The notes beneath the pieces are model-generated. The model had not been told where the DNA came from. It did no database searches and was given only the letters and a program-made list of their open reading frames with translations. Below, piece after piece: positions 1-64,000 of a stretch of 64,000 nucleotides of DNA. Source of the DNA: Dipteris shenzhenensis (taxonomy: Eukaryota); the NCBI GenBank assembly GCA_047967505.1, contig CM106538.1; one strand, given 5' to 3'. Made by a program: the position numbers and the translations under genes. How positions within the stretch are numbered: the first letter of the stretch is position 1; every line of letters begins with the position of its first letter.

Positions 1-178
1 AGCATGCCTGCAAGCTAACCAGGGTATACAAATCATAACAATTTATGTCAGGCCTGGAGAAAAGAAACAGTCCAAACAGATTAAAAAGGGCTTCATTGGG
101 GGCGGGGACAAGGGGGTGTTTGTTATGCACGTCTTCGAGTAAATTTACCAATTTCCACAATAAAAACAACTCTCTTAC

Positions 179-3143
179 TTTGAAAGCATCTTCGTCAGTG
201 CGATCATCTCCTACATAGATAGGGAACACATCATTCCGATTCCCGAGACCTGTCAATATTCACAAATGTGAATTGTCATTAGTGATCTCTAACAGTCAAT
301 TATGCAGAGCTTTAGTATAGAGATCAATCATCTCTTTTAGGTTTGCAGTTACAGTCTTACCAAGCGTCTTTAGCAAGTAGTCCAGTGCCTTTCCTTTGTT
401 CCATGCTATGGGAGGGCGGACTTCCAAGATCTGAGAGACATGAACATATCCTTTTAGTTCTTGAACACCGTTTCATCATTTCTCCTGCAAACAACTGCAC
501 AACATAAGTGGAATTTTACCTTTCGGCCTTGAGTCAGGCAAAGAGTTGGATAAGACTTCAGGACCTCTTGCACCTGTTCTGCTAATGCAAGCCAATTCTG
601 GGAAAAACAATTCAAACATGATTACAATGTAAAGATGTAAAGAAACGGTACTCCAGCAATTCCACAAAGTTTGTTTCTCTCACACTGCATGTACTTGCAG
701 GATCTGAAACAGTCCTTTTCCAAGGAAAGAGCATACTTATGCCATAACTGTTGTACAAAAAGACCCCTAGATACATACCTCCTCTTTCACACATCGAAAA
801 TGCACACTGATGCAAAACTTGTTGTGTTCAACCTTTGCTCCAAGCACTTTCTTCGCCTTATCCTCCAAAAGCTTGAAGACCTGCATACGCTACTTCTATC
901 AGATGATGCACCAAGCATGCACCAATATATACACACTTGGATGGCTGATGACAACGCACATTGATAGGAACATATTTTGAGAGCCTTAAGCAAATTTTCC
1001 ATTTCATCACAAATATACATACATACATCAAATAACAAACATCACAGAAATAAATGCGGGAAAGGAGTACAGAATAAGATTCACACATGCTGGAGGAGAG
1101 AGAACATTAGAACAAGGGAGGCAGATGTTGCCATGATAAGCTGACTTTACCTCATTCATGACATGAGTGTACTCACTGGCTGGCTGAAAGAGTACCACTT
1201 CATTACCCTGCAAATTAAATCCACAACCCGGTTTTTAGAGTAACATTCAAACCCAGATTTAAAGACCCAATAAAAAGGACAACATTTCTACATAGTAACT
1301 TTTGAAAAAAGTAGTGCAAAAAAACCCCTTTAAAAATCAGTGAAGTTTTTTGAATGGGTTTTTGCTCAGTAAGGTGAACAAAAAGAGAGAGATCCAGAGC
1401 CGTGCTCTCAGTTCTAAGCAAGGAACTGGGAAAGTGTACGGGATCCACGTCAGACACTCGAAATACACACTCCAAGTACAAGCCCTCTTATATTACCCTT
1501 GGAGCACGCATTCACTGGATTTGGGGTAGATGGGAATGTGCGCATGGGTTAATAACTTAATAGAAGCCGTTTTCTAGATTCTCATGGAACCCTGAAAGGA
1601 ATTGTTTTACCCTTTTCTTTCAAAAAGGGCAGAAGGTAGGAGCACTGGCAGGAGGGGGAGGGGCAGGGGATGGTTGTTTTCTCTGTGTTAGGGAAGGTGA
1701 GCAGCTGGAGCTCTATGATGTGTTCTCCTGAGAGCTTTATTGGACCGTGTTTGAGCCATGGAAAAAACACTGGCCTCTTCACAGAACTGCGGATATCACT
1801 AAAAAGTTTGGAAGTTACCTTATCATCCATTGTTTTGGTCCCTGCATCCCTGCACCCATTACAACCTTCTGCAGGTCCCATTATGTCCATTCCATGACTG
1901 CCTGCATAATATAGCTCAGGTAGTTGCACAAATTCATAAACCTGCCAGAGAGAAAGGTGCTTCTTTATGGGGCTTCACACAGTTACAAGCTCGCTATAAT
2001 ACTTAATTGAAAAAGTCTACTGCAATAAAGTGACAAAAACCAATAAAATGAGTATTTGAAAGCCTCAGTGAAACTTCTTGACTAGAAACTTAGACAGGCT
2101 TTTGCAGATTTGATTGAATTTATCTTCTCCAAACTTTAAAAAGGGGGTTCTTTAGGATTGAAACATACCTTCTCCCTACTCCTTCCGGTAATGATTGCTG
2201 TTGGAAAACACTTTGCTACTTCTTTTACCACTGTACGCATCTGTAATTACAAACACGGAATCTGGATTAGCGGTGAGAAAACCACTGGCTACTTTCTAAC
2301 ACTTCAAAGATACTAGGGCAACAAACCTAGAGTACTTCCATGGTTGAAGTATGATTTCTCATTGGACGTCAACAGCAGAGCATCCCAAGCAAAGGCTTCA
2401 GACATACCTCATCCGACATGAAAGCGCATTCTGGATCTTCAACGATTGGTGACAGTGTTCCGTCGTAGTCTAGAAAGACAGCAACGCGTTTCCCCTTAGC
2501 ACCTTCCACTATCTTATCAAATATATCCAGTGCAGAGGGATGCTCTGCCTGTACAAACAAGGACAGCAGTGTAGGTAATTTTAAAACGCGTTTACAAATG
2601 ACATGATGCACAATTGAAAAGAAGGGGAAGCATAAACAAACGTTGGAGAGCATACAACTATGTTTTACAAGATAATTCCCAGAACAGACAGTCACAGACC
2701 CAAACAGATAATACAAGACTTAAACTAGGCTCTGGAAATTTGCGAGTCTAATTATCCAACGGAAACAGTTGTGCTAGCATCCAACTTTAATACAGGAAGA
2801 GCAACAACCAACTTACAATCCATGCTCGATCGACTGAGTCAATGTTTGACTTGTCAAAGGGGTCACTCTGTAAGCATCTACTACGAGGGGGCGACGAATC
2901 TTTCATTGCCTCAAGCCAGCCATGAGCTAACCCATTCTCAATCTTGCGGGGAACGGATCTTCTCTTTAAAGTAGTGTACGCAGGTCCACTAGCTGCTGAG
3001 CTTGTGAATGATGGATTTGGAGAATACGTAAACAGAGGTGTATTTGAAGCTGCTGATGATAAAGATGCCAATTGGAACATGGAAGAAGAAATTGATGAGG
3101 AATCTGTGACGACGGCATGATGGTGTTTGGATCTGAAAGCCAT
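179..3143 (-). CDS. TPP: Trehalose-6-phosphate phosphatase (HAD family), spliced; 3' exons lie beyond the window start
   Basis: Phase-consistent GT-AG exons: 3143-2817, 2548-2408, 2240-2169, 1941-1819, 1207-1151, 880-779, 597-520, 430-361, 249-179. Translation contains [58 protein letters not shown] and [12 protein letters not shown], all TPP motifs. Confidence 0.96.
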
Positions 3144-3431
3144 TCTACCAACAACCTTCCTTTATTGACACCTGATATATTATCCGGTTGGTTTCTTATA
3201 AGATTATTGGCAGGGCCTTGATGATGCTTTGTTCTTTCCCTTCGCAAACTGGCTGGCAACTTTGAAGGGTCTATTTTGACCCTAGGCATGAATTTACGAT
3301 AAGCTATCTGCTGGCAAGGCAATCTACAAAGGAGCGATCCAAGAAGCCCGGCCGACGGAGAATAGATACCTGAAATCGGGCAGAAAGAATAAGCCGACTG
3401 TAAAGACCTAATGCATTGCACTTCACCTGAA

Positions 3432-3523
3432 AACAATTGACGTGGAAAGAATTATATAGGAGCACCAAGGACTGTAGACAACAATTGACGTGGAAAGAAT
3501 TATATAGGAGCACCAAGGACTGT
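3432..3523. repeat. 48-bp-period tandem duplication in the TPP leader intron
   Basis: AACAATTGACGTGGAAAGAATTATATAGGAGCACCAAGGACTGT occurs at 3432 and 3480. Confidence 0.9.
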
Positions 3524-4414
3524 GTAGAAAACAGGACCATGTTCTTAACCGCACATCGTTTGTTTCTTGCTTGTAATAAAATCTGCAAAACAAATCTCCC
3601 CCTCGTACCTATGGCTGGTGAGAACAGAAAGGTGTTTTCTTAGCGAACACAATCACTGTAAAGTATTGAAGATAATCCTCCGGAAAAAGTCAAAGCGATG
3701 TTGACGCACTGGTATGGAAGAAGTTTTCACCATCCTTCCAAGCCCCGGCAATTGAGAAAATGAAGATCCATCCATTTTCCAGCCTCATGGCGAATTCAGC
3801 CACGCTAATTGGAGCCTACACGGTAGAGAACTGCGTACATACAATTCTACTATAACACGGACAATTGGTCGCGTAAGGAGCTCTTTGGTCAAACTATTGG
3901 GGGCGAAGCACGCCATCAATCGTTCTAATACTGGATTGCAAATGCGCCCACACTAGCGGGGCGCAAATTTGTCGTTTTCCTGCGAGAATATGATTGTCGA
4001 GAGATGCTACAGCGCTCAACTTCTCACGATCCGATACGAGCTCACAAGCATTTTATAGACAAACTATATATATGTTGGTTGCATCGGCGCCTACAATTCG
4101 TATGCATTGCGTATGAAGTCTCATGCAGGATGTGCGGGACTCGAGCAGGAAAGGAAGGCAAAAAAAACAGGACCCCGGGCTATCAGATTTCAGAAACGCA
4201 CACAAAGCGAAAGGTCATCAGACGAGTTGCCGATAGGCGAGGCGGAGGAATTAGTAGAGCAACACGATTGAAGGAAACGAGCAAGCAATGCGTGCGAGAG
4301 GCAGGAGAAGGAGTGCAAACAGGAGGGAAGGGGGGAGTACCGGAGAGCGGAAAGCAAGTCGAGGAAGCAGAGACCTCTAGAGATGGGTGTTAAAGCTTGA
4401 TGTGAGGATGATCC

Positions 4415-4426
4415 GTTTATATAAAC
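4415..4426 (-). promoter_or_regulatory. Candidate TATA box of TPP
   Basis: Palindromic GTTTATATAAAC followed on the minus strand by a CT-rich leader and a candidate splice donor near 4340. An ACGTGTC ABRE-type motif lies at 4743-4749. Confidence 0.45.
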
Positions 4427-4899
4427 AGAAGCTGTGCAGGAGAAGAGCTCGTCTCGTCGCCTCGGGGAGGATGCGAATACTTCGAGAACGATGATTGCTC
4501 AAAGAATGTGGATTTGTGTCAAGAGGAAATCCGCCTTTTGCACGATCTTTCGGATCCTCTTCGATGCGCGCCAACTGACTGAGCAAGCTCTAGAACTCGC
4601 AATCTGGTATAGTACAACGACGCCCGTCGCCCTCTGAGCACGAATTGGTAAAGGTGATGGAGGGAGGAGGGCGACGGGGGTACCAGAGAGGGCTCGCTCT
4701 ACGCTGTGTCTACTTCTCTGGAGCAATCCGTGATGCTGATTTACGTGTCACGCGGTATGGGGAGTGTCGCACTGATGAGGAATGCAGATAAGGCGGGGAA
4801 GTAAAGGCGAGCTCGGTAATGCAGGGGAGTAATGGCGAGCAGCAGGAAGCTGTTTGTCGTGAGCGAAGGGGGAGAGTTCCGTTAGGGAACGGAGGCGGG

Positions 4900-5210
4900 G
4901 GCGATGGCGATGGAGATGGGAAATAATGGAGATGGAGATGGAAGATGGAGATTGCGATGGAGATGGAGATGAGGATTGGAGCGATGGAAGCTTTGTGGCT
5001 ATGGCGATTGGAGAGAGCTTGGCTATGGTGGAGATGGAGAGCTTGAAGCTTTTTGGCTATGGCGATGGAAGCTTGAAGCTTGTTGGCTATGGTGATGGAA
5101 GATTTGAAGCTTTGGGCTATGGCGGAAAAAGCTTGAAGCTTCTGGCTATGGCGGAAGAAGAAGATAACCAAGATGATGAAGAAGAAGAAGAAGAAGAAGA
5201 AGAAAATAAA
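4900..5210. repeat. Low-complexity block: (GGAGAT)n, ~30-bp minisatellite and (GAA)n
   Basis: Repeated GAAGCTTGAAGCTT..GGCTATGGCGATG units, then a GAA tract. Confidence 0.8.
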
Positions 5211-8200
5211 GAAGGTTTATGGGCCTTATTATTAACTTGGCGAGCTCTGCTAAAGTATTTGGTGTAAATGTGACTTTATTTTGGGGTTTTTTTTTTTCGC
5301 CCCGGCTGGCTGGCAATTTTCTTAGAGATAGCCGCCGGCGTGGTTTGCCGGCGTGTCCCGCGAGGCTCCTCCAGCTGCCTCCCACGCCCCCCCCCCCCAC
5401 ACGACAACCCCCTCCAGCTGTCTTCCCCCTGTCCTCCTCTCGCCCCCGTGTGTCCGCCCCCCTCTCCTCTATTTCTTTTAACCCCTCTTCCCTTCACATT
5501 GGTTTCCTTTTCTCTTTTTTTGAGTTGCCTCGATTACCCCCTCCCCTTCCCCATCTTGCCTTCCTCCACCCCTCCCCCATCCCAATCTTGCATCCCTTCC
5601 TTCCCGCCCTTCGGCCTTCCTCCACACTTCTCTTTTCAATGTCACCTGTCATTCCAGCAACAACTCCGTTCTTTAGCATGCATGCATCCCATGGATGCCT
5701 ACTCTCGCTTGCCTCTCTTTTAGGGACCCAGCATCTCTCCAATGACAGCCCAATGGTAACCACTTCAGCAATCTGATCCTGGTGAGCAGGTATCATCCTA
5801 CCTTTGCAAAGAGTGGAATTCTAAACTAGCTTTGTGTGGAACAACCCTCTTCATAACCTTTCCCTAGGGAACATATTAGACTCGCAGTTACCAATATCCA
5901 CTCCCTCCATCCACATTGTAAGTAGCCTGCATGCACTCATTGGGGCCACATTACAGAACATAGACTTGGACAATTTCTGTTTGTCAAATCACCCTTGTAT
6001 GTACAATGCAACTACCAACTATTACAGTTGGTTGGGGCATGTTGAGTCACCCAGGTTTCTACAGTATAAAAGCATTGGCAATTCCCATGTGCCCCATCTT
6101 AGCTTAAGGTCACCATCTTTATCACTACAATGGCAACATCATGAAAATGTTCCGAATAAAGTCTTTTCCCACCTAATTTCCATCCACAAGATCTGTGCCT
6201 GCATCTGAGCATCAGTGGGGGTAGCGATCCTCCAAACAAACAACACATTTTTATTTGTCCAAGAGCAATAATTGAGTGGCTACAGCTCACCAAATCACAA
6301 GAACTCTGGCTCCCACCTATTTTTTACTCAGGCACGTGCCGGCACTCAAGAGTCTCAAAGAGGTCATGAAGGGATTTCGATGAAAAGTTCCAGAAGTTGA
6401 CCAGTTCATTTATTTACAAGCTTTGGAACCCGTAACAAAATCTGACTAGAATAGCAAAGAATTTGGAGGTTTCTGTGATCTGCCACACAAATTTATTAAC
6501 AGGTAAAGATACGAATTTCAACAAGTGACAAACCAATGGGAGGCGAGTGAGGGGACAAGGGCCAATGGGAGGGGAGTCTTCAGAGGTTTTCGAGGGTGGA
6601 TTGAACCCAAAAAAAAAAAAGAGAGAGGGAGCAATTGCACCCACACAATCCACAACATGTCGAGGACAAAGGCGACACCATGTGGAATTGGACAAAAGAG
6701 ACGATCATATGCTTTGGATTTGTCCGATGTGAGACAAATTTGACAAAGTTCACACAATACGGGGGTTGGCCAACTGGCAGGGGCAGGCGGACAACGGCCT
6801 AACGCCCAAGGCCAGCTAGGCGGGAGGCGCCATGCTGTGGGCCGCCGACCTGGAGCGATTTGGCGCGGCCGAGCGCACCACGTAGGATAAGCGCGCCATT
6901 CCGTTCCGCGAAACTGTGTGCCGGCCAGCGCCCGCCTTTCCGGCCTTGGTGGGCGCGCGGCGCGGAATAAAGGCGTGGCCATGGTCAATCGTGCCCGGAA
7001 TGGGCCAGGCGTCGTACTCCACGCCCCCGCCACGTGGGCCCCACGCAACCCCTTCTAAAAAAGGCCGCCCTCCTTCTCGGCCTCACCACCGCGCACCTGC
7101 CGGTCCCGGGACCCGCCACGTCCCCATCGCCGCGGCCACCTCAGACCAGACAAACCCCTCATCATTCGGCCGTATCCCACCCGTCCCTTGACACGTAGTC
7201 CTGCTCCTCTGCCCCACGCTTTCCGGCTGGCAGCGCTGGCGCGTTGCCACGTTGCCGGGTCTCGGGCCCACGCGCGCTCCGCTTTTAAGAAATGCAAAGT
7301 ACCGACTCTGCGGTGGTTATGTCCGCGTGTCGTGGTAACTCTTCCCGGGGCCGGCCTTAACACGTGTTGGTTGGCGAGCCGGTTATGATCTTTATCCATT
7401 TCAACTGACGGCCACGTAGATTGCTTCAATCCGGGGAATAAAGTCGCGCCTCCCAAGCACGTTTTGCACACCTTTGCCCTCCCTTTGTGTAAATTTTCAA
7501 GGTTGGAACTTTGAACTTGGAATTGGGAAAATGCTCTCGAGTTCCCACACCACATTCACTTTCTCACCTTGACATTTTCCTCAGCCGAGCGCACGCCACC
7601 AACGCATTTTCAAGGACACACAAGTAAGGCCGCCAGCTATACAATGGGCATGGGCACCTGTAGATTTCAAGGGTCACATTTTAAAACAAGACTTAATTTG
7701 AAAAAGCCTACAGTAAAGCTCGTAAGAAGTCTCTCCTTCATTGGGTTCTACAAAAGTGAGACTCGACCGTTCAATAATTGCTTGCCGACTCGAGGCTTTG
7801 TGATAAACATTCACGGTCCCAATAATCAAAATTCTACTATTCATAATGTCTTGTTACACGTTTTGGCTGTTGACTCTAGTAATTACATTTGCATGCAATA
7901 ATTGCATTGTTAATTGATGTGAGAGTTGATGCCTACACTCCCACCAATGCAAAAGCCTATCATGCTCTAGCTACCCTTCATTTTACGCATTTATCTTCAT
8001 GTAAAAGGTTGCTTATCCTCGAAACTTTTGGCTCTTCCTAATAAGTTTATTAAATATACCGTCATAAATTAAGCCCAACTTGACCTTAAAGCTTTGAGAT
8101 TGTAGGGTTCCATTCGGTGGAGGCCCAATGCAAGGAATGGCTTATGCATGTAGGAGGGAATCTTCATGCTTAAAGGAGCGACACGCATTAAATGTGCATA

Positions 8201-8813
8201 CAAATGAACTGTGAACATTCAATTGGAAGTTTCAATAATGGAGCACACAGCATGACACTAGGGGCCAACAAAGCCATACTATTTGCACCTTGTTTGGGCC
8301 ACAAACAAAATCATTTGCAAGTTCGTGCAAATGTAGAGTTTCATTGGTGGTGAAAGTGAAATCACGATTTTGGCACTTTTGAAGCTTTTACTTAAGGTGG
8401 TTGGCAAACAAATTATTGAATTTCTTATGAATGAAGGGACCCATCGCATTATGCAAGCTAGAAAGATAATGAATTTCTTGTGGTACATGTAGGAGTGGTG
8501 CATGTAGGATTTAGAGGGGGGAAATTATCTATTTAGGACACATCATATTTACCTTAATGAAAGCTTAGACATATGAAACGTTCACAATATTTCTAAATAT
8601 GGGAGTGTCATTGAAGTTATGGCAATGTTTGCTATTCAAGATAATGTGTGCAGTAAATCAACACCTAATGTAATAGTAGACAAAATTGCTCCCCCTATTT
8701 ACTTGAAATAATCTTGTCTTTTCTGTATGCCTAACTAAAATTAAAATTTCTCTTAGTCTTGAATAGGGAAAAGGTGGCTCCTTGGACACTCTTGTTTCAT
8801 ATGGGAAGCATGT

Positions 8814-8814
8814 A

Positions 8815-8881
<67 letters not shown>
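8814..8881. repeat. (CT)n microsatellite
   Basis: Seen directly; similar (GA)n tracts near 11270 and 19421. Confidence 0.9.
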
Positions 8882-11267
8882 AATGTGACACGGGTTGATT
8901 CCACCTACAAGAAGGTAAGGAAATGATTGAAACACAATGTTTAAGCAAGCAGGGGCCAACATCAACCTTTAAAAAAGGACTTCAATTATTAAACAACATT
9001 TTAATAATAACCATCCATGTTTGTTTAGATCTGTTATTCAAAAAAATGTATACTTGAACAAAGGATTTACCTCAGTGATATTGAGTGCTTAAATTGGGCA
9101 TTTCCCAAGGGCAAAACGACTTTTCTATATGTATGCGTGAATCCTGCAGAAGGAGAAAGTGGAGACAATACATAATGTATCCTTTTGGAGGAGACCATGT
9201 TATCAAATCACACATAAGGCCTTGACAATAATTGAAACATTATGTCAATATTTACATACTACACATCAAGTTCCATGCTTTCTATAGAGTGAATCTTGTC
9301 ATTCTTAAAAGTGAGGTAGGCACTTCATCTAGCACTTTTGAAAAAGTCCACAAAGATGCTTTGTACTTGATTCCAAATAATTATTATGGCTTGTGAAAAT
9401 CTCAAGTCAACTTTTTTTACACTTTTAACAAATGATTGGAGTGTATATGTACTTTTTCATTTGTCCCTATAAAAAAGATTGTAAAGTAAAACTTTAAGCA
9501 ACAGTCTACTTTCTTATTAAAGAGTATTGTTGAAATATTATGACGATCATGTTTTCAAAGAAAAGTTCGTTAGGAATCTTGAAAGTAGCTTTCAACATGC
9601 TTGAAAAGAGCTAGATTAATAGGAAAACAAATGACTTTATAAATGTGCCTCAATACTTGGTATGCCTCCATGTTAGTTGCATGACACCTATCATATAGAG
9701 ATGAGTCTATGAAGCAAGTTTTAAAAGCATACTAACAATAATGAAGCCCATGGCCCCCCCACCTTGCCATCAATTAATTAAATTTTCATGGAGATTATGT
9801 GCATCGAAGCTCATTATTGAGCAATCTCTTTCCACATTTAGAACTTGCCCTTTTATGGGAAACATTACAATTGTCACACATGTTCCTTTCATTAAATCAA
9901 CCGAACCTAAATAAATCCAATTACACAAAACTTTTCAATGTTTTGTGTCCCTAATAAAACTCTTTAAAATGATACCTTCCTAATGTTTGATGCCCCTTCA
10001 AAGTAGGTTTTGAAAATAATTGAAGGGATGGTGCCTATTCTTGAAAGAGAATGCAAGCATAAAGTGGAAGAATATAAACATGTGAAGATAAAATGCTATC
10101 TATTATGTAACAAGGTTAAATGATATGAAAATGAAGAATTGAATTGGGTTAACGTCTTGTTTTATTCAATAACATCTATTGGGTCTCAGAGATACAGAGC
10201 ATATATGATCTATCATAGCTGATATGAGTTGCATTCATGACCCACTAAGAATTAATCCCCACGGCGGGTGCTTAACCAATGCAATATTCCAAAATATACA
10301 TATTATTACATCTTCAAACTATTATTGTTAAGTACCAACATTATTTTTCATTTTCCTAAGTAAATTGGGTATTTAACAAGAGCGAAAATGCATTATAGCA
10401 ATAGAATCATTGTTGGCAACCTCAACAATATGAATGACCATTTGGGCCCAAAAAGTTTGGATGAGAAAACTCAATACAACGTGGATACCCTCTCACTACA
10501 AAATCTTACTTTTAGCATATATTTGAGCATGTTATATCAATTATGATTAGTCATAAGTAGGTGATTAAAGCTTCAATTATCTCCTAGAATTCCCATCTTT
10601 GTTATTCATGATGCATATATTATGCTTTTACAACAGGTTAGTGAGATGAGAACATTACCTACAGATTATGACTTTTATCAAGTCATGGGTAATATCACTT
10701 TTTAGCAATGTGATTCCTTATAATACTCATTGAAAATAACACCTCTTCAAGTCCCTTAATCAGTAATAAGACTTTGTAGAGAATAAACCGATTGTTTATC
10801 ACGGTTGAAAATCAACAAGATATCAATGGCCCTTGTATTAGATCCCACCATCATGTATATTTGAGTTTTAAGGAGGAAATTTTTTCTTAATAGAACACAC
10901 TATGAGTAGGGAGGTGATACATTTTTTGAGATCTTCAGTAGTTTGGAACATGATGTCCTCATTCACATGTGAAATGCTAATGCAATCAAAATTAGTGTTA
11001 GCTTAGTCATTTTCTTGATCTTTTGTAAGGATCTTTTGCTAGCGCAAAGTTATCTTTTTTGAAATTATAAGAAATTTCATTAATGTCCTCCCCTACGTTA
11101 TGGATTCTAATACTAGCACCATGTGTCTTGATGTCTTTAGAGGATGTTTGAAGTCCCAAATCAATAATGTTTCTAATAAATGTATATACATGACATTGCA
11201 TGTATTATACAAACATAAAGAGCCACATACATGCATCATTCCTTTCAAATACATCTTTCAACAAAAG

Positions 11268-11314
<47 letters not shown>

Positions 11315-12619
11315 ATCCATCTTCTACATGACTAGCTTCATTTTTTCTCTTCCTCTATCATTGAAAAATTCAACAACAAAAAGGTCTTAGCAACAAAATG
11401 AAGTGTGCACATCAAAGCAACAAACTATGAAATTATCAACAAAAGAAACTTATAAATAGCATTCCAAATTTGACGTTGTCGACAAAAGACACTTATAAAT
11501 AACATTTCAAATGTCCAATTGGTGCAACATGGTTTACATGACTATCATAAACACATTAATATATTTAAAGCAATCTTTATTTTTTGGTATAAAGAGATTT
11601 TATTTGACTAGGTGCAGTTGTGTCATAATAGTGATTTTCATAAGTTGTTGCATAGAATTAGAAAAATAGAACTGAAACTCATGACATGACAACAAGCCAT
11701 GCATTATTACAGCTCACAAAAAATTAATTCATCCTTTAAGCAGCGTCTCATATAAGGCTTAATAATTATAGGAAAGACACCATCAAATAATTTTTTGTAA
11801 AGTATTTAAAAAATATTAATTTGTCATAAAGGTACAAAAGCATATATATTTATCATAAAACATTAATACCCACGTGTAGTAGATTCATTTCAATCATGTC
11901 AATTGCAACATGGTTAGTCTAGTAAGAGGGTAGATTAAATAATTTCACACACCATTGACTTGATGTGTTGATTAATTGAAATCTCAATGACCTATACCTC
12001 TAGTACTAGCATATCATAACTACAAAACTATCATGATGATGAGTAGAGCAGCATTATGTTCTTTTTATTAGAGGGGTCTTTTATTTCATTGCACTACAGC
12101 ATAATTAAATTACACTATTATTACATTGTGATATTTTTTATGATGTATTATTTGACGTGAGTCGTCAAATATAAAACAATGATGATCACCTTATCCTTCT
12201 CAAGATATGTTCAGCATGCATTATTTGACGTGAGTCAGCAAACGCGAAAAAATGAAGATCACCTCATGCTTCTCTAGAGATGGTCAACATGAGTTGCAAA
12301 TATGATTTCATAATGTATTTTCTCTTCAACCATATGTTAGCAATTTGTTTAGCTTGCATTTTGAGTCCTTAATCTTAAAGATAAATGACATTGGTTACTT
12401 ATGGAAAGCCTTAGCTTCTCTACAATGGACAAAGCTACTTCTATGGAATCCAACATCTTCTCCTCAATGTTTCTTATTGACAAACGATCACACAATTGCC
12501 TCCTTTTTTTTTATTTTTAATAAAGAAAAAGAGAAGATTTCATTAAAGGGCTGGTTAGGCCCAAATAAGACTGATACAAAAATTGGCCAAATCAAGGACT
12601 AGCCACCCTTAGCCTATAC

Positions 12620-13760
12620 CGCATGCGGTTTAGGGGTTATGCCACCAGACTGCTCCAACAAAGAGCAAGTTCACGCTTGTTATAGGGTCACTACCTCCCA
12701 ACAGCCATCCTAGGTCTCTCAAGTTAGACTTGACCCGAACTATGACCATGGATTCTCTATACCCTACACCTATCGATTAATTGAAAGCTACATTGTTGTG
12801 GGTTTCCCAAGCTGCCAGCATGATCACCGCCCTCACAAATGGCCAAGAGGCCATCAAATTCAATGGCAACTATGAGGGTTCTCCAGTTAGTGCACTTCTT
12901 CATCTGTTCCTGCGTAGAACGAGTCCTGCGCGATTGACCCTTGCTTCCTACTTTAGCCACGCACTACTAGCTACCCTGTAAGACCACATAAGATGCCACA
13001 GGTCCTCAATCCCGTGGTCACAGAGCGGGGAAATGAGGGAAACCTTGATGTGTTTGGCTAGTTTAGCCCTGACCGCCGGTAGCCATTGTTGTAGGACCTT
13101 CCAAAGTAGGAAGCTGACCTTCCCTAGTACTTTGGGATTCTAGATTTCCTAAAACCTCAAGCTCCACCACTTGGTAGTCCATTTATGGCTTGGATTGGGG
13201 ATTAGACTTACCTCACAGGCCAATTGTTTGGAGGTTAGTCTTGCTAAGATTTTTTTGAGGCAGGTGTTGCCAACCCTCCAAACATTTGCCTCCATGAGGT
13301 CAACAAGATGCAATTCAAGGGCCACCAATCGAGGATTCGTTCCATCACTGCGCAGTCAAAAGGTCCATCTCACCTTGGTTTTTGAATCTGATTTGCAACA
13401 CTAGCGGGGGTGCCAATATGCTGCTCACTCATCCCACAAATCGTTCCAAGATCTAAGGCCCTTCTTGAAAAGACTTCGAGCTCTGGGGAGGTCATGGAGG
13501 ACAATTGCCTCGTTTAACATGGTTCATAATACCATTTACTTTGCGATCATAGATCTTCACAGGATCTTCTTGGTTGAGTAATTTTGTTGTTGAGGCTTAT
13601 GGTGCTCCCAAAGTATCACCACCTCTTCGCTTGCATGTACTTCCTAGTGCTAGGCAAGATCGTGAACTTTGCAACACGGAGGCACCTCCTTTTTGGTAGA
13701 GCAGAGCCACCTTCACAGCTTCACCCATGAAGGGCACATGCTCTTCTTGCTCCACAATGT
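12620..13760 (-). mobile_element. Degraded L1-like LINE ORF2 3' fragment
   Basis: Minus-strand translation gives LFKKGLRSWNDLWDE (matching LFKKGL*SWGQLW in the LINE at ~38290) and KVSFLLWKVLQQWLP..PLCDHGIEDLWHL (zf-RVT-like). Confidence 0.7.
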
Positions 13761-14190
13761 GAACCAGGTTGTAGCAAAACTAAGCTCATGTTAACTTACA
13801 CTACTTCTTGTGTGTTGTGGCTTTTGCAGTTGACCTTGATCGTTGTGCTACGTTTATGTATTTATTGCTATATATTTACATTTATACATATATATAGGTT
13901 GCTTAGGTACCTTACCCAATCTTTGTCGCCTTCTCACTTGTCTTAATTAGCTCATTCCCTTTTACTTTTACTTTATTTATTTTTTTAAGATATTGCCTCC
14001 TTTTGATTTTTTTGTGTGGCTAATGTAGTAGTTGCAGGCTTTTATTTACATTTATATAATTATATGAATATAAATTGATATTTAATTATTTGGTTCTAGT
14101 TGTTTTCCCGGTATGTTCACTACAAGTTTATTTTGTAAAAAAATCATTTTATGGGCTTCTTTTTGCGTTTCATTTACATCATTTTGTTAG

Positions 14191-14226
<36 letters not shown>

Positions 14227-14984
14227 GTATATATGTAAACTTTTTCTATTACTTTAGGTGCTCTATTGTGTTTTTGCTAGCCTTGATTACTTCAATTTTT
14301 AAGATTATATATATATATATATATATATATGTTTACTTTATGACTTCTTTTTAGTTGCTTAGCTTTAGATTTTTTATAATTTGTTGTAAAATTTTCTTTT
14401 CTTTGTTTTATTTTCCTTTTTTCCTTCTTTTTTCCTTTTATAGGTCTTTAAGATCCTTGGTGGATCTTTCCCCTTGCCTTGCTAATTCTTCAAAAAAAAA
14501 TAAGAGTTCATCCTTTTATCCTCTTAAAGTTCATTCTTTTATTACTTTTAAAATTTATTAGGACTTTTTTTCATATATATATATATATATATATATTAGC
14601 ATACATATATGTAACAAATAAATAACTTTTTCTTAATATTTTCCCATTTTGTTGTTTATTTCGCCTTTAACCCCTTTTTAAAAATGCTAGTTAATTGCCA
14701 TGGGTGAGGATTAGCCCCCAGTTTAATGATGGGTTCCCCATGTGGAGTACCCTCCATGAGGTTCCTCTTTGTAATTAATGCTTCTAAGTTTTTACCTCTC
14801 TATTTTAATTTCTACTTTTTCCTTAATTAAACTTTCATGGGAGTGGATAACCCCCTAGCTTTAATCCAATTCATTTATTTGGCCCTTAAATACACACCAT
14901 GGACGAGGTTTACCTTCTTTAATAAAATTTTCATTTTATTGTAGTTCTTTAGAATTTAAACCCCTGCTACTTTCTTACATTCCT

Positions 14985-15215
14985 TTAAAGCTCCTTTTCA
15001 TCTTAGAATTCCGAAAGGTGTGGTCATGTTCTTTGGTAAAGCGATAACAAGCCAGGGGATACAGGCATTACTTGTCTACCCAAGTTCAACTTCATTGTTC
15101 TAACAACTGCTTGGTTTGGATGGTGGCAGGTAAGTGGACCTTGACCTCGGAGCCTAGACTACCTGATGGATTTGACACTTTTGTACTAATTCTTTGCAAA
15201 TTCAATAAATAGAAA
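14985..15215 (+). repeat. Dispersed repeat, inverted copy at 20865-21082
   Basis: GCATTACTTGTCTACCCAA...GGTAAGTGGACCTTGACCTCGG matches the reverse complement of 20910-21030. Confidence 0.75.
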
Positions 15216-18200
15216 AATTCTATTGCCAATCCGATGGCTCAGGTCCTTACCAAAAAATGTTTGGATTGCAATATTGTCATAAGCTACTTCAATTTAGTTT
15301 TCTTTAAAAAATTTAATCCATGTATCATATGCAACTTTTTATAATTATCTAGATGATTGAATTAATTGTATGGTTCATTTGTTGATGGGATTATTAAATC
15401 TACACACACACACACACATGCATGCACGTGCGCACGTGCGCACACACACACACACATGCACACACACATACACACACACGCACATGTGCACATGCATGCA
15501 GATGATGGCAGACACATGCACACATGCACACACACTCTTCTACACTAGGCTCCACATCTACACTTGGCATTTTTTAGCATGAAAGCCTAGCTTCTCCTCT
15601 AGGCTCCATGTCTAAACTCGGCATTTTTGAAGCATGACAGACTAGCTTCCATGCCATAGAAAGCAGGAGTCTCTTGCTCTATGTGCAGAGAGTTTGACTA
15701 TAGCCATGACGACCCCCAACTTCTTTGCTTTATTCTCAGTATAGTTGGCTAAATAAGCTGATCTATAGTGTAATTTATGTGGTTCCTTAAAATAATTACA
15801 ATGTTTGAATCCAAAATAGTACTCCATTAACATTATATGTTATGTTTTATAGACTTTGATGTAGGTCTCCATGAGTTCAAGCCTTTAAATATCATAAGCT
15901 TGCATATTTCAACATTCGTCCATTATTTCTAGACATGCATCTTTGATATTGAGTTGGTCCATTGTCATCTTTGCAATGAAGGCAATGATGAAATATACCG
16001 CGATCTCGTATCTACAACCACTCTTTTTCACTACCTACTTGACAACTACCATCGACGTTCATTTGATGCAAAGGATAACCCTTCTAAACAAGGATTCTTA
16101 ATTAGGCATGAGAAAGAGGGGATTTACTCTTATTGCACTAAGAATAAACATATTAGTCGACCAAGTGAAAAATTAAGATGATTAGATCTTGGAGTAGCCA
16201 TACTAAGCTTGGGGGGTGGTTCAATTTTGTTATAGGTATCACACACACATACATGCACATGCACACCCACACGTATGCATGCATGCATGCACGCACACGC
16301 ACATACACACACACACACACACACACATGTATGCATGTACTCACACACATGTGCACATGCAAAAGCATACACACACACAATATCAATCTAGAGGCATTTT
16401 CTCACTCTTAAAATGCCAAAATCCAAGAGCTCCTTCTTTGTGACACATGGTAGACTCTTTTCCTCCAAGTTGCCACGTGTCCTCTCTTTTTTTTTTTTGT
16501 GTTCATGTGGTTAATAGGTTAAAGATATATATTGCAAAAATAAAGCACACTAAAAATATGTGGAAACATATGTGCATGATTTTGTGTGTGTGTGTGTGCA
16601 TGCGCGCATGCGTGCATGTGTGTGTTAATGGTAAAATTACTCATTCTCAAACATTGTGAAGTGTCCTAATATATATTACCATAATCCTTTCTCATCAAAA
16701 ACTGTATATCACAAATCATGGATAAGGGCTCTATGTGAATATCAATGATTGCCCTTATTGTCCTCTTTGATTCATCTCAGGGTTAGGATTAATGGTCTAC
16801 ATAAGTATCTTGCTCGGGGTGGGTTATAAAAATTGCTATATATTTCTTATTTCCCCTTGTAGCTTGTATGTCAAGAATCAAGGTTGGGAAAAACATAAAG
16901 ATGGGCTTAGTCTAAGGGTCCATAGTCTATCCCGTTTTTCCATAAGTGGAAAGGATCTTTCTTGATTCAAAATCCTTCATTCTATTCGCCCTTTCTTTGC
17001 AACTCTTTCTAGGAACATGCATAGTGCAAGGGTTTTCCTTTTATGTAGACCTTAGGAGGGAAAGACGTACTCAATAGAGTCTTTAATTCCTAATATCTAT
17101 TAAAAATTATACCTTGGAAGATATTCCCTTACCCCAAATATACTCATCCCAAATAACCATACTTATAACAAGGGATAAGTTAGTAGTCTAAGTTATAATT
17201 TTTTCAAGGGCATAACTCCCAAGGTCATCATATCACTCATGAATCTTCTAAACAAGGGATAGGCTGATAGCCCATAGTATTAAATTACTCATATTTCCCT
17301 TAATAAGCCATATCCTCTATAAATCCTTGCTTTGAAGGGATTTCGTGGCTTATGTAGATATGTGTCATATACTATAATAATCCACAAGTAGAAGCCAAAT
17401 CCACCCACATGCTACAAACGTCACTTTGAGGATTCTAGCATCATCCAGGTCTTGTGGGAGAACCATGTTTTGAAGATTGGTGCCAAACCTTGGAGAGAGC
17501 CTATCAACATCTACTCGTCCATCCCTGCCACTAGCACCAACTTCTAGGTAGCCAGACCCCATGACCTTATTAATCTTTCCCAGCTCGTCAGAAGGCCCAT
17601 GTAATTGTCAGTTGGTCAACCAATATACAATTTATTCAGAGTGTCATAAGATGAAATCCTCTCTTTATCATGCCTAAGCAATCATCCTTCTTTAAAAGAG
17701 ACTACTTTTTCACTCTTAGACCTAGTCTTGTTTTGAGCCAAATCGGTAACTTGGTGTCATAGGACTAGGGACTTGAAAGTAGTAGCCCAAGGTTTTGGAC
17801 CAAAATACACTAATCTACGGCAAGGCATCCAAGACAAGGAAAATCCATATAAGGCATTTAAATTTGTTATAAATATCATAAGTCTTGTGATATGGATTTA
17901 TGTCAACTACTATTTCTCTTTAGTGTTGACTCAAATTTTTTTACCAGCCAAAGTGGGATTAGGTCAATGCATGCATAGTATACCAAAATGCCAAGCAAGG
18001 CATACAACCAAAACTAGGAACACAATAACCTAAGCCTCACCTAAGAAATCAATTGAATTCCTCATTTGAAAAAATATAACCCTTTTCAATTACGTTTCTC
18101 TTTAAGTTAATATATATGTATGGAATAATTTATTGCGGGGATAAAGGGCCTTTAGAATAGGTAATGGGGAGTATAGATGAGCAAACTAAGGCAAGAATTC

Positions 18201-18855
18201 TGTGAGAGCCATTTAGTCACATTCCACTATTCTTACCAAATGTGTTTAATAATGGGTATATAATGGGTACCATTTCTTCTAAAATTCATGACTTACAAAT
18301 ACTACCAAAGCCAAACATTTATTCAATTTTGCATTAAAAAATCCCATGCCACAAAAATAAGAATTCAATTTACAATGTGAAATTTCACAAGAATTCACAT
18401 TAGGTGCACTTGGTACTAAGCTTAATAATCTCAGGCAAACTAATAAACCAAACTAAAACAAATAACGTCACCTAATGTAAACTAAACTAATGTCGACTAA
18501 CAGGGCCTATCTCGTGATTGTTGATAGAAGGGGGAAGCAACGTGTGGGGAAGCATCAGGCACCAGTAGCACAACACATCTTGGCTTCCAAAGTCCTCCAA
18601 TCATCTAATTTTGTAGAATTAAGAATTGCTCACCTTCTCTACATTATTGAGCGGGATAGCCCATTTGCCAAGGCTCATCAATTTTCATGGTGCCTTGCTC
18701 CAAATTGGTTGTTTCTATGGCCACTCCTAGCTCCTTGTCACTACTACCTACTTTTTAGTGTTGTCCATGGATTCTATAGTAGTTGTGCATCTTGCCTTAC
18801 ATGTGCTGGCACCCCCAACATGTGGAATGCAATACCACAGCATGCATATCTTGGT

Positions 18856-18887
<32 letters not shown>

Positions 18888-19419
18888 CTTAAGGTAGAGG
18901 GAGTTGGAACCAAAGAGGAAGAGGCAGAGGGAGGAGCAAAAAGGGAACACTAGGGATGGAGAGAGAGAAAGAGAAGAAGAAGAAGGAGAAGAATATATTA
19001 TCATCCTTTGAAGACCAAAAATCAGCCTATGGGACCTGAAAAAATACAAAACCTTACATACATAAAGACTCCTCCCTCAAAGGGGAGGGTAATAAGAGAA
19101 ACTACCTTTATGTATAGGTGAGTTTCTATGCTTGAAAAGCTTAGATACAAATGTTCCAAAACTGAGGGTGACGCCTTATGTAGCAAATCAGCCAATCTGT
19201 TATGTCCCTCAAGAAGAGAGGTGAACTTTTTCCTAATGTGTGCATAGTAAGGGCATATCATTACCATGTGTTCTTCTATTTTTGGCATACCCTGGTCACA
19301 TAATTAGCATATTCTACTCTCTCTTGGCATGTCTTTCCATCCTCCTATTTCAATTTGCAGCTAGTGTGATCGGGTGCAAAGTGAAGCCAAAGCCCTCCGC
19401 TTATGCATTGCTATAGGAA

Positions 19420-19477
<58 letters not shown>

Positions 19478-20864
19478 CTATATTGCTATATTTGCAAGTT
19501 AGGGCATCATCCCAAGGATCATGAATGGAAAACCAAAGAAAAGTGGACAAATCAATTATCTCATGAAGATTGAGGTATAAGAAGCAATCCAAGTCACCAA
19601 AGCACATAGATAAGATCAAGGCCGAGGTGATGAGACAAAGGTGATCTCTCATGAGATCTAGTGTCTCGACCAAGAATTTTTCAAAAGTGTTTCTTATGTG
19701 AGGTAGGAATTAAAGTGAATGCTATAGAGGGAGCATGCAAAGTTGCTACACAATAGTTGTGAATGTAGCAATGGTGAACAACATGAAGTCAACCTTAATG
19801 TAGGATGTGGATTTTGGTCAAGATGCCTAACCAACAATTGTCCAATGTGCAAACAGAAATAAGATCTCTGTACTCTTTCTTGTTGCCACAGGAAGCACAA
19901 TGCGCAAAATGAGTTAGCTAGATGGACCAAAAAGCGACAACATTTGTGTTGCTTACAAAAAGCAATGGAATTGCTAGACACAATAAGTGGGTAGTGTGGG
20001 TATAAATACCTAAGAAGATTGAACGTGGCTTCATTCAGAGCCAAGGTTTGTAATCAAAGATTAAAACATTGACCAGACGAACCAAGGATTAGAAGGATGA
20101 TGCAAACCAACTTGAGATGGGTCAAGAAATCAATGAGGAAATACCACCCAATGTAGGTGATGTATGTAGTGGTAGCTTTCGATAAAGATTTAGCAAGGTA
20201 TGAAAGCATATATACAAAAAGCAAGCCAATGAAGGAGACAAGGCACTTTAAACTTCTTATATTTAATGTTTCCCTAGAAGGCTTGTTGGAAGAAGAGCCC
20301 ACAGATATGGTAACTTAATGTCAAGGCGAAACAACTTTGGGAGTGATTTAAGGAACTAAGTTTTTGGGAGGAGTTGTAGATGGGTACTTACTATGTGACT
20401 TCAAAGGATAGATGCATGAAAGTAAGAAGATGATAGATAATGTGCCATCATACTAGAGGCAAAAACGCCATTGTTGGATATGAAATACCAGTAATTTTAG
20501 CAAAGTTATGAAATACTATCATAAAGGGAGTGCTAAAAAATCGGACATTGTTACCCTCTCTCAAATATTTGATTAGCCACATCAAATGGATGTCAAATCC
20601 TAGATTTGGGTCAACGTGATGTTGAATGATAGTGAATAGCCTATGGTACAAATGTACTTGTAGCCATAGAGTCCTTAGTCATTCATACTATGCACAATGT
20701 GTTTAGATTTAAAAGTCCCATCAATAATCGAGCCATAAAATTAATCCCATCAATTAGATAAAAATTAAAGAAGGAAAACATACAAGGAAAAACAGTTTGA
20801 GACATTTAAGATGAAAAATGCAATAACTAGAGTTTGCAAAAATTTCAACCAAAATTAAGAATTT

Positions 20865-21082
20865 TTAATAATATCGAGTTTGACAAATGTAATATTGAAA
20901 AAAGATGTCGAATCCTCAGGCAGTCCAAGTCCCGAGGTCGGGGTCCACTTACCTACCAGGTGTTAGAACATCATATTAATGTTTGGGTAGACAGGTAATG
21001 CTTGTTTTCCCCAGCTTGTCATCATTTTACCTAGGAATATAGACAACCATATGGATTCTTAGATAATAAAAAAGAGTTTAAG
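20865..21082 (-). repeat. Dispersed repeat, inverted copy of 14985-15215
   Basis: Reverse complement reads GCATTACCTGTCTACCCAA...GGTAAGTGGACCCCGACCTCGG. Confidence 0.75.
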
Positions 21083-21507
21083 TCACAAGTGAAGCTTAAG
21101 TTACACGAGTAGCTTGACCTGTCTACGATGGGTTCGAGACCCGCTCCACTGGGTCTGAAGGTGGGATGTAAAAATTTCTTTAATTCAACAAATTAAAGTT
21201 CAAATCAAATGACCAACTTTCAAAAAAGCCACAATGAGGCAAAAAAAATTTAGAACGGGGAAAATCAGAGAGAGAGAGAGAGAGAGAGAGAGGATTATAT
21301 GAGCTCATCGAATTTTCTAAATCTTTTTTGGTTTCTTATAAATAGTATGTCCGTTGGACCTCTTAGCTTTCTTATATGGCTTTCGTTGTTTTATACAGGA
21401 TTATGCGCTTCCCTTGTTTGATAACTTCACTGCTAATCTCATAATAGAGTGATATTTAGGTTGTCGATTTCCAATTTTAGACAAATGTGTGTGTGTGTGT
21501 GTGTGTC

Positions 21508-23275
21508 TGTGTGTTTTCAAAAAATTAGAACATCAATTATAAGAAGAAAAAATAGTGTATGTCATGGAGCCCCTACTGCTTAAGGTACCTTGCCACCCAC
21601 CCTCCCTGCAATAGTGTGCCCTCTCCCCCCCCCCCTCCCCTCTTCAGTAGGACCTTTATTCCCTTTCCCATAGTGGGAGTGCATGTGTGTATCTTTTCAA
21701 TCTCCTATATTTGTGTGTGTGGACTCCTCGCTCTACCTATACATGTGCTTTCCTCCCTCCTAGATCCCCCAACCAAAGGTAAACCTCTCTTCCCCTCAAG
21801 TAGTATGTGCATGTGTCCTTTGTGTGCCGTCTCCTCCCCTTTTCAAGGGGCTCTCATCCCCCTCTTGTAGTTGGAATGTGTGTGTCTTCCCTCTCTCTTA
21901 TATACGTCCTCTTCCCTGGTGTGTATTTGTGTGCATGGGCCCCTCTCTATTCCTACACATGCTTCCTGCCTTCTAAATCTCCCCCCCACCCCCCTTTCCC
22001 CCCCCCTCTCTCTCTCTCATATAAATAAATAAATATACTATAATTAATAATATATCATATTATATAAAACATATAATATATTGTATATGTATTATATTAT
22101 ACTCTCTCTCTCTCTCTCTATATATGTATATATATATATAATTCTAGAATATATTATATTATGAAATATATATTATATTATAGGTAATATATTTATTTCT
22201 CTCTCTCTTTGTATATATATATATATACATATATACTATAGTATATATTATATTAGAGGAGAGAGAGGGGGAGAGAATATATCATATACTATAATGTATT
22301 ATAATATTATCTATATATATATATTATATTATTATATATATATAATAAAAGATATTATATAATATTATATATATGTGTAATATTTATATATTTTCTCGTC
22401 CCTTTCTCACACTCTCTCTCATGTCTCTCGCACTTTTTTCTCTATCTCTCTCTCTCTACACTATATATATATATCATACATGCATATAATTCTATAATAT
22501 ATTATATTATGAAATAGATATAATATATTTTAGATAATTTATAATATATATGTATATATACTATATTATAGATAATATATTTATTTCTCTCTCTCTCTCT
22601 CTTTATGTATATATATATATATATTATATTAGAGGAGTGAATATATATTATATACTATAATATATTATAATATAATCTATATATATACTATATATATAAT
22701 AAAATATACTATATAATATTATATATATGTATAATATTTATATATTATCTCGTCCCTCTCTCACTCTCTCTCGTGTCTCTCTCTTGTGTGTTTTCAAAAA
22801 GTTAGAACATCAATTATAAGAAGAAAAAATAGTGTATGTCATAGAACCCCTGCATCCTTAAGGTACCTGGCCACCCACCCTCCCTGCAATAGTGTGAGTG
22901 TGCCATCTCGCCCCCCCCTCCCCTCTTCAGTAGGACCTCTATTCCCTTTCCCATAGTGGGAGTGCATGTGTGTATCTTTTTAGTCTCCTATATTTGTGTG
23001 TGCGGACTCCTCTCTCTACCTATACATGTGCTTTTCTCCCTCCTAAATCACCCAACCAAAGGTAAACCTCTCTTCCCCTCAAGTAGTATGTGAATGTATC
23101 CCATAGTCAATGTGTGCCCCCCCCCTTTTCGAGGGACTCTCATCCCCCTCTTGTAATTGGAATGTATATGTCTTCCCTCTCTCTTATATACGTCCTCTTC
23201 CCTAGTGTATATTTGTGTGCTTGGGCCCCTCTCTATCCCTACACATGTTTCCTGCCTTCTAGATCTCCCCCCTTG

Positions 23276-23322
<47 letters not shown>

Positions 23323-23427
23323 ATATAAATACATAAATAAATAAAAATACTATAATTAATAATATATCATATTATATAAAACATAATATATATTGTATAT
23401 GTACAATATATAATGTATTATATTATA

Positions 23428-23479
<52 letters not shown>

Positions 23480-24245
23480 CTAGAATATATTATATTATGA
23501 AATAGATATTATATATTTTCAATAAATTATAATACATATGTATATATATTGTAATATAGATAATGTATTTATTTCTCTCTCTCTCTCTGTATATATATAC
23601 ATATATATTATAGTATATATTATATTAAAGGAGAGAGAGGGGGAGAGAATATATATCATATACTATAATATATTATAATATAATCTATATATAGATATAT
23701 AGTATATTATTATATATATATAATAAAAGATATTATATAATATTATATATACATGCATAATATTTATATATTATCTTGTCCCTTTCTCACTCTCCCTCTC
23801 TCGTGTCTCTTGCACTTCTCTCTTTATCTCTCTCTCTCTACACTATATATATATATATATCATACATACATATAATTCTATAATATATTATATTATGAAA
23901 TAGATATAATATATTTTAGATAATTTATAATATATTATAATATATATGTATATATATTATATTATAGATAATATACTTATTTCTCTCTCTCTGTATGTAT
24001 ATATATATATATATATTATAGTATATATTATATTAGAGGAGAGAATATATATTATAATATAATCTATATATAGATATATACTATATATATATAATGAAAT
24101 ATATTATATATATATATATGTATATATGTATAATATTTATATATTATCTTGTCCTTCTCTCGCTCTCTCTCTCGTGTCTCTCGTGCTTCTCTCTTTATCT
24201 CTTTCTCTCTACACTATATATACATACATATATATATATATATAA

Positions 24246-24288
<43 letters not shown>

Positions 24289-24300
24289 CCCCTCTCTCTC
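21508..24300. repeat. Tandem duplication of a ~1.28-kb unit with (TA)n/(TC)n mosaic
   Basis: TGTGTGTTTTCAAAAA(A/G)TTAGAACATCAATTATAAGAAG begins units at ~21508 and ~22785, and the following sequence is colinear. Confidence 0.9.
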
Positions 24301-24836
24301 TCTCTATGTTAACAGCTTGTCAGACTACTACAGTCTGCTCTAGCAGACTGGCTGTGCGCGCTAGGCAAACCATGGGTGAATCTCACTTTGACACATGGCA
24401 CGTGCGCATGAGCTTGCTGTAGCTGGCCTAACCATGGACGAATTATACATCAACACATGGTGCACGTGAGGTGAGCGTGACAATGCCACCATTTATTGGC
24501 TGCTCTATACCTTCTGCCACATGCCCGCACGGAGCTCCTCCCAAATTCCGAACCTCCTTCCACCTTCGTCGAGGCTCCCTGGAGCTCCTGAACCTCTGAT
24601 TTTGTGAAGGGGCATCGCTCAGCTTCTTCCATTTCAAACATTTCCTTAAAGAATAGTTATGGAAGTGGAGTAAGGAGCAACTGAATGCATAAGGGATTAG
24701 AGGAGGTATGGGACAATTAGTGGGCTTGGTGTGTGGGGTGGCTAAAAAGAGAGTGTAAAGGGGAGATTTCACGGGGGGTACATAAAAGAATAACTTATAG
24801 TTAGGGAAGTATACATGTGTGTGTGTGTGTGTGTGT

Positions 24837-25836
24837 TGTTACCTAGAAAAGAAATTAGGACAAGAGGCTAGACACTAAGCATGGTGACGCTCTAGGGCCA
24901 TAGAGGAAAGGAGAACGTGAGGGCAAAACATTATCATGGGTGGGGAAAAGGGATTAGAAGGGGAGGGAATGAAGAGGGAGACTATGGCACAAGGGGAAAG
25001 GGAGAGGGGAAAGAGAGCCATGTACATGATGGGAGGAGGAATGTAAAGATCGAGACATCAAGGGAAGAGGGTCATGCTTTATTTGAAAGGAAGGGAAGGG
25101 GGAAATCAAAGTACTAGCTAGGTGGCTTTACAAGAATGAGTGTGTCTCATCAAGGAATAGCCCCCTCCTTTTATAGCCAAGAGAGGGGGTCTCTCCCAAT
25201 AAATGCATCCTCCCACATGCATGGTGTGTGTGGAAGAGTCTCCCATGTGGGCTAGGTGGATACACACTCTCAATTGTGTGCGATAACGCTTGGCCACATT
25301 TTTCCACATATATCAACTCCCATATCCCAAGTCTATGATACTCCCTTGGTCTCTTCCCAATTTTATAATACATTAAAACATCTAGGAGGACAAGTGGAGG
25401 GTTGGCTCAAGGAATCCTGCCACCTCATCCTACTTTCCCCATTATTTAACTTGCATTCTTGGACCTTCTATACCTCCCCCACATGGGCCTATCCTATATG
25501 GAGGGAATAACGCAATATTATATCCATCTCCACCTTTTTTATATTACTTCTCCCATGGACTTTGGGCCATATCTCACTAATGCAGGCATGGGACCGCCTA
25601 GGTGGAGGGGTGGCACATGGAGGAGCCATGCCACCTTAACATTTTATAATATTACTACCATGGATTATGTACAACACACCTTATGGGTCCTCTTATGTGG
25701 AAGGGTGGCACATGGTCATGCCCTACCACCTTAACCCTAGGCCCAATGCACTCCATATTTTATTATACTATTGCCACACATACAAGCACACACTCATATT
25801 TATGCCTTTTTACTTTGGTCAAATTTATCCATAATA
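24837..25836 (-). repeat. 3' LTR of the Gypsy element
   Basis: Direct repeat of 32845-33842. Preceded on the minus strand by a G-rich PPT (poly-C at ~25840-25851 on plus) and ends in ...GGTAACA. Confidence 0.9.
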
Positions 25837-27408
25837 GTTCCCCCCCCCCCCAGGCAGGGAATGCACAACATTTCCATGCCTAGGTCCACCACGCACAAAG
25901 AAGGGCTTGAGGTAACGCTTGTTGATCACCTTCTTGCCATATGGCTCATGTAGCTCCTGAACTTGTATAGACCCATTGCTATGTTCCTTGATGACTTTGT
26001 ATGGACCGGTCCACAGTGGAAGGAACTTCTTATCCATTTGGTGGTCCAATCTATTATCAAAGCATAGCACGACATCCCCCTCAGCAAAGTGTCTCCCATC
26101 CCTTACGAATCATAGCATCCAAGTGGGCCTTTTGTCGATTCTTTTGAATCTTTGTTTGATGTAGGGCAAGGTGTTGGGTTTCATCTAGCTTCTCAAGTTG
26201 CACAAATCTGGCCTCTACATGTTCATCTTCTATCATCCTGTATTCTTGTGCCAATCTCAATGCCGAATCTCTATCTCTAGTGGTAAAACGACCTCAGTAC
26301 CGTACACCAACTCAAAAGGAGTGTGACCTGTAGACGTTTTATGAGTGATGTTGTAAGCCCATACGGCTTCTATGACCTTCTGATCCCATTGGCTCCTATT
26401 CCCTGTAGCCATTTTTTGCATGGTTTTACAAAGGAGGCCATTGGTCCGCTCCGTTTGACCCATGGATGCTGGATAATAGATGCTAGAAGTGCGATGATCA
26501 ATACCCATGCGATCCATGAGCAATTCCACTGCTTCATTTAAGAATGGACTCCCATGGTCAAATACTATTTCCATGGGTGTCCCAAACCTTGTGCGGATAC
26601 ATTCAAATATGAAATTTGAAACTGCCTTACCATTTGCAGCGGGGAGGGCGATAGCTTCAGCCCACTTAGTGACATACTGAGTGGCTACCAAAAGATACTT
26701 CTTTTTGCGGGCAGTCATGGGCAAGGGCTTGACAAAATCTATTCCCCACTTTTGAAACGGATGGATGGACATCACTGGGTGATGTTGCCTAGGATGCAAA
26801 TCCTTCCTACCAAAGAATTGGCATGGTTCACAAGTTTTGCAATGCATAGTGACATCCTTGAACAAAGTCGGCCAATAGTACCCATCATCTAAAATCTTCT
26901 TAGTTGTATAGTCATTGGCATAGTGGCCTCCACAAAATCCATTATGATAATGCTTCAATACCTTAGGTACTTCATCTACATCAATGGCCCATCTTAGTAC
27001 CCCATCCATGCCTTGACGGTACAACACCCCATCAAAGAGGGTGTAATGCCTACTATCTCTGCGGATCTTTTTTCTCTCATAGCTAGTACTTTCTGGAGGA
27101 AAAGAGAAAGCAGTCAAAAACTTGTAGATACTACCATACCATGGATTGCCAACTTCTATGGCCAGCACTAGGGTTACATCAAGACACTCCTCTAAATCAA
27201 TCAAAGCATTCTTCAAGTTGGAACAACCCCCTTTTACAATTTTGAAAGAAAAATCATATTCTTGTAAAACTGCCAACCATTTGGCCAACCGGCCCATGGG
27301 ATTTGGTGATTGAAGAACCTGCTTTGCAAGACCAGTGCTAGTGAGTATAATGAAGGACTTTCTGGCCACATAATGCTTAAATTTCTCAATGTAGAACACC
27401 AAAGACAA
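25825..27408 (-). pseudogene. Gypsy degenerate RNase H C-terminus plus integrase (HHCC, core, GPY)
   Basis: ORF 26257-27408 contains H..GH..YYWPTLFKD..C..CQ, PFQKWGIDF and GQTERTN; WTGPY appears in 25825-26070. Confidence 0.9.
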
Positions 27409-27685
27409 GGCATGTTTGTCAGCCTCAGAGTAGCATCATTTCAGTTTCGAGCAATTGTCAAGAAGCAAATTGAACAAGATACATGAACCGATCCTCCCCT
27501 TGCTGGAGAAGAATACCTGCCAGAGTGTGCTCACCAAACCTAGGATTGATATAGAAAGTCTTTGATCAATCTGGATTGCATAGAATGGGTTCTGAAGCCA
27601 GAGCACTCTTGATTTGTACAAACCCATGATCACAATCCTCATCCCAAGAGAAATCAACTCCATCTTTTAATAGCATAGTAATGGG

Positions 27686-28861
27686 TCACGTCAAAGTAGC
27701 ATATTGATCAATGAAGTGGTGATAGTATCCTGCTAGATTGACAAATGAGCATACCTGACATTTGGTTGTTGGTGGGGAGAGCTTAAGGATGGCTTCTACC
27801 TTCTCGGGGTCAGGCTTGATGCCCTCAGATGAGACAACATGTCCCAGTAACCTCCCTTGAGTGGCTCCAATGGTGCATTTCTTAGGGTTGAGACTGCCAT
27901 TTGCATCATTGACCCTTTGGAAGGCCAACCTAACCTTCATGATGTGCTCCTTACGTGACAAGAATATACATAAATCATCTAAAAACATCTCCAAGAAATC
28001 CCCCAAATAAGGAGCAAACACCATCTGCATAAATCTTTGAAAGGGAGCAGGAGTATTGGTGAGGCCAAATGGCATTACTTTTAATGCAAATGTCCCCCAG
28101 GGTGTGGCAAATGTGGTTTTAAGCACATCTTCTTCGGCAATTCTGATTTGATAAAACCCGGAGTAACCATCATAGAAGGTATACATCTCATGACCACTTA
28201 CCTTCTCAAGAATGAGGTCTTGAAAGGGAAGAGGATGATGGTCCCTCTTGGTGGCTGCATTGAGTTTCTTATAGTCGATGCAGACTCGCCGCTTCTTGTT
28301 TTTCTTTGGGGTGACTACCACTAGTGAAACCCATTCAGTATTGTGAACCGGAACAATAAACCCAGCTTCTACAAGTTTCTGCAACTCTGAGTGCAAAGCA
28401 TCAGTCTGCAGGGGCCCTAATCTCCAATACTTCTGAGCCATAGGCTTTGCATCAGGCTTCAGCTCTATCTTGTGCTCTATGGCAGTCACATGGCAAAGGT
28501 GGCGGTAGCTAGTTGCGAAAAGGTCAGGGAAATCTTTGAACATTTCTAGGAATTTGTCTTTCTCACTTGGAGTGAGGTCTGGGGAAAGTATAAATTCAAG
28601 CTGTTGAGGACTAGCTATTCTTTTTTTTGTAGGTGGCAGGGTTGGAGACACCCCCATCATGTAAACTTCCTCATCTGAGGACTCCTCCCCCCCGTCTGAT
28701 CCTTTCATTGATTCAGACACCAAGGATGAGAGAGTATCACTGTCTTGCTCCTCTTCTTCTTCTGGTTTCGTGGCACCTAGTTGCACCGGGATCTTCTCCT
28801 TAGAAGCACCAAAAGACATGTGTCTTGTCTTCCAATAGCTGACTGCATCACTCTTTCTCAA
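27686..28861 (-). pseudogene. Gypsy reverse transcriptase
   Basis: CIDYKKLNAAT, DGYSGFYQI, MPFGLTN, FLDD, LLGHVVS. Confidence 0.92.
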
Positions 28862-29150
28862 CCATGGTCTCCCGAGTATGGCTGGGTAACTTCCTGCCTG
28901 TATCTTCGATGTCCACTACATAGAAATTGACGGTGGTGGTCAATCCATTGACAGTGATGGGCAAATCCTCAATGACTCCCAGGGTGGCGAGTCGTTGACC
29001 ATCTGCTACCTTGATTTGAGTGGAGGAACACTTTGTGCATTTCAAATTCAATTTCTTTATGATTCGAGGCACCATGATATTACATGCAGCTCCCCCATCA
29101 ACACACACATTTTTTACATGACAATTATCTATGATGACATCTACTGTATG
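28848..29150 (-). pseudogene. Gypsy aspartic protease
   Basis: VDGGAACNIM ... ADG motif. Confidence 0.8.
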
Positions 29151-29290
29151 TGGGTGCTGATCAATTTCTTCAGAGATAGAAGAGACCTCTCATACCTTTC
29201 CCTTTTTCTTGCTCCTCCTTGTTGATAGCCCTTGCTGCAGCTCATGTCTCACCTTAGGGCTTAATGCTATTAGTTAAGGGAGCGTGATGC

Positions 29291-30487
29291 TCAAAGAATG
29301 ATGAGCAAGGTCCTAAATGACCGAATAGTCTTCTTGCCCTGAGCCGATGGGGGCAACCACTTACTCCTACGAGATCTTTTAGTCTTCTCTATTGGCGGGT
29401 CTGCCATCTCAGCATCTGAGGGCTCTGAGAAGGACACCTTCTTCTTGGGGCAGCCTAGTCCATGGTTTGGAGAGGGGTCTGAGGTGGTATGACTTCTTTT
29501 CCCAAAGTCAAGGATCTCTACATCAGAATGCTCAGTGCTAGATTCACTTAGAAGATTCACCCTTGGAATATTGGGACCTTCCGTGTGATAATGACCCTTT
29601 TGGTGGCACTCGTAGCATATAACATTAGCACGGTCTCTTGGAAGGTGGTTGGCTTGATTTCTGATGCCCACCATCTCAAGCCGAATATCAATTCAGGGCC
29701 TTGGCTAGGTCATTGACTCCGGGTTCCTTAGCAGGAGGGGCCGAGGGAGTAGGAACGAGGGGGCTCATGGGCAAGGCTTGGGAAATCTTCTAGATGGAGG
29801 TTGAGGATATACTCCTTGTTGAGGGTAAGCATCTAAGGGAGGACCATAAATTTGAGGTGGAGGCGGTGGATACATCCCTGATGAGGGGTGGGGGTATGCC
29901 CCTAAGTTAGACCCCCTAGGTTGTTGTTGCAAGAATTGAGGGGGTTGCGGAGGGACAATCGTCTTCTTTGAAGCGGGGTCAGACTGAACTTTATCAAACT
30001 TTTAAGCAATCTCATGTGCTAGCACCATAGTTTCTCGATTCTCCCATTTAAGCTTGAGACGGAATTCATCACTTGCTCCTGCTACAAGGTAGCCCAACAC
30101 ATGCTGTCATTCTAGCTCGAAATCTGGCATTGTCCTCCTGCGTGGCAATTAAATGGTCCAAGAGCACGGCCGCTCGATCCACATATCGACGTGCCATCTC
30201 ACCTTCTGACTGCTCAAGTTTGCCACCTATAGGTACACATTCTCCGGCTCCTCTTCTTTGCCGAAATGATCAATCATCACTGTTGTCAACCTTGGCCAGC
30301 TTTGGCAAGCATCTTTGGCCTGCTTCTCATACCACACTTGAGCCAAACCCTCTAGAAATGTGGGAAGAACCAACAGCCATCTATCTTAAGTAAGAAAGTT
30401 GAGAGAAACACAACGGCACTTAAAGGCCACAAGATACTCATTTGGATTTTCTTCAACCCATCCACAAAACACGGGCATATCAGCCAT
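29291..30487 (-). pseudogene. Gypsy gag (disrupted)
   Basis: From ATG 30487: MADMPVFCGWVEENPNEYL...FLEGLAQVWYE...SWPRLTTVMIDHF...KLEQSEGE..RYVDR, then a Pro-rich linker and CYECHQKGH zinc knuckle. Confidence 0.75.
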
Positions 30488-30989
30488 GCTTGGAAAATGG
30501 AAAAGAGAGAGATGAAATGAGGCTTATCTATGGGCAAACAATGGAAAGAGGTAGCTTGAACTGAAAATCAGGTGAAGATACATCCACAAAGCACACATAG
30601 GCAGGGTAGGGTGTGACTGGTGTATTGTGAAATACTACATGCGAAGAATCTTCAGCATAGAATAGCTCATAGACAATCTTAAAAGGACCAACCCTCATGA
30701 TATCACATCCATCTTTACAAGCGAGGGTTAGAGACACGGCGCTGCATGAGGTTCATCAAGGCAAACAAGAATGCCATGACAAATGTCAACAGTTGGAGAG
30801 TTTGCACATCACCTTCAGCTTCTTCCAGTTCTTGTAATCGCCATGCTATTTCTTCAAGGGGTGTGCGGTCTGGCATCCTTCTTTTGAGCAATGTCCTTGA
30901 GGACCTTTTTGATGATCTTTTGAAGTCGGTAAACTCGTATCAAATATGCCCAACACTTAGTTTCATGATGACCACAACCTTTGCGTTCC

Positions 30990-31455
30990 TTACAAACGAT
31001 CACCCTCCTTCGTGGCTTGCAGCTTTGTTTGGGTGGTGCTTCCACTCGCGTCATACGTGATTGAAGTACAAGCTTCACGTGCCAAGAAATCAGCAACTAT
31101 ATTTTGAGCTCGAGGGATATGCTAAATTTTTACCTCTTCAAATTGTTGGCATAGTTCCAAATGCTTGTTGATGTCGTGGAACCAAGCCTTTGCTCTGCAC
31201 CTTCCACCTTCCACTAACTTGTTCACACACGAGTTGAGAATCTCCTTGCACCTCAAGTTGCTTGATGCGATGTTCTTGTGCCTTTTGTAGCCCAAAAATG
31301 AGTGACGAGTACTCAGCTTGGTTACAAGTACTTGCTGGTGCAAACTTGCTATAACAATACACCTCACCCCCTAGTGAAGTGAGCTTCACACCCACACCAG
31401 CAACCTTGGTCGAAGGTTTGTATGCGCCATCAAATTGGAGGATCCAAGATGTCAT
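30990..31455 (-). pseudogene. Archaeal-type RNase HI (aRH) as a stand-alone ORF upstream of gag
   Basis: MTSWILQFDGA...NQAEY...VQGDSQLV...HIPRAQNIVADFLA; one frameshift near 31160 and one in-frame TAG. Confidence 0.88.
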
Positions 31456-32295
31456 CACACCAAGACTAAAATCCGAACATCCCAAGTTTCTCAGTAGTCC
31501 AAGATAGGTAGAAGGAGAGGGTGGGGAGAATTCAATACTTGAGCCAAATGTTTAGCACCAAATAAACTTGCAATCCTTTTGTTGATAGTTTATCTTTATA
31601 CCAAAAAGAATTACAATTTGAAGCTCAAAATGAGGCACAAAGAGTTGATTAGGTACAAAGGGATTCCTTGGTCAAAACATTACCAGCTATAGCTGAGCCC
31701 TAGAAACCTTTGTAGTGAGATTGAGAATAACCCATTCAAGACGAGCTTATCCACAAGAATTAATAAGCAGATGCACCAAATCTCCCCCCAAGCTTGGGGA
31801 GCATCCCACCCTTCAAAGAAGGACACCCTTTTAATTACCTCCAAAGCAGCAAGTAGCTCGATCACCGCACAATGAGTAGAATTAAAATCAAAGTTCTCCT
31901 AGCGTATCACTAGTTCTTCACCTTGAATCATCCACGGTGTATCATCCCACCCATCGTCTCCTTGAGCAATGCATTGTACAATCAATTATTGTAGATCGAC
32001 ATGAAGATCAAGAAAGAGATCTCGCCCATTGGTAGCCGTAAGGCATGGAGGACCAGGCACCAAATCCTTAAACTCGTCGAGAAGTGACATAAATATCCAC
32101 CCTCCTCGTGTGGCGTGCATCCGTGAAGTGAACTTGGAAAAGTTCCAAATCGGTGATCTAGTAGGAGATGTGAATAGAGCACATGAAATGAAATACTTTT
32201 GCTTTTTATAGCAAGAGGAAACTCCCCACGGTTAGAGAGTTACAGTTCCCGAGATTTCAATATATAGCAAAATTCATTACATTTTCATCACTTCC

Positions 32296-32366
32296 TACTT
32301 GCTAGCCCAATGATAAGTCTCCCTTTTGTGAAGGGGGAGGTCTTGGGTTCAAATCCCACTCTTTAA
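32296..32366 (+). ncRNA. tRNA-like (GUG/His anticodon) module lacking an acceptor stem; not a functional tRNA
   Basis: A-box-like TAGCCCAATGATAAG, arm CCCTT-TTGTGAA-GGGGG, variable loop AGGTC and T-arm TTGGG-TTCAAAT-CCCAC, in canonical tRNA spacing. Confidence 0.6.
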
Positions 32367-32820
32367 TAAAAAGAGAGGAGAGGAGAGGAGGAGAAGAGAA
32401 AGAGGAGAGGAAGAAGAAGATAAGAGAGGGGGGCACAGGATCTGTTACAGTTTTGCAGAAACCCAAAAAAATTGTCCACGACCAGAAGACACAGGAGCCT
32501 AAAAAACCATCACAATCTATCTACGATGCGCACGGGTGTACACAGTGGATGCACGTAGGAGCTCAGAGGGAGCACAGATGTTACAGGTCTACAATTACGA
32601 CCGGTACGAGCAGAAGATTCGCCAACCAGAATACACACAGGAACCGTGAGCAGAAAGCAGGCAGACTGGAAGTGCAGAAGTAGGGAGGTTTTGTAGCCGT
32701 AGAGACAAGGAAGGCACACAGTTTAGAGGTGCAAAAGTAGAGAACTACGCACGGAAGAGGCCGTAGAGCCGCACCCAGTCGTAGGAGTAACAGATTTTAC
32801 ACCACTAGCCATGGAGATTT

Positions 32821-32840
32821 CGATCCCAATAGCCACACCA
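32821..32840 (-). promoter_or_regulatory. Primer binding site, probably tRNA-His
   Basis: TGGTGTGGCTATTGGGATCG lies 4 nt after the 5' LTR. It resembles the complement of the plant tRNA-His 3' end (...CCCAGCAGCCACACCA, recalled, not verified). Confidence 0.7.
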
Positions 32841-32844
32841 TTTC

Positions 32845-33842
32845 TATTACCTAGAAAAGAAATTAGGACAAGAGGTTAGACACTAAGCATGGCAATGCTC
32901 TAGGGCCATAGAGAAAGGAGAACGTGAGGGCGAAACGTTATCATGGGTGGGGAAAAGGGATTAGAAGGGGAGGGAATGAAGAGGGAGACTATGGCACAAG
33001 GGGAAAGGGAGAGGGGAAAGAGAAGCATGTACATGATGGGAGGAGGAATGTAAAGATCGAGACATCAAGGGAAGAGGATCATGCTTTATTTGAAAGGAAG
33101 GGAAGGGGGAAATCAAAGTACTAGCTAGGTGGCTTTACAAGAATGAGTGTGTCTCATCAAGGAATAGCCCCCTCCTTTTATAGCCAAGAGAGGGGGTCTC
33201 TCCCAATAAATGCATCCTCCCACATGCATGGTGTGTGTGGAAGAGTCTTCCATGTGGGCTAGGCAGATACACACTCTCAATTGTGTGCGATAAGGCTTGG
33301 CCACATTTTTCCACATATATCAACTCCCATATCCCAAGTCTATGATACTCCCTTGGTCTCTTCCCAATTTTATAATACGTTCAAACATCTAGGAGGACAA
33401 GTGGAGGGTTGGCACAAGGAATCTTGCCACCTCATCCTACTTTCCCCATTATTTAACTTGCATTCTTGGACCTTCTATACCTCCCCCACATGGGCCTATG
33501 CTATATGGAGGGAATAACGCAATATAATATCCATCTCCACCTTTTTTATATTACTTCTCCCATGGACTTTGGGCAATATCTCACTAATGCAGGCATGGGA
33601 CCGCCTAGGTGGAGGGGTGGCACATGGAGGAGCCATGCCACCTTAACATTTTATAATATTACTACCATGGATTATGTGCAACACACCTTATGGGTCCTCT
33701 TACGTGGAAGGGTGGCACATGTCATGCCCTGCCACCTCCACCCTGGTCCCAATGCACTCCATATTTTATTATACTATTGCCACAAATACAAGCACACACT
33801 CATATTTATGCCTTTTTACTTTGGTCAAATTTATCCATAACA
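32845..33842 (-). repeat. 5' LTR of the Gypsy element
   Basis: Starts TGTTATGG on the minus strand; direct repeat of 24837-25836. Confidence 0.9.
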
Positions 33843-34097
33843 GTTCCCCCCCCCCCAGGCAGGGAATGCATAACATTTCCATGCCTGGGTCCACCACGCA
33901 CAAAGAAGGGCTTGAGGTAACACTTGTTGATCACCTTCTTGCCATATGGCTCATGCAGCTCTTGAACTTGTACAGACCCATTGCTACGTTCCTTGATGAC
34001 TTTGTATGGACCGGTCCACAATGGAAGGAACTTCTTATCCATTTGGTGGTCCAATCTAGTATCAAAGCATAGCACAACGTCCCCCTCAGCAAAGTGT
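33843..34097 (-). mobile_element. Extra PPT plus integrase C-terminus in front of the 5' LTR
   Basis: Near-identical to 25837-26092 (LPLWTGPY); ends abruptly in (GT)n. Confidence 0.88.
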
Positions 34098-34259
34098 GTG
34101 TGTGTGTGTGTGTAAAGAAATAAGTGTCTCTGTGTGTGAGATACATTTACTAATTAATATTATTGTCTCTGTGTGTGTGTATGTGTGTGTGTGGGGGGGG
34201 GGGGGCTGGGTGGATGGGTGGGTGGGTGGGTGTTTGTGTGTGTGTGGCCCACCACTCGC

Positions 34260-37200
34260 AACCTAGAGGGTAAGACCACATGGTGGGGATTAAGCCCACC
34301 ATGTGGAACTTAACTATTATTGAGAGCTGGGTAAGGACAAACTGGGTGAGGAAAGGGCTTATGGCAATTACTATAAGATTCCTTAGAAAGGGATTCTTTA
34401 TCTTCCTCTTTGAGAAACTTGGCATGGCTGCTAGTGCCTTACAGTATGGTCTTTCGACTATCAGGCATCAACCTTTGTATCTTGAAAGGTGGTTCCATGA
34501 CTTCTCACCTAATCATCCAAGATCTACTATGACCCCTGTCTAGGTAGAATTCCTTGATCTTCCTCTCTCCCTTTGCAATCAATTATATTCCTTATGGAGT
34601 GGTCTAGGAGAGGTGGTTGATGTTGAGAACCAAATCTTTGTTAACCTAGAGGTAATCCTCAGGTATGTATTAAGATGGATATTGTAGAGAGCCACCAAGC
34701 ACTCTTGTAGCTCTTAATAGGAATGGAAGTGTGTTTAGAGAGCAAAAACTCTTGTACAAAAATCTTCCAAGTTCTTGCTTCCTTTGTGGTTGACTAGCCA
34801 TGCTGTTAAAAATTGCCTTCAGAAGAGGGCTAAACCTAGGCCTGGTGCTGCCCCTACCCCCAAAGAAGCAAGAGTCATAGAAAAGTGGTTACCCAAACCT
34901 CCTAGCTCTGCAGCTAAGTCTAGTCCTCAAGTGTGAATTCCTCCAATCCTAAAACATTTGTTGACAAAGTTAAGGAAAGGATGCCCACTACAATCCTCTC
35001 AAAAAATGTTTTTGATGCTCTAGTTGACAAAGAAACTGAGGATTGGATTAAGAAGAACCAAAATGATGACATAGACATTCAAGTTTGAAGCAGGTTGGTC
35101 TAAGGACTTTTAAGATGACATTAATAGAGATAATGCCATGACCAAAATAAGGTTAAGTAAGGAAGAGTCTGAAGGTGAGCATGATGCTCTTAATGCAGGA
35201 GAAAAGCATCAATAGGATGCTCTTAATTTAGGTCTCAAGCCAAGGTTTCCTCACCTCAAGTGAACAACCTAAACCCTAGGGCTAAAAAGGGGCAAAGAAA
35301 GAATGGTTAATAAATAGATTTCTTTTTTGTCTCTATATGTTAGAGGGCTTACAGACCCTGGTAGAGGTTATGAATTGACTCACTAGTTCAGAGCTAACAA
35401 CCTTTCCACTATTTTTATTGCTTTACAAGAGGTCAAAGTTACTAGGATAACTCTAGAAAGTAGATTGAAATATGTGGATAAAAGAAGGGTTTGGTCTTTC
35501 ACAAACCATGAGGAAGGTAAAGGAGGAAATGCTATTGGGGTTTTGTCTCATTATAGCAATGGTATCACCAGTGTTGTACTAGATGCTAATAATAGATGGC
35601 TCTTGCTTTAATGTTCCATTGAAGAGCAGGACTTCAACTTCATTTCTATTTATGCTTCAAACAATATTCAGGACAAAAAGGCCACTTGGGATTCTCTGAT
35701 GGACATAGATGGCAATGCATTTACTCCAGGAGACTTCAATATGGTTGAAGAGAGTGCTTACAGATGGCTTGGGAAAGGGACAATCACATCAAAGGAGGTG
35801 AGCAGTCAGCATGGGAAGATTTCAAAGAGTCTCTATGCCTTGTGGATTCTTTTGTCAAAGGCACTTTTACTTGGTGCAACTGTCAAAAACAGATGTGAGT
35901 AGGAGGGAGGCCAGACTAGATAGAATCTATGTCTCTCAGGATCTACTTAGTCGATTTAGTTTTATTAAAAGTTAGACTTTCTCTTCTCTCTGCCTCTTTA
36001 ACCACAAACTTGTGCTTCTTACTTGTGACTTTGGACTACGTCAGGAGTCTTCTTCTTGGTTCAAAGCTGATCCCAAGCTTTTTGACCTAAAAAGTGTTCA
36101 AGAGAGTGTCATGAATGTCTAGCAGAGTGCCTTTACTAATGGTAAAAATGTTTATGATGCTTGGATTACAATAGTTGAGCTTACTCAAGAATTACTAAAA
36201 AAGGCTAGAAGACACAGGGCTAAAATTAGTGCTAGAAGAATGGACAGGTTGCAGACTACAATTAGCAGCCTAGAATTGCTTGCCAGCACGTAAGGGGATC
36301 CTCGGGCTCAAGCTGGTCTTTTGATAAAAAGAAAGGAGGTCAGGAGGCAAGAGCAGATTATCCTCAATCATTCTTAAGTGTACTTCAAGGACTGGTAGGT
36401 AGGTAAGGTGGACAAACCCTCTGGGGAATACTTTAAACTGATAAGAAGAAAAAGAGCAAATGAAGAAGTACCACTACTTAGAAAGGTAGATAACACTCTT
36501 GTTTCTTCCTCTAAAGATAATGTGGAGCTTATTAATTTACATTTCAAACCTATCTACTATCCTCCATAATAATCCCTGATGATAAGGTTAACAGAGCCAG
36601 GGACATTTGCAGACTTACTAGAGAGAGGACTATGCACAACTTTGACAATGTCTACCTTGAAAAACCCCTCTCCTTGGAGGAGCTCAAGGAAGCAGTCAAA
36701 GTAATGGCAAATGGCAAAAAACCTGGTGAAGACGGACTTCCTATAGAATTTTATAAGTTGTTTTGGGAAATAGTTGGACCTTACCTTTTGCTTCTCTTGT
36801 AGGAGAGTGTCAGAGATAAGCCCTTCCTCCTCATGTTAATGGTAATTTCATCAAGCTGATACCTAAGGATGGGGATAAAGAGGAGCTCAAAAACTAGAGA
36901 CCTCTTACTATGCTTAACTGTACCTGAAAGAATTTTGCCAAAGCACTTGCTCTCAGAATTCAAAAAAGAATGGATTCTTGGATCGTTCAAGAGCAAAAAG
37001 GCTTCACTAAAGGAAGACACTTATTAGAGGCCATAATCCACATTTGGGAGGGCTGTGAGTATGCAAAAAGAGACTAAGCATGATATTTTCTCTCGAGGTT
37101 GATCTTGACAAGGCATATGACAGGTTAGACTGGGACTTTGTTATTCAAGCTCTCACAGACATGGGCCTTGGCTCTCAATATATTTCTTTCATAAGAATTC

Positions 37201-39500
37201 TACTTACTAATGCCTCAGCTAAGATATGTGTAAATAGAGCTATGAGCCAATCCTTTTCTCTTAAAAGATCCATTAGATGATAGGGCTGTGCCATAACTCC
37301 TCTTTAATTTGTATAGCTATGTTGACTCTTTGGGGTGGCTTCTCCAGAGCTGGAGACATGAAAGGTATAGAGGTCTATTCTGGAAAGTAGTTGATGTGCC
37401 AACAGTTTGCAGCTGACACCAATCTGACACCAAGGAACAATGAGCAGGATATCAAAAGGGTAATGGAATCTTCAGACACTTTTTTTTGCAAGGCCTCATG
37501 ATCCAAGATCAATCACACTAAGGCTAGATATGCCACTCTAAGAGGAGAAGAGAAAGGAGTCCTAGAGGAACTTGGAGGTCACAAAATCAAGCAAGGTACT
37601 ATTTTTAGACTACTTGGGGATACCTCTGGGGTTTGACATTTCAATGAAGCAGAGGTGGGACTGGATCATGGTTAGATTCTAGAAAAAGGTAGATAAATGG
37701 AGAGGATTCTAGGCTAATTTAGGTGGTAGAAGGCTTGTCCTTAATCATTGCATTTATCCCATTGCTATTTTTAACCTAACATGTCGGTCCTCCTCCAAGA
37801 CAGTTCTTGATAGATTCATTAGAATTTTTAGATCTTTCCTCTGGGGTGGAATTTTTAGATCTTTCCTCTGGGGTGAGAATAAAAAGAAAGTTAGATGGAG
37901 CTTATGTATAAAACCTAAAGATGAAGGTGGACTAGGGATCATAGACATAGAACTAGCTGCTAGAAAGCTCTCGGCCACCTAGGTCATTAAAGCTATTCTT
38001 TATCCTTAGGGGATTCGGCTCAGCTTCTTCTCAGACATGTCAGCCACCTTAGACCTCTGAGAGCCCTCAATTGGAAAATCTATCCCACCCTATTTGCTAT
38101 CTGTAACCCTGAGCCCTACAAGGCTAAAGGGAACCAACTCTTGCAGTCCTTATGGAGGGCTTTTGAGGAAAGCAAATGTCAAATTGTGTTCTCAGGAAAA
38201 GGGGCTTTTATGTCTTTAGACAGCATACGGGTCCCAACAATCTTCAGAAGCTCTGTTCTCACTAATGAGGATTTCTTAATGGCTTGCTAATTATTCAAGA
38301 AAGGTTTGTAGAGTTGGGGACAGCTTTGGAACAGAGAAGAATATAGATGGAAGACTTGGGCCGAGATAAGAAGGGAATTTGCCCTCAATAACCAACATCA
38401 AGGTCTAGTCATGAATAGAGTTCAGCTGTGGGAAGGAGACACACAGTGGAAGGGTGGAACATTCCTGGTGTATAGTAGGGAGTTTAGTTGGATTTGGAGC
38501 TCCTCTTTTTTCCTATCCCTACTCCTGCTAGGGACATTGATGATCTTTTTAAAGTTTTAAATACTAGATGGAATCTGCATGACTCAAAATTCAAAAGGAA
38601 GGCCATATTCAACTCCACTTGATTGAAAAGTGTCCTTGATAAAATGTCTATTCTTTTATGGATGATCTTACACAAGGCTGCTTGGAAAAATGTTAGAGGT
38701 CTTAGGATTGGCAAGAGTGATGGGAAATGCATGAGATGCTCTGGCTTTAATGAAGACATCTTTCATTTCTTTATTGCTTGTCCCCAAGCTAGAAGAGTTT
38801 GGAAGATTATACAGGTAGAAATAAGTGAACCTATCAATAGGAAAGCCATCCTTTTAGGTGATGCTGGCAAAGACAAAGCAAGACATTTGGACACAAATAA
38901 GAGCCAATGCTCTTTGGTACATTTGGGTGTGCAAGAATAATTTCCAATTTAATCTTATTGATCTTTCTACTAACATTTGTTTCCTTGCTTGGTGGGACAG
39001 GAAAAAAGGAGAATTGAAGAGTTGCTTGCCAAGTACAAAGAAGGCCATACCAAAATCAGTAATGACTTGGATGCACACATGCAAAATTATCTTATGGCCA
39101 GACACAATATAGTTCTTCAAGATGCAGCCCACGTTGATGTTGCTAGTACCAATCTGTATGCTTCTAGGTGTTTTCCCAAGAAAGAGGACTTGCACTCTAG
39201 CCCTTCTTTTGATGCTGATGATTCTTCCTTGTCTAAAGACACATCTTCTTTTGATGACACCTCTGATGACGACCTAGATTTGGACTCTGCTGACACCTCT
39301 GATGGCTCTTCTCCTTGTTATTATAGACTAATATATTCTACACCTCTGGTTCTATCCTTTGTTTCCCCCTTTGGGTGTTTCTCTACTGATGACTATGTTC
39401 CTCTATACACCTTTTTGGATCAAGGTGGACTATGTACAAAGATATGACTGTTAAATTTAATATTATGTAAAACCTTTTCTCTGCTCAAAAAACTAAAATC
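34260..39500 (+). mobile_element. Decayed, 5'-truncated L1-clade LINE (ORF1 and ORF2)
   Basis: ORF1 has a DUF4283-like region (IRFLRKGFFIFLF..PLYLERW) and a CFLCG..H..C knuckle. ORF2 has APE motifs (VRGL, LQE, GDFN), RT motifs (KPGEDGLPIEFYK, DLDKAYDRLDW, QFAADT, PKDEGGLG) and zf-RVT (CMRC..EDIFHFFIAC). A-rich end near 39490; many stops. Confidence 0.88.
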
Positions 39501-40549
39501 CACTAGTAATGACTCTCATCCCTATACATAACATATTGCTTATCCTAGATAACTATATTCCCATGTTCGTCATATTCTTTATGCTCCAACTCTAAATCTA
39601 ACTAAGAAATAGGTATGTCAGTATCAAAAGATAGAATAAATCCAAAGAGAAGCATACTTACCTCCTTACTTAGTAGAACTCCAAAGATGCCCAAATACAC
39701 TACCACTAGCTAGAGCCTTTGTTAAGGCTTCTTGAGTAGCAAAAGGAAAGCAAACAATTATGGGGTGAAAACCAAAAGTTTCTAGGTCCAGATTGGGAGT
39801 TGCCGTCCATTTGCATGACTATGTTGAATGGAGGTGCAAATTTGTCATGAGGACAAATTTGAATGTGCCTCTCATATAAGGGGGTGAAAACCATAAGTAA
39901 GTTGCCATCCATTTTCATGACTATGTTGAATGGAGGTATTTTGTCATGAGGGGTCACCTACTTGGCACTGCAAATAAATCTATTGCACTTTGCATGCTCC
40001 AAGGGCACACTACAATTGCTTGGCATTTAAAATATAAACTAGAGGAAAATGGAAAAAGGTGAAAAAGAACAATTTGGGAAGTTATGAGCGATAGTTACAA
40101 CTTTGCATCCATCATTCCAACATAGTCTTAGATCCTAATCATACAACCTCACATGTAGTGGGGCTAGAAGTATTGGTGGCAGCATACCTCAAGCATGGAA
40201 TGAAGAAAATCAATAAAATTGGAGTTACTGTTGGACTGGAATTCAGTGCATTCAGCAACCACCAATTATAGAGAGTATTTGGATCTAGAACTTGGAGAAG
40301 GCTCAATACATTCTTCGTCTACTGATTTTGCATTCTAGTTATCCCATTGAGTATGGTTTGATAACATAAACATGCAAGATGCATAGGATTTCATCGCATG
40401 AAATGGTGTGGATTTCAAACGTCTCACTTATAACGCCTTGCAGGTAACTAAAATAGCCGAGCAAAATATCACAACAATAGTAGTATTTTTCAGCTCTTAC
40501 ATAGCTCAGATGCACAACACTTTTTGATGGATAGATAAATATAACAAGA

Positions 40550-41900
40550 TGCCCATTATTGAACATGATTGTATCATGGCAAGGAGAGTGCTTTCATAAG
40601 TCCATCGATTCAACGAATGAAAGAAAGTCTAGGGTTTACATAGCAAGTATTTTGGCAAAAATAATAAGGGAGATAGGACCAAACAAAGTTGCACAAATCA
40701 TCAGAGTAAAAAGATTGGTAGACTATTATAGAGAGAGTTTCAACATTTGTATGTATCGGCATGCTGCACTCACACCACCTTGAACTTGGTGTTGAAAGAT
40801 TAGTACAAGCATGTGCCATGGTTTAAGGAGATTATACATGATGCTTGTGAAATTGTTAAGTTTGTACAATCCTATCAATGGCTCAAGACAATATACAATT
40901 CATGGGTTAGGTCCATAATGCTTCTATTGCTTGCAAGAACAAGAATTTACATGCAATTTTACATATTACAATCATTGATAAACGATAAGAACTTTTTGAT
41001 TGAGATATTCCAATGTGATATTTTCCAAAGATGGGTGTTTGAGCTAAGGAATAGAGTGGTTACAGATGAATGCTATGACATAAAAGATAGCACCACTAGC
41101 ATTATGGAAGTCTTTTGCAGATGAAGTGAGGATAATGTTGCCCTATCATTATTGCGCTAGGAGCTTTGGACTCAAATTCCCCAAAAATTTGAAAACCTTG
41201 GATGTACCTTTTGATGCACAAAACAAACAATTAGAGTCAATGCACACAATGCCCAAGGTGCAACGTTGGTGCTCGTTTTTAGGGTATGATGAAGCACAAT
41301 TTATTCTCAGATTTGAGACTCCATTTTGGAGGTGCCATTTCCAGCACCAGCGCTCAATGTTTTCGCCAGCCAATAGAAAGCTACCATCTAGTGTTGGGAT
41401 GGATTGTAGTGCCTTCAATGCTCAGGACTAGGATGGGCAAGGCAATCAAAAGTGCCCAGCTCTCACATGCAAGCTCTCTCCATGTACTTCGACCTCTTTC
41501 AAACAAGTCAGACCTCCATTAAATGCTTCAATGGAGTGGATCTAAGTACACATGTGAACAAAGCAATCTATGGGCACCAACTATGCATCTTGTAACTGTG
41601 TGCATTGAGCCTTATTGCTAGAAATCCACCGACACATCTAGGTGAGAAAAATGACAAAAGGCCTTTCAATGCAAAACATCAAAGGGAGATGTTGAATTTG
41701 TTTAAAAAGTGATGGGAGAAAGTTCATAGTTTGTTGCATAGTGGTGGGTACCTTCTTGATCCAAAGTGGTTGAACATGAATGTTGAAGAGGTTATGGAAT
41801 TATGAATTATTTCCACATGATTTCCATAAGTGGCTCGAGCATATTATCCATAAAATGCTATATTTGCTAAGTGCTATAATGAGCTAGCAAAGTACCAATT
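40550..41900 (+). mobile_element. hAT-superfamily transposase remnant (DUF659-like)
   Basis: ILAKIIREIGPNKVAQII, PWFKEIIHDACEIVKFV, RTR and LHSGGYLLDPK fragments. Confidence 0.6.
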
Positions 41901-42590
41901 AAGATTATTGCTAGAGACAACCTTGTGACTTGCAAATAGTAGTTCAATGAGTCAAGTGACAATCCCAACAATGGTATTTCCAAGGTACAAGGGTTGCTCT
42001 AGTGATGATGTGCAGTTGCTTCTATGCATTGTGTGTGCATTGGTTTAATATCATCATATATGTGTTAATGGTTTTCTTCAATGTTTGCATTTTTGCTTTA
42101 ATGGGTTCACTTCATTAGGCTTGATTTGATGGTTTGTTTTGATGCGCAATCATGTTAAAGTTGGAATATGCTATGTAGACAATTCAATATTAACTGAGTC
42201 AACACGACACACAATGCTAATTTCTCAAAAACTTTAGATGCTATACATTCAAATCATTGAAGATGTTTAGTTTACATGGCTCGTAAGCTAGTGCTGCAAT
42301 AAATTGCCAAGCCTCATAACCATATACAATGATGGTGAAAATTTGTGTGACGACAAAGTGGCACAATTTACTTACTCGCATGGTTTGTATCAAACAGATC
42401 AAGCTAAACCAGGCTTGCAAAATGTGGCATAAGACTTGGTAGATGCCTCAAAAATTGTTTGACAAATAGGCCATAAAGAGTGCATCATCACTGCCCTTAG
42501 GGTCACCTCCACTGGAATAGGCTAGTGTGAAGGATGGCAACATATAATCATCTCTAAGTCCTTTGGTTGAGCCACTTGCAATGTCTCTTT

Positions 42591-42942
42591 TGTTGAGATA
42601 TCGAGCTCCACTCGCGATATGCCAGGGTGACCGTTGTGTATTTATGTCACCGATTTGTTAGCTGGAGATGCGGTTGGTACACCGCCCACGAATAATAGCT
42701 GGATGACAGCTATCCTTATCTACACTAGTTCGTGGCTCAGTTAGTATGCCACCTTAGTTAGTTGAGTTTGGTTTGAGACCCACATATAGGGTTCTTCTAT
42801 TTCTTTGTACTAGAGTTCTTTTGGCTTTCACAACTAAGAAGAGGAAAACTGTTTTCGGCCTCCACCCTTGTGTGTATTCCCCCATTGTGCATGTGAGAAA
42901 GCCGCAAGTGAGACTTCTTCCCTCTCTCCCACAATCTTCACA
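42591..42942 (+). repeat. Copia 5' LTR
   Basis: TGTTGAGATA...CTTCACA, direct repeat of 47818-48167. Confidence 0.95.
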
Positions 42943-43487
42943 TGGTATCAGAGCCTTGTTCGTGGTAAGGAGCTCAAGAAAGCAAGCCAAGTTCGTGGTG
43001 TCCTGGTAAGAGGACCAGTGTTGCTTTCTTATTTCGAGTTTGGGAGCAAATCTCTGCAGGTAGCACAGCCAGAAGTGCAGGAGTGCACTGTTTTAGATTG
43101 AGACGCCCTTCGCGGTGTGGCGAGAGTGCAGTATATGCTGCGGGTGTGGGCGAAGCCCTCAATGACTTTATTTTTCTGATTTGAGGCCGTTTCGGGGCCC
43201 GTTTTGAAGGCGGAAGTTCTTCGCAGGCACTCAGAAAAAGGCCCTGTTTTTTGCTGTGCGACCACTGCACGGCTAGTTGGTGGAAAGGTGCCTCAGAAAT
43301 TGCATCGTATGCCTATGTGCAGAGATATTGGGAGTTACAGATTCATGCCTGTTGCCTGTTGATGCAAAATTGTCACTAGGAAGTGACTGTGTGGTGAAAT
43401 ACCACTTTTGTCAGTTTTGCAGATCTGCCCGTGTGAGGCAAAAAGCTGTGTTTTTTGCAGTGACAGAATATTTTGCAGTGTTTTGTA

Positions 43488-46400
43488 ATGGCATCTGATT
43501 CTCTTTCACAGATTGTCACTGAAAAGCTTGACAAGAACAACTTCCAGGCATGGAAGTTTAGAATGACGAATTTCTTGATGGGAAAAGGCTATTGGGAATT
43601 CATTACAGGAAATGAAGAAGAACCTGTTCTTCCTAATGTTCCTAGTCAACAGGAAATGCAGGCATTCAAAGGATGGCATGAGAGAGCCAGGAAAGTTATG
43701 TATTGGCTGTCTATCAGTATTTCAGACTCCATGATTGTGCATATTCAGGATGCAAATACGCCAAAGGAGGCATCGGATACTTTAGCAAAAATGTACAGCA
43801 CAAATACGCAAGCCAGGAAAATGCAACTCAAACAGGAGTTGCACAATGTGCAGAGAGAAAACATGAGCATCAATGACTACCACATGAAGGTGAAGAAAAT
43901 TGCGGATGCACTTGCTTCCATTGGGTCGCCAGTGGATGATGACGATTTGGTTTCTGTGACCTTGAATGGTCTAGGAAAGGATTATGCACAGTTCCAGACA
44001 TCCATTGCCGTCCGTGAAAATTTTCCTGATTTTGAGGAGTTGATTGCTCTTCTAATTTCTGAAGAGCAGAGAAATGGGGGTGCATCTTCTTCAGCAGGAA
44101 CTTCAAAAGAAAGTGTCTTCTACTCAAATGCTGGCAGAGGTAGAGGCAGAGGTAGAGGAGGCCGATCTGCAGGCCGTGGTAGAAATTAGAATATGCAGCA
44201 AATGCAAGAAAACCAGTCCTATGCAGGAGGACGTGGTAACTCTAGAGGCAGGGGGAGCCAAAGAGGCCGTGGTGGATGGCAGAGAGGCCAAAATGCAAAC
44301 AGCAATGTTGAATGCTACTATTGTGGCAAAATGGGTCATATGGCTAAGGACTGCTATAAAAAGCAGAATGACATTATGAGTGGAAAATTGCAGCAAGGCA
44401 ATTATGCATCTTCAAGCAGGCAGGGTGATGATAGAAATGAGCATCTATTTATGGTGCAGCATATGACCAATTCTGTGACAAGTGCAGAAGAACAAAATGA
44501 TGTGTGGTATGTTGACTCAGGTGCGTCAAACCACATGACAGGTCATGCAGAATGGATGCAAGATGCAAGGAAAATGGAAAAACCAAGATTTGTGGAGACG
44601 GCGGGTGATGATACTGCACATCCTATTGTGCAGATTGGCAAAATTCCTTCGTCTATGCAGGATGGGAAAAAGAAATACTTGTCTGATGTATTTCATGTCC
44701 CGAACATCACCAAGAACCTGGTTTCTGTTGGTCAGATGGTTGAGCAGGGCTTGTAGGTCAGATTTAATCCTCATGGATGCTTTGTTGAGGATATGAAAAA
44801 TAATGGTCGCTTGATAGCAAAAGGAAAGAAGAAGGGCAGGATGTTTACGTTGGATGCGGACATGCCTGAATTGAGTGCAACAATGTTTGCACATGGGACC
44901 GGCGTAGTTGCAGATATTGATATCTGGCACAAACGCATTGGTCATGTTAATATACAGCGACTTAAATCAATGCAAGCCCAAAATATTGTTGCAGGATTGC
45001 CTAAATTCAAGGTTGCAGAAATGCACAAGGTTTGTGAAGCCTGTTAATTTGGGAAACAGGCAAGGAAACCTTTTCCTAGGCATGTTCAAGAGAGTAAAAA
45101 GCCATTGGAATTAATCCACTCTGATGTGTGGACTACAAAAGCTGCATCTATTGGAGGCTGTCACTATTTTGTCACATTTATTGATGACTTCAGCAGAAAA
45201 CTGTGGGTGTATTTTATGAAAAAGAAAAGTGAAGTGTTTGGGCACTTCAAAGCTTTCAAAGCTATGGTTGAAAAAGAAACAGGCCTGCAAATAAAATGCC
45301 TAAGGTCAGATGGAGGGGGAGAGTACCTCTCAAATGAGTTTGCAAGGTTCTTGCAGGAGCATGGTATAAAGCAGCAATATTCATGCAGTCATACCCCACA
45401 GCAAAATGGAATTACAGAAAGAAAAAACAGGCATATTGGAGAGGTGTCTCGGGCTATGCTAAATGAAAAAGATCTACCAGATTATTATTGGGTTGAAGCA
45501 GTTGCTACAGCAGTCTATATAATGAACAGGACTCCCACTGCAGCAATACATGGCATGACGCCAGAGGAGATGTATACTGGTAGGAAACCAGATATTTCTC
45601 ATTTGAAGATTTTTGGTTGCATTGCTTATGTCCATGTGCCAGATGAGTTGAGGTCCAAGTTGGATCCAAAAGCTAAGAAGTGCGTCTTTATTGGTTATTC
45701 TCTGCACAGCAGAAAGGGTATAGATGCTATAACCCTTCTACATGTAAGTTCACAGTGAGCAGAGATGTTGTTTTTGATGAGATGAGCAGCTGGTATAAAC
45801 CAGTAAATGTGATGATTGATGTAGATGCACAAAATGGTAATGCTGCACAGAATGCACAGCAGCAATCACAAAATATCAGTGGACCTGGAGTGTCCTCTAC
45901 CAGTGGTTCACATACTTCGCCATGGACAGGCAGATTGAGATCAGGAGAATCCCCTCAAAGCAATGCAGATAGTGGTACGCAGGTATCACGAAAAGGAAAA
46001 GAGAAGGTAGATCAGCCCATGTTTGATGTGAATGCAGGTCACTCTTATGTGGATGGTGAATCCAGTGGCTCAGAACAGAGCATTGATGATGAGTTGGGTA
46101 TTCCTTCTGTTGTTACACCTGGAGTAAGGAAGACCAGGGATGTTTTGAGAGCACCGGGAAGTGAGCCTATTTTGCGCACGTCTACCAGGGTTAGGTATCC
46201 TGTGGATAGGCTGAAATATGATGGATTTACAGCCATTCACTATGCCTATATGGTCAAAGTGATACAGGAACCAGAACCCACTTCTTTTGAGCAAGCCATG
46301 GGAAATGAAAAATGGGAGAAAGCCATGGATGAAGAAATGGATGCCTTGGATGCTAATGCTACATGGGAATTGGTGCCTTTGCCTAAAGGCAAGAATGCAA

Positions 46401-47920
46401 TTGGCTGTAAGTGGGTTTATAAGATCAAGCACAATGCAGATGGTTCTGTGAATAGATACAAGGCAAGATTAGTTGTCAAGGGGTATGCACAGACATATGG
46501 CATTGATTATGAAGAAACTTTCAGCCCGGTTGCAAGGATGGCAACCGTAAGAGCATCCATTGCTATGGCTGCATTAAAGGGATGGTCTTTACATCAGATG
46601 GATGTAAAGAATGCCTTCTTGCATGGTGATTTGCAAGAAGAGGTCTTTATGGAGCAGCCAGCAGGTTATGTTCATGCTATTCATCCTGAGTTTGTTTGCA
46701 GGTTGAGGAAAGCCTTGTATGGCTTGAAGCAAGCACCTAGAGCATGGTCTGACAAGATAGGACAGTATATTGTCACTATTGGCTTTCAGATTTCCAAGGT
46801 AGATTTCTCACTCTATGTGAGAAAAACAGAGAAAGGGATTATGCTGCTGGTCATTTATGTTGATGATTTGATCATCACAGGTGATAGTGATGAAGATATC
46901 CTTCATGTGAAAATGCTATTGAGGCAGAAGTTTGAGATGAAGGATTTGGGAGAGCTGCGTTATTTCTTGGGCATTGAGGTGATTAGATCACCAAGTGGGA
47001 TACAGCTCTTACAGAGGCAGTATGGATTGGACATGCTGTCCAAATATGGGATGACAGGCTGTAAGCCTATTTCAGTTCCTTTGGAGCAGAATGTGAAGCT
47101 GAGCACAGATGTAGGTGAGCTTCTGGAAGACCCTACTATGTACAGACGCATAGTAGGAAGTTTGATTTACATGACTATTACCACGCCAGATTTGAGCTAT
47201 GCTGTTGGGTTGGTAAGTCAGTTCATGCAGGCTCCAAGGAAACCGCATTTGGATGCGGCTAGACACATACTCAGGTATGTGAAGTCCACATTGCAGTATG
47301 GACTATTTTATGAGGCTGGGGTTCAGATACAGTTGCATGGATACACTGATGCTGATTGGGCTGGTAGCATTTCAGATAGACGATCTACCAGTGGATATGT
47401 GTTCTCTTTTGGGAGTGCTGCAGTCACTTGGAGCAGCAAGAAACAGCCTACAGTTGCCTTGTCAAGCACAAAGGCTGAGTACAGGGGTGCAGCAATGGCT
47501 GCATGTGAGGTAGCTTGGTTGCATAAGCTACTCTATGATATGCATCAGTCTACAGATGGGCCAGTTGTCATTTATTGTGACAACATGAGTAGTATACATT
47601 TGGCAAAGAACCCAGTCTTTCATGCCAGAACAAAGCACATTGAGGTGCATTATCACTATGTGCGGGAGAAGGTTTTACTAGGTCTCATTGATCTAGTTTA
47701 TGTCAGCACAGAGGATCAGGTAGCTGACATCTTCACGAAAGCATTGGGCGCAGAGAAGCTGCGCAAGTTCAGAGACCTGCTTGGTGTGCAGGATTTGGGA
47801 TTGAGCTCGAGGGGGAGTGTTGAGATATCGAGCTCCACTCGCGATGCCAGGGTGACCGTTATGTATTTATGTCACCGATTTGTTAGCTGGAGATGCGGTT
47901 GGTACACCGCCCACGAATAA
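43488..47920 (+). pseudogene. Copia gag-pol polyprotein (gag, CCHC, PR, INT, RT, RH)
   Basis: CYYCGKMGHMAKDC, WYVDSGASNH, IHSDVW..RSDGGGEY, YKARLV, YVDD, YTDADWAG, KHIEV. Three stops and one frameshift (~45705). Confidence 0.95.
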
Positions 47921-48167
47921 TAGCTGGATGACAGCTATCCTTATCTACACTAGTTCGTGGCTCAGTTAGTATGCCACCTTAGTTAGTTGAGTTTGATTTG
48001 AGACCCACATATAGGGTTCTTCTATTTCTTTGTACTAGAGTTCTTTTGGCTTTCACAACTAAGAAGAGGAAAACTGTTTTCAGCCTCCACCCTTGTGTGT
48101 ATTCCCCCATTGTGCATGTGAGAAAGCCACAAGTGAGACTCCTTCCCTCTCTCCCACAATCTTCACA
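47818..48167 (+). repeat. Copia 3' LTR
   Basis: Direct repeat of the 5' LTR, following the PPT. Confidence 0.95.
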
Positions 48168-49329
48168 TCTTTTCTCCATGCACTCTTGCCTTAGGCACAT
48201 GTTCATGTTGTTCAAGCTTCTCAACGTTTGTCGACATAGCTGTGACAATGTTTCATGCAACTTATTTGTCATCGCGCTTTGTAAGTGATGGATTTCATCA
48301 AAATGAGCTTCATTTTCATAATAAAGCTTCTACATTTGCTCCTTCAGTGTCTCTAGTGGTCCCACCAATGCATCTGAGAGAATCTCGTGTCACCCCGCAA
48401 CATCCTTCCGAGGCTTCATGCCCTCTTCATGCATTTCTCGCAGTATAAGCAAAAACCTACTTGGAGTCCTTTCACAAAGTGTAGATATACCATCATTGCG
48501 AAGTATAAAGTCACATCTCCAGGGTGGGGCTCTTTTCCACATACATAATGTATATGTCATGTGCTCAAGCTCGGATATTTGGATGTCGACAATTAATGAT
48601 TTTCCATCTTCCATGCTTCTCCATGGTGGGGCTCTTTGCCTCCACCTTATTTGGCTTCCATCTACTGCTAGATTGCTCCTATGCATCTAGTGGCCAGATT
48701 GATAATACATCGTCATTGGATACCAAGTTCTTGATATCCTTTCAATGAATGCTAGTAGGTTTGCCCATGTGATATTCATTAGATAGTGTTTGGTGGTGCA
48801 ATGGAAATTCTTTGCAGGCACTCATAGCATGATTAAACTCCTCCTTTTTTGAGCCTCCTCTCGTGTAAGTGGTCTCTTGCCTACATCTCTAATAATCGAT
48901 GCAAAGTCTAAATTTTTACAACCTTAACAACTACCTAGAGACTTCCCATCTCTGTGTTTCTTGTGACTAGTGAAAGACTACCTATAGTAAGTTTTGCTAG
49001 CAATTTCACAAAATCTACTGAAAAAGACTAAGACACTGCATAAGAGCCTCTTCAAAGAGTACTTCTACTAAAACCATAAACGTTGTGCAAACCAAGAGCT
49101 CTCTCTTAACTCATCCCTGAGAGATAGCTCCAATGAAATATATCAGCATCAACAACATACCTCCTCACCAATCACACATGTTTGTTGCCTTGCACACCAT
49201 CCTGATCCCTTCTCTTATAAATCCTTAAATTCTCTTGGCATGACTTTGATTGCCTTGTTTTAGAATGGAGCAGAAATTCAAAAGACTAGATCAATTCTTC
49301 TTTCCATAGATGAATTTTTTATGAATGCC

Positions 49330-49555
49330 TCCATTCCCAAATGCCCAATACTAGATAATATACCTAATGAGCTCCTACAAAGCCTAGGTGAAGGTTTCCA
49401 TGATATGTTGTTCACACTTTTCAAAATTGGCTATACTATTTAAAGAATCCCCCCTTCTTGCAAAATTAGTAGTATTACTGCACTGTCACAAGAATCCCCT
49501 CTTCTTGCAAAATTAGCTATCACAATATTACTTCATAAAAAGGGAGATCCCTCTA
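49330..49555 (+). mobile_element. Non-LTR retrotransposon RT N-terminal fragment
   Basis: KCP.LDNIPNELL...IPPSCK...LLHKKGDP, resembling LINE RT motifs 0-1. Confidence 0.5.
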
Positions 49556-51254
49556 GCAATGAAGCTTCCCAGTTGGGTAGCCAACCCATCACACATGGAA
49601 TGCCAAGGGGCACTTCAGATTTTTTGTGTACATTTTGGCAGGTGGTGTGTGTGTGTGTAAAGGTTTTGCCCATGACAATCTTCCCATCCCATTTATATAG
49701 GTGCCCTAACAATGGGCACTTCTTTTGCAGCTTCTTGCGGTTTGTAAGAGGACACCCTCATACCCCCCCTACATTTGCTTTCGAAGGTGGAAATGCATTT
49801 ACTGGGGTCGTTTCCATAAGAAACTTGCATCCGCGGCCACTCCTTTGCTAGAGAAGAGGTTGTAGGGGGTGCCCAAGGGTACCCTCCAAACCTCCTTCCT
49901 TGCATCTTTGAGTACGTGGACCACCGACTTTCACTCTTTCGACTGGTACACTATAAATTTTCCTGCTACCATTCAAGTTACCTACTGGAAGCAAGTCTAC
50001 AGGGATGAGGGGGCAGGCCAACAACTACATCCTATTATTAGCCCCCTGCCTAGAAAACTTGCATGAGCACATAAAGGCAGTCCCTAAATCTAAAGATCAC
50101 AGTGCTCTTCAAAGGGGGTCTTGCCCTTCTCGAAAAGGGAAAGAGAGAAATGAACCTTCAAAATGATGTTTTGTAGTGCCCTTTGAAAATGATCGAAAAG
50201 ATCTAATCTAGAAGGATGACTTCTAAATTACCCTTCAAAATGGAATTCTAGGCTACCCTTCACATCAGAGGCCTGTAGGATGGTTTATGGGATTGGCCTC
50301 TAAGAGGGCTTCCCCATGCATGTTAGAAGGGCTATGCCAACCCCACTAGCATTGAAAAATCATGTCCCCATGGTTGATAGCAATGCTTTGAGATCTTTTT
50401 TTCTAGCATTGCACTGATAGTAGAGCAAGGCTTTTTGCTAGGCATGCCCAAAGACTTTGATTTGGCTAAGATCCTTCCATCCTTCATCTCTTTTCTCTTA
50501 TATATATATTATTTACGGTGGCTAATCCCAGACCTTATTATTTACGGTGGCTAATCCCAGACCTGATGACATGGCATGAATTTGGAGGTTCGGGGTCGAA
50601 TTCTGGAGGTTCGAGGGAGGAGGAGGGAGGTTTGGGAAGAGGAGGAGGTTCGGGGAAGAGGAGAGAGAGCTTAAACCCACGCATGGCAGGACGTGGAAGA
50701 GGGGACAAACTGTAGCCAACCACGTGGCACGACAGTGCGAGAGGACTAGAGCGCAAATAGGATGTGGTAGAATGTGGGGCGACGTGGCGCAGTGCGGTGG
50801 GAGGACAGAGGCTGTAGGTTAAGGGACAGACGGGGCGCTAGTAGCCACATGGCATGTCGCCATTGGCTTGGGAGTAAATGTCGGTGGCGGATAGAGCGGT
50901 TGTGGGACAGAGCGATTGCTCATCCTAACACATGGCACGTAGGGAGCGAAACCCGGAGTCCATCAGTACCTTGCTCAGGGAGGTGCAGTGGCGCAGTGGG
51001 CGTGAAGGCAATCTTGCCACATGGTGAAGGCGCGGTACAACCACATGCACATGTGAAGTAAATGCGTGCCACAGGCGCGACTCTAGCGACGACGCTCTAC
51101 AAACGTGGCTGCCAGTCGGTGGGGATACATGGCATGGAGTAGGACAGCGCCCAGGCCGATCTGCACACGTGGTGGTTAGCGAGCAGTACGCCCAACCCAC
51201 TGATGCCACATGGCACATTTAGATACAGTGGCTCAAATAGAGGAGGTAGCAGAG

Positions 51255-51259
<5 letters not shown>

Positions 51260-51299
<40 letters not shown>

Positions 51300-51376
51300 C
51301 GTGATGTGGCTACGAATCCCTGTGCAAAGATACTACATGGTGGCCAGGCATGATACATGGCAAATTAACACGTGGA

Positions 51377-51432
<56 letters not shown>

Positions 51433-51460
51433 ATATGTGGATGCGTGCGTGCGTGCGTGC

Positions 51461-51534
<74 letters not shown>

Positions 51535-51690
51535 ATGCGAATTGTTTATTAGGGAAGAGTTGCCATATGGTAGCCATTTAGGGGAGAGTGAACCTAAATT
51601 TGAGTGTTCATGTGTGATGTCTCCTAATTTTAAGTGTTTATGTGTGCATGCGCGTGTGTGTGTGAGGGAAAAGTCGCAAGAGAGTTCGGT

Positions 51691-51772
<82 letters not shown>

Positions 51773-51775
51773 TGC
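51260..51775. repeat. Cluster of (GA)n and (GT)n microsatellites
   Basis: Four long GA tracts with GT/GCGT runs. Confidence 0.9.
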
Positions 51776-52296
51776 ATAATGTAGGTGTGTGTGTGTGTGT
51801 GGTGGTGGGGAGGGGGGGGGATTTTATACGTGAATGCTTTGCCCCTCGATGAACAATAGAAGGTCGCTCATCTAGCTGAATAGTTGAGTAGACTGAGCAT
51901 AAAGCCAAGTGATGCGATGGCTACAATGGAGGGGTCCTTGAAGCTTGAAATTTTATTTCTTGAAATCAAAGACATTTTAAAATCCCAGCGGAGCGGGTCT
52001 GTAGCGCGTCGTTGTTGACGGGTCAGGCTACTAGTGTGATTAGTAGTAAGGCTTCAAGACTGCTATAGCCCAGCAAGGCTCTTCTTTGCTAGGCATTGGT
52101 TGAGATCCTTCCATTCTCGATGCCATTAGTGGAAGTAGTAGTTTGCAAAGGCTTCAAAACTGCCATGTCAAACTCAGCAAAGCTTTCATGGAGACAGTCC
52201 AATGACATACCTTAAAACTGGGAGATGGCATTTATAGAGGCATTGAGGAGCTAATTTGAAAACAGTAGCAAGCACATCCCACTATCGAGCTGGGAT

Positions 52297-53652
52297 ATGG
52301 CTCCTGGAAATCCCAAGTCTAAAGGACCTCCTTCGTCTGCCCACGCAGACAAAGAAGCTCCTCCCACAGCAGCAGCAGCTGCTCCCCTTCGCACAAAGCT
52401 GCACAAATTCAAAAGGAAGAAGAAAGCGAATCTGGGTTCCTTTCCAGATCACGATAACGTCCGCACATCTACTCCTTTCGAGGTTGCTTGCCCTCCCGGA
52501 TCTCATCTTCCTCGACCCAATAATCCCCCCCCTGGGAACTCCCCCCAGACAATCGACTCCAACTGGAAGCTCCTTCAAGCTGTAGGTGCGCTACCCTTCG
52601 CTAGTTCTCTTCAAACTTCGTTGAGATTTAGCAAGGTTTATGTTTCGCCCTTGACCGTCCATTATCTGTGCTTTTGTATTTTAGACATTGAAGAAAGGTC
52701 ATACGGGAGCTCGACGTTCCTTCAGACCTGTGAATAGTGCGGAAACAGCTAAGAATGAAAGTAAGTTTGCTGACACACATACCTTCAAGTCATTACTACT
52801 TGTACTCTTTTGAATTTCAAGAGCAAAGCTCGATATAAGTCTTTTCTTTGGGGGGGGGGGGGGGGGGGGACTGCTTCCTTTGCTCGATTGTTGAATTCAT
52901 CGTCCTTATCTCAAATTTTCACAAGCTGGAACTGCTACGAATTCGAAAGAGATGCAACCGGGTGGCCTTTCTCCCAGGAGTGCTGATAGCAGGCACGCCA
53001 TCTACAGCATTACATACTATTTTTCAAATTCTTGCACGTGATGTAGGAAATAACGATCGTGCTAGCTGTTGAGAAAAATGTCAATGAATGTGTATCAGCT
53101 TGACTCACGTATTAGCCATGGACTGTGAGATGGTGGGAGTCGGATTGGATGGTAGAAGAAGTGCACTTGCGAGAGTCAGCCTGGTATTCCTCTGCTAAGC
53201 AAGACACCTAGCCGATTGTCGATTGATTTGCCAATCTAGGATGTTGCGTATGTGATGTTCCAGTTGATATGTTGCATATTGATTGCTTTTGGTCACCTAG
53301 AGGGTCCCGCTTATGATTACTTGGACAGGTGAATATTTGGGGTAACGTGGTGTATGACGAGCATGTACGTCCCATGGAATTGGTCACAGATTTTCGCACA
53401 CACATTAGTGGGGTTCGAGCTAGTGATTTAAGAAAAGGTGCATATCAGATCCAACTAAATAGAATTGGGGTGTTCTTTGTAAAACCATAACCAATGCATA
53501 TATATTTTTGCTGTCATCATCTTTCTGTATTGAACATGTCTTCTTTTCTTGATGTATTAACAGCCAAAGAATTTTCGGTGGTACAAAAGGAGGTCGTACA
53601 GCTTATATCTGGTCGATTATTGGTTGGCCATGCAGTGCAAAATGATCTCAAG
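52297..53652 (+). CDS. REXO4: RNA exonuclease 4-like DEDDh 3'-5' exonuclease, 5' part; remaining exons not found in the window
   Basis: Exons 52297-52581, 52685-52760, 52926-52992, 53099-53183, 53329-53437, 53564-53652 splice in frame. They give SNWKLL, LAMDCEMVGVG, LARVSLVN, YDEHVRP..VTDFRTHISG and LLVGHAVQNDLK. Confidence 0.9.
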
Positions 53653-55439
53653 GTCTGTTATTTACATGTGGTGGTTTTGTTGGATCCTCTTATCGTGAAT
53701 GCTAGCTCCTTTGCTCATTTTATCTTGCGTTATGACTACATGATAGTGTGGATAGCAACGTTAGTACCGGCATTGTTATCACAGTTTTGCAAGAAGTTAT
53801 ACCAACCTTTTACCAAACGATCGCATGCTCGATGCAATTAGTTGCTTTTAGCCGACGACGTTCCGTTTGCAAGTGTTAGATGTTAGGGGTGTTTTGAAAC
53901 TGAGTAGGAAGGGTAAAAATTTCCATGTTAGGATCACGTCATGTGTCCGCTGCTGAATGCCAAGCCATAAGCAGTCACATGTGCACAAAATATAAGCTGG
54001 ACGATGCCAATATTTAATAATATGAGAGATGTAAGATGAAGATGTAACTGGACCTTGCAGATCATCTGTTTCTTGCAAAATTTTGCTTCGTTTTTAGCCT
54101 TTAGAAAACATGGATCCATGATCTCGTCCCAAAAGCTTCCCTTCTCTCCTCTAGGACTTCATATGCTTCCACTTTTGTCAATTTAAAAATTTCCTTCATC
54201 ATATTTGCTTACCTTTCTGCTTTTCTGTGATCCATTTTATAAACGAAGTACAAAATTGTCCCTTGGGTTCTTCTTTGTGGTTCTACTGTTGGTCAATAAT
54301 CTCAATTCTGCTATATTTCAACTCCAGTTGCAATGCTTCGAGTTCGAAATCTTTGAACTTATCTATGCTTCCATCTGAAGATAGCAAGTAATGAATTCAA
54401 CTGCAGGCTTGTTTGGTTTCATGAATCTAGGCATCTATGTCTCTCCATCTAGTCATCTAATTTGGAATAAGCATTACCTTTGTGCTGGTTACGTGATGTC
54501 TGTGTTTATTTACTTTTTGGGCTGTTCCTCATGTGTTGAGATATCCTTTCCCAACACTCCTCTTTGACCTCCTATTCATTGATACATAGGGGTTTGTAGA
54601 AGGGAGACCCATAATGCAGGATATAGCAGCCTGAGATGAACAGATTCCACCCTACTTAGAGAGCTAAACGTATCTTTTGCCTTTGCAACTTGACTCTCTC
54701 TTCCTAAGTTTTTCTGGTCATGCATGCACGTGTCCTAGTCCACATCTTCCCTTTTTTTAATTTCACATTCGTAGATGCTCAAGTTTTTGTTCAAAAGAAT
54801 GCTGCACCCTCATACTTCCACGCTTCCACTATCGTCACATTCATAGTCGGTTACTAGAAATAATAAGCCAGCTTGTTACGTTAAAACATCAATTTCAACG
54901 TGTCCCTTAGATTCTGGACCCTGTCTCCCCCGTTTCCCATGGTTGGTTTGTGTTCACTTTACTGTCTTCTCCCCCCTATTGGCTGCTACCTTTTCTCGTT
55001 GCATTAGGGTGATGTTTTTGTCTACTTCATGATACTGACTTTCTTTTTTAATGGAGAAAATGAGATATAACACACACAGCTACCTGTAAAAAATCATCAT
55101 TTTACTTTCCTTTTCAACGTGTGGGCTGCGCAAAGGAGCCAGAGGGGTCTCCTTTTTCTTGACTGGTGATAATGCCATAGTTTAGGAACAGCAAGTGGAA
55201 CGGGGTTCCAAAAGTCTTAGATGAGGCTTTGTGGAGGCTGGCATTGATATCGATATTGGCTACGTAAAAATTTGACATGAAAAAATGCTGTGCTGAAAGC
55301 ATAAATGCATTAATGCATGTCAGTGATAACTACAGTTTCAAGTTAAAAACCATATAGTATACTAGGTTTCTTTTCCGAAAGAAGTTTTTTAATGTGTAAT
55401 CCAATAGGTATTATTTAAAGGGATGTGGGACACACGGTA

Positions 55440-56720
55440 CTCTCAATGTCACATACCTTGAAATTTTGTCTACCTTGATGATTTCATTGTTGGGAAGCAG
55501 TTTGACTAATTCGAGAGTATTCATTGGGTGATTTCAAGAGCTTCCATCATAAGATTGGCTAAGAGGATCTAGGATTTTGAGGAGATAGGGAATAGATGGG
55601 TAAATCACTGAGTTTTCACTTGTGAAAGTTAAATGAAAGACAATTTCCTGCTACTTTTCCATGGAGGAGACAAGAAAAGCATTTAGCAACTTGGGTAAGT
55701 TTATGTAGGTGACTGATTTAAGGCTGAAACTTCTTCATAGCAACGACATCTTCATTGCTGCTAAAGAAGTTGCTCAGGGGAGCTCTCGCAAGAGTAAGAT
55801 GTGGGTTATGGTCCCATGAGAAGTTTAAAAAATAAGCATCCTCTTTTGCAAAAATTTCAAGATCTTTAGCATTTTGTGTAAAAGTAGCATCTACTTTGTT
55901 CCAATACTGCTGTAGTGGACCCTTCCTCTCATGTTGATCTTTGGAGGTGATTAGGATCTTAATCTAATATTTGACATTGAGGATGGACTAACTAGGAAGA
56001 ACTCAAAAAAATTGGTTTTTATGATGATATTATGGATTGTTGAGTTAGTGAACTTGCCATTATGGTTTGAATGGTAACTGAGGGAGTAGGGAAGACGAGT
56101 GTAACCCTTGGTATGTAGTATCATAAGCCACATCTATGGTATAGTGTATAACCAATGAATTAGCTAGGAGCAAATAATGAGTTGGAACCAGAGTACCATC
56201 TATCCCTAGAGTAGGTGAGTATATATAAGGTCACGTGTCTGTGTTCAAGCACCTAGTATATTACTCTTGAGATAGATAATAGACATCTAGAAGATAAATG
56301 AACATGTATAGAGTATAGATTAAACAATGTCTTTAGCTAATGATTGAGACATTACTTCAAGGTCTAGACTTATTGTTGTATACATTGATATTTGGGTTGC
56401 CAAGTAGGTGTGGATGTGACTTCCACCCAATAGTCTTGGAGAACATCAAGAGGAAGTTACTCTATCGAAGCTCCACTACCTTAGACTTAGCCTTCAGAGC
56501 CATTGTGGTGAACTAGGTTTTATAAGCCTATGCTTGATATATCACATCTTGTTGCCTCTTGTGTTGGTTAATTCAAGAGATCATCATAGAACTATTGTTG
56601 GTCGGGATCTCATGGCACAGAAGACATGAGGGCCAGAGTCGCTTGGAGCGCTATCATCTTGCCTATACATGAGGGAGGCCTCAACATTATCAAATCCATT
56701 TTTTTTGGGCTCTTTCAGTA
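55440..56720 (+). mobile_element. Highly degraded L1-like LINE fragments
   Basis: GDF-like endonuclease remnant and RVAWSAIILPIHEGGLNII RT C-terminal motif. Confidence 0.55.
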
Positions 56721-57191
56721 CCTAGGGACATGCCTTTGGTGCTGATCTTGAATGTCTACAATGCTTCATTGCTTTAGAGTCTGTTTAACATTGCTAGCCT
56801 TCGTCATGGTTGAGTCTTCCCTTCACCTCCGGAGTGCCTACAAAAACTCAGTACGAAGACTTTGTATAAATGGATGCTCAAGTATGTGTGGGTGTGGATT
56901 TATAAGAGCATATTTTTATACTATGGTCTAAACCCACTGTTGGCCGCTGATGACGTCAGTGGGGATGTCATAGTAGCTAGTCCCTGCTATGCGTGGTGGA
57001 GTTTATGAGTGACTATCATGAGATTGAAACTGCAGTATGTTGTGTTTTTAGAGGATGAGTTTGGGAATGTTCCTCGATTCATCTAGGTATGTCTATTTAA
57101 CATTTACATTTGGGACTGAGAGGATTTGGCAGGGCATTTCACACTTTCTCGGCAAGATGAGGAGAGGTACTTGTTGAAACAAAATTCAGGA

Positions 57192-60100
57192 TGTAATAAA
57201 ACTCTCTCTCTCTTAGACACAGCATTAGATCCAAGGGCAACTTGCTCTCCTGGATCCCCCTTTTGGGCTTATATTTATTTCTCTGTAAAAGGTTACAGAA
57301 ATCTCAGTACAAAAATTGTGTAAAAACGTGAATAGACTAGAATTTACAAGGAGACTAGCTCCCTTTCTTGTCAACATGCCACATGTCACTATTCTAGCCT
57401 ATTTCTAGAATACAAGCCTCAAAGGGCCTCTTTTTCGGGGTCACATGGACCATGTTTCGTTTCTTTACCAAGCTCCTTGATCTCGGGGTATTTTAAACCC
57501 GTCTTTGGTACCTGAAATGTTTTCTAAATGCATTTCGACTAGGCACCCATTAATCGTTAGTCTTTGCATGCAAATAAATAAAAAAAACTCTGACTAATCC
57601 TAGTCACTTGGGGTGTCCCCCTCTAATCACATGTGCACAAAACATATAAACAGATTCTTGGGTTAACCGAGATTAATTACTCTCGATAAATAATTAAAGG
57701 CTTGATTATTCATCAAAGCACTTTAATTAATGTCGAGTCTCTCCAACCGAAGTTGGCACATCTTGGTTAATTAAACCAAGTCTTCCTAACCGAAGTTAGG
57801 TTCTTTGACCAATAAATATTTCTCTTTGAACACAATTAAATATATTGAGAACATTTAATCATGATCAAATAATTGGTCATTTAAATCTTTTTCTTTGGAG
57901 TATTTACATCTTGGTGACATCCCCTTGGCTTCTATTCAATTGACCTCAACTGAAAAGCCTCTTTGTAAATATCCAAGAGCTGTGGATGATCTGATAGCAT
58001 ATCCTCATCCATCCACTTGGCATTCAATGCTGAATAGTTCTTGAATTTTACTGTGAATTTTCCAATGCTCTGGTAAGTCCAATCTGAAAGCCACCTCATT
58101 TCTCTCTTTTGTAACCTGAAAAGGTCCATATAATACCTAGGAGATAGCTTAACATAAACTTTTTCTTTACCCTTGAGCTTCCTGAGCCTTGCTTTCTCAA
58201 ACTTTAGGAGTACCCAGTCTCCTTTGAGATCCATCTGCCTTCTGTGCTTATCTGTAGCCTTCTTGTGCTTTTCCTGAGATCTTTCAATGGCTGTCCGAAC
58301 CTGGCTGAAAGTTGTTTCAAGGTCTCTTACATACTTGCAAATATCTCATCTTTGGTCCTAAGTATGGGTGGAAGAGCCACCTTCCCATAAATGACCTCAA
58401 ATGGACCTTTTCCAGTGGAGCTGTGAACTGTATTATTATAAGCAAACTCCACTAGTGGGACATACTTTTCCCAGTCTGATTTCTGCTCAGCCACGTAGCA
58501 TTTCCGCAGATCCAAAACTGTTGAATTTGCCACTTCACTTTGACCATCTGTTTGGGGTTGAAAAGAAGAGAAAAAATTCAGTTTTGTCCCCATATTATCA
58601 AATAAAGCTCTTCAGAATAAACTAGTCATCTTGGGGTCTTGATCACTGACAATGGATTTAGGCATACCATGATGCTTGAAAATCTGTACCAAAAAGAGCT
58701 CGGCCATGTGATCAGCCTTTATGGTTGTGCGCGCTGGAATAAAATGGGCTTGCTTACTGAATCTATCAATAATAGTCCATATTCCATCATTTCTAGACTT
58801 TGACTGTGGCAAGTCAAAGATAAAATCCATTGCAATACTTTCCCATGGTGCTTGAGGCACGGGAACAGGCATCGATAAGTAGGTGTCTTATCTCTGTCAT
58901 ACTTGACTTTCTGACAAATAAGGCATTTTGTGACAAACTGGTGTATGTCCTTGCGCATACCTGGCCAATAAGGCATTTTGCGAATACCTCTCAATAGCTT
59001 GGGTTGTGGCTGTAATCCCTCGGTGTCCTGCATACGGAGGTGCATGGCATTCATCCAAAATCTTTTGCCTCATCTCTTGGGTGATGCATAAATAGTCATC
59101 TTTCATCAAGTACCCATCTTTCATTGAATATTGATTGGAGGACTGTCCCTCTTGTATTTGCTGAAATATTTTACCAAAATCAACATCATTGGCATATTGC
59201 TCCCTCATTTCCTCAAGATCCCTGTGATGTGCAATTGTCACATTATGTACCTGAGGTCTTCGGGACAAAGCATCAGCCACTCTATTTCTTGCTCCCGGAG
59301 TATGGACAATCTGAAAATGATACATTGACAGCATGTTTGCCCATTTCATATGCTTTTTAGAGAGCTTAGTTTGTGATAAGAAATATCTTAGACTTTGGCG
59401 ATCAGTTTTGACAGTAAAATCTGCACCCAAAAGATAATGCTTCCATGTATTCACAGCATGAACTACAGCCAACAATTCTTTTTCGTACTTTTCCAAATAT
59501 CTCTCAGCATCACGCAATCTTCGGCTTTCGTATGCTACCACGTGTCCATTCTGATGCAATGCAGCCCCAACACACTCTCCACAAGCATCGCAATCAACAT
59601 CAAAAGCTTGATAAAGATCCGGGACTACAAGAATAGGCTCTGTAGTCAACTTCTCCTTGAGTGTATTGAATGTTTTCTCCTGTGACATTCCCCATGTGAA
59701 GGCTGCATTTTTCTTGATAAGATCATGTAGTGGAACTGCAATATCAGAAAAATGCCTGATGAATCTCCTATGATAGGAGCAGAGTCCCAAAAAGCTACAT
59801 ACCTCATGCACAGTTTTCAGCTCTAGCCATTCTTGGATGGCTCGGATCTTTGCAAGATCCATCTGTATCCCATTCTTAGATATTATGTGCCCCAGATAAT
59901 GGATCTCTTCCGAAAAGAATTCACTTTTCTTGGTGCAAAGCTGATGATTTTGAAGTCCTTGAGACACCAAAGCAAGATGTTCTCTGTGCTCTTCTTCTGT
60001 CTTTGAGAAGACCAATCGAAGGAGTGACTTGCTTTGGATTTCCATGGAACATCTGATCAGTGTCAAGAACTCTGCTTAGCTCTTCAATTTTAATCCCTAA

Positions 60101-60265
60101 TCTCAGGGCTAAGTCCAAAGATCTGAAATTGTGTGTAGACCCTGGATCAAATAGGATTAATGCTTGTTGATTTCTTACCTTTCCCCATGATAGCAAAAGC
60201 TCTTTTTCCTTTGGGTCTGAGGTACTACCCAAAACATCTGGGACTGCTCCCACCATTTGTCTCGG
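57192..60265 (-). mobile_element. Chromovirus-like Ty3/Gypsy, 3' part (PR, deleted RT, RH, INT, chromodomain-like tail, 3' LTR ~57192-57919)
   Basis: LFDPGSTHNF, YLGHII, DCDAC..YESR..EKELLA, TDRQSL, VADALSR, PWESIAMDFI, PQTDGQSE, VKFKNY...W. PPT AAGGGGA precedes TGTCA at 57919; the left LTR end is uncertain. Confidence 0.85.
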
Positions 60266-63200
60266 TGATACTGAGAGGGGGAAGAGAGGAGAGGAAGTAA
60301 GCAAGAGAGTGAGAGTGAGAGAGACACAATAGTGCGGGTGTGAAGTGATGAGTGAGCCACACCACAAACTCACTTATGTTGTATTAGGATTAGGTTTATT
60401 CTATGACTGTCTTAAGACAGTCATAGGTGTCCTATCTTTAATTCTTTTAATTAAGGGTAGGCAATGTGCCTTTACCCCAACAACCTCCCACCTAAAGGCC
60501 AATGTGCCAAAAAGGGGAGAAAAGAATAAAAATTACAGCAATATACAGTTACTGTATACTAGACCATAAAGTAAGAATGGTCTCATCCTAATCCCATGAT
60601 GTGGCGGCAATGTGCAAACCGCTCTGTAGGCAAGCTCTTAGTGAGCAAATCTGCAGGATTATCATCAGTATGTACTTTCACAAGCTCAAGACGCTTGTCT
60701 TCCAGTACCTCCCTGATGAAATGATATTTCACTTCTATGTGCTTGGTCTTCTGATGAAAGACCGGATTCTTTGCCAACATGATAGCACTCTGACTATCAC
60801 AATGCAAAACTGGCATGTCACTTGTAATGCCCAAATCTCCCACCAGCCGAGTAAGCCATATTGCTTCCTTGCAGGCCTCAGTGGCTGCAACATATTCAGC
60901 TTCTGTGGTTGACAGTGCAACGCATTTCTGCAACCGAGACACCCATGATATAGCACCTCCTGCAAATGTGAAAATATAACCGGTAGTAGATTTCCGGTTA
61001 TCTGCATTCCCTGCATAGTCTGAATCTGTAAAACCATGCACCAATGCATCCTTCCTACCATAGCATATGCACAAGTCTTTGGTACCTTTGAGATACCTCA
61101 AGACACCTTTCACTGCTTCCCAATGCCGCTTGCCTGGATTTGCCATATACCTGCTGATGACTCCCACCGCAAAAGCAATATCCGGACGAGTGGCAACCAT
61201 GGCATACATCAAAGATCCAACTGTAGATGCATACGGAACCTTGGCCATTTCAGCCTTATCATCATCTGATCTGGGGCTGTCCTTACTGCTGAGTTTTAAA
61301 TGTGGAGGCAACGGGGTACTAATGGACTTCCCCCCCTCCATTTTAAACCTCTGCAGTACTTTGTCAATATACTCTTTCTGTGACAGAAACAAAAGTCCCT
61401 TGGACCTGTCACGAGTAATACGCATGCCAAGAATATGATTTGCATCACCCAAGTCTTTCATGTCAAAAGACTTATGCAGTTGTTTCTTCAAAACACTGAG
61501 ATTTACTGGCAATAAGCATGTCATCCACATACAGAATGAGTAGCATCAAACTGCCATCCTTTGCCCGTTTGGTGTATAAGCAATGATCGGTCTCACACCG
61601 AAGATATCCTTGGGACTGCATGAAGGCATCAAACTTCTTGTACCATTCCCTTGGCGCCTGCTTGAGTCCATACAAGCTCCTCTTGAGCTTACACACAAGC
61701 TGTTCTTTCCCTTTAACAGCATATCCCTCTGGCTGACTCATATAGATCTCATCATGAAGATCTCCGTGAAGAAAAGCTGTCTTCACATCCATCTGACATA
61801 AATCCATGTCGTCATGAGCAACAAGAGCTAACACTGCTCTCAAAGTAGTCATCTTGACTACAGGGGAAAAGATCTCATCAAAGTCAATGCCCTTTTCCTG
61901 CTTAAAACCCTTGGCAACCAATCTGGCCTTATACCGAGGTAAAGCATTTGAATCCACTTTGACTTTGTAAACCCACTTGCATGGCAAAACCTTTCTGCCT
62001 GCAGGTAACTGCACCAAGTCCCATGTATCATTCTGAAGTAGGGAGTCCATTTCTGACTGCATGGCTTTCTCCCACTTCTTTTTCTCTGTTCTTCCCATAG
62101 CTTCCTTGAAGCTGGAAGGCTCACCACAATCTGTCAACATGATAAAATCAGCCACATTATTGGCTCCTGGAACAAACCTGACAGGAGGCCGTTGTGCACG
62201 GGAGCTCCTCCTAACAAAATGTTCCGGATTAGGCTGCTGTCCAGCCTGTTCTTCATGAATGACAGGTGGCTGTACCACCATATCTGGCTGTGCTACAGCT
62301 TCATCTGCTGGCATATCCAGTGGTACATCATTGGCAAAATCATCTGGCTGATTTCCAGCCTGTATACCCTCTTGAACAGGGTGATCTGCAGCAGGCTGCT
62401 GCTGCATATAAATGGGCATTCTTGGTTGTCCAACATCATCATAAATAACCCTCCTGTATTCCACAGGTTGCACGGGTTCCTTGTGTACACTATCTTCTTT
62501 GAAGATGACATCATTGCTGCGTATAATCTTCCGTTTAACGGGATCCCATAACCTGTACCCCATTTCACCTTCATCACCATATCCCATAAAGATGCATCTG
62601 ATAGACTTTGGATCCAGCTTGGTGCGTAGATCTTTGCGTACATGAGCAAAGCACTCGCAGCCAAATACCCGTAAGTGCTTATATGAGGGTGGCTTGCCAG
62701 ACCACACCTCCTCTGGCACTTTCAACTCCAAAGCCTTATTTGGTGACCTGTTAATAATGTGAACTGCTGTTTGCACGGCTTCTGCCCAAAAGCCATGGGG
62801 TAATGCAGCATAAGACAACATACATCGAACCTTCTCCTGAACAGTTCGATTCATCCGCTCACTTGCACCATTTTGAGATGCATTATGAGGGGCTGTGAGT
62901 TCTTGTTTGATGCCCTTAGCTTGGCAAAACTGCACAAAAGCATGTGACACATACTCACCCCCATTATCGGATCTGAGGCATTTCAGCCTACGACCTGTCC
63001 GATTCTCCACCTGAGCGACAAATCTCTTGAAAGCATCTAGGGCATCTCCCTTATGCTTCAAGAAATAGACCCACACCTTACGTGTGGCATCATCAATGAA
63101 AGTAATAAAATATTTGGCACCCCCTAGTGATAACTGTGGCATCTCACACAAATCAGTGTGCACTAGATCAAGTGGTGCTCTATTCTGAGGAGTTCTCCTC

Positions 63201-64000
63201 TTATGAGGAGTGACAGAGTGCTTGCCAAAAATACAATGATCACAAGTAGGCAAATCTGAAAAAGAGAGAGGCGGCAGATAACCCAGACGTGACAGTTCTT
63301 GCATTCCTTTAACAGACATGTGTCCCAACCGGCTATGCCACAATGAAACCTTTGGCAGCTCGGTTATGGCAACAACATGATTACCCACACTGGAAACATA
63401 AAGAGGGTACAAGGTATCACTCTTAAAACCCTCAGCCACTACAGTATGGCCATCAGTAATCACCCATTTGGAATCCCCAAATGTGGTGTGGTAACCACTG
63501 TCATCCAATAAGCCAGTGCTAATCAGATTTTTCTTGATTTGCGGCACATGGCGAACACCATCAAGCATAAATGACTGTCCATCAGGAAGTACTATCTGTA
63601 TACTGCCAATCCCTGCAATCTGACATGCATAGTTGTTCCCAAGATGAACAACTCCATGAGTACCTGTGTAGGAAGTAAACCACTCCCTATGAGGTGTAAC
63701 ATGAAAAGAGGCACCTGAATCCAAGAGCCAGGTGTGCATGTCATGGCCATCAATAACCAAAGCATGTGCTATTACAGCAGAAGAGCATAAAACATCATGT
63801 ATGTCACTGTCACTGTCCTCTGCTGCAACATTCACTGCATCCAAGTCATCTGCCTTGGCCTTGCCTTTGCCTTTGCTTGCATTTCCTGCATCCTTCGTTT
63901 CAGCCTTCTTGGCTTTCTGATCCCGTATGAACTTGAAGCACTTCGACTTCACATGTCCCTTCTTGCCACAATAAAAGCATTCAATGTCCTTTTTGCCACG
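60266..64000 (-). mobile_element. Ty1/Copia (Tnt1-like) nested in the Gypsy; runs off the window end; 3' LTR 60266-60482
   Basis: PPT AGGTGGGAGG then TGTTG...TATCA LTR; the Gypsy sequence resumes at 60265. Confidence 0.9.
60583..64000 (-). pseudogene. Copia polyprotein (CCHC, PR, INT, RT, RH) with one frameshift near 61500
   Basis: CFYCGKKGH, WLLDSGASFH, VHTDL..RSDNGGEY, YKARLVAKGF, YVDD, FTDSDYAG, KHIEV. Confidence 0.93.

Follow-up and report, generated by a model that had tools for sequence, protein, structure and literature searches.

The closest described relatives of the locus analysed here are LTR retrotransposons of the Tat type in which an additional RNase H (aRH) is encoded by an ORF of its own upstream of gag. 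This arrangement, designated structure #4 by Biryukov and Ustyantsev in 2023 (PMC10508981), is recorded in the part of their text available to us for four mosses (Tat B) and Selaginella tamariscina (Tat C), and the same authors ask how the aRH domain works from a separate ORF. The layout with aRH before gag is called "pre-capsid" in the accessible portion of PMC13468544, and REXdb, as far as its available text goes (PMC6317226), did not yet list it. In the corresponding portion of Ustyantsev et al. 2015 (PMC4408406), Tat-like elements of mosses are described as apparently free of extra ORFs, and captured foreign ORFs, for example PMD and Tr28, are reported for Tat elements.

That RNase H should be encoded by a separate gene in front of gag is in itself a puzzle. 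Since the layout is in print, the position of aRH is not novel, and the preliminary description of the present DNA, in which this position was regarded as undescribed, has to be revised on that point. In the window, that is, the whole stretch of 64,000 nucleotides that was analysed, we found on the minus strand what is, with a probability of about 0.7, a decayed LTR retrotransposon belonging by its layout to the Tat-like "pre-capsid aRH" type, whose leader encodes aRH together with a protein termed ORF-X and a small one termed ORF-Y'.

Anatomy of the host element

Self-alignment of the window revealed a repeat pair (34097–32847 and 26092–24839) with 96.6% identity over 1254 nt. The parts of the element outside the leader are as follows.

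33843..34097, minus strand: duplicated end of the integrase gene with poly-G, ahead of the 5' LTR, containing a second instance of the integrase C-terminal frame
32845..33842, minus strand: 5' LTR, 998 bp, TGTTA...TAATA in the window copy, from the alignment with the 3' LTR
32829..32840, minus strand: candidate primer binding site, beginning with TGG 4 bases past the LTR end, read from the sequence
29291..30487, minus strand: gag, from the ATG at 30487, with several stops and frame changes and a degenerate zinc-knuckle region
25825..29189, minus strand: pol, encoding protease, reverse transcriptase, native RNase H and integrase in this order, split over several frames
25837..25851, minus strand: polypurine tract of 12 G, then AAC, immediately before the 3' LTR
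24837..25836, minus strand: 3' LTR, 1000 bp, starting with TATTA and ending with TAACA

The two LTRs, the polypurine tract and the gypsy domain order on the minus strand place the element among the Ty3/gypsy retrotransposons. The LTR termini of the family are TGTTA...TAACA, from which the window copy deviates at the end of the 5' LTR and at the start of the 3' LTR, and a poly-G tract lies ahead of both LTRs. In pol, Pfam models matched for the protease (Asp_protease_2, E 8.7e-5, just under the cut-off), the reverse transcriptase (RVT_1, 6.2e-23), the native RNase H (RT_RNaseH, 2.2e-8) and the integrase (Integrase_H2C2, 2.2e-11; rve, 2.6e-13), and gag gave a match to Retrotrans_gag with an E-value of 0.0033 and 18 bits, under the Pfam cut-off of 24.1. 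In the translation of 27435–26257, the usual acidic positions of the native RNase H appear substituted, as judged by motif reading in what is a broken copy. With gag and pol broken by several stops and frame changes, the window copy is dead. A second copy of the internal region of the element was not found within the 64-kb window.

Because the 255 extra nucleotides upstream of the 5' LTR (33843–34097) repeat the integrase end, they look like the remnant of a preceding, truncated copy that has the 5' LTR in common with the present one. The composite element is bounded on both sides by a (CA)n microsatellite (in the region 33843–34125 and at 24815–24836). Together with the duplicated integrase end, these flanks suggest a tandem or recombinant array, which may later have been truncated at microhomology.

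Elsewhere in the window, a second, distantly related gypsy-type element is located on the minus strand at 58369–64000; its reverse transcriptase and integrase are 24–31% identical to those of the studied element, and its long frames run past the window end. Long open frames of 241, 188, 236 and 747 codons on the plus strand at 43464–47917 probably belong to another mobile element. Just downstream of the 3' LTR lies an AT-rich block (21500–24300; GC 0.25), containing direct repeats spaced by ~1.28 kb and many shorter repeat families.

Genes of the leader

The leader, from the LTR end at 32845 to the gag ATG at 30487, is 2.36 kb long and contains in sense order ORF-X, aRH, ORF-Y' and ORF-Z, followed by gag. 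Its features are given below.

32303..32359, plus strand: tRNA-like fragment, antisense to the element, with the anticodon loop GUG, beside a CT-rich run at 32362–32440
31680..32090, minus strand: ORF-X, 136 codons and a stop codon, interrupted here by two in-frame stops; covered by homologues from end to end
30990..31455, minus strand: aRH, stand-alone additional RNase H, 154 codons, Pfam RVT_3, with intact relatives
30715..30876, minus strand: ORF-Y', 53 codons here and 54 in relatives, with an acidic N-terminal part and a C-terminal hydrophobic helix
30528..30698, minus strand: ORF-Z, 56 codons, open in the window copy

The preliminary description had located five frames on the minus strand, namely ORF-X (32120–31680), aRH (31455–30990), ORF-Y (31054–30715), ORF-Z (30698–30528) and gag (from 30487), all of which are present there, and it had reported an overlap of aRH with ORF-Y and gaps of 16 and 40 nt. 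The recomputed gaps are 224 nt between ORF-X and aRH, 113 nt between aRH and ORF-Y', 16 nt between ORF-Y' and ORF-Z, and 40 nt between ORF-Z and gag. The two short gaps were thereby reproduced, and the overlap is replaced by the 113-nt gap.

For comparison with other copies, contigs of two DNA runs (X1 and X2) were used, amounting to 185 and 177 pieces, respectively, at a likeness of at least 80%. These contigs bridge ORF-Z, ORF-Y' and aRH, further aRH and the end of ORF-X, and finally the start of ORF-X and the LTR end. As the leader is collinear in the other copies, the leader carrying ORF-X, aRH and ORF-Y' belongs to the family, and a nested insertion of the cassette is ruled out, in keeping with the earlier view that the cassette is native to the element. 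No LTR or internal repeat bounding the leader ORF region was detected in the repeat analysis of the window.

The tRNA-like fragment scored 21 bits with the Rfam tRNA model (E 0.41; model positions 8–63) against a gathering score of 29, and ARAGORN called no tRNA at 32303–32359; the contigs of other copies reach 32361, so that the fragment is included in the family leader. An antisense ORF on the plus strand (30746–31060; 104 aa from its ATG, 119 codons from stop to stop) extends across the aRH end and ORF-Y' and is longer than either sense frame there; its exact look-up was negative. In the window as a whole, 181 stop-to-stop frames of at least 74 codons are found on both strands (2.8 per kb). 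Long frames being so common, frame length alone is weak as evidence.

The assignment of 31455–30990 to aRH, made in the preliminary description, was borne out both by Pfam and by intact 154-aa relatives whose two ends correspond to those of the window copy. RVT_3 was matched in two frames (31551–31138, E 2.6e-15; 31370–30990, E 6.5e-6), and two breaks occur in the window copy, a single-base frameshift near 31159 and an in-frame stop at 31124–31122. A search of 5.8 billion protein clusters yielded 8 relatives with E ≤ 0.001 among 20 candidates, with ~79–83% identity to the window. P0001 and P0002 are intact proteins of 154 aa, the start and end of which coincide with window positions 31455–30990; the same holds for P0077, which matched RVT_3 (4.6e-29) and RNase_H (2.5e-8), and 154 aa is also the length of 8 of the 15 members listed in one cluster and of 6 of the 8 in another. 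All four acidic catalytic residues are kept in the intact relatives according to motif reading. Among the other copies, the stop is replaced by another letter in all 21 covering contigs, and the extra base is absent from 6 contigs of X1 (full depth) and 2 contigs of X2 (17.7 of 32.2 depth). Because intact 154-aa relatives exist and the breaks are read otherwise in other copies, aRH is a real stand-alone gene of the family that is privately broken in the window copy. It ends 503 nt upstream of the gag ATG and is accompanied by a second RNase H, the RT_RNaseH domain in pol. Searches with the aRH protein gave 85 pattern matches in the JGI metagenomes and 2 in IMG/VR, none of which was confirmed.

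ORF-X was searched for with the frame 32231–31680, read through its two stops, as the query. A HMMER scan of 1.84 billion representatives gave 8 hits with E ≤ 0.001, comprising 6 real ones and 2 spurious ones (P0051 and P0053, large proteins with bacterial surface-protein domains), which were dropped. P0046 (136 aa; E 2.1e-47; 60% identity) spans ORF-X from 32090 to the stop at 31680, and 9 of the 11 members of the nearest 90% cluster also have 136 aa. Since the homologues begin at the second ATG (32090), ORF-X consists of 136 codons; the gene proposed at 32120–31680 was therefore correctly recognised as one frame with two stops, and its length of ~146 aa was overestimated. The more distant homologues are P0049 (135 aa, 38% identity) and the P0050 group (138–147 aa, 29–30%), and the homologues overall range from 131 to 147 aa with 29–60% identity. 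The three lineages show 33–40% mutual identity and share 23 nearly invariant columns, with many tryptophans and hydrophobic residues. In the intact relatives, sense codons occupy both positions at which the window copy has stops, and 3 of the 4 contigs covering the first stop have a different reading there. An open frame of such length would not survive neutral drift to 33–40% identity, and we therefore take ORF-X, as far as protein comparisons can tell, to be a real gene under selection, representing a conserved protein family of its own. Its distant homologues (the P0049 and P0050 groups) may belong to other elements or represent host genes. A word-index protein search with ORF-X returned nothing among 155 candidates, a false negative, since HMMER found P0046; because this search missed a full-length homologue of 60% identity, its nulls for queries carrying ORF-X need care.

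Members of ORF-X and aRH were found on contigs of equal size (8128, 1403 and 1283 nt), from which we infer that they probably lie on the same contigs. Within the same lineage, identity to the window is 60% for ORF-X as against 80–82% for aRH. Moreover, in one contig, 523 nt covering most of ORF-X (31530–32052) are replaced by 514 unlike letters, and aRH shows ~85% DNA identity. The faster divergence of ORF-X and the replaced stretch could reflect relaxed constraint or recombination.

With regard to the nature of the ORF-X protein, no Pfam family, F-box included, was detected in 22 members, none of which matched PMD or Transposase_28 even at E ≤ 10, and the window frame likewise gave no Pfam match to PMD or Transposase_28. 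Two AlphaFold models (pLDDT, 74.7 and 75.6; pTM, 0.68 and 0.67) predict an N-terminal part of three helices and, after it, three beta-alpha units. Foldseek with the two models found no match at E ≤ 0.001 in PDB and the BFVD viral models, a VIA-wide structural scan gave a best Z of 5.4 for STAS domains, rated as common by the tool, and the ORF-X profile reached a best E-value of 0.84 against PDB sequences. A relation of ORF-X to aRH was rejected (hhalign probability, 0.1). In the Atlas feature search, F-box clusters appeared at 0.86–0.88, under the 0.9 line, and an LP-x-DL-like motif lies, by our own reading, within the N-terminal helices of the distant lineages; among the fold matches from the whole-model searches there was no F-box or LRR structure, and an F-box relation is a lead, not a finding. 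Collectively, ORF-X is a new protein family with a predicted fold of moderate confidence and no known relatives outside its own family.

Of the ORF-Y initially proposed at 31054–30715, the distal part (30876–30715; ORF-Y') stands, being matched by 23 relatives, and the half overlapping aRH falls away as two frames joined by an assumed frameshift. The relatives belong to 9 clusters with E ≤ 0.01 among 17 candidates; 20 of the 23 distinct sequences have 54 aa, the remaining three have 55, 59 and 81 aa, and one sequence is present on 13 contigs. They are 74–96% identical to the window, which is at least the identity of aRH, and start at or just ahead of the ATG matching 30876. None of the 23 extends upstream toward aRH within the searched lengths of 40–130 aa. 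The codon missing from the window copy (53 versus 54) is explained by three additional bases that 5 contigs of X2 have. The best 19-residue Kyte-Doolittle window of ORF-Y' (1.79) covers residues 24–42 of 54 and is followed by a polar tail of 12 residues, so that the peptide is predicted from its sequence to carry one hydrophobic helix close to its C-terminus and a short polar stretch behind it, as is characteristic of tail anchors. No Pfam family was found for it, and variation along it is fairly even. As the protein collection takes open frames only, the counts of open ORF-Y' copies are no proof of selection. The earlier claim that the leader contains sense accessory ORFs besides aRH holds for ORF-X as a conserved family and for the 54-aa ORF-Y' as a frame open in many copies.

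The length of ORF-Z is ordinary for chance frames in the window. It had no match in an exact look-up, Atlas or Pfam, and no weight is placed on the absent matches, because the word-index search had given a false negative for ORF-X. X1 and X2 each include one contig in which 89 other letters stand in place of the junction of ORF-Y' and ORF-Z (30692–30752), which holds the ATG of ORF-Z, and a 293-nt deletion (30488–30780) removes ORF-Z, again in one contig per run. In both runs, coverage along the stretch is deepest in the bin that contains the body of ORF-Z. ORF-Z is probably a chance frame, its chance of being real amounting to roughly one in four.

Expression, putative roles and rival explanations

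In the leader, 40 ATGs precede the gag ATG against 39.9 expected, and 8 ATGs are found within the 755 nt ahead of ORF-X. As AUGs are not depleted, gag would be out of reach of scanning ribosomes and ORF-X difficult for them to reach, and leaky scanning to gag, one of the modes suggested in the preliminary description, is unlikely. The upstream genes and gag would more likely be expressed from different RNAs, either spliced or internally started, or by shunting or reinitiation. RNA folding of 30715–30488 gave z = −0.72, with no sign of a structured element. Two RNA runs compared with the stretch yielded 0 reads, a result that carries no weight for or against expression.

Because the pol RNase H looks degenerate in our own reading, aRH may act in trans, supplying RNase H activity for reverse transcription. 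ORF-X would be an accessory protein that evolves fast and most likely serves as an adaptor binding other proteins; as it has neither a Pfam family nor a fold match, any function proposed for it is a guess. ORF-Y' may be a small tail-anchored membrane peptide or, alternatively, an upstream ORF tuning gag translation. A bolder interpretation, which we consider rather unlikely, is that of a "complex" retroelement with three to four accessory genes, in which ORF-X would be a rapidly changing adaptor, possibly F-box-like, directed against a host defence, aRH the RNase H acting in trans, and ORF-Y' (perhaps also ORF-Z) membrane or regulatory peptides, all produced from polycistronic or alternatively spliced RNA as in retroviral and pararetroviral accessory genes.

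Other explanations were weighed against the presence of ORF-X, aRH and ORF-Y' as genes of the leader. If aRH alone were functional, ORF-X, ORF-Y' and ORF-Z would be frames that arose by chance or persist as relics within a long leader without coding function, a view favoured by the abundance of frames of at least 74 codons in the window, by the lack of a Pfam family for all three and of a fold match for ORF-X, by the inflation of the ORF-Y' counts through ascertainment of open frames, and by ORF-Z being without any support. Neutral DNA, however, would not keep 131–147 aa and 23 nearly invariant columns in ORF-X homologues at 29–40% identity, and the moderately confident AlphaFold models of ORF-X also speak against this view, which we judge improbable. 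Little credence is also given to the idea that ORF-X is a host gene fragment which the element picked up and carries passively, without using it in its life cycle. Although such capture of foreign ORFs is known for Tat elements from the portion of PMC4408406 cited above (PMD, Tr28) and ORF-X diverges much faster than aRH, each ORF-X lineage comprises numerous copies that differ slightly and lie on different contigs (clusters with 11 and 12 members), which fits repeats and not a single host gene, and the intact 136-aa copies probably reside with intact aRH on the same contigs. It is very unlikely, finally, that the full four-ORF cassette is real, with ORF-X, aRH, a ~113-aa ORF-Y overlapping aRH, and ORF-Z. 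Its frames do exist, and ORF-Z is intact here and lies in the bin with the deepest coverage in both DNA runs; yet the ORF-Y' relatives invariably lack the upstream extension, the contigs with the replaced ORF-Y'/ORF-Z junction and those with ORF-Z deleted run counter to a conserved cassette, and the length of ORF-Z is what chance would give.

Comparison with known systems

The preferred reading, a decayed pre-capsid element with ORF-X, aRH and ORF-Y' in its leader, is closest to structure #4, with which the window element shares the gypsy domain order and a free-standing RNase H ORF between the primer binding site and gag. The two differ in that the published account, in its available part, describes the aRH ORF only, whereas the window leader adds ORF-X and ORF-Y'. 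In the available main texts on Tat elements, no description of ORF-X or ORF-Y' was found. The element apparently combines a known architecture with an undescribed accessory gene family, ORF-X, and an undescribed small ORF, ORF-Y'.

Ogre elements and Tat lineage IV (PMD-coiled coil), as well as other Tat elements with extra ORFs (PMD, Tr28), likewise have an additional ORF in sense orientation before gag. In contrast to these, ORF-X is much smaller (136 aa), has no PMD or Transposase_28 domain in 22 members, and stands beside a stand-alone aRH. The likeness of ORF-X to F-box proteins lies in the Atlas values under the 0.9 line and in the LP-x-DL-like motif, and the difference lies in the lack of a Pfam or fold match.

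The plant pararetroviruses (Caulimoviridae) have a polycistronic pregenomic RNA in which short, close sense ORFs precede the capsid and pol genes, and an AUG-rich leader. The leader in the window, known here from its sequence alone, similarly contains short, closely spaced sense ORFs and is rich in AUGs, but no sequence or fold similarity was found between the two systems, and no transactivator gene was identified in the window element. ORF-X beside aRH and a small ORF after it are concrete candidates for the expression, recruitment or packaging of aRH, and their presence would run against the published position, according to which extra ORFs are missing from moss-type Tat elements and were acquired at a later stage of plant evolution.

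Follow-up and report, generated by a model that had tools for sequence, protein, structure and literature searches.

In the fern Dipteris shenzhenensis an archaeal-type RNase H (aRNH) is encoded ahead of gag in an LTR retrotransposon, and this gene is probably an integral 5′ open reading frame (ORF) of a Tat-related Ty3/gypsy family with the layout known as structure #4, in which it would be the sole competent RNase H and would most likely act in trans. The analysed window is a stretch of 64,000 nucleotides of contig CM106538.1 (assembly GCA_047967505.1), and the element in it would read LTR, primer-binding site (PBS), leader, aRNH, a spacer of 0.5 kb, gag, protease (PR), reverse transcriptase (RT), a dead native RNase H, integrase (INT) and LTR.

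The aRNH gene occupies positions 31455..30990 of the minus strand, with the A of its ATG at 31455 and the final base of its stop codon at 30990. Two pieces of it were matched by Pfam RVT_3 (PF13456), namely 31455-31141 (E 1.1e-15, 58 bits, profile positions 2-88) and 31250-30993 (E 3e-6, 27.6 bits, profile positions 72-123), both above the curated cut-off of 21.6 bits. The frame opened by the ATG reads MTSWILQFDGAY...NQAEYSS...QGDSQLV...RHQQA, and the second frame continues with ...LELCQQFEEVKI, a stop, and HIPRAQNIVADFLAREA...GDRL before the terminal stop; the window copy is broken by one frameshift at about 31160 and by one in-frame stop at 31124-31122. For comparison with other copies, contigs of two DNA runs (X1 and X4) under one organism label were aligned to the window at a likeness of at least 85%. 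At position 31124 all 13 covering contigs (8 from X1 and 5 from X4) carry another letter, and the in-frame stop is therefore private to the window copy.

The motifs of the window copy are LQFDGAY, NQAEYSS, QGDSQLV and HIPRAQNIVADFLA, which include the four carboxylate motifs FDG, AEY, GDS and VAD; their D, E, D and D, aligned with the solved structures 4e19 and 3hst, are taken here to be the catalytic residues of archaeal-type RNase H. The intact 154-aa relative P0001 matched six solved RNases H with E values from 2.8e-17 to 6.8e-10, of which 4e19 was the best (E 2.8e-17), followed by 3hst, 2ehg, 3aly, 3u3g and 4h8k, and in the two alignments printed, with 4e19 and with 3hst, the segments FDGA, NQAEY, RGDSQLV and PR..N..AD of P0001 are aligned. 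The DEDD residues and the C-terminal motif (H/W)(I/V)PR..N..AD are thus common to the window aRNH and to archaeal-type RNase HI (4e19, 2ehg, 3aly and the N-domain of Rv2228c, 3hst); unlike those enzymes, the aRNH of this family is encoded by a retrotransposon, ends in a Thr/Ser-rich tail of 20 residues and lacks any further domain. Enzymatic activity of the protein is predicted from these conserved residues. The initial annotation, which had described an archaeal-type RNase H with its own ATG and the D/E/D/D motifs as a separate, unfused ORF 5′ of gag, was exact as to position and accurate as to motifs and identity, and the gene structure given below agrees with it also on the absence of fusion.

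The element that contains the gene is 9259 nt long. Its LTR pair was found by self-BLAST as a long direct repeat, 24839-26092 and 32847-34097, with 96.57% identity over 1254 columns. Both aRNH and gag-pol are on the minus strand, so that a position upstream of gag means higher coordinates; the 5′ LTR is the upper repeat copy (32847..34097, minus strand, 1251 nt, aligned at both ends) and the 3′ LTR the lower one (24839..26092, minus strand, delimited by self-BLAST and flank alignment). A contig of X4 that stems from a different copy connects 34097 with 26094, the junction between internal region and 3′ LTR, and so confirms the LTR boundary. Both outer flanks consist of (CA)n, for which reason a target-site duplication is unreadable. 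The LTR pair, the PBS-like and polypurine-tract-like stretches described below and the order gag-PR-RT-RNase H-INT characterize the element as Ty3/gypsy, and the aRNH lies inside it, between the PBS-like site (32840) and the start of gag (30487).

A putative primer-binding site, read directly from the sequence, is located at 32819..32840 on the minus strand and consists of TGG... with a complement of a tRNA T-arm and acceptor; 4-6 nt past the end of the upper LTR copy the strand reads TGGTGTGGCTATTGGGATCGAA, similar to what would pair with the 3′ end of a tRNA. In the window itself ARAGORN found no tRNA, and no Rfam match was obtained. The long 5′ leader that follows (31456..32818, minus strand) contains no Pfam family, none of its seven ORFs (proteins 1-6 and 12) giving a match at E ≤ 0.1. 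A tRNA-like T-arm motif, GGGTTCAAATCCC, is seen on the plus strand of the leader at about 32340-32360, beside a CT-rich low-complexity run (window 32120-32420). ARAGORN reports no tRNA there, and the region is skipped in other copies (contig joints 32118>32338, 32241>32336 and others), and it may represent a small insertion present in only some copies.

A spacer of 502 nt (30488..30989, minus strand) separates the stop of aRNH from gag; in this copy it has stops in all three frames, and none of its three ORFs (proteins 7-9) gave a credible Pfam match, the best E value being 0.054. The decayed gag (29291..30487, minus strand) starts at about 30487 with MADMPVF... in the three-frame translation. 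It was recognized with a profile made from the gag regions of seven relatives, which matched the N-terminal part of the capsid at 30484-30227 (i-E 1.6e-16) and a zinc-knuckle remnant at 29659-29570 (i-E 7e-6); the Pfam family Retrotrans_gag matched weakly (E 0.012).

The domains of pol follow on the same minus strand. The aspartic protease (28848..29189), to which the protease region of relatives aligns, matches Pfam Asp_protease_2 with E 8.7e-5 and 23.6 bits, slightly below the cut-off of 24.3, and the reverse transcriptase is encoded in an ORF of 409 aa (27686..28915; RVT_1, E 6.2e-23). The native Ty3/gypsy RNase H (27193..27685; RT_RNaseH, E 2.2e-8) is degenerate, with stops and a frameshift, and is followed by an integrase with zinc-binding, core and C-terminal domains (25825..27192; Integrase_H2C2, E 2.2e-11, and rve, E 2.6e-13). 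Directly 5′ of the 3′ LTR the alignment places a purine-rich tract, AAGGGATGGGAGA (26093..26105, minus strand), which from its composition and place would act as polypurine tract. The LTR begins within the region coding for the C-terminus of integrase: about 89 codons and the pol stop are in the 3′ LTR (25825-26092), and the same end of pol is duplicated in the 5′ LTR (33830-34097, minus strand), whose first approximately 270 nt repeat the integrase coding sequence. The window copy is dead, with an LTR divergence of about 3.4% and with breaks in aRNH, gag and pol, the last two having several stops and frameshifts.

The surroundings of the element are of mixed content. Directly beside its 3′ flank there is an AT-rich repeat block with CT-rich ends (21508-24245), built from units of about 350-400 nt with 74-86% identity in direct and inverted orientation. 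A Ty1/copia element (42591-48168, plus strand) with LTRs of 353 nt that are 98% identical has long open frames with Retrotran_gag_2, Pol_BBD, rve, and RVT_2 in a 747-aa ORF; relative to the Tat-like element it is both younger and less decayed. Further along, a second Ty3/gypsy fragment with RT_RNaseH, Integrase_H2C2 and RVP_2 adjoins a copia element (57935-60373 and 60586-64000, minus strand), the latter with an 842-aa ORF running off the window end; with a mere 27% identity to the Tat-like relatives, this gypsy fragment is of a different lineage. LINE-type sequences are represented by a zf-RVT match at 12951-13139 (minus strand, E 4.8e-5, below cut-off), which is a fragment of ORF2, and by further L1-like ORFs noticed by eye at about 35387-38940 on the plus strand. 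The start of the window (1-3059, minus strand) is occupied by the single host gene that was recognized, which encodes trehalose-phosphate phosphatase in at least eight small exons and runs off the window. Its first large exon (48 residues) is 85% identical to Adiantum capillus-veneris, 83% to A. nelumboides and 75% to Ceratopteris richardii, and over eight exon matches the count of identical residues is 226-259 for the ferns (Adiantum, Ceratopteris), 202 for the best angiosperm and 197 for a liverwort among the 120 matches listed, none of which was named as moss or lycophyte. These similarities and the RT neighbours described below agree with a fern host.

The pol region of the element holds no aRNH. 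The alignment of the relatives' native RNase H stops at 27193, and that of their integrase runs from 27195 to about 25855, with nothing between the two; the in-pol aRNH of these relatives aligns instead to 31449-31150 with 33-37% identity. Among the 30 closest polyproteins the Pfam scan detected RVT_3 in 28 (P0018 and P0034 were without it), and in all 28 carriers it is placed after RT/RT_RNaseH and before integrase where the protein reaches one. An independent aRNH ORF before gag, together with a pol free of aRNH, is the arrangement of structure #4.

The native RNase H of the window element has lost its catalytic residues. At the four columns of the RNase H alignment that are presumably catalytic the window carries R, H, S and N, whereas all six aRNH-less relatives, two of them from Marchantia, carry D, E, D and D, and this invariance supports the choice of columns. 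Eight relatives with aRNH in pol show at these columns S; M, W or L; V, S, I or L; and G, D or N, respectively, which means that three of the four positions are lost, while the fourth keeps D in six of the eight. This agrees with the rule stated in the cited passages of the Tat survey by Biryukov and Ustyantsev (PMC10508981), where every Tat structure with an aRH, wherever this is placed, has a degraded native RNase H, and the degraded native domain beside an aRNH is accordingly a Tat feature of the window element. Since all four catalytic residues are absent from its pol RNase H, the element needs another source of this activity, and the stand-alone enzyme of 154 aa would be the only competent RNase H that it encodes.

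The aRNH is a feature of the whole repeat family. When the first aRNH piece was used as query in a near-length protein search, 17 of 18 candidates matched at E ≤ 1e-3, including two intact ORFs of 154 aa, P0001 with 25 member sequences and P0002 with 8. Both are 87% identical to the window, begin with MTSWILQFDG or MSSWILQFDG and have their C-terminal end point in common with it, and between themselves they share 93% identity over 131 columns; the start Met is common to P0001, P0002, P0003 and P0005. At 87-93% identity such intact ORFs could simply be young. A search of 1.84 billion representatives returned 14423 proteins at E ≤ 1e-3, and among the 150 matches listed only P0003 (91%) and P0009 (85%) were more than 50% identical to the window aRNH.

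Contigs of X1 and X4 cover all 30 bins of 26093-34097. Their summed depth, which is not a copy number, was 51.5, 89.7 and 52.4 (X1) and 260, 487 and 262 (X4) in the aRNH bins and 44, 49 and 40 (X1) and 184, 184 and 187 (X4) in the RT/RNase H bins (27161-27961). The aRNH is thus covered as deeply as pol and, in view also of the intact members from the protein search, is multi-copy and belongs to the repeat family. One part of the leader, 32234-32767, is poorly common to other copies, with depths of 12.3 and 5.9 (X1) and 54.9 and 14.5 (X4) against 40-90 (X1) and 184-487 (X4) outside it, and several joints skip 87-219 nt of leader. The linkage of aRNH to the element in other copies rests on this summed depth and, on the leader side only, on P0009, which aligns to 31680-31255 and so takes in 225 nt of leader ahead of the ORF. 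Of the carriers listed for the family none is recorded as RNA, and two RNA runs with the same species label gave 0 (X17) and 3 (X18) reads, too few to gauge expression.

Two other identities of the gene were rejected. In plant L1 elements ORF2 ends in an aRNH, which follows the endonuclease, RT and zf-RVT domains. No remnants of these three domains were found at E ≤ 0.1 in the 10 same-strand ORFs of the leader, the spacer and the gag start, which argues against an L1 fragment, and the ATG shared by the four relatives named above was a further ground for rejection. A host RNase H1 was rejected on the grounds that P0001 has in Pfam only PF13456 and PF00075, with no N-terminal hybrid-binding domain (HBD; Cauli_VI), and that the ORF is multi-copy. 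With its nearest relative outside the family less than 50% identical, it does not represent the single-copy capture of a host gene that the initial annotation had named as a refuting outcome.

The relationship of the element was analysed with an RT tree of 105 rows, built by a quick IQ-TREE method with SH-aLRT support only and with no published named Tat/Athila reference among the rows. The sister group of the window, with SH-aLRT 96, is a clade of 48 rows (99), in which aRNH follows RT in 31 rows and precedes it in none and which includes many Adiantum nelumboides proteins. The next outgroup is formed by P0051, P0053 and P0059, and farther out there are a clade of 28 rows with aRNH before RT and groups without aRNH, including Marchantia. 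The label Tat for the window element rests on these aRNH-bearing RT neighbours rather than on named clusters, and according to the cited part of the Tat survey all aRH-bearing plant LTR retrotransposons fall in Tat (PMC10508981). The three outgroup sequences are ENA/Logan contigs of 5-8 kb. Both P0051 and P0059 extend far enough beyond RT for an in-pol aRNH to show and have none, and their native RNase H is degenerate; P0053 ends too soon past RT for aRNH to be judged and is absent from the RNase H alignment. All three may be further pre-capsid (structure #4) elements in other organisms.

The aRNH sequence itself gives a less definite picture. Relatives outside the family are 40-50% identical (best 49.6%), the 25 nearest being proteins with multiple RVT_3, HBD-bearing RNase H1, bacterial fusions and Tat pol fragments, and the in-pol aRNHs of the RT relatives are 36-41% identical to the window aRNH. 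A tree of 219 aRNH rows gave the family no supported partner, and the authors of the Tat survey likewise call the aRH phylogeny unresolved in the passage cited (PMC10508981). In a quick tree of a 79-row subsample (65 rows taken at random within groups and 14 named rows forced in) the family was placed next to the in-pol clade of fern Tat elements with SH-aLRT 80; however, a search constrained to place it among the 45 non-Tat rows yielded a tree better by 28.8 log-likelihood units, with p-AU 0.835. The phylogenetic check foreseen in the initial annotation thus came out divided, favouring the fern Tat in-pol side in the quick tree and the non-Tat placement in the constrained comparison, and the aRNH tree ties the gene to no group, Tat aRNHs included.

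The 5′ aRNH layout is reportedly also a discovery of Wang et al. 2021 (New Phytol), who are cited as its co-discoverers. In the cited passages Biryukov and Ustyantsev (2023, PMC10508981) define five Tat structures and assign to structure #4 the clusters Tat B (mosses) and Tat C (the clubmoss Selaginella tamariscina), and Prokopeva et al. (2026, PMC13468544) name this structure “pre-capsid”. Its aRNH ORF before gag and its degraded native RNase H are those of the window element, which was compared with Tat B and Tat C by layout and which differs from them in its fern host. Since the layout is already in print, the main claim of the initial annotation, that of a new architecture, falls, and it does so by a refuting condition which that annotation had itself set, a domain order already catalogued. 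Its accompanying statement, that aRH is known only within pol or at its end, holds for the cited part of the 2015 paper, where aRNH is only in-pol or C-terminal (PMC4408406), and fails against the two later ones (PMC10508981, PMC13468544). An extra cistron ahead of gag is found in angiosperm Tat/Ogre elements too, but in the description cited these upstream ORFs have PMD or Tr28-type domains or no known function (PMC4408406), while that of the window encodes an RNase H.

For ferns the relevant passages of both surveys report only the in-pol “retroviral” structure #1, and for each non-seed plant group except lycophytes they give one Tat structure (PMC10508981, PMC13468544). The structure #1 elements of Adiantum nelumboides (P0019-P0066) are the nearest named RT relatives of the window, with 52-59% RT identity, and form its RT sister clade. 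The native RNase H is degenerate in both, but in structure #1 the aRNH stands between native RNase H and integrase, whereas in the window these two abut at the junction 27193/27195 and the aRNH is 5′ of gag. Full-text literature searches, which did not extend to the supplementary tables of PMC10508981, found no report of the 5′ aRNH layout in ferns, and the window element is probably the first fern example of this catalogued layout, beside the fern in-pol elements. A wider proposal is advanced only tentatively, and the chances are somewhat against it: that ferns hold an unreported pre-capsid Tat lineage, sister to fern structure #1, whose first-cistron aRNH is the sole competent RNase H, free and acting in trans. 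On one reading of such a lineage it would be an ancient moss/clubmoss-type lineage that survives in ferns; on the other, aRNH would have left pol a second time.

Supply of the enzyme in trans is considered most likely because the pol RNase H is dead while the 5′ ORF keeps its DEDD residues and constant boundaries in diverged copies. The aRNH protein would be made from the first cistron, would then reach the particle or the replication complex and would there cleave RNA/DNA hybrids for reverse transcription, and the gag-pol cistron downstream would be translated by reinitiation or leaky scanning, or from a spliced RNA. No packaging signal is evident in the free protein of 17 kDa.

Instead of this, splicing or recoding might join aRNH to Gag or Pol, so that it is delivered in a polyprotein, or splicing might remove aRNH from the gag-pol mRNA. 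Splicing occurs in Tat/Ogre elements, and with gag placed 502 nt past an ORF of 154 codons on one RNA, ribosomes that scan would reach it only with difficulty. How a separate aRH ORF could function is a question raised, in the passage cited, by the describers of structure #4 themselves (PMC10508981). However, the intact family members stop at the same place, the spacer of the window copy is closed in every frame, and no joint or spliced read of this type was seen, though the RNA reads were too few to weigh on this; joining or removal by these means is regarded as unlikely, although it survives better than the other alternatives. Still less probable is that the 5′ ORF is a relic or passenger which contributes nothing to retrotransposition, with RNase H obtained from the host or from other elements. 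The window copy of aRNH is indeed broken, and structure #4 is rare according to the cited part of the survey (PMC10508981), but the loss of all four catalytic residues from the native domain makes another source necessary, and diverged copies such as P0001 and P0002 keep identical boundaries and the four catalytic motifs. A chance juxtaposition private to the window copy, by a nested plant L1 fragment or a captured host RNase H gene, is highly improbable, since the L1-type fragments in the window, such as the zf-RVT match, and an aRNH tree compatible with grouping among non-Tat RNases H have to be set against a multi-copy ORF with constant boundaries, the missing L1 domains around it and the lack of a hybrid-binding domain, the best HBD-bearing relative being 46% identical and the best one outside the family 49.6%.

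With the aRNH read as an integral 5′ ORF of the element, a fern family of this kind would qualify the picture of ferns as holding only the in-pol structure, and it bears on the question of a single versus a repeated origin of structure #4. The intact natural ORFs of 154 aa, P0001 and P0002, offer material for studying how an RNase H encoded outside pol serves reverse transcription.
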